Program-made: the position numbers and the translations under genes
From: Phoronis australis
Taxonomy: Eukaryota; Animalia; Phoronida
Direction: 5' to 3'
Assembly (NCBI GenBank): GCA_002633005.1
Contig: NMRA01000508.1
Location: forward strand, 165,250 to 229,249
DNA: 64,000 bases
The notes under the pieces: generated by a model
Seen by the model: the letters and a program-made list of their open reading frames with translations, nothing else
What the model was told of the DNA's origin: nothing
The model's database searches: none
Shown here: piece by piece, positions 1-64,000 of the stretch
Position numbering within the stretch: position 1 is the stretch's first letter
Layout: each line of letters begins with the position of its first letter

Positions 1-1370
1 GTTTTATTTCAAATACGACTTTTTTCAAAAGTTGAATACTTAACGACGAAACTTAAGTAGTTGACCGGATGTATTTTTTTCTAAACAACGTGTGGTTAAC
101 ACTGAAACTTGGTTGGTTATGTAATATTAAAACACCAATATTTTGTCACCTCATTGAGAGTAAAAACAAGAATTCAAACTACAAAATACAAATTTTGATA
201 ACCCTCCTCCTTCAAAGCCACATCATTGGCCGCGCAGCACAGAATTAACTGGGGCGACTGTAGCCCCCCCCCGCCCCCAGGCCCCTATGGTGTGACGCCC
301 ATGGACGACAGACGATGCAGAACTGAAATAAGTGGGGGTTATAACCCGACCCCAATCCCCAATGGTGCGTCGCCGATGCACATGAGTCATTTAGAATTAC
401 ACAATCCATTCATGGACCATTCGCGTAATGTAGTAAGCATTTACGCGGAGACTACCACTTTTTGCGAAAAATTTGGATTTTGTCAAACCTAGCCACACTT
501 GTTTTGCTTAGACGGGCTTAGTCATTCACCATATAAGGAAAATGCGTGACGTCAGAAATTACAAAATCCTTTAATCAATACTTTAAAGGTGCCCTCTCGT
601 TTTATTTTAGTATCGATTATAGTCTATGATTTTAGTAAAAATTCCATAAAACGGATTTTAACGCAAGTTGCAGAGTGTAGCTCTGCCGAAATGTAAGCTG
701 AAATAGTGTTCGTGGCGTAGATGGGTTCGCACATGTTGTTACCCACATGTGCCGGTACTAATACCTTTCAATGTAGCAATAGTCTGAAGACAGGTCGAGT
801 TAATCGCTTAGTTACATGTAATCTCGACCGCACGTTCACAAGTCTACTCAAATAAAACGTTTGACTTAAGTGTTGCATTTCGAAGCTCATCTGTTCTAAA
901 TGGATAATGTAACGGAGAGTTTATAGTTCACAAACATTGCTAAGTCTGGTCTGCAAGTCACCTATTGGCCACATCACGAACAAAGATCCGAAAATATTTG
1001 TGCCCCCGACCGGGACTCGAACCCAGGACCTTCTGCTATCCGTGTATTTATAGTAGAATATTCGTCTCACTGGTCCATGAAATGTGCAGAACACTTATCC
1101 CAACTTCATTTGTTCTCACGACCTTCACCCTAGGGCACCTGAAAGTTGTTGATCTTCACTTACGGCGCGTTTCATAGTTCACTGTTCACTGCGCAAGTTC
1201 ACGACCCTCAGACGATTTCAACTCACTGCAATCAACACGAACTTGAACTTAGTTTTTAAGACAGCAGTAAGAGTACATGTAGCTGACATAAAAAGACCGA
1301 TAACATGCAGCTATAGTTAACTAGTTACAATATTTATGTGTCACAGTGACACGTACAGTAGTAAATTACA

Positions 1371-1420
1371 ACAATACAATACAATACAATACAATACAAT
1401 ACAATACAATACAATACAAT
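1371..1420. repeat. (ACAAT)n microsatellite, likely the 3' tail of the adjacent LINE
   Basis: About 10 perfect pentamer units directly downstream (minus sense) of the LINE remnant. Confidence 0.9.
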
Positions 1421-1559
1421 TAAATTAAATATGTATGTTCCCAATCCTTTGGTTTTATTTTCACCTTCAATTCTGCATATATTGAATAATAGGGTATAAT
1501 GTCTCGTTTCTTCTGAAGTAGGCTTCTTATACAATTGTTGCCAAATGAAACAAAACCTG

Positions 1560-1710
1560 GCGTGCGTTCAGTAGACGCTAGGACCTACGCTAGGACCTAG
1601 CTAAAACCTAGTCAAAGTCATGTGTTCTCATTTAAAATGCATGGCAATATCTCACGTAATCTCGCGAAGTCTTGCTCTTTAGCGAGGTCCTAGCGTTACT
1701 GAACGCCCGT
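1560..1710. mobile_element. ~150-bp MITE, PIF/Harbinger-like
   Basis: TIRs GCGTGCGTTCAGTAGACGCTAGGACCT / AGGTCCTAGCGTTACTGAACGCCCGT with flanking CTG..CTG 3-bp duplication. Related copies at ~2640-2748, ~6131-6212 (partial) and ~36803-36955 (inverted). Confidence 0.75.
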
Positions 1711-2639
1711 CTGGTGTTTTTCAATGCCACTCAACTAATTTAAATTGTGAGAAGCAATTTTGGAGAAAATGTCATTTCCCAGGTGATCATTACGGGCAGA
1801 CGAAAATGAAATGTTACTCATCTTCGATTACAAATTCTTTCGTCAGCAGGAATATTTGTAAACAGTTCTGCTTCAATTTCTAAAGGCGACGATCCCAAAC
1901 GTAACTGAGCTAAAAAAAGTTTTTCTAATCGGGTAATGGTCCAATGTAACGTGCCCAATTTTTTGAGAACCAGTTTTCTCCACTGAATAAGGGGCATCAA
2001 ACTGGTTCTCAAAATACGGGCACATTATCAGACTATTGCCTCTGAGCGTTACAGATCTAAGTCAATGTTTCTGTAAAAAAGGGCTGTTTGAACATGACAT
2101 GCGTTCTGAGTTCGCATTAACATTTTTTCACACCAAATATTTTCATATTTTCTTTTACAATGTTTAAATTACAAGTAGACTTTTTAATTAAAATTATTAA
2201 AACAATCAATTTGTTGAGTTTCGAGTAAAACCTTCTTGGCGTCAGCAGTTCTTTTATTCTGCAAATCAAGTATTCCCATAGGAATATATTTTTGGTAAGT
2301 CTTTTATCTGGCAGAGTCACTAATCTATTTCACAAGCGTATTATGTTTAATTTTCTGCTATTCATCGAGGGCTCCCATCCCATATCTCCGCTAACGACGT
2401 GATTTGTTCAAAATTCATGAAGACCTAAAGAGAAACGCATGGCTCCATTTAGATGTTTTGAGGGGACTGAAATTCCCTGAAGCCCCAAAATACATGCCAA
2501 GTGATGTCGTATGGATAATGCAAGGTACTGTTTAACTTGCAAGATCCATGCGATGGGCGTAAGTGCGTCGCAAAGTTATCGCGTATGTTTCGCTACCACT
2601 GTTTGCCTGTGTTGCGTCTTTGGAGGCTATAACAATATA

Positions 2640-2748
2640 GGCGTGCGTTCAGTAGGCACGCGCTTTCATTTAAAATGCACGGCAATATCTCACGTAATCT
2701 CGCGAAGTCTTGCTTTTTAGCGAGGTCCTAGCGTTACTGAACGGGAGG
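2640..2748. mobile_element. Internally deleted copy of the 1560-1710 MITE
   Basis: ggcgtgcgttcagtag ... gcaatatctcacgtaatctcgcgaagtcttgc ... aggtcctagcgttactgaacg is shared with 1560-1710. Confidence 0.75.
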
Positions 2749-4625
2749 CTGGTCGCCTGGATATCGTACCTCAGGGCACATCAACTGGTTACCGATAAAT
2801 GCTTACCATTATCTTTACTATAAGAAAGAAAAACAAAGTGAACAATTGATACGCCTATCGAACGGTCCTTAAGCGACGAGATTACGACCACAAGTTTCCC
2901 TTGGGCGATGAGTAGTCTTGAATTGGAGCTTCACAAGAATTAGACATTATAAAAATGTTAAATCGTAAGTTAGTGTTCGTTTTAAATGTTAATCAGTTTT
3001 CCTAATACCCTATCAGCTGCATCAGCAAGAAAATCGGCGGAGCTATTAAAATCTAGGTGTTCGTCCAAATTTATGACTAAATATGCTTATATCATGATTG
3101 GTATTTAACAGATTCTGTCCCTAATTGAAGTTCAAAATTACCAACGTCGATTGATTTCCATCGGAAGTGCACGATTTTTGTTTTCGACCTATTTGGCACC
3201 ATGCACCACTTATAATACCAATTATTCAAAACATCTAATATCTCCTGTAAATCATTTTCATTTTCAGCCACAAACACTGCGTCGTCTGGATACAAAACAG
3301 TTCTCACGCCCTTGCCCCTGCAATTTGTCTCCCATACTAGTTCGTTGATCTATAATACAAATAAAGACTGGGAAAATGTGTTACCTTGTCTGACACCATT
3401 CTCACGATTGAACCAGTCTGTGTACAAAGTGTCGTTTAAACGAATAAAGCTTAGCGGGCTTTCATAAATCATTTTAATCGCAGATATATACGTCCTGAGA
3501 TACCATTTTTATCAACTTAAAAAACATGAATTTGTGACTACTCCAGTCAAAGGCTTTTTTCAAATCTATGAATGCCGTAAAAGTAGAAAGACTGGAAGCC
3601 TTTCGAGTCCTTATTAGAGTTGTTAAGACATGCAGTACACGTACAAATCATCAAGATAGGAGCGCTGTCTCCGGAAACCGTTTTGCTCATCTACAATAAC
3701 ATTTTATTTGCGTCACAAAAAATTGCCATCCTGTTGGTCAATACAGAGCTGAATTTTTTAAGTATTCGACGACATTCCTCTGTGGTATAACCGTGACCAA
3801 ATTTCAATGTCTTGCCTGGAAGGTTATCTATATCAACTGCTTTACCAATTTGGCACCCATAACTACTTTCCTGACCCCTTCAAGTTTTATATCACTATTT
3901 CAGACAGAAAGGTTGCAGTTACATGTACCTTCACTGCTACACGATGGATTTTCCAAAATTATTTTGTTTGTCCATAACATTTTGATAAAAATCACAGCAA
4001 AACTTTTATCGCTTGAATAATTTTGGAATAGCGTTTGAAAGTTATTTTTCCATTTTTGAGTATTTATGTTCAAAAAAACTCCATTGTCCGAATTTAGGAC
4101 TTTTAACTGTGACGTCACTTCGCTTATTGGGTGTATACCATTAATCGGACTGCCCAGACATTGTTTCAATGTGTTAGCCGGTGGTATAGTGTATCACCGG
4201 AAACATTTGAGTGCCACCTGTAGGTCTACAATTCAGCGAGTGTCCGGACACTCATTTGTATTACATCTGTGAAAGGCTCCGTGCCATAGAGTAAGAATTT
4301 TGAGAGAATGAAGGCTAATATGACCTCTTATTCCTCTTGAAATACACGTGCAATCGTGCGTTTTGCGTCAAATTTTTCTGCCTCGACCGAAAGCAGCAAA
4401 CAGACACTGACTTTCAAGAAAATCAGTGTCTGTGCACCGATTTCTCGCATTACCTTTCGAAATTTGAAAACTGTACAATCCTGCCAAACCGAGAACACAA
4501 TACAATCCATGTTTGAAACGTGTTTAAAACGAGGCTATACTTTTAAATATAAAAAGCCAATCGTTCACCGTTGGGATTGTACATGTGCAGTAAATGATGT
4601 ATATTCTGTTTCCACGGCAGGTACA

Positions 4626-4900
4626 ATGGGCAAGTGTGTTGTCCTACTGTTTGTGCTCGTCGTCATAGCGACCTTGGTGCACGAGGGGGACTCCTGGAGA
4701 AGGTTTCGGATTCGGCTTCCACGCATACGAATTCGTCTCCCACGTATACGGTTGCGTTTACCGCGTCTGCGTTTACCGCGCGTGCGCATTCGAGTGCGAC
4801 GATTGCTGCCCCGTATCAGGTTGCCACGATTTCGCTTGCCAAGAATCAGGGTTCCAAAACCACCCAAGTGTCCTGAACTCGACACCTCCAATTTCCTTAA
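4626..4900 (+). CDS. Cationic-precursor coding exon 1: signal peptide + Arg-rich repeat
   Basis: ATG at 4626 follows a pyrimidine-rich ...ttccacggcag element. Hydrophobic signal peptide, then (R-I/L-R-L-P)n. Donor GTGAGT at 4901, phase 2. Confidence 0.9.
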
Positions 4901-7900
4901 GTGAGTATTGCAATGGGCAGTCAATATGTGTTTATGTGATGAATGTAGTTATGTGCCGAAAAAGTGGAAATTCCTGTCAACACGTCACTCCTATTTTTCG
5001 TGTGCTAATCTGTATCAAAGAAGCTACATTGTATCTAAGAAACAACTTCATGTAGACGACTTGCCATTATGAAGTTGGTCTTAAATTGTTCCATAATCAG
5101 AGCGACAAATTGGCTTGTCACGACGTGTCATTTTATGCCAGAGCATGCGCTCAAAGGACAACGAACAGCCAGTTCTTTGGAAACCCAGAAATCACGTGTC
5201 CCCTAATCTAAGAAAGGAACAAGTTAAGAAAAAAGTTCAAAGCAGTGTGCAGCTTAAGTTGAAAGTTGACTTGTTTGACGAAACGCAAGGTTACTAAACC
5301 CTGTTTTGATGATTTCAACAAACCATCGTTCTATCACTTGCTAATACATCATTGGCGTCAATCTTGAAAGGTAAAAACAGGAAGGGATCTCCTAAAAACT
5401 TAATTCTCCCTACGTCACAGATTGAATAGTATGGTTCTTGATGGGTGGTTCTTCCCCACAGTCGCTTTGTAATTCGCTAAAATCTTAAGTCACGCTTGCC
5501 CGTGCATCAGACTTCGAAAGGGGTTTTCAAATTTTAGTCCAAAATTTTATGGGTGGTCACTGGTTATAGAGCATTATTTTGTTGCAAGGAATTGTACGGG
5601 AAAGTCTTTTTTAATATCTGTTAATAGGCGAAAACCGGGTTTGGTAACCCTTAAAGGGATTCCGTCAAAGTTCATACTGATCTGTGGATTAGAAGTTGTA
5701 AATTTAATTCTTTGCTTAGCGAAATTTCACTTATATAGGCTAAGACTGCAAAAGGTTAAGCCCAATTTTCAGTCATTGTTACGTGAGGTATTTGATTACC
5801 ACAACCTGGAAAAATTTATTTACAATGATAAATTGGATCCTGAGAGATTCCAGGCAAGGGGGTATTTTTTGCCTAGCAACTAGTTTTATAGGGTTCGATA
5901 ATGTTTGTAATTTGTTTGAGGTACTTGACTAGATTTCATATTGCTGTACAACTATATACTGGTTGGGAGAATTAATAAATGTTTTATTCAAAAAAATCAT
6001 ACTGACATGTTTACGTTATGATAAAACCAGATTTTGCTTCCTTATATAGTGGCATCGGCAAATGTTGTTTTTTTGCTTGATACCAGTTTTTACTATAAGA
6101 ATAATAACTAGAGGAAATCTTTCCTACCCAAAGTCACATGATCTCATTTAAAATACACGACAATATCTCACGTAATCTCGCGAAGTCTTGCTTTTAAGCG
6201 AGGTCCTCGCGCCAACGGGTTTTGCTTCCTTTAAAGTGGCATCGGCAAATGTTTTTGTGCTTGATACCAGTTTTTGAGGAAGTCTTTCCTATCTAACGGT
6301 AATCCCCAAAGTACGTTTTACGGTCCTGAAACCGACTGAGTCCCTTTCATAGCCAACCCAGAACTATGAGATCTTATTTAAGGCAGAACTAATTCCACGC
6401 TGGGATTGGCTCATTACAGGGAGGCGCTTTGTTCTGTTGACAACGGCGTCAAGAATAGCGGTTGCATGGAATTATGTCACGCATTTGGCGACATGTTCGA
6501 AGTTAAAGATTACAACGTGAAGTGCCCAGTTGCTTGCCAGAACCTTTGCAATCTTCCTAATTTGGGTAAACGGGTGAGTGTAGTAAAACTGCAACATCGA
6601 AGTGAAAAAGTTGCCTTACGTTATACCACCAACATGTGCAGTTATCAAATAGGTTTCAACAGATATCTTCTTAACACTGGTTTGAAGTGATTTTTGTGTT
6701 TGGATAGAGCTGAGAAGAAGTCTTTTTGCTGAAGATTAAGAATCCACTCCATTTTATGCACAGAAACCAATATGGCTGGTTACACCAAGGTACGTTGACC
6801 TGTCAATAGGTGGAGACAGTGATCTACATGTTCATGTATAAATGGGAACATTTGCGCATTTTGATTTGAATGAAACGGGAGTGTACTAATATAACTTCGG
6901 TCCCATTAAGATACTTTGGTACTTCAGTAGCCGATCATGAGCCGGTGTGCTTGGAACACATAGAATGAATTTCTTTTATTGGGTTTTGTCAATAAATTAT
7001 CAAAAATAAATAATATCCATCTAATGCTAACTCGAAGCTATTCACTTGGTGTCTCAAGCGAAGGAAGAGACCTTTCCATAGAAAAGCCTGCATTCAGGTA
7101 GATCGCGTGGCCCTTTATCACATCGTTCTGAGGGGCAGTGCACAAAGAGATCTACGCACATCGAATGCATATTAGGTCAGCTCATAGCTAACATACAGTG
7201 TATGCCGCTTAATAAACCATGGTGATTTTGCCTCGCGAGGGGGTGAGTCACTTGTTAGATTTTTTCACGTCACTGTCGCAAACCTTCACAACATGTCGGG
7301 GAGAAACCCAAGTTCTTCAGGCCAATTACAATCGCTTGCCAAAGAAAGTTAGTAATTGCCTTGACGACAACAAACCGTCACGCCCGCTCATTGAAACCGT
7401 GTGTACTGCATATACGTTGCTTTATTTACTGCGGTAGGATAATCAACAATTTACCTCGTAGTGGGAGGAAACAATGGCGTGAGCTAAATTGCACTTGAGG
7501 CACACAGCTCAGGTCGGAGCTCTCCGTCTGCGCTCGCCTTTAGCAGATCAAAAAGAGCAACCTGTATTTACCGCAAAGTGAATATCGAGTAGCGTTGGGA
7601 GGACGTGAAGGGCTAGGTCTTCCATAGTCATGTGACGTGGTTTGAGTAAATTTTCAAATTACATGCGATGTGATTGGTCTGTTTCAAATTACAAGCGATG
7701 TGATTGGCCTGTTTCCAAATTACATGCGATGTGATTGGCTTGTTTTCAAATTGAAGCTCTGGTTAAGTTTGTCTGAGTCGAGTCTGAGTTTGGAGAATAA
7801 ATCATCTTAGGCCCAGGATCCAAAATTATTAATCTCATTCGCAATCGTTGGTATAAAAATAATGCTCGTGATTGGTTACGTTTTCAAGGGTGAAATTCCC

Positions 7901-10900
7901 AGCGGGAATGACGACTTCAATTACTACGACGAGAACAAGGACAACAAGATCAGTAGCGCAGAACTGTCAAATGTTCTCAGAGTCAACGAGAGAGAAGTGG
8001 ACGAGAGGACTCTAGGAAGATTCTTCGTGGAGAATGATTTGAATCGTACGTGAACAGCTTTTGAAATTATTTATTTCTGCAAGCAGACATTGGGGACTAA
8101 TACGTGTAGGTAAAGTAAGCTCGTGGTTGTAGCACATGTCTCTTCAAGATAACTTACCGACAAGCCTGTACATTTAGTCACGTATTTACAAAAATATAGA
8201 AATTAACCCCGTAAAAGTATACATTTCCTGAAAGCAGAAACCGTATAGACTTTTATTTTTAGTTTTAATCAATATATCGTTAACTGAATTGCCTGCTACT
8301 GTTAGTAAAATTTAGCAAAAAAAGTGCATTCTCCGCCAATGTACATGTACGGTATCAATAACGTTAATCAAATTTCATTTAACATAATAATAGCTCAAGA
8401 CGAAGTCTCAGCTAAAAATATCATTTCGTTTCAGTTTTAAGCCGTTTTTTGTTTTACAAAAAATCATAGCAATTTTTGTTTTGATAGCTTCTTGCTCAGA
8501 AGTGAAATATTTAAAAAAAAACAAGTTCCATAAATGTTTTGGACTGAAAGCAGTGTATAAAGATTAGTGAATGAAGGTTTTACGTGAATTCAGTAAGCCT
8601 TTTCAGATTTATGATCTTCTAAATTTAGCTAAATTTGGACATTTCTTCTAGGGTCCCACACGATTTTAGTTGCTTTCAATTCTTTGGCAAATCCTTATCG
8701 GTCACTTTCAGACCTTTTGATTTTCGACCCTTTTAGTAATTTTTGAGTATTGACTTCCCTTAGTATGTGGGTCGACTCGCGCAAACGTTTACACACATAC
8801 AGGCATACAAAGTGATTCCCCTGAGCGCGTCGAAAGTTATTAGCTGGCTATGAACCCCACGGTCACTCCGAATCCTTCTTCAGTTCCCGGGAACGTCCAT
8901 ATACAATGTGGGTGCAAAAGTTTTCGGAACACACCAATTAATCCAGACACAAAAGTTTGTAAAAATGTCAAGTGTGAGAACGTGGTGTGACTGGGGACTT
9001 TCATTGCTATTTGTGGGTCCACATTTTCAATAATAATTTGGGTTTTATCATTGTTGTTTAAGACTAAATAATAAAATCTTTGAGACGCGATTCTGCGCGT
9101 AGTGATAACGACGATGCCGGCAGTGTACGTATCTCAAAGATTCATTATTTTTGAAGCACATATGATCATTTCTACAAAAATAAAACTTGCCCCATTGTGT
9201 GATGGTACAGGGCACGAACTGAGATAGTTCAGTCAGCGCCAATTCAGAGAAAAATATACCTCGATAGGTTGAAAATAACACAATTTAAAGTTATTTGATG
9301 AAAAGTGAAAAGAAATATACTTTTCTTTGAATGGCTTGATTTAAGGAGACGGGTTCTTGGACAGAGAGGAATTCGTGAAAGTTAACGAAAGAGAAAATGG
9401 TAAGTATGAATTAATCGATGTTCAAGTAAAAATGTTGTGTCTGTGAAAATATTACTAATTTAATTTCAGTTGTAAATGTATTTGAGCTGAAGTTTTTAAG
9501 AAGCGTGTAGTTTGTCCGTTAGTGATGAAATACATCTTTAGATTGCCATCAATATGTATGCCTGTACACTGAATTTGTTGTAGAGTACGTATTTTTATAT
9601 TATTTACGGGACATTATAAAATTGGTTGATATTTCTACAGAAGCTCTGGAAATGCTCCTGATTGCTTCAGCACTTTGGCTGAGCGTGATTTATTGCAAAT
9701 GTACAGTAGAATGTCACAGATGGTGCTTTAGCTCAGGCGTTTGGTGCAATGGGCCCAACCACGCAGCATGCGCAAGTCTGATGCATCACAAATTAAAGAC
9801 ATCAGGCCACCTGCACTTTTTTGTTTTTATTGTGATTTTGTAACTGTGACAGTTTCGTCGCTTTGACATTATGACGGCCTCGTACGTTGGTATATAAAAC
9901 TGTACACCTCTGGTACACTCTTCTTTCCCAGTGGTACGAGAGGTTTCCATATAGGTGGCGCTGTGACAGCGGATAACTGTAAGTGGGAATCTGGGCCCGG
10001 TTGTATTCCTTTCCTATGCTGCACGCGCTCCCGGGTATTTTGACGTTGCTTTAGGCCTAAAGCAGTAAAAATAAAATTTGATTTATACCACTTACCATTA
10101 CTGGAAGTCGCATTTTTTTAAGTTAGGTCTTAACGCCACCTCTTGGTCACATTACGTGACCTCGTGAAACTGATGTGGCAAGGACAGTTTGTCTGTTTCT
10201 TCAAATTTTAGAAATCATTTATCATTTCAATAAGGAACAGAATGAAACCAGTTTCGCGGCGGAAAGCGATAAATCAAAATATGTAATTTGGATGACGAAA
10301 AGCGTTTTTTTTTTTTCGTATGCATTCTAAATTTATTGCCCTTCTATTATTTGCAATCGAATGCGCCGTATACCAACTATTATCCAGCTCGGCAGAAGAT
10401 AACTGCGTTGCAGGGTGATATTTTTCAGGTCAAGAGGTCATTGGTGAAACAATCAACTTCCATAGAGCATTGAGATAAGTTCTAGTGAATAACCTTACCA
10501 GGAAGCATGTGCTTTTAATCAAATTATCAACAAAATTTCAAAATTGTATTCCGAAAAGATACATATTTTCTGAAAGTAAAAAGATCGTAAAATATAATTT
10601 CCTACTTAACAAATAATGTCTTCACAAGGCCATGTTTTCTTTTACTCATTTTTAGCAAAAAACAATGTTTCAGAAAAGATGAAGCATTTCACATAAATTT
10701 TCATGAACAAATCTAGAAAACAGTTCTCCAAATATTTTATTTTATGCAGCAGTTTTTAAAATGAAAATCGATATTTTCATAAAAATCATTTGAAAAAATA
10801 TGTGTACAGCCCCAGAAATCACTTTCGCATTATATCCAGGTTCTCATTCATTCCGTTGCATACACTCACTAGTACGGCCGAGCTGGGAAAAGTAGGAGAC

Positions 10901-13900
10901 ACGTTTGTGCAATGCTCGATTGTCTTCCAGTAAAGCCAGGATTCGAACATGGATCTCCTAAACGGAAGTCCGGAGCTCAAACCACTGAGCCACACCGTCT
11001 CCCCCATAAAATCATGAAACCCTTGATTTTGAAGATGTCTTATTAAAAAACAAGCCCTTTAAAACGAGTCTGGGAAACAAAGTCCATAGCATAGTATCTT
11101 ACAGTTTCATTTAAGTTGATTATCTGTTTTTGAGATAAGATGTTGGTAAATTTTCTCGTAGTCACAAAGCTAGACATCAACTTTTAACTTGGAGGTAGAT
11201 GTTTAGGCTAATATCGAAATAAATTAAGTACAGCATGAAAGCTGAACCCTTAATGGTCAGGTAAATTAGTTTGGATTTAAAATTTCTCACTTACAAATCG
11301 AAGTGATGCGATATTCATAATCATAAAAGAATCACGAGATTGTTAGTTTCAAAATATTTTTTTCAAAAGACAACGTTTTTACAAACATTACACACTTTTT
11401 GAGCAAAAAAATGAGGATAGCATACATGTACTAGGTGTATAATTACTAGACTATCTCTTTCAAATCATTATCAAGACAGAGTGTACTCGATGTAGTAAAA
11501 ATGTAATAGTGATTGAAATCCTTTCTTAATACGGAAAAACACATAAACAGAAAAACAAATATCATAAAAAATATCTACAAAAATACTACTTGTAAAATAT
11601 ACGGCAGGGCATCCAGAGTCTCTCTGAAACATTAACACCGAAATTGTCGCATAAAATACATATACGACACACGTTTCATTGTTGGCATGACGTCATCAGC
11701 ACTGTGCCCTTGTAAATCCATTACACAAGCTGAGAATGAGGACGCTTCTTTTTTAGACGATGACACGGAGGAATTCCTTCGGGAAATGGAAGAAGACGAA
11801 AATGACCAGACAGGTACATTAAGTCAAAAGATGCCATCAACACTGGATTAATATAACGTATACTTAAAAGTATTTAATTTTGGGAGCCTTCGTCACAACT
11901 CCACTAGTACCTCTTTTGTCACGGTTTTTCAGCAATTCCCCTCCGCGTTGCGTAAATTTCCATATCGCATGTCGCCCCCTCGTATCACGTTGCTACTGTT
12001 TTTAGCCAGTGGCCCTGCTCCCGCCCGCCCATCAACAAAACAGCTGTGGTGAAATGGGAGGATTTGGGCCCCTAATTTCTGACTCGGCGTTTATTTAGTT
12101 CGGTGCTGCAGCAGGCCAACATATCGTATTGTACGATCATAGAAAAATTCGTCTTAGCAAATCGTCTGTTCTGAAGTCGCACGGTGATTTGTTTCCTTCT
12201 TAGACGGCATCAGAAAACATGGAGGACCTGCCTTTTTTAGAGGGAGACCGTCTACTAGATACTTAGCGTTTAATAAGTTCAGCGTCCCTTGACCCCGGCT
12301 TCTATTAGAACGAAGCGTCGAAACCCGGGTATTGTTAGAAGTTTTACATGTACATGTACATGTACGGTACACACGGTAAGTGAGCATACTGTACGTCGTC
12401 TGCTCATTAACCGGAAGCCGAGGTTGGTATTGAAAGACTGGTGCATTCAGTGGAATTTCATAAGAAAATGTTGGAGTTGCGAATCTGTTGACTTATTATC
12501 TATGATTTTAGGCACCGATACGAATGAAGAGCATCCAGCCTAGTTGAAACTCTAACAAACTGATATTTTACTTCAGATGACAATGAAGTCCAGGATGAAG
12601 AGAAACGTCAATATTTGGATGGCCTGGAACAAAGAATGAAGGACAACGGTAAGGACGGGTGCAAGTCAATGACGGTCATACGTCAAACGCACTCACCAGG
12701 TTCGAATATGATAGACGATAAAAATGAATGCGTGAACCACAGGCCCTTGAATCTATTTGTTACCAGCACTCAATTTAATAAAACAAATACTTTCAAAACA
12801 CCAGAAATGTCTCTGCAACAAAAAGAATAAAAAGAGGATTTTCAAACTGCATACCAAAAAATAGCGATCGTAAAAATTATGCGCATGTGGGCTATATCTT
12901 TAGCCCGTATATCTTAAGTTTGTGAGGCCATCAAAGATTTTTGAAATATGTATCCTCTAATTTCACCGTAAGCGAAGGAAAACGTCCGTGTTTCACCACA
13001 CCCGATAAATAAATGAAGTCCATTGGTTCACACTGCTGACAGTAGAAAGATTCTATGCAGAGTTTTCCTCACGGACAATCTGCAGTAATATGAACAAAAT
13101 GCTTGTGTCCACCTACGCACATGGTAATTACCTGTACGTCAAACGGGATTATTGCTATTCAGATCACTGGCATGGTCGTGACATTATTTTGAGAGTTTTC
13201 ATCAAGCATATTAATTTGTTGATCTTTGCCATTTTGAAGAGCTGACTGAAGATGATGAGGCGGCCATCGCCCAACTCGACGAGGCAACAGGTAAGTATCA
13301 GATTTGGACAGTTCCGTACAAGCAGGATTTTCGAACTAACGCAATCACGGGTTTCGCTTATAATATATGGCGATATCTGCATGGGCGATGCACCAAAGTG
13401 GGGCTGGGGGCTATACCATCCCATTTTTTCAGTGCTGCGCTGCCCGTGATCTGGCATAGTGGTGCGTGATATTGAGTTTTCGTGAGGTTCTCTCGTCTAC
13501 AGAACGCACACCTGATTTGGAACTGAGAGAGGAAAACATTTTTAACTCAAAACTGGCCAAACAAAGTCTCTGAGTTTTATTTACCGGAGCACACAGTTTT
13601 AGTTGTCCATTTGATATTGATGCAGATATCACAAGTAAAGAAATAAGGAATTCCATAGCACTGTGTGTAACACACAAAAGTAGTTTGATATCAAATAGCG
13701 AAGCACATTTAAAAACTCTGATACAAGAACGGAGAACCTTGCCAATACAAAACGGCAATGTGTCATTCATGCTTAGAAGTGCCGAGATTCCACTTCTAGC
13801 CAAAATATAACTTTTGATTTAGATAATTTGTTGTTTTAATATAACTCGCTTTGATTTTGTTCCTTCATGGGAGTACCAACGATTTGAATCCATTAAACCG

Positions 13901-14229
13901 CCACTGCTCAATAGGATGGTTTGACCAGGCAGGTCTTTTTAAATGCGGAGAATGTTCCCAGCAAGTCCGATATATCACTTCTTGTTATGGAGTGTGGAAG
14001 TTAAGACCAGTTACACGACAACCCAAAGTTAGTTTTTGCGACTGAAGATGGGTTTACGTTATCTATACCTGTATAAGAAATCGATGACGTAAAATGTTAA
14101 GCTAGGTTGTAATGCTCGTCAAATGGTTTAAAACATTCGAAACCACTTCTGTAGATTGTTTGTGTTTGAAAATCAAGACGATTAATTACGATTTTTGGCA
14201 TGTTTCATATTTCAGCTAATGAAGAGTAG
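4626..14229 (+). CDS. Secreted Arg/Pro-rich cationic peptide precursor with Cys-rich domain, GKR site, two EF-hands and acidic C-terminal propiece (candidate antimicrobial peptide precursor), 286 aa, 8 coding exons
   Basis: join(4626-4900,6420-6573,7889-8045,9346-9399,11730-11813,12577-12648,13240-13290,14216-14229). All introns are GT..AG, phases 2,0,1,1,1,1,1 match, and the total is 861 nt ending in TAG. Translation: MGKCVVLLFVLVVIATLVHEGDS-WRRFRIRLPRIRIRLPRIRLRLPRLRLPRVRIRVRRLLPRIRLPRFRLPRIRVPKPPK-CPELDTSNFLKEALCSVDNGVKNSGCMELCHAFGDMFEVKDYNVKCPVACQNLCNLPNL-GKR-GEIPSGNDDFNYYDENKDNKISSAELSNVLRVNEREVDERTLGRFFVENDLNRDGFLDREEFVKVNERENAENEDASFLDDDTEEFLREMEEDENDQTDDNEVQDEEKRQYLDGLEQRMKDNELTEDDEAAIAQLDEATANEE*. 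Function is inferred. Confidence 0.85.
6420..6573 (+). CDS. Cationic-precursor exon 2: six-Cys domain ending GKR
   Basis: Acceptor cattacAG 6418-6419 (phase 2 matches); EALCSV...CPVACQNLCNLPNLGKR; donor GTGAGT at 6574, phase 0. Confidence 0.85.
7652..7752. repeat. ~28-bp tandem repeat, about 3.5 units
   Basis: Unit tttcaaattacatgcgatgtgattggYYtg repeated in intron 2 of the cationic-precursor gene. Confidence 0.85.
7889..8045 (+). CDS. Cationic-precursor exon 3: EF-hand 1 and start of EF-hand 2
   Basis: Acceptor ttttcaAG; loop DENKDNKISSAE; donor GTACGT at 8046, phase 1. Confidence 0.85.
9346..9399 (+). CDS. Cationic-precursor exon 4: completes EF-hand 2
   Basis: Splicing 8045 to 9346 restores the canonical loop DLNRDGFLDREE; donor GTAAGT at 9400. 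Confidence 0.85.
10833..11005 (-). mobile_element. tRNA-derived SINE-like element
   Basis: Minus strand begins GGGAGACGGTGTGGCTCAGTGG (A-box) ... GTTCGAATCC (B-box), then a non-tRNA body (gacaatcgagcattgcacaaa ... gtatgcaacggaatgaatg). The body recurs on the + strand at ~36956-37095. Confidence 0.65.
11730..11813 (+). CDS. Cationic-precursor exon 5: acidic tail
   Basis: AENEDASFLDDDTEEFLREMEEDENDQT; phase 1-1; donor GTACAT at 11814. An alternative in-frame acceptor exists at 11757. Confidence 0.75.
12577..12648 (+). CDS. Cationic-precursor exon 6: acidic tail with internal KR
   Basis: Acceptor ttttacttcAG; DDNEVQDEEKRQYLDGLEQRMKDN; donor GTAAGG at 12649; phase 1-1. Confidence 0.7.
13240..13290 (+). 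CDS. Cationic-precursor exon 7: acidic tail
   Basis: ELTEDDEAAIAQLDEAT; strong donor AG|GTAAGT at 13291; phase 1-1. Confidence 0.7.
14216..14229 (+). CDS. Cationic-precursor terminal coding exon (ANEE*)
   Basis: Acceptor tttcatatttcAG, TAG at 14227-14229, followed by a cluster of AATAAA signals about 220-245 nt downstream. Confidence 0.65.
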
Positions 14230-14446
14230 ACCTGATGACGCCGACTTGCTTTTGGAACATCGTACATCGTTGAGCGCTTCCTTCGCCTGTTTTCCACATG
14301 CTTGTGTTGCGTATATGAACAGCCTGTCCATTTGCATCACATACATGTAAATCTTGCAATATTTTATTCAGATCATTAAAAACAGCTAAAACAGATTATT
14401 TAGTCCAAAGCTTGATTCTTCAAATGATTATCTTCCCAAATCATTG

Positions 14447-14472
14447 AATAAATAATTGAATAAATAAATAAA
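14447..14472 (+). promoter_or_regulatory. Polyadenylation signal cluster of the cationic-precursor gene
   Basis: Several overlapping AATAAA hexamers (tgaataaataattgaataaataaataaaac) downstream of the predicted stop. Confidence 0.5.
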
Positions 14473-15574
14473 ACAAAACAATTAATCAACCATCAATAGC
14501 AATCAATACCTGCGATAATTCAATAACAAAATGGAGCATTACGGTTATTCTCAGCGTCTGACGTTATCCGCCCTAATTAATCATTAAGATACAAGGTTAA
14601 GGGGAGAAACAAATGCTTAGCACGTGCCGTATAACGCAAACAAACTTTACCTCCTACAGAACACGTACCAAAGAACCCGAGCTACAGCTGCAAACAGGAC
14701 ACTTACCACGGGCAAATAAGGCAGTGTGTAAAGTGGTCGCCAGAGCACACTGTCCTGTGCAAGATTTTGCCCTTTAATGTTTATTATTTAGCTCATATGG
14801 AGTTAAATATTGGATGCCAATATCAATTGTTTTGTATTAGGAGTATTAAATTTACGCGTTGACGAACCCTGCGACCAGAAAGAATCGGCGTGTCATTACG
14901 TGACCCATGTCGCAACACATGTAAAACCTTCGCTCATATTGTCCGTGGTAAGACTGTACTGAACGTGGTTCGAATTCAGGTTAAAGGTGGTAAGAGTCTT
15001 AGTCGTTGCAAGAGATTGTCTCCTCGCCTGATATCACTCCAACGTAGTTGATGACAGTCCTTAAAAAGGCACTTGATCTACAGCAATTAAATGATACAAC
15101 ACAGCAAAAATACTTGTACAATCAGTGAAGTCATTTTTGTGAAATGTTTGTTTTATGGACCGAAGCCTTAGACTAAATCTTGGAAGTCATTAAAACAGAG
15201 GAGTGACGTACATGTAAAGCATCCCTACGAATATCATTCAAAAAAGCATTCAATAGTCGTGACAAGCGTTTGAATAGATCCAATAGTTTTCAATACAACG
15301 TGACTTTCGAAATGTTGCCGACAAACACGATTTGATGTGAACTTCTCAATTAATGCAACGTTGTCTCGTCTTTAGCTAAAATCAGTCTGGAATTGCTTAG
15401 TCTGTTTCTCGAAATCAGGCCGAGGCTAAAACTCAGAAAATTGACTAAAACTCGATATCTAAAACTGAAATCTGTAGCCTGTTGGGGTGCAGACGAAAAC
15501 CCGCTTTTGGTTAAAATAAAGTAACTACACAATAAAATTTTCCTTCACTGTGTTGTGACTCCTTAACTGAGCAA

Positions 15575-18500
15575 TCAGTTATGTCGTTTAAGAAGTTCGG
15601 AGAATACAGAGTCTGCGCTGGGCTTCAACCTAGTACTAAGTCGGCTAATTCTGCTGGCAATGGTGGAAGGTCTTGGTTTGAACGGCTGACGAGATCCTGC
15701 GTTGAAGACGCTGATGCTCTCGGACATAGCTTTCCGGGCGTCATTCGGCGTCGTGAACCAGACTAGATCGTGGTAACACTGTGGCACAAGCTGGAAGATG
15801 TCTTCGTTGTCATGGGTATAGAGCTAAAACGGTTTTAATGTTACAGTCAGCAATGTGTTTGTGCTTTAAGAGCTTCACAAAAATAACGATTGTAAAATGG
15901 TAGTCTTTAACAGTGAAAACATATTTAAAACGCCTGAAAATCTCTGGTCCGTCTGTCCTTCACTTATTCTGATCGCATAATTGAAAACTATTTAATCGAT
16001 GTCCTTAAAGCTGAGGCAGAGAACAAGTGAATGACTGGATACTCACCAGGTGGCGCTCAGGAATAAAAGTCTATTTTTATTAACGTTTGAACACATTGAG
16101 AGCAGAAGGTAATTCATCAGTATGAGGGCGCTGGTGTGATAAGAGACCCACGTGATTTTCCTGATGACGGGCATTTCTATGGTAAGATCCCTAGCATCAC
16201 TTGTGACACATGAGGAATTTCGAGTCGCTCATTTTCCCACCTTGAACAACAAAACCTGATACTTTTGTAGTCGTATTGCCGACAGCCGCGCATTTTCCCA
16301 TAAATCCAATAGAGGTCATCCCGCACATAGATACTAACCTTAGCGTCGTCTCTGGCGTTTCGAAGCACTTGCTTTGCAGCTTTCATCATTTTCTGAAATA
16401 ATAATACTACTACTAATAATAATAGTAATAATAATAACATCATTTATTGTACATCGTAGGCTTTGCCTACTCATACATAAATACATAAATTCAAACGTGT
16501 ATTCAGAGTGTTTACACGGAGAACAGTTCTTCTCTTAAATAAATTGTGCGACTGCCACGGGTACGTCCACATTTGGCGAGCCTTGTATAGAAAAACTGTA
16601 AAATAAGGTCCTTCGATATGTGAACTGGGAAAATAAATAAATAAGGGTGTAGGTGATAAACACCATAAAGTGTTCCTTTGGACAGACAAATGAAGACATA
16701 CACATGGTATCAAAATTCAATTGTACCCAATTTGGGGACGCCAGTAACCCCGTGTTGGAAGAGCTTAATTCCACCGAACCTTGCCAATACTTATTGGTCA
16801 ATCATCCATGTGTAGTTAAAATTAAAATACTCGCAATTTTTATAAAATATGCATTCTAATATTTCACGCTACTCAAAAATGTATGTTTTTAAGTATTCAT
16901 ATGCGATTGTTTTTTAATCAATCCAGCACCGAAAACATGTTCCAGGGTACTAGAGTTTTCAGTCATGGTGCTGTTTTTCGTCCTACTCTTGACAAGCCAC
17001 CACTTGCATGGAAGCACCTCAAATAAGAACTCACCTAAGTTCCCTTGATGACGTAAGCTCAGTAAGAAAAAGTGTGGCCATGCCCTTCCTTTATGTTACT
17101 TGTAAGATAAATTTACTTTCGTTTGGATAGAATGCAGCTGCTACTAATAACGTCTAGGACGATTTTTGCGAACGTGAATCTACACTTAACCTTCACGACT
17201 GTTTGAATTCAAATATCGAATGACATCACGAAGCTTGAAGGAAAGAACTGGAAACAAGAGCATCGTAGAGCGTTGGAAGGCATCTGTGACATTACTGCAA
17301 ATGGTGTGCTTCTATGGCTGTTCTTAGTATCGTAAAAACCAATAGATGGCGCAAAATACGTCATCCCCGTCTCAGTTGAGAAAGTAGCGCTGTCTCTAAT
17401 ACACAACCTTGCTCAATGTCATGAAATTAAACCAATGCACTCTTAAGCTATATAGGAAAACGTATAAAAACAAATTACACTAGAGGACACAGCTACATGG
17501 TCTGAAATTCATTGTCATCTGTTGCCAACTCTATCTGAGGCCATCTGCTAAAATTCGCAAAGATCTTGCAAATAGTTAAGGAAATACGACAGTAGAAACA
17601 CTAAAGCAAAATTACTGTTAAGGGGCGCCAGCATAGTTGAGACCATCCGAAAATCAATGTCAGCCGGGATTTTTACATCAGAAACACATGCAACCATCAA
17701 TTTCCATTATGATCCTTCCAGGGTTTCGGCAGATTGAGAGGCAGACGTCAGAAGCATGTGCAAAAATTTTAAATTGCCACTAGGTGGCACAGAAAACATC
17801 AAGTGTGCCCGAAAATTCGGAAGGCGCTGTCGTCATTTGCCGAATTTCATGATAATAAATTAATAATATCCAGGATAAGAGCCCAAAGTAAAATAATATT
17901 TTGCCTCTAGGGGGCTCAGTGGTATTTGGATCAGTTTGCCACTTGTTACCGCATGTCCTCGGCTACATAGGAACACAAAGAGTTGACTGAGGAGATTCTG
18001 TTGCTGGCGTAAAAATAACAAAACCGTCACAATGGGGCGATACAGTAGTTGGACCCATCCGAAAGTGAATATCAGTCGAAACCTTCTCATCAGGAACACA
18101 TTTGTAAATTTTCATAATGGTCCTTTAAACGGTATGACAAATGAAGAGGCAGACGCCAGAAAACGACGCAAAAATAACAACGGCCACCAGCTGGTGGAAA
18201 ATTTAAAATCCGTCCAAGAAGGGAAGGCGTTGCAGTCTCCTTCATAGCAGAAACCAGTTTTGACGAATTTCATGAAAATTAAAAATCATTAATGAACTCC
18301 GAAGCTACAAAGCCAAACTTAAATATGTCACTGGAGGGCGCTGAGATATTTGGATCAGTGTGACACTCGCTACCGTTTGTCGCCAGTACGAAACTTGTCG
18401 TCATCCGTCGTGGCGTACATGTATCCTATGAACACACGTGCCAAGTCCCATTATGATCCTGCAAGGGGTTTAGAAGATACAGAAGCGGACGCCGGACGCA

Positions 18501-21500
18501 TAGACAGCGATTATGGCAATAAAAATCCTATGGTCAACCTACAGTACACAACAACCTGGGCGCCGCACGGTACTTACCACATGTGTAATAGCGCCTCTAG
18601 ACTTCTTCCTTGACTGGACGTGTCTCGTTTTTATGTCAGTTGCCATGTTCGTAAGAGAAAGCTCCTGCCTAGAGCTTGCCTCCTTGTGAAACCATGCTCC
18701 ACTGTAGCTATCAAATGTGTACTGAAAAAGTATGCGTACTTATGTCTTACATATTCAAATTGTCGAGATTGCCCACCGACATTCTTACGTCTGTATTTTT
18801 TCAAATGTGGAAATACGAGCAATTTCTTAATTTGTAAATGGCCACCATTTTGAAAATCAAAATGCGATTGTCATCCAGGAACATTTTATGTTATATTGAC
18901 GTGTACTAAGTCATCCAAAGCTCGACGTAATGTACTTTATCACCATGCATACATGTGTACGTGTGTTAAGGCCAACAGCGTTTATTGTGACGCGGTGAGA
19001 GGATCCTAGCACAGCGGAAAAAGGCTCGAGCATACCAAGGCGGTAAACTAATTGAAAATGGATTGAATAGAGTTCACAAGGTAAAGAGATGTGCTGTAGT
19101 GAAAATGTTAATGATTAGGTTTACGGACCAGTGCAATGCTTGAGAAAAAGTTTCGGAAATGGTGCCGGAGTATTGCGAAGCGAATAACTAGCTACACATT
19201 ATGAAAGGAGCTTTATTCAACCGTAGTCTGTTTAGACTATCTCATCACCTGTGGTAAGAGAAGCCAGCCGTGTGTAGCCACTATATTAACGGCTTCGATG
19301 ATGTAGTCTATGACGTCATCATCAACAAAATAGGGCAAGTTGAGTCGGGTGAAACCTGGCCTGCAAATTAAATGAAAGTTCATAATATTATCAAATTTTG
19401 TCCTCTTGCGTATACTGATGCAACGAATTTTAATCAAAGTCAAATTTACCTAGTTGTAACAAGAGAAACGCTGAGCGTTGAAATGCGCCAACGAATGCAT
19501 CGCAAATGGTGTGCTTTTAGGGTTGTTTATTTGTGTCATAAAAACTTTCAATACATCCAAAACCAGGAACATGTCATTGCTTGTTTAAAAGAAAGCTATA
19601 CACTAAATTTCATAGAAATCCGTCGCGGAACCTCATAGAAACAAAGGAAAACAGAATAAAATGAAATTGCCACTACGGGGCACAGTGTTCATTGGATCTG
19701 CCTGAAAGTCGTCATTGTCCGTTGTTAGCTTCATATAAATACACTTACTAAATTCAATAAAGATCCTGGAGTGGGTTTAGGAGACACAGCTAACAAATCA
19801 AAACAACCACTAGGAGGCGCAAAAGTAGTCAAAGTCGTCATCGTCAACCGTCCTCTTCACACCGAGAACATACACGCCACTTTTCAAAACCCTCCTTAGA
19901 ATGATTTGGTTGATAGAGGGGTAGACGCCAAAAACAGACAGCAAAAATGTTCCCTAGGTGGCGCAAAATACCTTGATTCCATCCCAAAACGGGAGGATAG
20001 CCTTATCCCACCAATAGATTCCGTATTCAAAATTTAATGAAAATCGCCGGGTAAAGGACCTTTGACGATTCTGAGTTAAACCTAAAACTAAAATTGGCAG
20101 AAGGAGGCACACCGGTAGTCAGATCTATCCGAAAACAGTCGTCGTCCGTTGTCAACATCATATCAACACACTTGTAAAATTTAGCAAAGATCCTGCAAAC
20201 GGTTTAGGAGATACAGCCATGAGCGCAAAAAAACGAAACTGCGACTAGGAGGCGCCACAGTAGTCGAAGTCGTCAGAGAATCATCGTCAGCCATCCACTT
20301 CATAGCAAAAACATACATGTCAATTTTCATAATTATCCTGAAAGCGGTTTGGCAGATAGAGGAGTGGACGCCAAAAAACAGANACGGAGATGACGGCATA
20401 ATGCCTCCACATATAAATATGTGGGTGCATAAAAATTATTCGAGCGTCATATGCGCTTTTACGCATGCATTTTGACACACATCCATGAAAACAGTTATGA
20501 TCGAAACAAAATTTAGATGCAATTCTCAAATAAACATGAATGCAGCTGAGGTACACGTACGTTACGCTGGGAACACGTTGTGGCCGTATTTCAATAAGGT
20601 TCCAATTCTCCAAACATCATCTTAACGACTACTCCACACCCACGTGCCACATCAACTAATGTTTGCTTTGTAAGTAAACGTTTCCGTGGCTTTCGAATTT
20701 TACTTACTTCATCAGCGACATTGTCATCGGAGGCTCAATTGTCGGTGTACTGAAATATGGCAAAATGCGTCATGTAACAGAATAGGACTGGACGTCATTT
20801 GTAGTTGTTGTACAACTGCAAATGCTCATTTGCAAAGGTAGCATCTGAGAATTGTACGAACATATCCATTTCAATGAAAAATGTAGTACTGTTTGCAACA
20901 AATGTGTAAAAACACAGTTTGTATTATAAACCCCTTTCGACAATTTTCAATATTCTTCTCGAGTATTTTTCACGACTTTACCACAATTTTTGTTTACTTA
21001 TATACAGACCTTATAGTGGCGGACACGCCGTCCATAGCTCCGGTCTTCACTTGTCTCTTATTTTGCTAGGTTTGTTTTCTTATGTTTGTATATTATTAGA
21101 ATTACCTCGACAAACTATCTCGGTGTCGTTCCTCTAGCGGTGTGAGAAAGAAGAAAAATTTCGATGCCAACGATTCGGAAATTCCGAGTAGATCCTAAGG
21201 AGATAATGATCACAGTTATAAGCAGCTACATGGTAGCTAGGGCTTAAAACAATTACTTCTTAATCCGACAGACTGCTGTTTGAAGTTACCATTGTTTTTT
21301 TTTTGTTTTTAAAGCAAACTTCAAAGGTGACATACTCCATTTAAGCACAGTGTGCCAAGTCCGTGTCTGGTCATTCCAAATAAGGAAGCATGCTTTTCCT
21401 TGTTAGAGGAAAACCAACCAAGTGACGAGCAGCTGACAGCTCTTCTGACATTTTTAAAATTCAAGAAAGTTGCGTTTACATCAACATAAATTCAAAATGT

Positions 21501-24500
21501 TTGCGGACACACCGTAAAAATATCTGGTGAACAGGTTGAATTCTGTTTCAGTGGCAGAGAACAACTTTGAATGATGCAATTTAGCCTGTTTTCGCGTTAC
21601 AGGCCTCTTTAACATCGCAAATACTTGTAAGTAGGATGCAAAATAAGCATATACCTCGGCGTAAGGTCCAGCGCATGCGCATCCACCACGTGACTGTATG
21701 CCGAAGAGGTCGTTGAGGACAGCCGCCACAAAGTTGTAGTGAAGCAACGTGTTTGAAACTGGATGACGAATGAGAAGCGAGAATATCGGTATTCTCTTCG
21801 CCGTGTGACTTCCCAGCACGACCAGGTTCTTGTTCCTTTTCCAAACCTTGAACGCTCTGTTGCATAACTCGTGTTCTCGTTGTTTGAGAATCAAGCTGTC
21901 GACGTTCTGTCACAAAAATGTTCTACAGTTAAACACAGCAACGGTTGCAGTGGGTTTCAAATAAGCAAACTGAACGTGTCTCATTCACTTGAGTAGGAAA
22001 ATATTGAGCAGGACGAATTAATAAATAAAGCTCAGTAGCTCACTCGCAACTGTAACGGCCTGAAGCACTGAAGGCGGGATGACAGGGTCAGGGACGTGTC
22101 GCAATCCGGGTCCCGCCCGCCCAGATCCTACCAAACAAACGGTGCCAACATGAAAACTGTTAGAGCTGTCGTGGTCATATTTTATGTCTTGATATGCTAG
22201 ATTCATAGCGCACGGATTCCATCCACCTTTGAACCATTTTGGCATCCAATGATTTGTGCATGTGTAAGACTTCGATCGTGGGAGTTTTATCTCTTCTCAT
22301 CGAAATATTTGTTCAATTCGGAACCAAACAACTGTCTATATCACATGATGTTGAGTAGAAGTAGCCTTTCTCACAAAAACCTTCACTTACCCATTTACTA
22401 CATTACAGCCTAGTACATGTACACTAGTCACCAGCCGACTAGAGAGACCTCTTTCGTGAAAATGTCATCACTTACCATCTTAAGCTGGAAGACCAACCCT
22501 GCACGAATGGCTTCCACAATAGCCGGTGTTCCACCTTCTTCTCTTGCTTCAATGTCTTCAACGTAACGATGGGCTTCACGGGTAACCTATGAGAACAGAA
22601 AGTTGGCAACACGTACAGTAATAAACTCAATTGTTTATTGAGAGGGATGTTTTGTTCCTTGTAAACAGCAGGTAACTAACAATGAAAGACGTCAAGCCAC
22701 CAAAAGATTTACCGAAAACTAATAAAACAGACTTTAGAAGACGAACAGCATAAGGAAACCAAATGGAGTGTGTTTCAATATGGATGGCTAACAGGTCTTC
22801 ATGAAGTTACGTCCCTTCAGCAGGTATGGTAACCGTGATCGATAGGCAAAATCACAGACTTTTCTTTCAATGATATTTTAGAATTTCAAAAAGTAAGCCA
22901 TTGAATCTCAGTTCAGTTTTAAAAGTAACAATCATTTCCATATTCCACACTTCATCGATACGTGTACATGAGGTGAAAGAGCAACTCCGGTGTACGTACG
23001 TAAACGACTGTTCCACCACCGCAACAGTGTGGCACCTTGTTCTGGAACAACTTCCGTTTGGCAATAAGTATTCCTGGCGTGCCAGGACCTCCAACGAACT
23101 TGTGTGGGGAAAGAAACACAGCGTCTTTACTCCTGCAACACAAGACCTCAGTTCCGTGGATAAGATCAAGAATCTGCGGTCGCCTGTACATAAACTGCAC
23201 GTTTCGGTGTTGCAACAGTCAAGAAAAAACAAAATAGGAAAGAAATATTGCTTACTCAACCTGGGCTGCGTTTTTTCGACGCAATAACCTCGCTTAAATC
23301 CAAGACTTTGCGAAATAACGCCGTATATTCCAAGCTGAGCACGAGAAGAATTTCTCGCAGTTTTCTTGGGTCCACGGAACGCAGCCCTGGTAGCAAATGT
23401 TGAGATAAACGTACTGCGCTAATTCCCACATATATTTTTTATTTTTTATATAATATGTCATAAAGACTCCATTTTGTCAAATGTGTTGAATACAACGAAA
23501 TCCCATATAAATAAAAAATAATGCACTTTTTTCTACCTCACCAACAATGTGGAAATGTACTTTGTCCGGCTCTTCATTTTTAATTGTCAATGACGTCATT
23601 GTCACTTGTTTCCTTTGACATAAGGCATGCACTCTGAACACAAATTACTGTATCACTTCCTGTCGTCGCAAACATCAAGCTAAATGCTTATACAAATTTA
23701 CATTTCCCCGTTATTTATATTTATTTTCCCAGATATCATGTAATCTTAAAATTTATAGATCTTATATGCTAGTCGATTCTTGGTTAATTACGTCAAAATT
23801 GTGTGAGTTTTTTCTTAAAATAAGCTCAGATGGGAGAGGCAGCCCTCCTTGAATTGAATATGCGGCGGACGTTACTACAGAGCTAAAGTTGGGTAACTGG
23901 CCTCATACATATAGATAATGCACATGTTTACCAAATTTCACGCTTTTATAGAATTTGAATGATTTGACTTTTAGTCATGCTTTGTTGCTACCGTCATCTC
24001 AAAGCACACTTACGTCGAAATTGACGGATTGACATCAATGTCTAAATAAGGTCCTGCTGTAGCATAATCCCAAAACACGTGGCCGCCATACTGGTGGACA
24101 ACACGCGTAATCTCGTTGGTATTCGTGATGATACCCGTGATGTTGCTCGCAGCGCTGAACGATGCGATGATGTTGAAGTCGTCATTGCAATGTTGCTGCG
24201 AATAGACGAGAGGCAAACTTCAGAAAAACGACTTTAGCAGGTACAAACCAATTACAGAAGGACGGAAAGTTTGCATACAATCTTGAAAGATCGGCAAAAG
24301 TGATTTATTGCACTGATAGAAAAATCGTGATCGGCGGAACATTTGCCGAACATAACTGCAACTTGTCCCATGTAGCGAGTATCAATTTTTTCAGGTCAGT
24401 TCAGATTGAAATTAGATAAAGCTTTCTGAAAACGAATGCAATATTTGTTTAAACGGGTATTTTAAATACAATCGACGTCAGATTTAAGTTACCCTTATGG

Positions 24501-27500
24501 TCTTCTTAATTTACGAGAAGACATTGCCGTACATTGGTTCTCAAGAACAAAGAAAACCTCCAAGCTTAACGATAAATCTACCAATTACTTATGGATTTGT
24601 CTAAGAGAAATTTCACCTTTAACTGGAGCACCAGGTCGGACGTATTTATTTGTCCACCGTGTTTAGTCTCTGATATCCGCACAACTTTTGCTCCGACTTC
24701 CTTCCACGGTAAAATATTCGAATGGTGCTCGTAGGGGCCAACGAACACCACCTGCATGTGAATAATGAGGAAGAGATTTTATCATTTTGGTTAGAATAGT
24801 CTTGAACACGATGACAAATAAATGACCACGGCAACAATGGTGATGGCGAATGAACGCGCTTCCTCACCAGACCAGCACCCGTGTTGTGTAAAACATATAC
24901 GAAAAATTGAAATTGACGGTTTACTCACCGTCTTTTTGTTGCTTTCTCGAAGATTGAGTACTCCAATTAGCTTGTGCACAGCCCCTGTGACGCCATTTCC
25001 GGTAAATATAACAACGTCATCTTCCGACGCGTTCACGCATTTCTTGATTATTTGCCTAAGGGAAACAGAAGGCACATATTCTACACCATGACTTTTAATT
25101 TTCAACATTTGATGTTTTGAAGAAAACTGGCCGATTGCTCTTGATATGTTTAGGAAAGCTTAGCAGCTTGAAAATGTAAAACGACGGTGGCAGAAATTCC
25201 TCAAATTGCAACTTTTGACGTTTTGTAATGATGCCAATGCATATTGACATATATCTCCCTTTCCAAGAACTTCAACGGTACCAGTCACTGGAACAGTCAT
25301 TTCGTTACTCCGCAATCGTACCTAGCTTCCTCCCGTAGATATTGGGTGGTTCGCCCTGTAACGTTGGCAGTTGTGTGTGTGTTGGCGTATAACTCGTACA
25401 CCTGGTCAATGATGAATTGCTCCATGTAGCGCAGAGGCCGACCAGAGGCAGTGTAGTCACAGTAGACGACTAAAACGGAAGTGAGAAGTGACGCTTATTG
25501 AAATATATCGGTTCGACACAAATCCACGTCAGATTCTCCACTTCAAGGATTACATGGGTCAGTTGGTACTATATTTAAGTCCCGTTCACACAAAGAATCA
25601 ATCCAGCACAACTTGCACTAATGCACAAACATACATGTATTCACAAATAATTATATGTAGCTAATGGCGGATGTTGTCGCTCTGCACATGAAAATAAACT
25701 TCGCTGATGAGCGCGAAACGAATGACATGTATGTGTACTGCGCAAGCTCGCAGCAGATAATTTCTTACGCCTTGCGCCAGGTTTGCGGCCACACGGCGAT
25801 TAGGAGTGACGCAAAACTTACCCTAAAACAACTGTTATCTTTCCTACATAGTGTGGACAAAGTTGTCACAAGTTAAAATAACGTCCAGTGTACAGCTAGC
25901 CCCAAAACTTAGAAACAACTCATTCACACGGAGTAACTTGCTTTAGGGTAAATCTGTACGTGGACGGCACATTTATTTGATGATTCAGGCCCCCAATTTC
26001 AAAGAGGTACTGTCAGGGCTAACGCTAGCGTTTTTCCTTTAATACCAGTAGTTGTCTCCCCTGTAGACATTTTACATCGGCAAGTTTAAAGGAGAATGCC
26101 ACCCGATTTAATTAGTCTTTTTTGCCGTCTTTATCGGTCTATATCCAAATCGCCTCGCATACGATCGACCTTACCTTGCCAAGAGGTGTCGCGTTAACCT
26201 GTGAGGAAGGTGAGAAACGACGCTAGCGACGTCTGTGGTTCATATGCAGAGTGAATGCCGCTATGTTTCGGTGCATCGTTCCCGCTTGTCCAAACTAAGC
26301 AGTTGCGAGGAAAGTGGGTATAACGTTTTTTTTTACTTCCTCGAGAGTCTGAAATGCTTAGGAAGTGGCTCATGGTAGTGAAGAATGAAGTGTACGCTGT
26401 AAATAGCAAGTATGAGGCCGTAAAACATCTCCGTGTCTGTGGCCTGCAGACGCCGACAGTGCCTGACGAATGCCGGCTTACCAAACAACTCCATACGTTC
26501 CGTTGTCTGAGCTTGTTCACGGCGCCTCTCTAGTATTTCTTCATCACTGTATTCCTGTTCGAATTGATATCTTGTAAAACTTACGATCCACCTGCGAAGT
26601 CGGGACTGATGAGCTCTAGCTCGTCCTAAGTCGGGATTGCCAGTTGCCATGTTGGTGTTTATCATTGAGCGTTCTGTTTCAAAATGAATTATTCTCACCC
26701 TAACCAATACTTATATAAAACTGAAACAAAGTATAGTCTCATTAGATGCAATTTGTAATGCCTTTGGAGTGTTCGTGAGAGCAAATGATTTGAGAAGCCA
26801 GCAATGAATAAATAAATCACTGCGTTACCGGCTTTAGGTGCAATAAAACTAATTGACGGTACACCTAGGCCGTTTGAGCTTATGCTAATTTAGTTTTTTG
26901 TTGGCAGAAACTGTTGTGAAACAACTCAATTTCCATCCCACGGCCAGGTGTTAGGGGAATCTTTATTTACATTTACATTACTCAAATAATGATTGTCAAT
27001 GTACAACTTCTGCCCTGACGGTGCTGTGGCCAAACCGGAACCCGACTCTCGCGGCCCCCGACGGTGAGTAAGTAGATTTGCGGTTTCGTGGCTAATTCAC
27101 CAACATAATCAGGTGCACACTACTTTGGCTCACTAGTATAGTATTTTCTTAACTGGAAGTTTAGTTTCCACTGAACTTTGGCTGATTTATGTTCGTGATG
27201 TCTGATCAGTTTACGAGCCACTGGCGGGGATAACGAGTCAATCCGACCGGCCGCAACGGGCTTGATCGTGCTCCGAGCCACTGGCCAGGCTAACCAGGGT
27301 TTTGTGTTGAGAACTCAAAAAATCACAAGTCTAAACAACACAGGTCTAGATTTTCCTGTCTGTATCTCATGGAAAATACTTCGAAATTATCTATTCCGAC
27401 CCCAAACTCCTGCTACGGACCTCCGTCATTGGTCTGCCGAACTTTGTAGGCTACGGTGTGTCCAGATACCAATAAATCCGTAATAGCGAAATAAAACAAC

Positions 27501-29032
27501 ACGTTTTTATAAGAATTCGGTGCGTTTTTAATGGTTTTACACCGAAGTTTGGTGATTTATTGGTGTTAAACGATGACTTCAAGCGATAAGCTGATACCAG
27601 TAACCCGTGTTGTGAACTGCTGAACAGACTGCGTGTGAAACCGATGACGTCATTGGATAATTTCAACAATTCCGTCTGCCGTCAGGTGTCAGGTAACGCA
27701 ACCGTACGTGTCGTTATGGAGTAGAACTACTCGATCTAAATTGATACAAATTAGGTTGTTTTTGGGTGGCATGCTTCTTTAACAACACTGGTCCTTGTAT
27801 AAGCCGCTGCCCAACGTATCCCAATTAGTCGTATCCGATTTTGCTCGACTTTGTGTCGGGGTTTGTATACCAGTCGTCCAAAAGTCGTGTGCGATTTTAT
27901 AGACGTCCAGAGCAATAGGCCCTACATCTCATTTCCTAACCCGATAGTCATGAACGGTTCTTACCGGTTGGATTACTGCAGGCACCTACCATTGCCCCTG
28001 AGTAGCCTACGTCTTTATTTTGGGGACTGGGTAAAACAAATAGATGTCCGTGATAACCGCTGTATTTTCACGACAGTTTTCTTCCCCACCCATTTTATAT
28101 CCTGCGAATTATAAAACCTACGTCCGCCATACAAAATTTAAATTTTTCATTGCTTGGACGGGCAACAGAAAAAAAGAGAAATAACACGAGTCACAATTGT
28201 TGTTCCTTTGTTGACGTGTCATCCTGTCTTGTGTAACGTTCCTTTTATAGCAACACAAGTCTCGTGTAGACAATTAGGGCTTACCAGAGAGACCCTAATG
28301 CCCCTAAAGACTGCCGTGAAATTTGAACGCGGAGCGCGTCATGGTCGACCGAAAATCGGTCCAAAAGTGAACATGCTCTTCTCAAATCGACAAGTCGTAC
28401 ACATACATGTATGTTAGGTTGAGAAGCCGAGCCTGGCATCGGTCAGTCGTACAGTATTTACAACAGCAGACTGTTAAGTAGTAGAAGACAAGCTCGCCAA
28501 TAGACAGAGCTAAAGGTTACAAAGACTAGTTTCTGTCAACAATTCCTGACAAGTTTAATGTGCATCTATCTAAACCAGTGATCTAATCAGCAGAGTAGGG
28601 CACAGAACAGACGGGCAGACAAGATAATTGCTGTTTGCTAATTGTTTTTAATACAGTCGCTCATCTTTAGTCGCTAATATTCATAGCCATTACCTAGATC
28701 GTGTGCTTCCATATGGTTATATCGTCGCTAAATGAGCGCTAAACATATATACCTATAATCACCGACCTGAAGTGTATTTTAGCTGTCCCTCTAGTGTCAA
28801 TCAGTGAAAACACGCCTACATGGCCGGCCATGTTGGATAGCTCGTGATACGTACAGTGTATCTTTGGTAGTGTAACGTCGAACGGATGATGAGAGCGCCT
28901 GAGGTTTTTGCGGGTATACATTACATGGATTTCAAATTGAATTCATTTAGAGTTTTTTGCGTTATCAAATGTGTACCTGTCTTTTGCCCATACGGACTCT
29001 TGAATGTGGCATCTTTTCCAATTAGATTATCA
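15575..29032 (-). CDS. Class-V PLP-dependent aminotransferase / probable cysteine desulfurase (SufS/CsdA-like fold), 5'-partial, at least 610 aa, at least 14 coding exons
   Basis: complement(join(15575-15823,16339-16392,18578-18721,19249-19360,20708-20749,21106-21194,21655-21906,22476-22586,23000-23132,24014-24195,24617-24751,24929-25055,25322-25469,28977-29032)). All GT-AG and phase-consistent. Motifs: SPYGQKTVVYCDYTASGR, YANTHT, VIFTGNGVTGA, GPYEHHSNILPW, SFSAASNITG, FWDYATAGPY, SPHKFVGGPGTPG (PLP lysine), REEGGTPAIVEAIRAGL, RGGCACAGPY (catalytic-Cys region), KPGFTRLNL, LVWFTTP. The 23000 exon has an alternative in-frame acceptor at 23183. The first exon is cut at the n at 29033. Confidence 0.9.
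16398..16443. repeat. (AAT/ACT)n microsatellite
   Basis: Imperfect trinucleotide run next to the acceptor of the 16339-16392 exon. Confidence 0.85.
17480..18520. repeat. Degenerate ~125-160-bp tandem repeat with CTCF-like core
   Basis: Recurring ccactaggtggcac-like cores at ~17615, 17777, 17904, 18027, 18184 and 18328, with recurring cattatgatcct..ggttt..gat..agaggcagacgcc blocks. Confidence 0.6.
19650..20385. repeat. Degenerate ~144-bp tandem repeat, 5 units, with CTCF-like core
   Basis: Cores at 19670, 19807, 19951, 20097 and 20242 (spacings 137, 144, 146, 145), with repeated aaagatcctg..ggtttaggaga.acagc and agtcgtcatcgtc blocks. Confidence 0.7.
21500..21612. repeat. Dispersed repeat shared with ~31825-31935
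   Basis: aaaata.ct.gtgaacaggttgaattctgtttca...cagagaac..tttgaat.atg.aatttag.ctgttttcgcgtt..a..cctctt is present at both sites; the CTTTAA-like end suggests a DNA-transposon terminus. Confidence 0.6.
23264..23386. mobile_element. Short PIF/Harbinger-like MITE
   Basis: TIR GGCTGCGTT / AACGCAGCC with CTG duplicated on both sides (23261-23263, 23387-23389). Confidence 0.6.
26090..27778 (+). mobile_element. Internally deleted Kolobok DNA transposon in an intron of the desulfurase-like gene
   Basis: TTAA on both sides (26086-26089, 27779-27782) and 15-bp TIRs AGGAGAATGCCACCC / GGGTGGCATGCTTCT. Decayed THAP N-terminus on + from 26263 (MFRCIVPAC..PRESEMLRKW..LRVC). Convergent KolX-like N-terminus on - (MATGNPD..YQFEQEYSDEEILER). 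Confidence 0.8.
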
Positions 29033-29033
29033 N

Positions 29034-30032
29034 CGGTGGGCCAGATTTTGTAGGGCCTCTAGAAAATGGTTTTTGTGAGTACTTTAGGGGGGCAATTTTA
29101 TTTTGGTGTTTTTTAATTCATTTATTAGAGTGTTTTCAAAATCTAAAAAGTTCCCACATATAAAGTTGCACATTTTTTAGAAATTTGAGTTTGAGGTTAC
29201 CTAATAATCACCAAAGAGCTTAGTAAACTTACATGTATATTTGTAAAAACAACAGTTTTGGTGACTTTTTTGTAAAACAAGTAATATGGTCCCATCAGTG
29301 CCATTGTATTGAACAATATTACACTCACATTACATGTTTTACTATTGTAGATTAATTGTAAACAGTGAAATTTAAAAAATGTAAAGAGAACCTAGTGGCA
29401 AAAATGCAAACTAAGTCTGAATGTTACTAGGAAGTTATTCTGGCATTGTCAGGCAACGAAAATAATACAAAACACTTGAGACTGGGCACAATTTGTGCCT
29501 CAATGACTAAAACATTGACTAATGGTGTAAAATACAGCTTGTTTGCATAATACACAAAAAATACGTAATAGTACAAAAACAATATAGTTGAATGATCTCT
29601 GTGAGTGTGCACAAAGACTGTATGAAAATAATAGATTATTCTGACAGCGTTTATCAAGCAGTATGAGACAAATACATGACAATGATCAAAGTATGTACTT
29701 TCTATGACTTAATCAATAAATAAAATTAACTTTTTAATACAAAAAAGGAAAACCGGGTTGGAGGTCTATTTAGGATTGACTTGTCAAAGAACTATCCAAT
29801 GTTATGAAGTCAGTGTTGCTGATGTTACTACAGTTGTCACAGCTGCACATTTCTGTACAGTTTGACCCAGCATTGCAGCACAAACTCAGTTTCCCAGCAC
29901 ACATGTGCTTTTTGCACTTGCAGCGTTCATCGTTTAGTACTGTCCATGGAGATGCTGTCATTGCCAGGCATATTAACTGCAAAGCTCCACAGCCAAGGAG
30001 CCAACTATGGTCGATTAGAGAGGGTGCAGCAC
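29034..30032 (-). mobile_element. DNA-transposon 3' remnant with Cys-rich (CXC/Cys8-type) finger, Academ-like
   Basis: ORF 29770-30057 reads PSLIDHSW..W..RCKCKKHMCAGKLSLCCNAGSNCTEMCSCDNCSN, resembling the PSP..HGW + Cys8 C-terminus I recall for AcademX proteins. AT-rich sequence follows up to the n join. Family tentative. Confidence 0.5.
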
Positions 30033-30815
30033 TGGCTACGTATAGGCTCTCCCGCAATATGCCAGGCGACCGGCAATGGTGCTGCGCACTACGACTCCGT
30101 TTCCGCCGTCTGCTTTCCTGTGCAATGAAGAAAATTACTTCATTTTTTAAAGAAAATGGAATCTGAGTGACGATGAAAAAACAGAAGCTGCTGGTAAGAT
30201 GTGAATTTTAGTTGAAGCTTTAGTGAATCACTCAGAAACTCATAATTCTCTCTTTGTCAAACCTTAACTTAAGACGATTTCCAAAGTAATCGCGTCATAA
30301 ATGCCAACACAAAAAACGGATTTGTTTTTTTGGGCAATTGAAGACTATTTTAAGTACAACAAATTTGTTACGAACTGATTGAATAAAATATAGAAAGTGT
30401 AATAAGCATTACAAAAAGAAGTAAGTTTCGGGCGCAAACGCTGTGGACCATAAACAGGTAGGTATCTTATTACCAAATTATGAGTGAAATCGTGGTGGTG
30501 CAGTGGTAAAGCACGCGCCCTCTATCCGCCAGATCGTGAGTTCGACTCTGAGATAATTGCAGTTTCTTATGTTTGATTGACACGTTCTCCGATTTTTTTT
30601 ATTTTTTTTTTTATATTTTTCTTTGCCTTTTTTTCTTGGATAATACTTCAGGAATCAAGGAAAATGCTTGATTTTTAGAGGAGAAAACAGAAAAATTTTA
30701 TTGGGCGCGAGGGGGTTGGCACCCATTCGGTGCTATGCGCATCTAATCGTGCTTTGCACAAATGTTTTCAGACAAAATGTTTGCCCCCTGTTGTGATATC
30801 CTAGATCCGCCACTG
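30033..30815. mobile_element. ~0.75-kb non-autonomous repeat (copy 1) with internal tRNA-like A/B boxes, ending GATCCGCCACTG
   Basis: Colinear, high similarity to 41813-42524. gtggtgcagtggtaa..gttcgactc at ~30493-30548. The end is the reverse complement of the CAGTGGCGGATC terminus common in invertebrate MITEs. Confidence 0.75.
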
Positions 30816-32204
30816 ACAACGCAGCATTATTGACACACCTTCGTTTCCAAGCCGCCATTTTACGCGGCAAATAACACGTTTGTTAGTCGACATTACGCAA
30901 GGGGGCGGTGCTTGCGTTAGGTCAACTGCTGGCAGAGTGTTGGTTCACGTGCTATCTAGTTTTGCATGGTACCCAAGGTAGACTACAGGATGCGGCAGAA
31001 AAACCTGAAACATTTAAACGGCAAAAATCTGGTCAACAGTACCTCTATACATGTGTACAGACTATAAAACCAATGGACATTTTTGGAAAACCAATTCTTT
31101 ACAATGAGCTCCTTGAACACTTATTTCACAGCTAGAATGGCTAAGTGTTGTGATTTTCGACGTTAAGAGAGACATGAAACACGAAAGTTAGTCAAAACAA
31201 AAAAATCATTAAACAATTCCTGACGAAAGTAACATCTCGCAACGTGTATTATAGAGTTTTTCACTTTCCCGTGTGAGGGAGTTTCAAGAAAAAAAACCAC
31301 AAAATTAACGAGTTTTGAAATACACACTGAGGAAAATCTCTGTAGTCACCACAGAGTTTCTCATCTTTCTCCCTCTTATGTTAAATGCGCACATGTGCTC
31401 ACAATCATTCTACAAACCGCTGACTTACAAGATGGATCTCAACGGCAGATTATCTTGTGTCATCGCACTACGAATGTGTGGTCGACAGCACAGTATGATG
31501 CAAGCCATTAAACCAAGCAATTTTCCAAAAAGAATTTCAAGTGCATTTTTGAATATAGTTGAATACTACGATACCTTTTTAACTAAATTTCAACTGTTAG
31601 ACCTCTGATTGATTGCTGCTTGAAGTCGCCATTGTTTTGTTTATATCAAAGGTCAAAGGTCACATTTTCCATATAAATGAAAAGCGTTACGTCTGTTTTC
31701 CTAAACAAAATACGGAGGCGTGCATTGCTTTGTGTGAGAAAAATGGACGAAGTGACGATTACCTGACAGATCATTTTTGAAATTTGAAGCAAAATGCTTT
31801 GACATCCACAGAAATTAATTTTTACGAACAAACCGGAAAAATACCTAGTGAACAGGTTGAATTCTGTTTCACAGACAGAGAACCATTTTGAATAATGTAA
31901 TTTAGTCTGTTTTTCGCGTTCCATACCTCTTCAATGCGCGCTTTTCAGCTATGTGGTTTATGAATAGTAGTTCTTGTGTGACAAAACGTGGTTATTGACG
32001 GAGTAGTTTTAGGGTGTAATTTGTGATATAACGCGGTACTGCAAGATTAATTTGGTTTGTTTTCATAAGTAATCCTAGTTTGCTGTATTTTCCATCAACG
32101 TTTTAATTTGTTTTCTCTTCTACTGTAATGCATCTGCAGAAATAAGACCGATGCAGGGGTGTAGAACGTCTTGAAAACAAGTGAAGTCCGGGATTCTAGG
32201 AGAA

Positions 32205-32509
32205 NNNNNNNNNNNNNNNNNNNNNNNNNNNNNNNNNNNNNNNNNNNNNNNNNNNNNNNNNNNNNNNNNNNNNNNNNNNNNNNNNNNNNNNNNNNNNNNN
32301 NNNNNNNNNNNNNNNNNNNNNNNNNNNNNNNNNNNNNNNNNNNNNNNNNNNNNNNNNNNNNNNNNNNNNNNNNNNNNNNNNNNNNNNNNNNNNNNNNNNN
32401 NNNNNNNNNNNNNNNNNNNNNNNNNNNNNNNNNNNNNNNNNNNNNNNNNNNNNNNNNNNNNNNNNNNNNNNNNNNNNNNNNNNNNNNNNNNNNNNNNNNN
32501 NNNNNNNNN
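32205..32509. other. Assembly gap (305 N)
   Basis: Run of n. Single-n joins also occur at 20383, 29033, 52142 and 58692. Confidence 0.99.
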
Positions 32510-33644
32510 GGATTCGCATGAAACTTTCAAGTGTTACGCTTTGTGTGCTGTTCTCCAAAACACTGGAATTGTTTTTCCAATGTCCCTCTTTTGCATGAGA
32601 CGCTACCAAATAATAAATAGGATTGATATGATTTTCGTCAAAAAACTTTAAAGTTGCGTAAAACGAAAACGTAACAGTGTTTTTGAATATTTATCTTGAA
32701 CATTTATATCTCTTGAAATTTGCTCATATTATTGATCCTGTTGGTTTGCTCTTCATGCAGGCCCTACCAGACTCTTTTTTATTTAAAGCTATGGTCACGT
32801 GATCAAATTAATTAAATTACACATTAGTATTAAGTCAAAATCTCCTTCGATATTAACCATTATGAATAAATATCACACAAACGTTTGCCTGCGACACTGT
32901 TTGAGGATGTGTGCGGTAAAATTGACTTGCATTATGAAAAGTGGTCGTTGCGTGAGTGTACATGTAGGTGAAGGTTGATATCTATTGCCGGTATCCTGTT
33001 TCAATGCAGCATGTATAATAGTGCAGTCCCACGTAGTCGCGATAAAGTTTCCAATCAAATAGGCAGTCATTTCCCGTGAAAAATGTATTACACCAGAAAC
33101 ATAGTAAGCAATAGACAGAGCTCAATATGGTGACGAGTGGGTTGGCAGGAGAAATGGTAAAAATTGATTGCAGGGAAAATTTGAAGAGCTGTACGTAAGC
33201 TTTCGGAGTCTGGCACAACATTTTTTTAATTTTGGTCGCCCACGCCGGATTCGGTTTCGGCAACCTGAAACTTCGTCAATCGTTTTTGTCGCCAAATTTG
33301 ACATCATACTTGGCGACCTCATCAGACAAGTCGCCACGTGCTACATCGCGTTAAGCTACATTGTAAGCGTCGGGCGCTTCAGGTTTAGGGTTGCACAACA
33401 GTGAAGTGATGTAATTGGGAATTTAGGAGACCGTAAATCCCGCTAGGGTGAGGCGATTTCCGGATATACTTCCCTAGTACGTGATTTCAGGTCTGGACTA
33501 GAGGATCTGGACTGCGCGCACTTCGACTGGCACAAAGTCTTCGTGTCCACCTACATTTACTAGATTGAATTTTTACAAAGACGTAACCGTTTTCGTAAAA
33601 ATTTTGCAATATTGAAAAGAAGACCTTGCATTATAAGCAGACTA

Positions 33645-35581
33645 CCACCGGTCTACATCGTCATCACCTCGTATACGGTAGATCTTACCTCGCTGAGACT
33701 GGTGTCGCGTTAACCTGTGAGAAAGGTGAGAAACTACGCAGTGACGTCAGTGGTTCTTCTGCAGATTGAGTACCGCTATGGCGTGGTGTACCGTTCCCTC
33801 TTGTGCCAAGTACGAAGATGCAAGGAAAGTGGGTAGGTCGTTTTTTATTTCCTCGAGAGCCCAAAATGCTTCGGAAGTGGCTCACGGTAATGAAGAATGA
33901 AAAGTATGCCGTTAATACCAAGTATGAAGCCATGAAACTTCTCCGTGTCTGACAGTGCCCAGCATTTCGTCTTATCGGTTGTTGATCAGTTTTTTGATTA
34001 TGGAGAGTTGTAGTTGGCCATGAAAACATAAACAATTACAATTAAATCCAGGCGTGAGAACATAACGTTTTACATAACCTGTTTGATGATTGACTCGTTC
34101 GTGAGGCTTCTGTTTGGTCCTCTGGGTGTAGGATGTTTTCATCAGTTCTTTCAGTTCTCAGCCCCAAAAAACGTCGTTAGCTCCGTCTGTTTAGATGCGG
34201 TGCAAACTCAGGATGGTCCGTGAGATGGCGTTTCACTTGCAGCATTTCGTGGCAGCATACGCAAGCGTCACTGTGTCGTTTCCACTATTGTGCAGTTAGC
34301 TCACTGACACCATGACAAGTCATTCAAACGGTTTTCGGAATTATCCATATGTTCCGTTGTCTGTGCACGTTCACGGAGCCTCTCTATTATTTCTTGATCA
34401 GTGTATCCCGGTTTGAACTGATAGCCTGTAAAACCTCACGATCGACCAGTGAAGTCTTCGTCGGATGAGCACTCGTCTAAGTCGGGATTGCGAGTTGCCA
34501 CGTCGACGTTTATTATTGTGCGTTCTGTTCAAAATAAATTATTCTCTCCCTAACCGATACTTATATAAATCTGAAGTCTCATTAGATACAACTTGTAATG
34601 CCTTGGAGTGTTCGTGAGTGCAAAATGTTTTGAGAAGCCAGCAATGAATATATCACTGTGTTACCGGCTTTAGATGCAACAAACTAATTGACCGGGCACC
34701 AAGGCCGCGTGAGTGCATGCTAATTTATTGTTTGCTGACAGAAAGCTGTTGTGAAAAAATAACTCGATTTTATAACCTATGGTCAGATGTTAGGGGAATC
34801 ATTATTTAGGTATTCATATACCCCATATTCGAATCATTGTTACTGTTCAACTTTTGCCCTGACGGTTCTGTGGGTAACCTGACTTCGCGGCCCCCGACGA
34901 GCTAGTAAATAGATTTGCAGTTTCGCGACGAATTCACCAAAATAATTACGTGCACATTTTTTCTTTGGCTCACTAGTAAAGTCTTTTCATGACTGGAAGT
35001 TTAGTTTCGAACTTTGGCTGGTTTATGTTCGTGATGTCTTCAGTCCGACCACTATGGGTCTGAACGGGTTCCGAGCCACTAGCCGGGATAGCAAGCGTTT
35101 TGTGTGTTTAAAACTGAAAAAATCGCAAGTCTAAAATTACAACACACACCTCTGTTCTTTGTATTTCACGGACGAATAATTTGAAGTTATCACGGAACAG
35201 ACCCCAAACTTCCGCGACCGACCTTGGTAAATTGGCCTACCGAACTTTGTAGGATACGGTACGTTCTAATACCTAAAATCCGTACCAGCGAAATAAAATA
35301 AAACTTCTTTTCAATAACTCGATGTATTTGTAAGGGTTTTACATCGAATTTTGATGATGTATTTGTGATGTAAAACGATGAATTCAAGAGATAAGCTGAC
35401 GCCAGTAAGAGTTTTGTGAACTGCTGAACAGACTGCATTCGAACCTCTGACGTCATTGGTTAATTTCAACACCTCCGTCTGCCGTCAAGTGTCAGGTTAA
35501 AGAGCTGTACTTTCTGTTATCGTGTGGAACTACTCGATCTACATTGATACAAATTAGGTTGTTTTTGGGCGGCATTCTCCT
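33645..35581 (+). mobile_element. Second diverged Kolobok copy, left end missing
   Basis: Colinear with 26130-27778. Right TIR GGGCGGCATTCTCCT followed by TTAA (35582-35585). THAP remnant from 33778 (MAWCTVPSC..FPREPKMLRKW..LRV*..HF). Minus-strand KolX remnant GYQFKPGYTDQEI..RLNDLSWCQ*ANC..ACVCCHE (~34245-34500). Confidence 0.8.
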
Positions 35582-36371
35582 TTAATAGCACCGTTCTGGA
35601 CCAGTCACAAACCACTGCTATTCAAAAGTGATGGCTTTGCTTGCAGTTTTTGTAAGCGCCGGTTGTCACAGAAATTTGACGAATTGTGGAATGTGCGACC
35701 TACACAATAGTTTAAAAACATACCTAGATCATAAAATGATCACCCTCTGTTCTGCTCATGTTTCCTGCTCAAAAATTAGCAACTCATGCCATCAACTTAC
35801 TGTAGTATAATTCAGCGACAAGATGGCGTAGAGAGCAACGCATGCACGTGACATTTTTGCATACACATGTACTGCAGACTTCTTTCATTAATTGACATTT
35901 TCTGTTTTGATTAGGAGCTGGTTCTGGTTCTTTACTCCATTCGGGCCTGGCACCTACAACGGGTACGACAAGGTGAATGTACACACGCATATTGGTGAAA
36001 AGTCACCAAAACTTCACGCTTTCATTTGCGAACTCGTGGATCTGGAAATTCTCAAGAGTCTATTAATCTTTGCGGCCTTCGTGTTTGTTTCCAAAGATAA
36101 ACTCTTCGTGCTATCATGAATGGACTACGGGCTAACAAACGCGGTGCATTTGACGTCACGCACACGTCATTGCAAGGACCGTCTACATTAAGTTTTCTGA
36201 GTGTACATGTATAGCAACCTACATGTACGTGCCGAACGACAGCAGTTCTTAAGCGAGTGTAGAAATACCTCCGGATACAGAGCAATTAACGTGTTAAAAC
36301 TTTTTAGCAAACTTTTCTTTAATTAAATCAATGAAGGTTCGCTACACAAAAATCAAAAATATTACCTGCTA

Positions 36372-36633
36372 GCGGGCACACCCAGAGGGGGCTCTGGGGA
36401 CTTGAACGAGCTCCCCCAATTTGACGAATAGGGCAAAAAATTCGCCTCAATGAAACAAAAAGTCCGAGCAAACGATACAAAGGCCCACAAAGTCTACAGG
36501 AATTCAGAGCAGTTGCAAAATTCGTTGGTCGGCACCTAGTGGCCCTGTTTTTTTTTTAGTCCTCGTAGATTTTTTTCAGAAAAAGGTCCGCGTACCGAAA
36601 AGCCCCCTATAATTTAGGGCGGGTGCGCGCATG
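36372..36633. mobile_element. MITE of the CATGCGCGCACCCAG-terminus family
   Basis: cacccagagggggctctgggg ... agccccct ... gggtgcgcgcatg; related to 45496-45733, 53072-53324 and ~63533-63692. Confidence 0.6.
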
Positions 36634-36802
36634 CTACTAATTGTATATGTAGGTGCAGAAATCCAGCCATTTCACTGTAACAAAATGAACGGCCTACCGA
36701 GCAGGTCAAGGGAGGCAAAGCTTTAACGGTCCCTCCCTGGTTTGCAAATCGTTTTCCGGAAACAAGGAGGCAACCGTCACGCCTGTCGCACACTTGAGAC
36801 CC

Positions 36803-36955
36803 GCCTCCCGTACAGTAACGCGAGGACTTCGCTAAAAAGCAAGACTTCGAGAGATTACCTGAGATATTGCCCAGTATTTTGAATGAGACCAAGTGACTTT
36901 GACTAGATTTTAGCTAGGTCCTAGCGTTGGTCTTAGCGTTACTGAACGCACACCC
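36803..36955 (-). mobile_element. Inverted copy of the 1560-1710 MITE
   Basis: Reverse complement matches (gcaagacttcgagagattacctgagatattgc ... gctaggtcctagcg ... ttactgaacgcacacc). Confidence 0.7.
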
Positions 36956-39900
36956 GGTTTCGAATCCTGGCTTCGCTGGCTGACAGCAATCGAACATTAC
37001 GCAAAAGTTTCTCTTAGTCCTCAGAGCTCGGTCTTAACTCTTAAAATTTGGTGACGAATGAACATGTACTGTATGCAAGGGAATGAATGTACCAATTATC
37101 AAATTGCCAGTGATAAGTCACCGGCTAGTGTTCCATGTTTACTCTGAAAACTGACAATAAACAATTAAAATATGAACGTAATACCACGCTTATAAACACT
37201 GCTCACCCGTATTGGGATTGTCTAGCAAACTCGCGGGGCGCGGGCTCTTCAATTACCAAACATAGTGCCTCACTAAATACCGCTAGACTCAGCTCAGACT
37301 CACAAACACTCCGGCTTTCAACTTGTGCCCATCATGTACCATGTTTGTGGAGAGTCGCGTTTGTGTGTTTTCAAATGTGTAATTAAATTGTGTTTTGTGC
37401 ATCGTGTTTGGCGGCTGGTTACTCGATGGTGTGCGGGTACAGTAAATGCATGAACAGAGGCTTTGGGCCCGCGGCCGTGTCATGAGTGCGAGTTGTACGC
37501 TTACATTGCCAGCGAATCCCCGTGGAAGGGCCACCACACAATCGGTGTCGGCAGTGCGGTGGTTGGGATGCATGCAAAAGTGTCGGTGCATGATTTTCGT
37601 GAACAACATCCAGCCAAATGCATCACAGCTTAATTTCACATCTCAATATTGATAAGGTATGAATCCTGTCTGCAGGCGAGGGCCAGTAAACATCACAACT
37701 CCGGGGAATATATTGCCAGGGCGTTACTATCATAAGGATTCAATAAAGAACGGACTTTAAACGAAAAAATATAAATAAAATGAGAGACTTGCGAAAGTAT
37801 CTTTATGCTCGTATTTGGACCTTTCTGGGTCATCACTGAGCAACTCAGTCCTCGGCCTTTCGTTGACGGAAATATCCAGGCCGGGATTCTCAGTTGGCAA
37901 TAAAAATCGAACTGGTGCTAAGAAACAACGCATTCATAACGCTACTGCGCGCACGCTACGCATGCCCAAATGGAAGCCACAGAATCGTGTATGTAGTTGG
38001 TTACGAAAATGCAAGAAATGTTTGGGTTGATTCTGAGGCTGCGAAAATGCAAACATCCAAAACGCCTCTGGTATTTTGTTATCACGAATTCAATTGCCGA
38101 GCTTTTTCTGATGTCTAATTGAAGATACACACAGAAATGGTGTATTCAAGATAAAAAGGGTGCATTTGATTTTGAACCGCCGGCTTCGTGGAATATACAC
38201 TTCAATGAACCAGACATTGTTTCATTGTTGACGTCATCACGAGTCATTACTTATTTGTTTCCTAAACAGCGTTTAAACATCGTCTTTTCAATTTACGAGT
38301 GGACCGAACATTGCTGTCAGACGGATATTGTTAGAAGACAAATGGACTAATTGGCAGTCGACTTTGATTGAAATCCAGATGTTACGTGACATAACTGGGG
38401 TCTCGAAGTGTTGCAGTGTTGTAATTAACTGAATAGAAGTGTAATTATACGGGCTTTCGTTTGCAGCCAGTAAATGTCCTTCATGAAACTAAAATGTTTA
38501 CAATGTAAGCTGTAGGTTGCTTATAGGTTTAGCGGATCGTTGTTTTACTTAAAGCCTATCTTGATCGGTAACACCTGTAAATTTGGTTCCTACTATATAT
38601 GTTAAGAGCATCGCTCTGAGCGCACCATTGTCATAATTTCCAAATGTAATGGACTTTTAGGCGTATAGGCTTGCTTTTGTTCACATCACCGCGAGAATCA
38701 TCTTTAATTCAACCAGCTGCCAAATAACACCCGCACAAAATGGTGTTCTATTCAGCCCCCTGTTGACTGTTGTCGGCCTTTGGTTGATTGCGCTGGGATC
38801 TCGCGGTGACGCAATATACAGTATGGCACGAAAATGCAGCTTCACCTATCATTTGACGGGCTTACATTTGCGTGATTGAACTCGCGTTTCCTTATTTTAC
38901 TAAGGCTTTGCTAGGACTATCTCGTTAGCCCAGTACATCTAAAATAACAAAATTCCTTTGAAGTTAGGCTTTAAATCACCTGTGTTCCCCTGATATAAGG
39001 AAATAAATACACAAAACGTGCCGAGAGTGGCGTACATGAAGTAATATCCCACGAGACGTTATTACGCGTATCGACCGAGACCGAAGGTGGAGGTTGATAC
39101 TCTATAGAGGCTGACGTCGGACAGTGGACCGAACGAATCAAAACGTTACAAAGCTTTTATAATTTTGGAAGAGACAAGGCAGAAACGAGCATAATCTTTC
39201 ACACCGACATAAAACCCAGTCAGTAGCACCACTATAATTAGATACGATCATTCTTGACAAACGCACTCGGCGTTCGAAGAAATGAAATCATTGACCGCTA
39301 TTCACGACTGGGTTTTGACAGTCAGGGTAAAAACCGGTTATATTTACATTTCGAGACACATATTACTCGACACGTTATGCCATAAAATTGCTACAGTATA
39401 CACCGGGTCTAAAACTTCAAAAAGTGCAATCGTCCATTGTAGGAACGCTTCAAGAAGGCATCGCTGGTGAGCTGTGTTTACGAGTGACTCAGTATATACG
39501 TCGAGTGCGACAATATATTCCGTCAACATCGACATATATTGTCGCCCGGGCGACAGTATGTGTCTTCTGCGGCAATATGTGTAGTGAACACCAGCCCCTC
39601 TATTTGTTGAAATGTTGTCTTCTTATCAGGATTTTGACATAGGCGAATCCTTATAGTCAAGCGGAGAATGCTCAGAACGATGTTGTAACAAGATGTACTG
39701 GGAAAAATCCGTGACATGGTTGGCCATAGTTATAACTACATCTGATGCCAGCCTCGTTTGCGGGAGCATTGATTTTGCAAACATTAACATTTGGGATACT
39801 TAAGACGTCGAGTCTGGAGGCGACAATGTCCGCTGCATGGTTTTGATAATGTTTACCGTTAATGCCGACACGTATTGCCACTCGGGAAACAGTGCACGCA

Positions 39901-41812
39901 TGCGTCGATGTTGACGGCGCATTTTGTCGCCCAGGTGACAAAACGTGTGGAATGCGACATTCTACTTGTATGCCGCAACATGCCTTCACGATGGTGTGAA
40001 GTGGTCAGACATGTGTGGAATTTATCAAGTCATTATTTCAAGATGTCCAACTGTTAAGAAGGCTTAAACTGTTATGTACTATTTTGTTTCATTACTAAAC
40101 TATGTTTACTTTTTCTCAGACTTTCAATCAAGCAGTCAGCGTTGTTTGTAAACTCACGTCATTTCCTACATCGTATCTCAGACATGAATGATTAGATTCA
40201 CGTAACATCAACTTCTTCAAAGTCATATTAGGAATTGTTTCCAAAATGTTACCCTTTTGCATGAGAGAGTATCAAAAATATGACTTGATGACTTCCTTCA
40301 AAAATTCAAATTTCATAAAATTAAAATAAATGATAAATTAGGAAATTGTAATAGCGTATTTGTCTCATCATGCTGAACAATTGTATCAAAAATAAGGTGA
40401 AATGACCCAATCACTATCATATGGATACAAATGCAAAAATCTGATTCCACTGGCATTTTAATTTCATAGAATATATTTAAAATAAATGTATCCGATATTC
40501 GGCTACATATCTTAAGTTATAGTGTTTGGATACAACTTCTTCCTGTGTACATATGTACATGTACTCACAGGTCTCTTCAACAACACTAGGCCACCGATTC
40601 TTCGTTTTGCGTCTCGTCCTTTTTACTTTACTCATGAAAACGATGTTGCTGAGTTTGAGGTTTTTGAACTTACCTTGTCGGTGTCAATGAACTTCACTAT
40701 TCATGAACTTGCATAAGCCATTGAAAGTACAACCGACCTTTCATGTATCTAAAAAACAAGAATTCTGCTATCTCATAAACCTGAACTCCAAGAAATTACT
40801 TCAATACAGCGCAATAATCCACATAAATTGAACAGGAAATACACAGCCAGGAAAATGCATGAATTCACAAGAATATTACAGATGTGTTGGGCTCCTGTAT
40901 CTAACATTTGTCTGGGATGTACATGGATTCAACGAAACACTAGGTGGCACTGAGAAACAACAAAAGGACAGTAACTAACAGAGCCACTTGTGGGACTACA
41001 TGGAAGTAGCAATATATAAACAAACAAAGCAAAACAATGGTCTCTACTTCCTGGTTTACAGGAGTTATAACCAATCAAAATGTGCATGTTGTTGCGTCAT
41101 AGTGTTTGCATTGAGCATAAGAGAGGTATGGTTGAATGAGACATGTTTGGTGTCCGTTTTTAAGCTAGCTGTCGAAGTCGGAGCACGAGAACCACATTCG
41201 CTGGTGCAGCGTATGACCAACAAGGTGAATTATCCAGAAAGAGCGTCAGGTGGCGTTAGGTCATCGTAAATAGAAAATAAGAATCATTTTTCCTTAAATG
41301 ATAAAAAATGTAAAATTGGGGAAATGGACAAACGGACGTTTCTCTGCAATTTTCCCCGAAGATTACTGAAATGATTGGATTCTTTTTTCAACGAAATATT
41401 TTGCCTTTTGATTACGTTATGTTTGGCACGACCAAGGAACTTGTTTTTCATCACTTATAACCGAACATTCCATTGATCAAAATACTGCTTGCAACCTTGT
41501 GGCGGGTTTAAAAGTCATTTGAACTCATTGACGACTTAAACCACGTTACTTTATGGTTTAAGTTCTAGTCGCTTGTAACCGTGCATAAGCGGCTTTATGG
41601 GGGGTCAGGGGGCCCGGCCCTCCTTGGCTGCCGGAAAAAACATAAAACTGCAAGAACGTAGGGAAATGTTGAGTTAATTAATTAACCCCGGTAATTAACA
41701 TTATACGACGGAAACAAGATTTTAATGTGCGCAGTTTTAGTGTGTTTGGGGGGGGGTTTAGATCCAATTTCAAGTGTCAATTTCGGAACACGGCTCAATT
41801 GTAACAAATCTA

Positions 41813-42524
41813 TGGCTAAGTATTGGCTCTCCCGCGATATCCCAGGCGACCGGCAGTGGCTCTGCGCACTCCGACTCCGTTTCCGTCGTCTGCTTCACTG
41901 TGCAATGAAGAATCTTACTTCATTTTTTTAAAGAAAATGGAATCTGAGTGACGATGAAAAAACAGAAGCTGCTGGTAAGATGTGAATTTTAACCGAAGCA
42001 TCAGTGAATCACTCAGAAACTCATAATAATCTCTTTGTCAAACCTTAACTTAAGACGATTTCCAAAGCAATCGCGTCATTAGTGCCAACACAAAAAACGG
42101 GTTTGGTCTTTTGGGCAATTGAAGACTATTTTAAATACAACAAATTTGTTACGAACTGATTGCACAAAATATAAAAAGTGTAATAAGATTTACAAAAAGA
42201 AGTAGGTTTCGCGCGCAAACGCTGTGGACCATAAACAAGTAGGTCTCTTATCAATAACTGTTGAGTGAAGTCGTGGTCGTGTAGAGGTAAAGTACTCTCG
42301 CTCTTTCCGCCAGGTCATGAGTTCGAGTCTGTGATAATTGTGATAATTGAAGTTTGTCATGTTTGACTCGTTCGCCGTGTTTTTTTTTTTTTTTTTTTTT
42401 TCTTTGCCTTTTTTGTTGGATAATACTTCAGGAATCAAGGAAAATGCGTGATTTTTAGAGAAAAAAAATTCCTGGGAGGGAGGGGGTTCGTCCCCCCCCT
42501 TGTGATATCCTAGATCCGCCACTG
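41813..42524. mobile_element. ~0.7-kb non-autonomous repeat (copy 2)
   Basis: Same start (ggcta.gtat.ggctctcccgc) and same end (gatatcctagatccgccactg) as 30033-30815. Confidence 0.75.
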
Positions 42525-45149
42525 CCGTGCACAGTGTGTACGTAATTAATGCGTCCATGAACTATGTGGGCCAAACAGGTGGTAATCAAGCTACATCTAC
42601 CATTGAACGAAAATTTGTATCAATGGTTTCACACCATCGAGACGCATGTTAAGCTCTGGAAAGTAGGATTGTATGTATACATATTTCGGTAAGCTAATCG
42701 TCAATTGGGTTGGATATTTTCTATCAAGCAAAGGATTCTTTCCTGAACATGAAAACTTCAGTTACAAAAGGTAAAGTAAGTTAAGACTGTATTCAAGAAT
42801 AAAATGAAAATTAGTTGTGAGATTTTTTCATTTTAATCGTGAGTACAGGTTGAACCAACTTTACTATGAGGCTGTCATCAGTACATTATATCAAATACAA
42901 AATTCTGTCGCCAAGTAGTGAATAAGTACTGTATAAACATCACAGTTTATTGCAGATACAGAAGTTCGTTCTATACTGAACATGACGCAATTTATGTTTT
43001 ACCTTTTTTAATGTCTGACTATTTTCTTGCGAACATGGCACCCACGCCACAGTTAATGATTTCCGCGTGTCCATACAGTGACCTTGGCTAATGAGACCAC
43101 AGAAGGTACATAACTTTAAAATCAACGTTATGACTATTTTGAGATACTGGAGAATTTTATGTCAAATTTTATACCCGTAGGCGTGACCGCCCACAGTGAA
43201 TCCCCATGCGCTATCGACGAGACACAACACTTCTGGGTACTGCTTGTAACCGTGTGACCCGAAGTTGATGAGGAGTCGTACAATGTTAAGTTGCTATGGT
43301 GTCCCGTGCGTGAACTGTAGTTGGAATGTACCCTGAGTTCATGAGCGTATTTCCAATAAAACATGACGTTACATTGTTCATTACGTGGGTATTAGTTGTA
43401 AATAATTTAGAAACGTGCCAAATTGTTATCACTTACCCACTACCGCCTGTGCCAGTTCTTACAAGGTTATTCACTTTTTAAACGCTGTCAAAATACGTTG
43501 AGTTAATTACACGAAATGAACCTAAGAAGCGCAACTCAAAAACAAATACTTTTATTTTTGTTATTGTTTATCTTCTACGCGGACTTTTTAGTGCTGCGTC
43601 GCCCATGTTCAGGATTGGTCAGTTGAACCAATTATAATGTATGCCAAGAACTACAGTACATACCAGTTGTTTCTTAACGTGTTGTTTTTACGACACGTAA
43701 ACAAAAACCACAACATTGTGTACTGCGCTGTCTATCGTTGGAGTACTCGGAACTGTCACCACCGATTAGCAATCGGTGGTGTGTGACGGGGTGCACGTAT
43801 AGCGACGGAAGATCTTTTCAGTTTTACAGTATCACCTTGAAGAACCCTCATGTGAATCCCAGTCAAAACGAGGAAATCACATTTATCAGAGTAATATTTA
43901 TACATTGTAATTTTGAAAAAAATATTGCGGTACCAGAAATTAACGATGTACAGCTGCATAAGGCAATGCAACTATTTATGCCACGTAGACTCTATACATG
44001 TACAAGACGTCTCGTAGATCTACTATAACTGATTCAGTGCATAGTAATAATTATTCCGTTCTTTATAATTTGTAAAGTACAAAGTCAATGACCGAGAATG
44101 GGAGATCTGTAAGACTCCATTTTGATCACAAGTGTTTCAGAACTTTTGCAAAATAAATCAATCCCAAACTTGTCGGGGCGGGGGGGAGCTTCTTTCATTT
44201 GACCACGGATAGAACGTGGCATACAAAAACCCAGACCATACACACAAACTCGGGTTGATCAACGAAAATGGTCATCAGACATAAACAAATTTCTTACTAG
44301 TGGTTGCAAGTCGCAGTTCTCTTTGGAAAGTGTATCACAAAGTCGCCCCCCGGCCTCTCTATCCATGTGAAGTGTGATCAACAACTGTATACTGTACTTG
44401 GGGGGGGGTGAACCCGAGACAATACTACCCGATGGAGTAAAGCAGGCTTTAAGGGATCGCATGTTTACAGGGCCTCGATAAATGCACATTCTTGTTATTT
44501 GAGGGGCATGTAATCGATCTAGAATATACCTGAGTTTTTCAAGAGGAATGATTGCAAAACGATATTCTTTGACCGGGACGAGGTTGCACAAAGACTTCAC
44601 ATAAATTGTGCCAGTGACTGGCAATTATGTGTGTATTCGCAGAGACTTTGCATTTTTGCCCATGTGATATTTACTAATGTTTCAAAGATGGTTGTGTGTA
44701 GCGTAAGACCAAATTTCAGTTTTAAATCTTTAAAGACACTTTTCACGAAACAGACCCAAAAGTACAGTGTATGGAAATCTCGGAGCGTTCCTAATTTTAG
44801 ATAGCTCGTTGGGTATACATTAAAGGGAAATTACAAAACCAACGTATTAAGACAAAAAGATACTCATTTGCTTAACATGTTCGTCGACTCATTTGTAATT
44901 ACGCAGTGTTTTCGTAAAATCTCGGAAGGTTCATTAAGATGGTTAACTATAATTTGATAAGCAAATCAGTATTGACTGAGGCTTCTAATGAGGGCAGTAT
45001 GTCTTCCTAGACTGTTTCCGTTTAAATTAACAGAGTAAGAACTGATTAAAGACAATTTGCATTTTTTCTTTGACAGTACTCACAACCGAAAATGCAAGGT
45101 TATCAACCAAGAGGCTACACATCTTAAAATATCCATCAAGAAATTTTGG

Positions 45150-45480
45150 TTGTACATACATGTATGTGTATTTGTTTATTTGTATGTGTATGTATAGTTG
45201 TATATGTACATGTATATGTCTATATTTGTATGTGTAAACATGTATGTATATCTGTGTATGAAACGTGTATATATATTTGTGTATATGTATAATGTATTAA
45301 TGTTTATGTATAATGTATTAATGTTTATGTATAATGTATTAATGTTTATGTATAATTTGTGTTAATGTTTATGTTTGTGTATTGTACAGTTTGTATATGT
45401 GCATATGAGCATACATTGTATATGTGTATACGTATATGTATACATGCATATGTGCACATGTGTACATGTAAGTGTTTATG
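45150..45480. repeat. TA/TG-rich compound microsatellite with embedded ~21-bp tandem units
   Basis: tatg/tgta runs; tataatgtattaatgtttatg repeated about 3 times at ~45288-45355. Confidence 0.85.
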
Positions 45481-45495
45481 AGAGTGTTTAAAAAT

Positions 45496-45733
45496 CATGC
45501 GCGCACCCAGGGGGCTCGGGGAGCTCGAACGAGTGGGCAAAACGGTCCGCCTCAAAAAAAAAACAACTCCGAGAAAACGAGGCAAACGTCCACCAGTTAC
45601 TGTTTTAAAGGTAGTGCCCTGTTTTTTGTTTTTGTTTTTTTTTTAGTCCTGCCGATATTCAATTTTTTGTCAGCAAAAGGTCGGCATTGACAGAAATTCG
45701 AGCCCCCCATATTGAAGGCTGGGTGTGCGCATG
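45496..45733. mobile_element. MITE with TIRs CATGCGCGCACCCAG / CTGGGTGTGCGCATG
   Basis: 15-bp TIR with 1 mismatch; internal gagccccc motifs; other copies in the window. Confidence 0.75.
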
Positions 45734-47406
45734 AAAATGATTTCCATATCAGAATAGACTACTCATTTCCTTCAGACTTAGAAAAAGTTTCTCGTACATG
45801 TAGCTTACAATTTTCACTGATTTGGTCATCGCTTTCAACATTAGACTTACCAACCGCTATTAATCTTAGGCATATGCTGTTGTATGCTGTTTTGATGCGC
45901 TCAGTTTCAGTGCTCCGCTTTTTTCGCAATCGTTATGCTATTTTCTCATTTCGGAAATTGTCAACGCAGCGTCTTTAATGAATACGTTGGCGGCAGGAGA
46001 GGAATTAGGCAAAATTTCCCCGCGACTGTGAGGTAGGTATCAAATGGAGCACTAAATGGTGGCGGATAGGCACAGTCTCAACCTGCGTCTGCCTAGGCCA
46101 ATGGTAGGCCTACACTTTGCTCACGCGGTCTCAGTTTAAAGTCTATTCATTGGCTTTTTATCACCAGTTTACTATGGCTTACACCCAATGTAAACGTGAT
46201 CACACGAATTTATCTCAGACAACAGATCAAGAAAATTTTGAAGCATTTTCAACAAAGTACTTTGATTTTTTACGTAAGTACATTTTTCTGCTTTTGTTTT
46301 CGCATTGGCCCTCGACTTCTCCGGTTGTTGACCTTCGGATACTGCCTTAATCGCAAACTGACTTTGTTCGTGACGTCATTTTAGAATCCAAGCACCATGT
46401 CCAACAACAGTAAAGTACTCTGGTAATAGTAACCTCCGAAATCCTTCCTTTATCAGGCTATCGGGATTTTACAATAGATTTCTTCATTTTGGAGAGCTGG
46501 AGTTTTTTATAATCTACACGTATATGCCAATGACTGGTTGAGATCATGCGAATATTTAGTGACTCAAGGAGGATGTATGTCATCGGTTCATTAGTAAAAG
46601 ACTGTTGACATAAGCTTCTTAAAAACAATTTTAATTTTACGCTACAAATCCACCAATCAATGCCAAGCTATACCTGAAACAAACGCGAAAGGAACGCGAA
46701 TCCATCCGGCTCTTTACCAAAGTTAAAAACTCATCTCACACGACAGTCCAGCATTCGATTTCGTTCTCATATGCTCAATTTAGAGAGTTTGGTACTTCAT
46801 GTTGCCTCTTTTATTATAGTTATTACGTGCCGGCTTTGATAAGCATTGACTGCCTTCGTGGCCATTTTCACGACCTCCATCAATAACGAGGTAACCATTT
46901 TGATTTCACTAACTCTGACTGACAGCCTTTGATCGGAATCGACAATTTGTTATATAATCGCAAGTATATATTGCCGCCTCAAAATTAATAACTCCCAGAA
47001 TTCAATCGTAAAGCCGAATGTGTTAAGACTCACATAATATGCAACACTGTTACCTGTCTTGAAGGCCACAATTTTAAAGAAAAAATACAAATTAGAAAAG
47101 TTAGATGAAAAATTTCTGTTTGGCTTCAGAATCACGTGACACTATACATGTGCTATTAAACATGCCTCATCATTCTTAACGATGCTTTTTTGTGTCATCA
47201 TTTAAGGAGGTCGGAATTCTGAGCTTTTTCGCAAATCATACGAATTGGACTAAGTTAGATTCAGATATGTAACTAAATTCCATTAAACGAACGGAAGAAC
47301 AAATTTGCTACCCGACGTGACATCGCTAACGTGTGCACCAAATTATCATTTACTATTCAGACATGTTCGATTCTAGCGATTTACGGTTAACGACCACTTG
47401 AACGGG

Positions 47407-47564
47407 CACGTGGCGCTATATAATGAGACATTGGCTTCCACGCGATACAAATTACGGACGTTTGGCGAACCAACAGGACTGACGAAACAATAGGATAGAG
47501 TTATCTCAAAACAGAGGAACTTCACAGGATTTATACTTGAAAATTCCGGTTTACAGCACAAGTG
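47407..47564 (+). promoter_or_regulatory. Candidate TATA promoter and first non-coding exon (possibly of the neuropeptide gene)
   Basis: CACGTG 47407-47412, TATATAA 47417-47423, then GTAAGT donors at 47565 and 47648. No good ORF. The link to the acceptor at 54284 is inferred only. Confidence 0.35.
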
Positions 47565-47942
47565 GTAAGTCTTGATTTTAATCCAGTTTTCGTTGACGCG
47601 GATTTTAGCGGTGGCAAAAGTCTGTCCGTTTTTGTAGTACGGACAAGGTAAGTATAACTGAACTTACATTTATCAAACATAACTTCCAAGCGCGTCTTTT
47701 TTCAAAGCTTTGCACCCAGCTACATACAGAAGAAGTGTGAGTTCGACAGTTGTAAGAGTGCTTCAGGCCAGCGGCAGTGAGTTACTCTAAATTGACATTT
47801 TGCGCTAGCTATTACTCTTTTTTTCTAACTCCTAAGACGACTTTCAATTTCTGCTCATGAAATGACCGAGAAGCAAGCAGGGTCATTACATTACCGTCAG
47901 ATGACCCAGAGTTCATGGCTGAGGCACAGATTATTACACGAA

Positions 47943-47993
47943 ATTACGTGAACATGGTTGAACATTACGTGAACATGGTTGAACATTACGTGA
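47943..47993. repeat. 21-bp tandem repeat, about 2.5 units
   Basis: attacgtgaacatggttgaac twice plus attacgtgaa. Confidence 0.85.
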
Positions 47994-50900
47994 AAGTTTC
48001 CGACGCCGCACAGGTGACCCCCAATAGCCAAACATGGTTTCTCTGAAATACTCAACAACATTCATGACTGGTTGATCTTGTTTCCTTGTGTTTACGTGAA
48101 ACACCAGTGTTTGCAACTGTTTATCTTACGGCCAACTAGGATCACATGTACATAATCATTCAAATAAGGGCACTTTCAGTCACGCAGTCTCTCGCGAGAC
48201 ACTTGTGGCAAGATTCATGTATCTGGGCTCCGTAGCGAGAAGTGAACCTTCAATATTCGAAGATATCTCTAGCTTTGATCACTACCAATGGCGATCATTT
48301 TACTAGATAGTTTTTACCAGCAAAACGACATGTAGAGCGAGGTCTTTGAACTAGCCGCTGAGATAATACCAACAGTGCCGGATTCTGGCTCAGCTAGTCG
48401 TAACCATGGCGCTCCTCGGTAGTTGTGGCAACCAGCTGGAGTAAATAAAAATACGAAAATCGTGACGAGCGTGGGATAGAGACGGGCGTGAAAAAGTTTA
48501 GATGAAAATTGTGACGACGGAGTGACAGCTCTATTTACCATCAGACTTCTTGCAGCGTAGGAATCCGGCCTGCATTATTCGTCAAACTATCGCGAGAGTG
48601 CATGTGGTAATTGTACCAGGGATTCAATTTCAAAGTTGGTAACTTGTTGTTCACTCTTGTTTCGACGCCGTAAAACAAAATCTCATCTACAGAGTTGGAT
48701 GTCAGGTACAACTTCTTCACTAACGTGATGCTCGTTCGCAGCCCGTGCTCTACTTTATCACTTGTTAAAGTGGATTTAAACTGTCATTATGGGACGTCTG
48801 GCATCCTGTAAAAACTTCTACTCAATATATCTCTCGTTTCTGTGGACTGTCATTCTGGTCAGTGAAGATATGCTCAGCCAGACCATCAGGTGGAGCGCAG
48901 TGAACAGACATGGGAATGCGATTCCCTTCTAATTTGCGTCCACTTGATAATTTTCACAGACGTTTTAAACTATAAAGTAAACATTTCTATAAAGCTTCTG
49001 GTTTTGTAAACCAAATGATTTCAATTTGAATTTTATTGAGCACTACTACAACGGTAGGTCAAAATCAGTGGCCAACTTCAAAGTTAACAAAACGAAAATG
49101 AAGCCAAAATAAACATCTGTGAGCTCTGTTTAGACTGCAGTGTAACCATAGAAACCAAAATTCGATACTTTGCTCTATTTTTGTGACGTGACCGTCGTAA
49201 ACTTAAAATAATTCGATTGTGTGAAATGGGATGTTACAAAGGTTACCTAAACAGCCCACAAAATGCACTATATGCAAGACGACTGAATGCCTGCATTCAG
49301 GTTTACCACTGATGAAAATTTACGCGGACGTCGAAAGTTGGTCTGTCTACTAGAAACTGATCCGTATTTGCGTCCCTTCCGCCACACACCGACCAGTAGG
49401 GGAGCTTTCTGTAGACTAAGACACCCGCGCTCCCCCGTTCTAATTTCACTGCATCCGTTTAGGAGTAATAGGATGACTGTTGCCCTATGGTGCTGCATAC
49501 CCAAATTACACAAAGGATTCTGGGACACATCAACAAAGGAACAGCAGTTGCAGAGTGCGTTATCTCTCTTCTCTTCTTTGATTTTTTCCTTTCAAACAAT
49601 GAAAATTTCAATTGAAAGTGGCGAATCAAGTTTTTTTAGTTCTCAGTGTCTAAAATGGTCGGGAAAGAATGTTGCCACGAACAAAAAGTGGTAAGTTCCT
49701 TTTGTATTTCCAACAGGTAAGAAGCATTCATATTTGCTGTTTTGGCAATTGCGACTGAGACAACGCTTTATGGTTCGTGGAAATGCTAGCTCATGCAGGA
49801 ACACGTAGTCACGCGAATGACAGCGTTTCGCGAGTATCTTCTGTGTAGGGCCAAATTGTCATAATTTCAAAATTGTGACGATTTTGGACCAGCGCTGCAG
49901 ACCCAAGTTGTCACAATTTGTACAAATTGTCACAATTGTGGCAATGTTCGGTCAGCGCTGTGACATTTCACTTGCGGTGAAAGGTACAGCCAGGAAAAAT
50001 TCCCTATTTTATCAGCTTTTCTTCAAATCAAAATTGCGTATCAACAAGTCGTTGGCGATATCACGCATGCTTGCAGTGGTGTAGCCCACCTGTGTACGTG
50101 TAAGTCATCCAGGTGCTTGTAAAGTATGATACTATTCAATTTTATATACCTCAATTTTTTTATTTTTTTTTAAATGCCCATGATCTTTTTAAGAAGTTGT
50201 CTCTGTCTCCTTATTTATGAGAGTTGGGGAGTCCCCTGTTCGAATAAGACAGTGAGATTAGACGTGTTTCGCGCCAATTCGAGAAGTTATTGTTAAAAAT
50301 TAAGAATGCGGGAAAAAGTTTGGCGTTAAAATGGGACAGGTCAGTACCTATAAGCAGTACCGTACAACGTCTTATAGAGTACAAGACCAAGGGTTAACAA
50401 ACTTTGATGTACACGAACTTGACTTCATTTTCTGTTCCTTTATGTCAGTCTTGGTTTTCAATTTTCTAGGAAAAGTATGTACGCTCGTTTTTTATATGCG
50501 TTTATCACGGGCTCGCCCTCATAGGAGGCTCAGTGGGAACTTGCCACCAACTCTCGTGGGTATCATCTCAGGTGGGTGAAATTATTGTCTTAGGCGACTA
50601 TTTTCCCAGTTTCCTTGGTATTGTGCTGGTCTGGATTTCGAACGTGTGTGCCGGTACCCCCCGGAATTCTCCCTTCCGTTTGGTTGTTGACTTAAAATGC
50701 CTAGGTGGCAATGGGCAACACTATTTTTACCGACTTAGATCGTAACGTTTGACTTTATATGGGAAGTGGAAGCGAGCTGCATAAAAACGAATCGCTTCAG
50801 TAGTGGACACCCAACCTTAATTTCCCCAGAAATGAACTAGAACCTCAAATCAAGTCGTGTCTCTGACTTTACGGTAATGGATTAACAGTCTGCCTGTCTG

Positions 50901-52142
50901 AGGGTAAAATTTCAACAAAAAATACTTTGGCTGCTATATGATAGGTAAAGTTTCAAAAAACAATATACTCATCATGCATTAGTCGATTGTTAGGGTTTGT
51001 CCGACAGATACGGTTTCAATAAACGTTCTTCATGGTCGATTAATTGATAGTTAGTGTGCTGTTTTATGGTACTAAGCAAACGTGCCTTGAAATATTGTCC
51101 GATCAGTGCAACTTCGCATTCGTCCGTATGTCAGAAATGCTCGTTTCCATTAATGCGCAATACATAACGCGATGCGTTTAAATGGCTTTAGCGATAAATA
51201 AAAGAAACGTTTCCATGTGTACGTACATGTAAGCGTAATCGCGTAATCCGTGTCTCCTCTTCAGAAGGCTAGGCCTACAGGTGTATACATAAACGATGGG
51301 GAAAACACACTGCAGTGCCAATTCACCGAGTGAGATGTCAAAATAACAATTGCCTACCCTCCACCCTCAGGAAGGGACAAATTTTTGTTGTCTTTTCCGT
51401 CCTACATGTGCATCCGTGAGTTTTAAACCAAAACGTTTGTTTTTGTGACAGAAGGCAGGTTTACTGTGCATCCGCGTCGAGTGGTTCAAAGCCGCCACTA
51501 GACCTCTGCTCGCAAGAAGAAAACCATCATTTTTATACGTTTTACATAAATAAACAATAAGATGATGCTAAAGCTGTTATTGTGAATATTTACGAATGCA
51601 TATATGCGAGAACGAGACTGTTGTAGCCTATACCTTAATTCTTTCGTACGAACTGAAACCTTTTTTATTGCTTTTAAATTAAAATTTCAGGTACTTGAGA
51701 ATTGACTTCACGCGAAGAAGCTATTACTGAAAATTATCTCTTGCAAGCTGGCGTTGAAACTGTAGCAAATAAAATTGGCCATTAATACGCACTCGGTCCA
51801 GGGTTTTATCTCCTAACTCGATTATCAGACTCGAAATTTGATCATGAGTCACGCAGCTCGATTCAAGTACAGATTTGCAAATTCACTCTAAGAGTAACAT
51901 GCACTAACAGGTCAATTTTCGAGTTAAGTTTCGAGACCCCGGGCCCAGAAGGCAAGAACAGCTAAATGTACGTAAAGTATTGTTATCTATTCGGATTATT
52001 TTGACACGAAGCGTTCACTTCCGCGGAGCTTTTCAAAAAATTACGGAAATATGATTTCTCTGTAATTCATAAACGAGATAATAAATTTCAGTGAATTGCG
52101 TTAGTCTTGCAGGACCCGGCCTAAACCACCATCCACTCTTTN

Positions 52143-52590
52143 TGTCATCTGCATAAAGGTATGTGCTACATGACAGGTTATCAGGAAGGTCATTAATATA
52201 AACCAAGAAGAGAAGAGGGCCCAATACGCTACCCTGCGGTACACCTGCGTTTACAAATCCAGGATGGGATAAAATTGAAAGTACGCCATCGACACGAACA
52301 CTGTATGTTCTTTCGGAGAGATATGAGGTGATCATGTTTAAAAGATTACCAGTAATGCCATAGGATCGAAGTTTGTGAAGTAGAAGGTCGTGAGGGACAC
52401 AGTCGAAAGCAGAAGCTATATCTAGAAAAATGGACCTGACACTCTCTCCCTTCTCAAAATGTAAATGAATCTCATGTACTATTTCAACAAGTTGTGCCAC
52501 GGTGCTGTTCCCACGCAAAAAACCAAATTGACGATGATAGATCAAGTTGTTTTGTTTGAGAAATGTAAGAATACTTTGAGCAATGAGCAT
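52143..52590 (-). mobile_element. CR1-group LINE reverse-transcriptase fragment
   Basis: Uninterrupted frame: [63 protein letters not shown]. 5'-truncated; the 3' side is cut by the n at 52142. Confidence 0.92.
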
Positions 52591-53071
52591 ATTGAGTAGT
52601 TGTAACAATTGCCATAGCTTATCGCGAGATTTAGACCAAGACAACAATCTTTGGAGGTTGCGCGTTGGTTTGGCGACTGTCAGCTGGGGGCATACAAGTA
52701 GACTTGACCGCGACCTCGCTGGTTTTGTCAAAATAACCAGCCAAGACATCTTATTGGTTCTCGATGACGACTTCCGGTTTTAATGAAGTTATGACATTGA
52801 TCAAAGTAGTTTCTTTGTGTCAGTGGTTTTCTTTTTTTTCATTAGATTACTCTATCTTTGAACTGTATTGTTCTGTATACGGACAAGTGTAAAGTCCGCA
52901 ATGGAGATGTTCATTCAGTCAAGGCATTCATTCATTTATTCATCGAGGGCACACTGGTTATTGTCATCATAAAAATCTAAAAATCACGTCTTTCAACCCA
53001 CAAAAAGGTGAACACGCCGTAATAATACCACTGGCCTTGTTTTGAATCCTTGTGATGAATATGCATATCCG

Positions 53072-53324
53072 CATGTGCGCACCCAGCCTTCAATATCGGG
53101 GGCTCGAACTTCTGTTGATGGGGACCTTTTGCTGACAAAATATCGGCAGGACTAAAAAAAATAAAAACGGGGTAGGCCTACTACCTTCAAAACTGTAAAC
53201 TGTGAGTTTGCGTCTTTTTAGTGGACTTTTGTCTCGTTTTCTCGGAGTTTTTGTTTCTCTTTGCCCACTTCGCCAAATTGGGGGGATCCTTCGAGCCCCC
53301 GAGCCCCTCCTGGATGGGCGCATG
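53072..53324. mobile_element. Inverted copy of the 45496-45733 MITE
   Basis: catgtgcgcacccagccttcaatat.gggggctcgaa ... ggatgggcgcatg is the reverse complement of the 45496-45733 element. Confidence 0.75.
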
Positions 53325-54292
53325 TATCTGCAGTCATGGAAACCCTTTATTGGATTTGTAAAACTATATATGCTACAAGCCGACCCAAAATTATATGCTT
53401 TTTTGCTTTTTGTTGCTGAAGAAACAGTTGGCAGCATTAGTAGCGGTAGTTGCCATGGCAACTATACGCTATATTTCCTAACGTTACCCTTCAGACATCT
53501 TCGCACCCCCCAAATGCCAAATGGAATCTCAGTGGGAGAATTTTAGGGGGGCCATAGCCCCCTTCGCCACCCTCTAAATTTGCCACTGTACATATTAGCC
53601 CATTTTCACCTTATCTGCAATCTTTGGATTGGTAGAGTAACGATTATTTTATAACATTTTTGTTGATGTCACTGTTTCCTAATTTTTACTGAAGAATGCA
53701 ATTGTATCATAGGGCATCAAAGGTCCAACTTACGTATAAAGATGTAAAAATTCAGATGAAATTTGTGCCCAAGAATTTGTCGGTGATAACAGTTAAAAAG
53801 TTACTCCGTTTGTACTATATAAACATTTCACCCTGAGCCCTGAACTCCATAGCAAGTAAGAACCAACACTAGAACAAACGAATGTAAATAAATTCCACGC
53901 ATGCGCTTCGCAATCTCAGCGGCGAGAGATATTCCATGTCGAGAGTCCCGTGTAGAGACCTGGCAAACAATACGTCGTAGAAATCGAAAGTTGAACATAC
54001 GTTCGAGAGTCCGCTCACATATAATTGGTAACCTGAGATTGCAACTACTGTACGAGTATGAGTAGCAGCAGCTATGAAATGCAGTTAAATGGTAACTTAT
54101 TGGTACATATAGCTTTGATGCTCAGTATTACAATATAACGTAGTGCTTTTTCGACAGAAAATACCCGCATGTGGAAAGATGCGAAGATAACTCTAGCTAG
54201 ATAATGGTAAGATAATACAGGTTGGTGTTGGCTTACGAAGTAAATGGTTGCCCCATAGATTACGTTTCTTCCTTTCGTCAACAGGTGGCAGA

Positions 54293-57230
54293 ATGAGGCT
54301 CGAATACATTCTCAGGTTTTGCGCGGTGGTGCTGGTTTGTTTATGCAGCCGATGCGCGGCGAGGTTCCTGCCCAAAAACCAACAATTCTGGAGCACATTT
54401 GACGAGTCGTCAGGAGAGGAATCCAGTGAGTATGGTAAGGTTCCGTATTCAGTTCACCCGACACAGGAAATTAAATAATAAGGAGAAATCGTAAAACTAT
54501 CAAGCACTAGGATACCTCTTCATCGTAATCCACGCTATACACGCTAAGGTGGCGTTTTGTTGTAGGAAGTACGCAGAAGTGTCGTCTTCTACTGTAATAG
54601 CACAAGAAAAATTAATCTTGAAAACGTTGGTTTGAAAGTTTCTGCTAATTTTCCAGTGTACGAAATAAAAACATAACATAGTGGAAAAGACCTCTTTCTT
54701 ACAATTGTCAACAAAAGTAAGATGCCAAGCCCCTGTCTAGTTTTTGCAAGATATCACCATGCATTTCAAGCAAACCACGTCGTGACTGTGTGACAACTCC
54801 TACGATAACATGTGGAGTTTCGTTAACCCAACGCCTAAGCGAGTTTAAACCAATCTAACTAAACGGTCCCAATTGATTCACAAATTATCAGTGTGGTTTA
54901 GCCGCCCTGCTGAAGGAAACCTATTGGTTAATCACTGTTATAATGCAGCGATTTTAAAAATTCGAAGACGGTTTATATTTACTCATTGATTTAAAACATA
55001 GCCATGTTGGTTGCCTGTCTTACTTATTGTATATTTTTTGACTTTGAAACTCGTACTGTACGCTAAATAGGCACCGTGGTTTATGGCCAATCCCAGGAAT
55101 AGTGACTAGATCACTTCAATCTGTGATAGCGCCATGAAGCATTTGATGTTCCGAGAAATTCGCTGGATAATCTAGGGTGAACAATGTGCTTTCTCGTCTA
55201 TTTTGTTGCTTGCAAATCCTGTTAGCGAAAAGTTGCCTAATGGCCTACTGATTTTCCACATTTTGTAAATTTTCCAAAATATGCTTCACGCTTTTGAAGG
55301 CTGACGATCTTCGACAATCTTCAAAACTTTATAACCAGTTTTAAAAAGTTTCACAGAAACTCATCTTTAGGGATAACTAATGGTCGCCTATAGGAGATCA
55401 TTTTTTCGTTCCATCTAGACACAGTTAATGTTTGTTCTAAGCTAAATCTGAGATTAGTATGTCTTTGGAAAACTCAGGGAAATGAGCTATACAATTGTCA
55501 GCAAACAACGAATGAGTAAATTCTGTAATTTTACGATAATATAGTCGGTCAAAAGGTTAAACTTGATAAGCTTATCAATTAGTTCTGTGCAAAATAACTG
55601 AACGGTATATATTATATTCTCTGCTTCTAGACCCGCTTCAAAAAACCGATCTATTTTCACCTGAAGATGGCAGCATAGGTTCTCCCATTTCCCATCGAGT
55701 TGCTCGTGGACCGGCAAAGAGGTCTTCACCAGAGTCACGTTATCTACGGACTTGGTACATTCCATGTAAGTTTTTAAGTCACAGTAAGTACTTTAAGATA
55801 AATGAGAATTCATGAACACAACAGTAAAATACAAACCTTGCCACTCCTTTTCACGTAATTGGGACAAAACTGATACCGAATATGACGTCACTATATCTGA
55901 TATGAAGTTGTCTACGTGCCTTTTCGTTATTTCAGCTCAATCCAACAAATGGTTGGCCATTAGCGTCACTTAAACATTTTATAGGTATTAACTTTTATTA
56001 ATGATTTTTACCAATTTGTATGCGTCGAGTGACAATTTCAAGCATTAAATGTGCAGAGTTATAACATGTCGTTAATTATGCATCCATTTATCTCTTAAGC
56101 TGGCGATATTTCTGAAATCAGAACCTTTCAATATTCCAATGTTTGTATTATTTCATGATTCGAGCATTCTATTCGACATATGTTATTATTTTTGTAAAAA
56201 CTCTTAAGAGCTGTTTTGGAAGCTCGGTGTACATGATATGAACATGCTTCTAAAGATTAAGGAATACCTTCGAAATCACCGCTCACCTCCACGTGAACAT
56301 GAGCTCTCATAAGGAAAACAGCTATTTGGCATCTATTGTTTCAAATAGCAAATATCTTCGAGTAGAATAATATCGCCTTTACATCAAACGCAACCCAAAC
56401 TTGTGATTCAAAATCAATCGGTAACTGAGTATAACCCGATTCGATTGAATCACGCACCGAATATTAAAGTCCTACGGAAATGGTACTTTGAAACACGTTT
56501 CCAACCACTGAAGAAAACTGCCTTAAGAAAAAAGAAAGACACCAATGAATAATAATAGTCGACTGAGTCAGAAGCGAAATTCTTGACTCAATACAATACA
56601 ATATTACTGGTTTCTAATTTCCAAGTAAGCTGTTATCCGTCAGTCTACTACGAGTATAAGTCATTTCCTGATATTCCATCATTAGAATTCTTAGCCGTTG
56701 TAAAATGTCAATTTAGAGCACAATTCTGTGATGAAATGTATTCGTGCAGTAACAAAGTGCCACTGAAAGAGAGCACCGTGCACGGTGCTTATGTAAGTTA
56801 CCGTGGTAGTAGGTTGAAAAATATATGTACGTTTTATGCTTTTGATAATTTCTTGTGTCCGGACTGTTCCGGGAGGCTACAGCTCCAATTCACGTACTGC
56901 AACAGCGGCAAAACGTGCACATGAATTATAAACCAACTTCAAACACCGAAAATCTGCCAAGAACTCTGGGTAATATTGCAATTGTTTTACTCGCAAATTA
57001 GCAAAAGTTGTACTCACAGCATGTATCTAGGGTCGTGAAATAGTGAAGAATTGTTCAATCAATATTAAAACTGAGTATACGGATGGGAACAAATTAAAGT
57101 TATTTCCACTGCAGTTCCAAGGAGACGAGCAACAGTGAGGATCAGCTACTCTCAGATTGCAGACTTCATTAAGTCACTAGAAGGCAAACCAGGACTGAAA
57201 ATGAATTCCCTCAAATTCGGCAGGCGGTGA
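54293..57230 (+). CDS. Neuropeptide/peptide-hormone precursor (85 aa) predicted to yield ATVRISYSQIADFIKSLEGKPGLKMNSLKF-amide
   Basis: join(54293-54434,57115-57230): donor G|GTAAGG, acceptor tttccactgcAG, phase 1 match. MRLEYILRFCAVVLVCLCSRCAA-RFLPKNQQFWSTFDESSGEESSEYVP-RRR-ATVRISYSQIADFIKSLEGKPGLKMNSLKF-GRR*. Layout is signal peptide, acidic spacer, basic cleavage site, C-terminal Gly + dibasic. A strong acceptor at 54283-54284 just before the ATG implies a 5'-UTR exon upstream. Confidence 0.8.
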
Positions 57231-58149
57231 CGTCATTGGTTACCAAATCGACCAAGAGAAGAGTCGACGAATAGGATAAGCGGAAATTCGATAGTCGATA
57301 CTCAGATGTAAATGGACGGTGTTCATCGAAAAATCATTCCATATTGACACTTTCGCGAATAGTTTAGCCGCTAGGTCGCCTACACTGGTCTTAACCACAT
57401 GCTTCGAGCGTGTGTGCGCTGACAACGGAGCCCATGGAAGGCTTAACTGAAAATTATATCGCTTACATGTAATTCAGCTGCTTGCAGTAAAAGTGTACAA
57501 GACTTTAAAACTCAATGAAATACATACGCTACAGTAGGTCACTTTGTGGCCAATGGGACACAATGCCGAAATAGAGGACTGTCACGTGGCTTCGTATATG
57601 TAGCGCTATTTATTAATCTCTACTCTGGGTTACATTTAACGCGTACTGAAGGACATAGAAACAACTATGGAATTGTTCAGTTGTCAACTCAATTAACGGT
57701 GTACACAAACCAAGTTTCAGGTAGGAGCAGGTAAAGAATTGTGTCAGAGGCAAAAGAAGTTTTAGCCAACCGTAAACCCGTACGGCTGGTTTTCATTTTT
57801 ATGTAACATTCCCCCACCAGATGGCAGGCATGTGCAATACTTTCGCTATTCCGTCAGTGTGGCCAGGCTTGCAAACATGGTTTCCCACAGGTACATCTAA
57901 AGCACTACTTCCGAGCAAGAAGGACGGTCCACAACAGACCTACTGTGATGCGTACTACCGGCATGACACAGATGACGCAGAAAGAGAACGGCTGTTTCGT
58001 TCATCTTTAAGAACGGAGTCGATATTTTAAGAACATGAATTTTAAGGATGACATTCTGTTCACTTAGTGAACTGCAACACTTGGGTTTTACGCTCAAACC
58101 CGGTTTTCTTAAGATAATATTTATCCCTTTAAACACGATTATAGAGAGT

Positions 58150-58291
58150 GCACTTGACCGTCTTCACCGGTTCCGCTTGGTCAACCTGATCGGACATCGG
58201 ACTGGTTTAAAAATCCGTAGGCTAAGTCACCAAGAATTAACCCATCTGGTGTCTGGTTGACCTAGTGAAACCGGCAAAGTAAGTCAAGTGC
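58150..58291. repeat. Imperfect inverted repeat (fold-back, MITE-like)
   Basis: gcacttgac..ccggtt.c.ct.ggtcaacc pairs with ggttgacctagtgaaaccgg..gtcaagtgc. Confidence 0.55.
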
Positions 58292-61200
58292 TGCCATTAT
58301 TTAATAATTCCTGTGGCAAGTTGTAGAAACAACCTCATGTATATCGTCACCGTCACACGGGAAACATAGAAGTGCAAAGTTGGATGTGTGCTAGCTATAT
58401 CAACTATTACGTTCGTTCATATTATGCATCTTTCTTTAACCTTTTTCTGTGTGGCCAATTAGATTGAAATGTCAGTTGAATTTTTAATATCCCAGCACTG
58501 AACTACACAGCCTATTAGTGATCGTTTTCATGTTTACTGCAGTCTAGCTTTTGTGTTCACGTGCTACACATCTACCAATGACTGAAATATGCCTAATGTA
58601 GGAAGTTATAAAACACAGATTCCACCCATAACTGCTAAATGGCGTGCATTAGGATGTTTGACATCTGCACAATGAAGCCAGCGGTTAAACTNCAGTGCTG
58701 CGCCGCCCATGGTAGTGCTTGTAGTCGAACTGTACTAAATGAAACCGATACGATTTTAATTTTTTTAATCTTAAAAGGCGTTACTATGACGAGGTACCAG
58801 ATCGGGCCTCAAAGGTTCTGTTATTGACTACGAATTTTCACGTATCGACGTCTTCTCATTATCATGCAATTCAAAAAATTTTGGTGCGACTCTGGCGGTC
58901 AGTATATTTCCTAAGTTAATTCGAGGCAAAGTAGTTAGTTGGCTACAGTACCGGACTTTGCGCCGGCAATAGTCGATCTCAAATTTTGGGCACGTCATAT
59001 CCGACCATTATCCTTTACGTCGCTGCCGAGCAGTGCCGGGGTATTGTAGACGAATATACCGAGCAGGAATACATGTGATTTGGTTAATTCATGTCTCTGA
59101 ACGGTCGGAATACAATGAAGAACGATATGCGATAACTTATTGTCTGAACATTAATCGGGATGATGTATTAATTTAATGCTAAAATTTTCTATAGTAGATA
59201 ATTTAATGAGTGAAATTCAAACATGTGTGTTTAGGTGGTTCAGTTGCTACATGCATTTGCCTATGTTGAAACATTCCATTTGAATTACTGTGCGTGAAAA
59301 TTTAATTTGCTACAATCAATAAAAACCTTTTTCAAGGAAATGCTTGATAATTTGTGTTGTACATGGAGTAAAGACAGGGGTTCTTCAAATTGTCAAACGT
59401 GCGTAGGGTATTGGCCACAGGGGAGGTTTAACGCTCGTCTATAGGCGCAGAGACAACGTTATGTTCAGCAACTTCTGTATCCAATGAGTTACTTTAATAA
59501 CTGTAACAAAAGATCCTACTACTTGCTCAATAGTCGAGCGTTGACCAGCAATGCACTGAACCCCAAGTTACAGCCTGGAGCGGCTTGCACAGAACGACAG
59601 CGACACCTATACAATGTATGCTACCCATATCTGTCAGAAGACACATACACTGTACAATATAAGCAACGCCATTAGATCACTTTTCTCAACTGAACTACAA
59701 TAGGATGCACCCGGATAGACATCTCCTGGACGTAAGAAAACGCCTAGTCACATTGGCTTCATTTCAGAACTGTCGGGTTGATCTAGAACTCATGTCGCAA
59801 ACTATTACATGTACATCCACGAATACTTTTCAAGTTTATCCAACTTACTGCCGTAGGAGTTGCAGCCCATAGCAAAACAGTAAAACGTCACTGTCATTGG
59901 AATGTCGAATGCAGTTTATGCAACTTCATTATTTCATCGCAGTCGGGCGATTCGCCGTTTCGATCTCGTGATCATGGTGCGCTTTAACCACAGAAACTCG
60001 AATTCTGTTCTCCATTTCGTTATTCAGTCCGTTGATCTACTAACTTTAACGCTAACTCTCAGTCTTCGGACCTAGTTCGACTGGATGCACTGAAACCCAA
60101 TTTGGAAAATTAAAACGATGTTTTGGTGATCATTAGCTTAATTTCGCACAGTAGTTGAAATTGCGAACTACTGTTGATATACATGTACAGGTTATGTTGA
60201 CCAAAAACAAATTTTCACCGAAAAATTAAGCAAAAATCTTGAGAATTGAAGATTCATGACGTTTTCGGTTTTCCTAAGGCTCTGCAAATTGATTTAATTC
60301 AAACTTAGGTACACAAGTTCTCGAAAACGGCTCGATGGATTTCACTTAAACTTTTACAGTTTCAAGTGATATTTATTCATATATATATATCAAAAACGCT
60401 CCTACGACTTTCGTTTCAAACGCGTAGTTCACATACGGTAAAACAGGCGAATACGACTATTTTTTACAAAAATACTTCACGTTTGGAGATAAAATTGGCA
60501 TAGAAAGCAAACGAAATGAGTTAACGAAAATTCCTAACAACGTTCCTTTTTGAGGTAAATTGTGAAGTTTTCACTTAAAAAGAGTTTCATTAAAATCGCC
60601 CAAGGATTGGTTGAAAGAACCTTTCTCAAAAATGAAATATTGACCTAAAATCTACTAACGCGATAGTAATAATAACACAAAAATATATAACATGTTTTAT
60701 TCATCAACGATTTTTTTTCAGACAAAGCCCGAGTAAGAATGAAAGTCATCAAAAACGATGATACCATTTAGATTTCTTTAACCGCTTCAAACATAAACAT
60801 TCTTCAAAAGAAAGAAAACACCAAAACAGATACAATTTTAAGACAGCAGCAAATATGCGTTTGTGTTTTTGTTTTCTTAAGATGGATATTTCAAAGACAG
60901 TAAGGGAATTTCAGCGTCATGAAATTTGCCAAGGCATCAAAAACGAAACTTTTAATTAGTCAACTTAAAAGCAATTTTATAAGCAGGTTATCTCAATGTA
61001 TTGGTCTGTAAGTGGGTATTATTCATTTACTTCCTCCATATTAAGCTTACATGTAATTCCGATCAACATTGAATTATGGCAGGACTTCATACTAACCAAC
61101 AAGATCTTACGGGAGAATAAACCCAAGCAACAAGGACAAACCCAAATACTCGATCTGTTGAATGTATTGAATACGGGAGCTTGTCACAGTACAAAGATGT

Positions 61201-62968
61201 GGCATTGAAGAACTCAATTATACACAGGTTGGCGTTCCAGTTTTAATGGTAGGAATATTACAGCAAATCCCAACATCATGGCGAACTTATTTTCAGTGAA
61301 CCATTACGTCTGTCGTCGAGAATCAAATAGACGTCTATTGCGGGTTGACTCGACGGTACCCGTTGATTTGCGCACAAGGCCAAATCACGACAGAAGAGCA
61401 TAAGTTTACAAACTAAGGGGCGTCGCAACAATGCAAGAGCTGCAGTGGCAGCCGCTCTTGTAAACAGGTGCCAAGCCTAATACCAAATTGATAGCAACTG
61501 GGCTCTAGGCTATACGATTTGTTGAACATAAACATCTGATCAACGTACATAGAGATGTTTGCAATGTGCCGCTGTGATTATTAACATTTTGTTAGGAACT
61601 GCACTGTTATTAATATGCATTCAACGAAACGTTAACCATGTCAAAGAAGCGCCATCGTAAATAGCTGCACGCCCATTTAATCTACACCAAGACAGCCCAA
61701 TGCATGCACAAAACAATTCACCAGCAACACAATGAAATGTTTTGGTTTACAAAAATGTAGTCACGTTTTCTAAGCAAAATAATATATTGTGGGCCCGGCC
61801 TTGCTAATGCTCAGTTGATGCTAGGGCAACAATAAAAACCACGAACGTTCACTTTCTTTCCGGATTGACGTCTGTGCCCAACCACATAAAAAATCGTGTG
61901 CACCCAACCAGCAGTTGGGACGAATTTCACAGATATTCTGCCATATAAGTAGACGCTCTCACACGTTTACACTGAACCCAAGTAAAAAATGCTCCTTCGA
62001 TCGTTCTCGCGCTATTGGTCTCGTGCGCTCTCACGTTCACTTTTGGTGTTTCAGTGCATGCGCATTGTGAAGATCTAATTCTAATCCTTTGTTGTTGCTT
62101 AGCGAATAGTAGCCGGGAAAAGAAATCAAAAGACAAGAACGTCTTGTCTTGCGGTGCTGGAAAATCCAAAAAGCAAAAGGGAACGTTTATAAGGATACTC
62201 CAGCGGCCAACATGCACCACATACAGTACACAGCTTCCGGTTCTATTCGCAATTTAAACGATCGAGTTTTTCGCTCCTAAAAAAATCCGGGTACAGAAGT
62301 TGCGCTTTTCCCAGAGTACAGTTGGACCTGCAATCCAATGCACACAGAACAAAAAGCATATTACTAAAAAATAGTCATATTTATTCAAATTGCAACATTA
62401 AATTGACAAGCGTGCACACATTTGCATAGCAATTGTAATCAAGACATCACTCCGTCACAGAATACACATCGCCAAGACAACATCTCTTGTAACCATGGGG
62501 ACCCTGGAAGAAACAAGAAGAGGTCCCTGCTGAATGAATTAAAGACAAATCATTGCGTGGAGAAAACAATTTCATAGAGTTATAAACTGGTTAAACTTTA
62601 ACCGTTAAAGTAGACTTATGCATCACTGTGCCACGGGAGAATCATTGGACAGCACCCAACGGAAATGCACTGTGTTATACCTTCAAAACCTTTTAGTTTC
62701 AAAGATCAAGACTTACTGCAGCCAGGCCCCAATCTCACAAGCTACGGTTCGAGTTTGGAAGAATACCGCCCTTGTAAAACTGTTTAAACATGCCTACCTC
62801 CGGAAGTGTACAACGCCCTCGAGTGGCAGTTCATACAGTACTTGTCTTTAGTTCCATAACACAGACTAAGTGACTGACAGCAGCGATCTGGAAATTAGTG
62901 GTAAATTTCAGTTGCCGCATACAACTGCCAGTTTGACGACTAAAGCGATTGCTGGGAGCTAGAATGTA

Positions 62969-63187
62969 CCGTAAACGTTCGGGTTAACACCCATGTTTAC
63001 TTAACCGCCCATCCCCTACTTTAGATGGATTTTTTTATTTAACCGCCCACTGCTCGGTTAACCGCCCACCAGCGATTTCTTAAAATTTCACGGTTAAGCG
63101 CCCATGTCTGGTAATCCGATCTCATGACCCCCGATTTTTTGGGTTCGCCAATTCAACCGCCCAGGGCGTTAACCCTAACGTTTACGG
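62969..63187. mobile_element. Tc1/mariner-pogo-type MITE
   Basis: TA|CCGTAAACGTTCGGGTTAAC ... GTTAACCCTAACGTTTACGG|TA, with TA duplication and internal ttaaccgccca repeats. Confidence 0.8.
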
Positions 63188-63465
63188 TAAATCAAGAAGC
63201 TATGTGTTTCTTATAGATACTTTTAGACGACCACCTAGTGGTGATCAGACACACAGGGTTTGCTTTGTGCATCACACCGCCAGTGCATGGTCTTTTCCGC
63301 CATAATGACGTCACTGCAAAAATACCGAACAGAGAAAAAAAGGCAAAAAAGCATTTACATTGAATAAGTGCCTGAAAAGAACACCATACAAGGATTCTTG
63401 AGGAAACCCAAGTCAAGAAGCCTGGCAGTTCATTGCCCTTAGCAAATTGCATGTATGGCATTGCT

Positions 63466-63790
63466 CAGCGGCGGATCCAGGATTTTGAGTTGGGGGGCTA
63501 GCCAAGGGCACAAGAATCACCAGAATTTCGGCAGATGCGCGCGCCCAGCCTAAAATGTAAGGATGCCGGAGGTCTCGAATTTTTGGGTTTGCGGACCTTT
63601 TGACTAAAAAAAACGTAAACGGGGTTTGTTCAGGACCTATGCATCTATGCATTGTTTATTCACCCCCTCCGAGCCCCCCTGGTTGCGCGCATTTGTTAGT
63701 CAGCAATTCGCACCCGAACTGCCAAATGGTATCTGGTAGAATTTTAGGGGGGCCATGGCCCCCTAGGCCACCCCCCTAAATCAGCCACTG
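63466..63790. mobile_element. CAGTGGCGGAT-terminus MITE containing a nested GCGCGCACCCAG-family MITE
   Basis: CAGCGGCGGATCCAGG ... AAATCAGCCACTG flanked by TTGCT on both sides (5-bp duplication); nested element ~63533-63692. A related right end occurs at ~53505-53588. Confidence 0.6.
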
Positions 63791-64000
63791 TTGCTGTGTT
63801 CAAAAATAATACTCAAAACAAATTATAGTTACCAAAGTACAACGTGTTGCATTTCAAGTAGGTTTTACAATTGTTTTCATATAAAGTTTGAAGGGTTCAA
63901 AATATTCCAACCTTACCAAAAACGCCTCCAAGAAGGTACGGTAAAAATCTCCAGTTCGGCAGTCTCTAAAATTTGGAAAATTGAAATTTTAGCAGAAATT

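Follow-up and report, generated by a model that had tools for sequence, protein, structure and literature searches.

A spliced, expressed gene on the + strand

The 64-kb stretch of DNA analyzed here (the window) carries on its + strand a spliced gene of eight coding exons that is real and expressed. All seven introns, each bounded by GT..AG, were seen as read joints in three raw-read runs of one study and in the contigs of a fourth run, and in almost all of these joints (among the best 15 of the 23 listed) the first mate lies on the - strand; the combination of seven GT..AG joints and a near-uniform mate strand excludes chance. A sequence-only reading had predicted the eight-exon model, which we reproduced exactly; when RNA was mapped to it, all seven introns were seen, joining exon 1 through to the EF-hand exons, with one boundary moved, the start of exon 5, from 11730 to 11757. 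The joint from 9399 to 11757 across intron 4 is present in 261, 645, and 10 reads in X2, X3, and X4, respectively. Because this depth is about that of the flanking junctions, the acceptor at 11730, absent among the best 15 of the 23 joints listed, is a minor form at most. With this correction, the protein consists of 277 aa. The features of the gene are as follows.

4626..4694, + strand: predicted signal peptide, aa 1-23, exon 1 (hydropathy)
4695..4868, + strand: Arg/hydrophobic/Pro block, aa 24-81 (composition, repeat units, alignment to the homolog P0010)
4869..4900, + strand: linker carrying the seventh cysteine, C82, kept in P0010 (alignment)
6420..6564, + strand: exon 2, six-Cys domain C-x10-C-x3-C-x15-C-x3-C-x3-C, predicted helix-loop-helix (structure prediction)
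6565..6573, + strand: G-K-R, predicted convertase and amidation signal at the exact end of exon 2, phase-0 intron
7889..8045, + strand: exon 3, which opens the propiece and holds EF-hand loop 1 (7928-7963) and the beginning of loop 2
9346..9399, + strand: exon 4, which completes EF-hand loop 2 (to 9371) and adds the exit helix (RNA joints)
11757..11813, + strand: exon 5, start corrected, acidic, conserved short amphipathic helix (RNA joint, alignment)
12577..12648, + strand: exon 6, acidic tail, conserved predicted helix (RNA joints, alignment, model)
13240..13290, + strand: exon 7, acidic tail (RNA joints)
14216..14480, + strand: exon 8, final four codons, stop codon (14227-14229), and 3' UTR with AATAAA at 14447, 14459, and 14467; end approximate

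Introns 3 and 5 each have an additional joint of similar depth in X2 and X3 (8047-9348 and 11819-12577, the latter in frame and adding 2 aa); these second joints are probably alleles. Expression is high and differs by sample, with 46, 16, and 0.8 junction reads per million records in X3, X2, and X4, respectively. A splice acceptor lies 5 nt upstream of the ATG; the 5' leader, found on one contig, has no above-chance match inside the 64-kb window, and no paralog of the gene was detected there.

Precursor modules and a full-length homolog

A HMMER search yielded three matches, of which only P0010 was kept, P0009 and P0011 being driven by the repeat. P0010 is a full-length homolog, 49% identical over 283 columns, with the same order of modules (signal, Arg-hydrophobic-Pro repeat, 7 of 7 Cys, GKR, both EF-hand loops, and acidic tail), as anticipated by the suggestion that uncharacterized proteins of this architecture may exist. 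Each of the four regions compared aligns with P0010 better than 500 of 500 shuffles. A word search with P0010 residues 68-276 retrieved only P0010 itself among 1724 candidates; metagenome matches (4 of 103 stretches) cover only the EF-hand part at 33-35% and were dropped.

The hydrophobic leader proposed previously as a 23-aa signal is present (predicted signal, aa 1-23; mean hydropathy of the h-region 3.49), and no other hydrophobic 19-mer exceeds 0.3; the W that directly follows it is shared with P0010, P0002, and P0003. The next 58 residues (aa 24-81) include 23 R and 2 K and no D/E, the same counts as first given, for a net charge of +25, along with 10 Pro, and form seven pentamer units of the RIRLP type. 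The hydrophobic moment of this block reaches its maximum, 0.91, at 153 degrees, compared with 0.17 at 100 degrees, and 40 of the 58 positions are identical in P0010. Judging by its diverse codons (all six Arg codons are used, and same-residue codon pairs are identical in 22 of 85 cases), the repeat is maintained at the protein level. The PRP core motif of class I proline-rich antimicrobial peptides (AMPs) occurs neither in this protein nor in P0010, and searches of PDB sequences with the Arg block and exon 2 produced nothing meaningful and no toxin family.

A search with exon 1 gave eight matches, of which five were examined as sequences (P0004, P0006, and P0007 were left out). In P0002, from the annelid Paralvinella, a like repeat follows the leader, and the final 48 aa, at the C-terminus, match peptidoglycan recognition proteins (PGRPs; 7 of the 13 listed chains, best E 0.0017), a weak match that covers only the start of the domain. 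In Macrostomum P0005, such a repeat comes after a pro-region of 56 aa that has 20 D/E and a single K/R; in P0003, it precedes Cys and GKR, with only the leader and repeat matching P0010; P0001 also contains the repeat, outside an animal precursor layout. The occurrence of the repeat in unrelated proteins may reflect convergence, because it is of low complexity and is found also in P0001. That an annelid, a flatworm, and an oyster each carry it on secreted proteins unrelated to one another suggests a reusable module that has been overlooked.

The Cys block (59 aa, net charge -4, pI 4.5) contains an odd number of cysteines, seven. The model of exon 2 (pLDDT 68) has helices at 13-26 and 31-43; the P0010 model has the same two helices, and its sequence the same six-Cys spacing. 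Neither Foldseek with this model nor a word search with exon 2 returned a match; another fold search gave VIA as the best (Z 3.8) and two plant hairpin peptides (Z 3.6 and 3.4), which is uninformative. A predicted amidated, disulfide-bonded helical hairpin could belong to a defensive or predatory toxin, in which the hairpin would hit an animal target, the Arg block would carry it to membranes, and the acidic part with the EF-hands would serve as an antidote during storage; the C-terminal C-x3-C-x3-C loosely resembles the ShK-type spacing. We regard such a toxin as quite unlikely: the hairpin carries a net charge of -4 here and -1 in P0010, is conserved, and is present in a single copy within the 64-kb window, and no toxin family appears among the Pfam and PDB matches, which is weak evidence. 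An ShKT profile or fold is not among the listed Pfam or fold-search matches of this short query.

GKR is the sole dibasic site common to this protein and P0010 (3 of 3 residues identical) and lies within a low-confidence linker of the P0010 model, in agreement with its predicted role as a processing signal; RVRR at 56-59 and KR at 242-243 are not conserved in P0010 and were rejected as main cuts. The charge is split across GKR in both proteins (+21/-33 here and +20/-37 in P0010). The 134 aa that follow include 48 D/E and 15 K/R (net -33); the values initially reported (143 aa, 51 versus 15, net about -36) were right for the uncorrected exon 5. The two 12-residue EF-hand loops, at residues 157 and 193, are canonical as claimed (D/N at positions 1, 3, and 5 and E at 12 in 4 of 4 loops of this protein and P0010). 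The Pfam EF-hand profile matches exon 3 alone with E 7.8e-5, short of the curated cut-off, and P0010 with E 9.7e-12, above it. The best solved-structure matches of P0010 146-220 are to calmodulin residues 13-87 (E 7.8e-14), fold searches with the P0010 model retrieved EF-hand proteins only, and the ESM Atlas yielded generic EF-hand clusters (<0.9) and no usable match for residues 1-132. The intron in loop 2, at position 4 and in phase 1, is in what we take to be the same place as a calmodulin intron.

The acidic tail keeps its sequence as well as its charge (z 16.6 against shuffles; 16 of 26 positions identical to P0010 at aa 237-262) and is predicted to be helical, which is more than a disposable propiece requires and would suit an uncleaved secreted protein that binds Ca2+ or polyanions, such as an opsonin, matrix, or granule component, with GKR left unprocessed. 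The invariance of GKR, its place in a low-confidence linker, and its position at the exact end of exon 2 argue against this possibility, which we consider improbable.

A candidate host-defense peptide precursor

On balance, the gene probably encodes a host-defense peptide precursor laid out like the myticalins but with two additions, a helical hairpin with Cys and a pair of EF-hands. After removal of the signal behind S23, a convertase would cut after the conserved GKR (R143), and trimming and amidation of L140 would follow, yielding an amidated, Arg-rich peptide of 117 residues, capped by disulfides, and an acidic propiece of 134 residues that bears the EF-hands. The extended amphipathic Arg strand would bind bacterial surface polyanions and agglutinate or permeabilize cells, whereas the near-neutral Cys hairpin would cap the strand and may dimerize the peptide via the odd cysteine. 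During storage, the propiece would neutralize the charge of the Arg block, as anionic prodomains do for cationic peptides (PMC10608444), and the peptide would be released upon dilution, by salt, and by microbial surfaces that compete for it.

The original proposal of an antimicrobial precursor with an anionic partner is backed in part by the conserved opposite charges, the myticalin-like layout, and the Arg repeat on a PGRP start, the parallels with penaeidins and arasin being analogies only; of the cationic effector of about 117 aa, the Arg block fits the description, but the Cys block, with its net charge of -4, is not cationic. Against a defense peptide also speak the large size of the predicted mature peptide (14.0 kDa), P0010 being the sole homolog found, the absent PRP core, and the single copy in the 64-kb window, unlike the diversified multigene families of myticalins and penaeidins.

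Gating of the predicted peptide by Ca2+, which had been suggested to control packaging or release, is the weakest step and rather unlikely. Nothing here supports it: canonical EF-hands such as these would probably keep their Ca2+ from one end of the secretory pathway to the other. Both the secretory lumen and seawater contain abundant Ca2+, so a switch would need a low affinity, which is not readable from sequence. The EF-hand pair would most likely carry Ca2+ at all times and act as a folded scaffold or a unit for granule packing, not as a switch. A complex prediction for the two halves of P0010 with Ca2+ scored 0.10, which says nothing for or against binding. We give a similarly small chance to a bolder version, a new AMP family with a calmodulin-derived Ca2+-sensing antidote, in which the EF-hand lobe and acidic helices would grip the Arg-Ile/Leu-Pro strand at one combination of Ca2+ and pH and free it at another; the strand would be a mobile exon that targets bacteria and is also used by other immune proteins such as PGRP.

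Opposite-charge blocks and EF-hands within one secreted chain, as well as strong expression in some samples, would also be expected of a self-coacervating structural, adhesive, mucus, or biomineral matrix protein, in which polycation and polyanion halves would condense in granules and set with seawater Ca2+; sandcastle glue consists of polybasic and polyacidic proteins cured by Mg2+/Ca2+ (PMC11277488). That glue, however, needs Tyr-to-DOPA conversion and phosphoserine (PMC11277488), whereas the 277 aa here include 4 Tyr and 8 Ser; the conserved Gly ahead of KR suggests amidation, which marks bioactive peptides, and in P0002 the repeat is fused to a PGRP start; we deem such a material protein unlikely. 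Less likely still is a precursor of a hormone or neuropeptide, in the manner of nucleobindin/nesfatin or pleurin, with a regulatory peptide freed from a chain that bears EF-hands. Its precedents (PMC8398477) are nesfatin-1, cut from the N-terminus of nucleobindin-2, which a title cited there calls an EF-hand protein, and a snail pleurin gene, which another cited title, of 1998, describes as encoding neuropeptides and an EF-hand region. No nucleobindin-like match is listed by HMMER, the word search, Pfam, or solved structures. To our knowledge, the +25 repeat block is not found in nucleobindin/nesfatin or pleurin precursors.

The precursor architecture, RNA-confirmed and conserved, was not found in protein or literature searches. 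Searches of open PMC and bioRxiv main text turned up neither an AMP precursor whose propiece bears EF-hands nor a use of the repeat motif, nor, in accord with the earlier statement, a characterized AMP family that combines all the modules. If the host-defense reading is true, this protein would supply a new cationic scaffold exposed to salt and a natural experiment on the role of anionic propieces, because its own propiece contains a folded metal-binding domain with mutable ligands.

Comparison with known systems

The protein is not a member of the myticalin, penaeidin, or turgencin families, although each shares part of its layout. Myticalins and modiocalins of Mytilus and Modiolus (PMC5577615, PMC12294457) likewise combine a signal, an Arg/Pro-rich cationic peptide, Gly for amidation followed by Lys-Arg, as well as an extension at the C-terminus that is anionic, and have an intron just upstream of the ATG. 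The peptides of myticalins, however, are linear, 23-42 aa long, and without Cys, as opposed to the predicted 117 aa with 7 Cys; their extensions are 35-75 aa of low complexity, with no mention of EF-hands, compared with 134 aa including an EF-hand pair; and their genes have three exons, with the signal, peptide, and dibasic site in one, compared with eight coding exons.

The crustacean penaeidins, arasin 1, and hyastatin (PMC10608444, PMC11678341) share an extended Pro/Arg-rich N-terminal part followed by a Cys domain, a layout formed here by the six Cys of exon 2 with a seventh in the linker; hyastatin has 114 aa and 6 Cys and is amidated. No sequence match to these three was found. Penaeidins, restricted to penaeid shrimp, are 5-7 kDa and consist of signal, PRD, and CRD, and their described precursors lack an anionic EF-hand extension, in contrast to the 14.0-kDa predicted peptide with a 134-aa extension; they have one helix and disulfides 1-3/2-5/4-6. 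The exon 2 model here has two helices (pLDDT 68).

Ascidian turgencins (PMC7024374) and plant alpha-hairpinin-like vicilin-buried peptides carry six Cys on a helix-loop-helix and a C-terminal amide (predicted here), and the nested turgencin pairing 1-6, 2-5, 3-4 would fit the predicted hairpin. Turgencins, however, have about 36 aa and are cationic, and their motifs, CXMAC and KKXGG, do not occur in this protein or the sequences compared with it; the Cys block here has a pI of 4.5.

Nucleobindin/nesfatin and snail pleurin resemble this protein, as far as the titles in PMC8398477 indicate, in a convertase-cut peptide (predicted here) from a secreted precursor with EF-hands; they differ in having neither Arg repeat nor Cys hairpin and in serving regulatory, not defense, roles. 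The EF-hand pair itself is like that of the calmodulin N-lobe, here with only two EF-hands and placed behind a secretion signal.

Transcript and gene model

The precursor gene is real and conserved, with a correction in one exon. Coordinate splicing of window 4000-15000 reproduced to the residue the eight-exon model of the sequence-only reading, in which an RNA joint then corrected the start of exon 5. When four RNA runs of the same organism, namely, three of raw reads from one study (X2, X3 and X4) and one of contigs, were mapped onto window 4000-14800 (15 of the 23 joints listed), all seven introns were present as GT..AG joints. Each listed joint row is covered by 99-261 reads in X2, 306-645 in X3 and 7-12 in X4; the means of the junction reads per million records are 16, 46 and 0.8, respectively, in these three runs of one study. 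The first mate lies on the - strand in nearly all joint reads of this gene, the orientation that most stranded libraries give when the transcript is on the + strand. Because intron 4 ends at 11756 according to the RNA joints, exon 5 comprises 57 nt, not the 84 nt originally called, and the corrected protein consists of 277 aa.

Second joint rows, covered about as deeply as the first in X2 and X3, occur at introns 3 (8045-8047) and 5 (11813-11819, adding two codons in frame) and probably represent alleles. One RNA contig extends upstream past 4618 (window 4618-4625) by 11 letters, which have no above-chance match anywhere in the window and would come from either an upstream non-coding exon beyond it or a trans-spliced leader. 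No second copy of the gene was found within the 64-kb window.

Other features of the window

The window is repeat-rich animal DNA with a GC content of ~40%.

Features outside the precursor gene
54293, + strand: hydrophobic leader of a likely second precursor
near 55631-55765, + strand: putative middle exon of the likely second precursor
+ strand: putative final exon of the likely second precursor, ending SLKF-G-RR-stop
about 21500-25500, - strand: multi-exon aminotransferase class V gene (PF00266)
1553-1705, 2666-2754, 6123-6211, 36798-36960: short dispersed repeat, four copies
26135-27788 and 33649-35591: longer dispersed repeat, copy pair
30033-30687 and 41813-42467: other longer dispersed repeat, copy pair
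32205-32509: N gap, 305 bases

The region 54293-57230 (+) likely encodes a second secreted precursor. Its SLKF-G-RR end predicts an amidated neuropeptide similar to the oyster C-terminal SLRFamide described in PMC8398477; the motif is named in no paper of the literature searched. PF00266 matched two of the three aminotransferase exons scanned (E 5.2e-5 and 0.0023). The short repeat occurs in large numbers of RNA reads, in either orientation, and the copies of the two longer repeats are 76-87% identical.

Protein anatomy and homologues

The claimed signal leader, residues 1-23, is the sole hydrophobic stretch of the protein. Residues 24-81 (net +25) form a regular Arg-hydrophobic-Arg-hydrophobic-Pro repeat, with the hydrophobic moment reaching its maximum near 150 degrees, which fits an extended two-faced strand, not a helix. 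The codons of the repeat are diverse (same-residue pairs identical in 22 of 85), so that it is maintained at the protein level and does not reflect recent DNA slippage. Exon 2 contains six Cys, of which the C-terminal C-x3-C-x3-C has a loose resemblance to ShK-type spacing, and is modelled from the single sequence as a helix-loop-helix (pLDDT 68); the seventh Cys lies outside it, in the linker, and the Cys block carries a net charge of -4. We consider it quite improbable that the product is a toxin. Exon 2 terminates exactly with GKR, and exon 3 opens the propiece, where the spliced protein bears both EF-hand loops previously read there; the position of the intron in loop 2 presumably matches that of a calmodulin intron. 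The propiece, with an acidic, predicted helical tail, is strongly anionic as proposed, but its net charge is -33 rather than about -36.

A HMMER search with exon 2 against 1.84 billion representatives gave three matches, among them the homologue with the whole architecture that we sought, P0010. This unnamed singleton of 276 aa comes from a Logan contig of 990 bases and aligns end to end at 49%. Each of the four regions of this alignment scored above 500 of 500 shuffles, and the corrected exon 5 aligns without any extra gap. P0010 retains all seven Cys, with identical six-Cys spacing, GKR, both EF-hand loops and the tail, and its charge split is +20/-37 versus +21/-33 in the Phoronis protein. 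Above the cut-off, Pfam assigned it EF-hand-type families only, and its best solved-structure matches are calmodulin; among the dibasic sites, GKR alone is retained unchanged in both proteins, and a binding protein that remains uncleaved seems no more probable than a toxin. Word search, ESM Atlas and a metagenome scan yielded no further relatives.

The exon 1 search matched eight proteins among 355 candidates, and five were examined as sequences. Four of these (P0002, P0003, P0005 and P0008) are animal-type secreted proteins with a similar repeat. In P0002 (Paralvinella palmiformis LSH36_20g00010), the signal and the repeat precede a partial PGRP domain: the final 48 aa match the start of peptidoglycan recognition proteins, which make up 7 of the 13 chains listed and reach a best E of 0.0017. 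Its gene model has probably been cut short. The Macrostomum protein P0005 has an acidic pro-region upstream of the repeat, P0008 is an oyster protein, and the unnamed P0003 bears GKR and four Cys in addition to the repeat. P0001, the last of the five, carries a like repeat but lacks such a layout, a warning that Arg repeats can arise independently.

Proposed function and known systems

Beyond the demonstrated transcript, module order, charges and conservation, we infer, with somewhat better than even confidence, a host-defence precursor in which an acidic propiece would mask an amidated Arg-rich peptide. Processing at GKR by established rules, as described for myticalins in PMC5577615 (convertase cut, carboxypeptidase trim, PAM amidation), would give a 117-aa amidated peptide, in which the Arg strand would bind microbial polyanions and a disulfide hairpin would cap this strand. 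The odd Cys perhaps dimerises the peptide, in the manner of the single interchain bonds reported for dicynthaurin, halocidin and centrocins (PMC10608444 and PMC7024374). The propiece would neutralise the cationic peptide, a role that PMC10608444 ascribes to anionic prodomains. A coacervating matrix or glue protein, for which sandcastle glue (PMC11277488) offers a comparison, appears unlikely.

By computation, two bound Ca2+ ions change the propiece charge merely from -33 to -29. Since Ca2+ is abundant in the ER, granules, body fluids and seawater alike, EF-hand loops of the canonical type would stay loaded. For both reasons, a structural or packing role of the EF-hands is more likely than the switch proposed in the sequence-only reading. 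A Ca2+ switch could operate with a low or pH-dependent affinity; overall, we regard a Ca2+-gated version of the defence precursor as doubtful.

As had been supposed, the literature searched gave no characterised AMP family with all these modules, and it contained no report of a peptide/EF-hand pairing for defence peptides; the architecture is apparently undescribed in this literature, and transcriptome supplements or subscription journals could hold a description. The precursor layout resembles that of myticalins (PMC5577615, PMC12294457), and the mature part resembles penaeidin/hyastatin (PMC10608444, PMC11678341), but the Phoronis precursor lacks some defining features of either group, as well as of turgencins (PMC7024374) and PRP-type proline-rich peptides (PMC11678341). 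That it is a regulatory peptide precursor seems very improbable. A peptide is released from the EF-hand-bearing precursor nucleobindin/nesfatin, according to PMC8398477, and snail pleurin, judging by a 1998 title cited there (PMID 9622259), is an EF-hand-bearing peptide precursor; thus, the pairing of a peptide with EF-hands in one precursor is not unheard of.

Follow-up and report, generated by a model that had tools for sequence, protein, structure and literature searches.

Described families of defence peptides provide the closest comparisons for the locus examined here. Myticalin precursors consist of a cationic peptide, a dibasic site and an anionic extension, and the peptides are reported to be membrane-lytic (PMC5577615; PMC11678341); Gly-dibasic processing, together with the anionic extension, is described for this family (PMC5577615). 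Mytimycins also carry an anionic extension behind a dibasic site, in this case an EF-hand extension whose role is stated as unknown (PMC8004829). Class I proline-rich peptides are reported to require a PRP core, and longer, more hydrophobic forms of Bac7 to permeabilise more (PMC11678341).

The gene described here lies in a 64,000-nucleotide stretch of the Phoronis australis contig NMRA01000508.1 (hereafter the window), whose DNA is animal-like with a GC content of 40%. Reads of three RNA runs (X2–X4) and the contigs of a fourth (X1) define eight coding exons separated by seven GT..AG introns on the + strand (Table 1). The spliced exons encode 277 residues, and an Arg-rich repeat is located in the first coding exon. 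The joint between 4900 and 6420 is covered by 137, 368 and 7 reads in X2, X3 and X4 respectively and is also found within an X1 contig, while the joint between 9399 and 11757 is present in the three raw runs and did not appear as a junction among the X1 contigs. Expression in the three raw runs was about 69, 276 and 10 RPKM, these values being rough as depth was taken per bases read.

Table 1. Features of the repeat-bearing gene, numbered from the first letter of the window.
Feature	Position	Strand	Evidence
Splice acceptor (AG 4619-4620) and 5 nt of 5' UTR	4619..4625	+	RNA reads
Predicted signal peptide, residues 1-23, cleaved before Trp24	4626..4694	+	Hydropathy, small residues at -3/-1
Cationic Arg/hydrophobic/Pro repeat, residues 24-81	4695..4868	+	Composition, codon analysis
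Remainder of coding exon 1 (Cys82, linker), then a phase 2 GT donor after 4900	4869..4900	+	
Coding exon 2: six-Cys domain, Gly-Lys-Arg at 6565-6573	6420..6573	+	Cys and Gly-Lys-Arg all kept in P0006
Coding exon 3: EF-hand 1 (loop 7928-7963); EF-hand 2 loop begins at 8036	7889..8045	+	
Coding exon 4: remainder of EF-hand 2	9346..9399	+	
Coding exon 5: acidic tail	11757..11813	+	
Coding exon 6: acidic tail; second basic pair, also in P0006	12577..12648	+	
Coding exon 7: acidic tail	13240..13290	+	
Last exon: stop 14227-14229, 3' UTR, AATAAA at 14447, 14459, 14463 and 14467	14216..~14472	+	

In all four runs the RNA reads stop at 4618 with a common loose end. A 12-letter leader precedes the exon at 4618-4621 in each run, and X3 adds two rarer, longer leaders. 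These leaders most likely represent upstream exons beyond the window, and a pattern search of the 64 kb with two of them yielded no credible match for an upstream 5' UTR exon. A 182-residue open reading frame starting from a GTG at 4356 was rejected, the reads beginning only at 4618. A 119-residue frame on the - strand (4565-4924) was likewise rejected as a shadow, because splicing and the orthologue described below fix the frame and transcription proceeds from the + strand. Across the four RNA samples, the sole difference in exon 1 reaching 2% is a silent change within the signal peptide, and the repeat is unchanged. For X1, the listed differences include at least two that change an amino acid in exon 3 and at least one in exon 2 that is silent. 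The coding exons are nearly identical to the window, whereas in the 3' UTR (14243-14410) the runs show several fixed differences from it and a 6-base deletion. No paralogue of the gene was found within the 64-kb window. Intron 1 contains a short interspersed repeat (6129-6211) with copies at 1613-1695, 2666-2733, 36819-36901 and 23287-23320 that are 85-94% alike, and this element collects numerous RNA reads that stem from other loci, on either strand.

Residues 24-81 form a 58-residue Arg/hydrophobic/Pro repeat with 23 Arg, two Lys and no Asp or Glu (net charge +25), made up of 40% Arg, 40% Ile, Leu, Val, Phe or Trp, and 17% Pro. The sequence-only reading of this DNA had counted seven Leu-Pro-Arg units followed by Ile, Leu, Val or Phe and then Arg. 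All seven nonamers were located (at 4716, 4737, 4758, 4773, 4806, 4821 and 4836) in the frame of the ATG at 4626, and every one of them has this continuation. The same reading held that the unit is conserved as protein and not as DNA, and the codons agree: among the seven units, identical codons occur in 17 of 90 same-residue pairs, the level of random synonymous choice (17.8 +/- 3.8 under uniform choice; 19.4 +/- 3.5 when codons are shuffled across the region). Seven L-P-R-hydrophobic-R units never arose in 100,000 residue shuffles (mean 0.10, maximum 4), and charged and hydrophobic residues alternate 35 times as compared with 19.8 +/- 3.2 in shuffles, where the maximum was 33. The repeat is thus a real, selected protein feature. 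A Pro at every 5-7 positions, as had been proposed, describes most of the gaps (7, 7, 5, 11, 5, 5, 5) but not the one of 11. The further claim that the array is no slippage microsatellite holds for the silent sites, which are random, but needs amending for two neighbouring pairs of units that retain a DNA duplication signal, at 4710-4750 (period 21, 85% matches) and 4753-4786 (period 15, 89% matches). Because these pairs keep the duplication while silent codons look random, tandem duplication probably built up the array, with silent sites drifting later and residues held at the protein level.

The repeat is one part of a larger spliced precursor and not a free peptide. By treating it alone, the sequence-only reading had identified a genuine element but missed the Cys domain, processing site, EF-hands and acidic tail that accompany it. 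In the 277-residue protein the predicted signal peptide (1-23) and the repeat (24-81) are followed by a seven-Cys domain (82-140), Gly-Lys-Arg (141-143), the EF-hands and the acidic tail, and the net charge is +21 over residues 24-140 and -33 over residues 144-277. Hydropathy of the signal peptide reaches 3.84 across 11 residues. Small residues at positions -3 and -1 mark signal-peptide cleavage, and such residues precede the Trp start both here and in four relatives. Gly-Lys-Arg is a likely cleavage and amidation site, judging from its sequence. Canonical EF loops have Asp or Asn at positions 1, 3 and 5 and Glu at position 12; two 12-residue loops with these residues start at residues 157 and 193. 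Pfam EF-hand_5 matched exon 3 alone below the family cut-off (E 7.8e-5), and EF-hand_1 matched the orthologue above it, in two stretches (E 9.7e-12). Calcium binding is predicted from the loop sequences.

The seven Cys are spaced 13-10-3-15-3-3, and their domain is slightly acidic and has no clear match to a family or solved fold. Pfam gave nothing for exon 2 beyond E 0.1. A model of the exon 2 domain built from two sequences (pLDDT 75) comprises a short β-hairpin and a helical hairpin. When it was compared with 48,161 chains, none reached Z 5; Luffin P1 (Z 3.7, rmsd 3.5, 38 aligned), a disulfide helical hairpin in which pairs of Cys-x3-Cys secure a helix-turn-helix, is tied by unrelated chains. 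Foldseek returned nothing at E 0.001 for either this model or that of the orthologue. The single-sequence model of the orthologue is weak (pLDDT 59), and in it the repeat adopts neither helix nor strand.

Relative searches returned 11 distinct proteins, one of which, P0006 from a Logan contig, is full length and orthologous to the window protein, with about 50% identity. It aligns in order to six exons and nowhere else in the window. P0006 retains the Trp start, the repeat, LGKR, both EF loops (at 153 and 190) and the acidic tail, with a charge balance of +20 versus -37. The repeat is the best-conserved region, with 40 identical of 52 aligned residues; the Cys domain, EF part and tail have 29 of 61, 34 of 67 and 32 of 66, respectively. 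Loss of the Arg periodicity or frameshifts in orthologues, which had been named beforehand as evidence against the repeat, were therefore not found in P0006, nor was the repeat altered in the RNA samples. All seven Cys are kept, with equal spacing from the second onward. No basic pair between the repeat and the Cys domain is common to the two proteins.

Five further proteins carry a Trp-started repeat directly behind a likely cleavage site, with differing continuations. P0002 and P0010 are Paralvinella palmiformis proteins whose gene models both look incomplete. The P0010 repeat is followed by a PGRP-like domain (E 6.5e-6 to 1yck), and P0002 aligns by eye with P0010 over this part. P0003 has a different Cys domain behind the repeat, plus Gly-Lys-Arg, and in P0008 and P0009 an acidic pro-segment stands before the repeat. 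For the Cys domains of P0003, P0008 and P0009, Pfam gave no family and profile comparison no match to that of the window protein. At least four domains are thus joined to the repeat: the Cys domain of the window protein, the PGRP-like domain and two other Cys domains. In three prokaryote-like proteins (P0001, P0004 and P0011), long Lys/Arg-hydrophobic-Pro repeats with a five-residue period adjoin a hydrophobic stretch, and the Trp start is lacking; one is named from a Heimdallarchaeota genome and one has a SPOR domain. Their repeats are possibly a convergent membrane-surface motif. Such a repeat can therefore arise independently, and by itself is no proof of defence. P0005 and P0007, two of the three HMMER matches of exon 2, were dropped as unrelated, the matches being driven by the repeat. 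A word search with exon 2 among longer proteins left one candidate and found nothing. In the Atlas, exon 1 had no usable match and P0006 matched only EF-hand clusters, under 0.9. A metagenome scan gave four loci that match the EF-hand only (33-35%) and were set aside, and a phage search gave zero matches.

The precursor shares with the myticalins and modiocalins of mussels a signal peptide, an Arg/Pro-rich cationic segment, a dibasic site with an amidation Gly and an anionic extension (PMC5577615, PMC12294457), as well as an intron immediately before the ATG. In addition, D-type myticalin pseudogenes start with Trp-Gly-Arg-Arg, similar to the window repeat (Table 1 of PMC5577615). The layout is thus that of a myticalin, but with a Cys domain between the cationic region and the dibasic site. 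Myticalins are described as Cys-free, 17-47 residues long and, in group A, built of PRX triplets, and the available text of their descriptions makes no mention of EF-hands (PMC5577615, PMC12294457), unlike the window protein with its five-residue period, seven-Cys domain and EF-hands. The reported mature myticalins of 23-42 residues (PMC5577615) also differ from the 117 residues with seven Cys predicted here. Myticalin genes are described with three exons and an anionic extension interrupted by a phase 1 intron, whereas the window gene has eight coding exons and a first coding intron of phase 2. No named myticalin was among the matches of the relative searches.

A Cys-rich mature peptide followed by a dibasic site and an anionic EF-hand extension is common to the window protein and the mytimycins (PMC8004829). 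However, the mytimycin variant described there has a 54-residue, antifungal mature peptide with 12 Cys, compared with seven here, and its description in the available text contains no Arg/Pro repeat. From crustaceans, arasins, penaeidins and hyastatins share a Pro/Arg N-terminal part and a disulfide C-terminal part within one mature peptide (PMC11678341, PMC11767717). The Cys arrays differ in number and spacing, with four Cys in arasin 1 and six in penaeidin-1; arasin 1 has PRP motifs, the cationic part of all three is much shorter, and the available descriptions contain no EF-hand propiece. By analogy, the window precursor may be likened to a two-part arasin or penaeidin set on a mytimycin-type precursor, from which it departs in Cys array and gene structure. 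Apolipoprotein B100 likewise has a hydrophobic/Pro five-residue period, with a weak profile match at residues 2686-2747 (E 0.0011), and its structure is described as containing proline-enriched amphipathic β-hairpins (PMC11839476). Being a giant, non-cationic lipoprotein, it offers a repeat-driven analogy and no homology. A literature search by title or abstract and by motif strings, mostly outside subscription papers, found no description of the precursor family, which is apparently undescribed.

In each of the seven proteins, the window protein and its six relatives, the hydrophobic moment of the repeat was maximal at 144-154 degrees, and not at 100, 120 or 170-180 degrees. This agrees with the amphipathic extended strand that the sequence-only reading had suggested. 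Among six patterns of ideal-geometry chains, two faces formed in the three whose units contain two or three residues of polyproline type, which turn by 138-150 degrees per residue and hold Arg and hydrophobic faces apart. Lasting faces were absent from pure β, from pure polyproline II and with one polyproline residue per unit. These results fit an extended ribbon with two faces, the argument being a geometric one based on models.

We consider it probable that the repeat heads a secreted, amidated, cationic host-defence peptide that would permeabilise anionic microbial envelopes and be held inert by its acidic EF-hand propiece; the antimicrobial role proposed earlier is in this respect likely, as far as the sequence can tell. 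Signal peptidase would release Trp24. The acidic EF-hand part would offset the charge of the repeat in the secretory pathway, perhaps in a calcium-tuned manner. A convertase would cleave behind Lys-Arg (142-143), with the Gly consumed in amidation, giving a mature product of 117 residues (24-140), 14.0 kDa and net charge +21. The five-residue period would set an Arg face against an Ile/Leu/Val/Phe face, and the resulting ribbon would disrupt the membrane on binding LPS, teichoic acids or anionic lipids. The disulfide domain would remain attached, and two chains may be linked through its odd seventh Cys. The sequences of P0010, with the repeat adjoining a PGRP-like domain, and of P0008 and P0009, with acidic pro-segments, are consistent with such a peptide. 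Against it, none of the four samples shows variation in the repeat, which is single-copy in the window, whereas myticalins are hypervariable and multigene.

Conservation of the EF-hands and tail is roughly on a par with that of the Cys domain, a high level for a propiece that is merely discarded, and fits a function of their own. Together with the invariance of the repeat and the single orthologue, this keeps two other readings in play. The product is unlikely to be a secreted toxin or signal directed at eukaryotic cells, with the Arg repeat as membrane anchor or cell-entry tag and the amidated disulfide domain as the active part. The amidation site and the compact, conserved Cys domain in its own exon would suit this role, as would the occurrence of the repeat on at least four different C-terminal parts, which is expected of a delivery tag; however, the Cys domain is slightly acidic and of no clear family, and the sole nameable partner, being PGRP-like, points to bacteria. 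A matrix, mucus, glue or mineral protein, in which condensation brings together the polycation and the calcium-binding polyanion, or either of them and sulfated polymers, would account for the blocks of opposite charge, the two canonical EF loops, a tail conserved like the rest and expression that is high only in some samples. Since the conserved Gly-Lys-Arg and Trp start suit a processed peptide, and proteins free of EF-hands also carry the repeat, we regard this as quite unlikely.

The Bac7 and PR-39 ribosome mechanism raised by the sequence-only reading is not supported by comparison with the class I peptides. Like Bac7, oncocin and pyrrhocoricin, the repeat is Arg/Pro-rich; its Pro content falls inside the 14-49% of proline-rich antimicrobial peptides, its Arg-Leu-Pro-Arg lacks a single residue of the usual core, and arasin 1 is described as having both modes of action (PMC11678341). 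However, a large hydrophobic residue replaces Pro after Leu-Pro-Arg in all seven window units, and such residues make up 40% of the repeat. The PRP count is 0 in the window protein and its six relatives. Because class I peptides need this core, entry through SbmA and blockage of the ribosome tunnel is very improbable. Further, the predicted mature product is 117 residues long with a disulfide domain, no shared cleavage site would free a short peptide, and myticalins without the core are reported to have no ribosome action (PMC5577615, PMC11678341). That the repeat is functionless, low-complexity slippage drift is largely refuted and next to untenable: the surviving duplication signal in two unit pairs speaks for it, but residues are kept while silent sites are random, and no region is more conserved in the orthologue. 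A protamine-like role was rejected on account of the predicted signal peptide.

More tentatively, marine invertebrate immunity may use the Trp-started (Arg-hydrophobic-Arg-hydrophobic-Pro)n as a portable module that targets envelopes, forming a two-faced ribbon with about 2.5 residues per turn that is neither helix, sheet nor polyproline. Four or more unrelated effector domains would have been attached to it, and acidic pro-segments, preceding it in some proteins and following it in others, would keep it inert, in the window protein with calcium as the switch. If the host-defence reading is right, the gene represents an undescribed precursor family with a simple, synthesisable repeat whose geometry is unlike helical, β-hairpin and polyproline scaffolds. 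The residue after Leu-Pro-Arg, hydrophobic or Pro, would then offer a direct test of lytic versus ribosome-binding proline-rich peptides. It would also provide a second, apparently independent EF-hand propiece on a defence peptide, beside the mytimycins.

Elsewhere in the window, exon-like frames on the - strand at 21481-21909 and 24791-25159 gave no Pfam match for the pieces; we take them to resemble a cysteine-desulfurase or class V aminotransferase gene. Also on the - strand are a weak match to the tesmin/TSO1 CXC domain (29773-30204, E 0.0019) and a fragment of a retroelement reverse transcriptase (52036-52776, E 1.2e-20). Finally, two + strand frames (54197-54478 and 61976-62257), for which Pfam gave no useful match, have signal-peptide-like starts, followed in the first by an acidic run, and are possible first exons of other secreted proteins.
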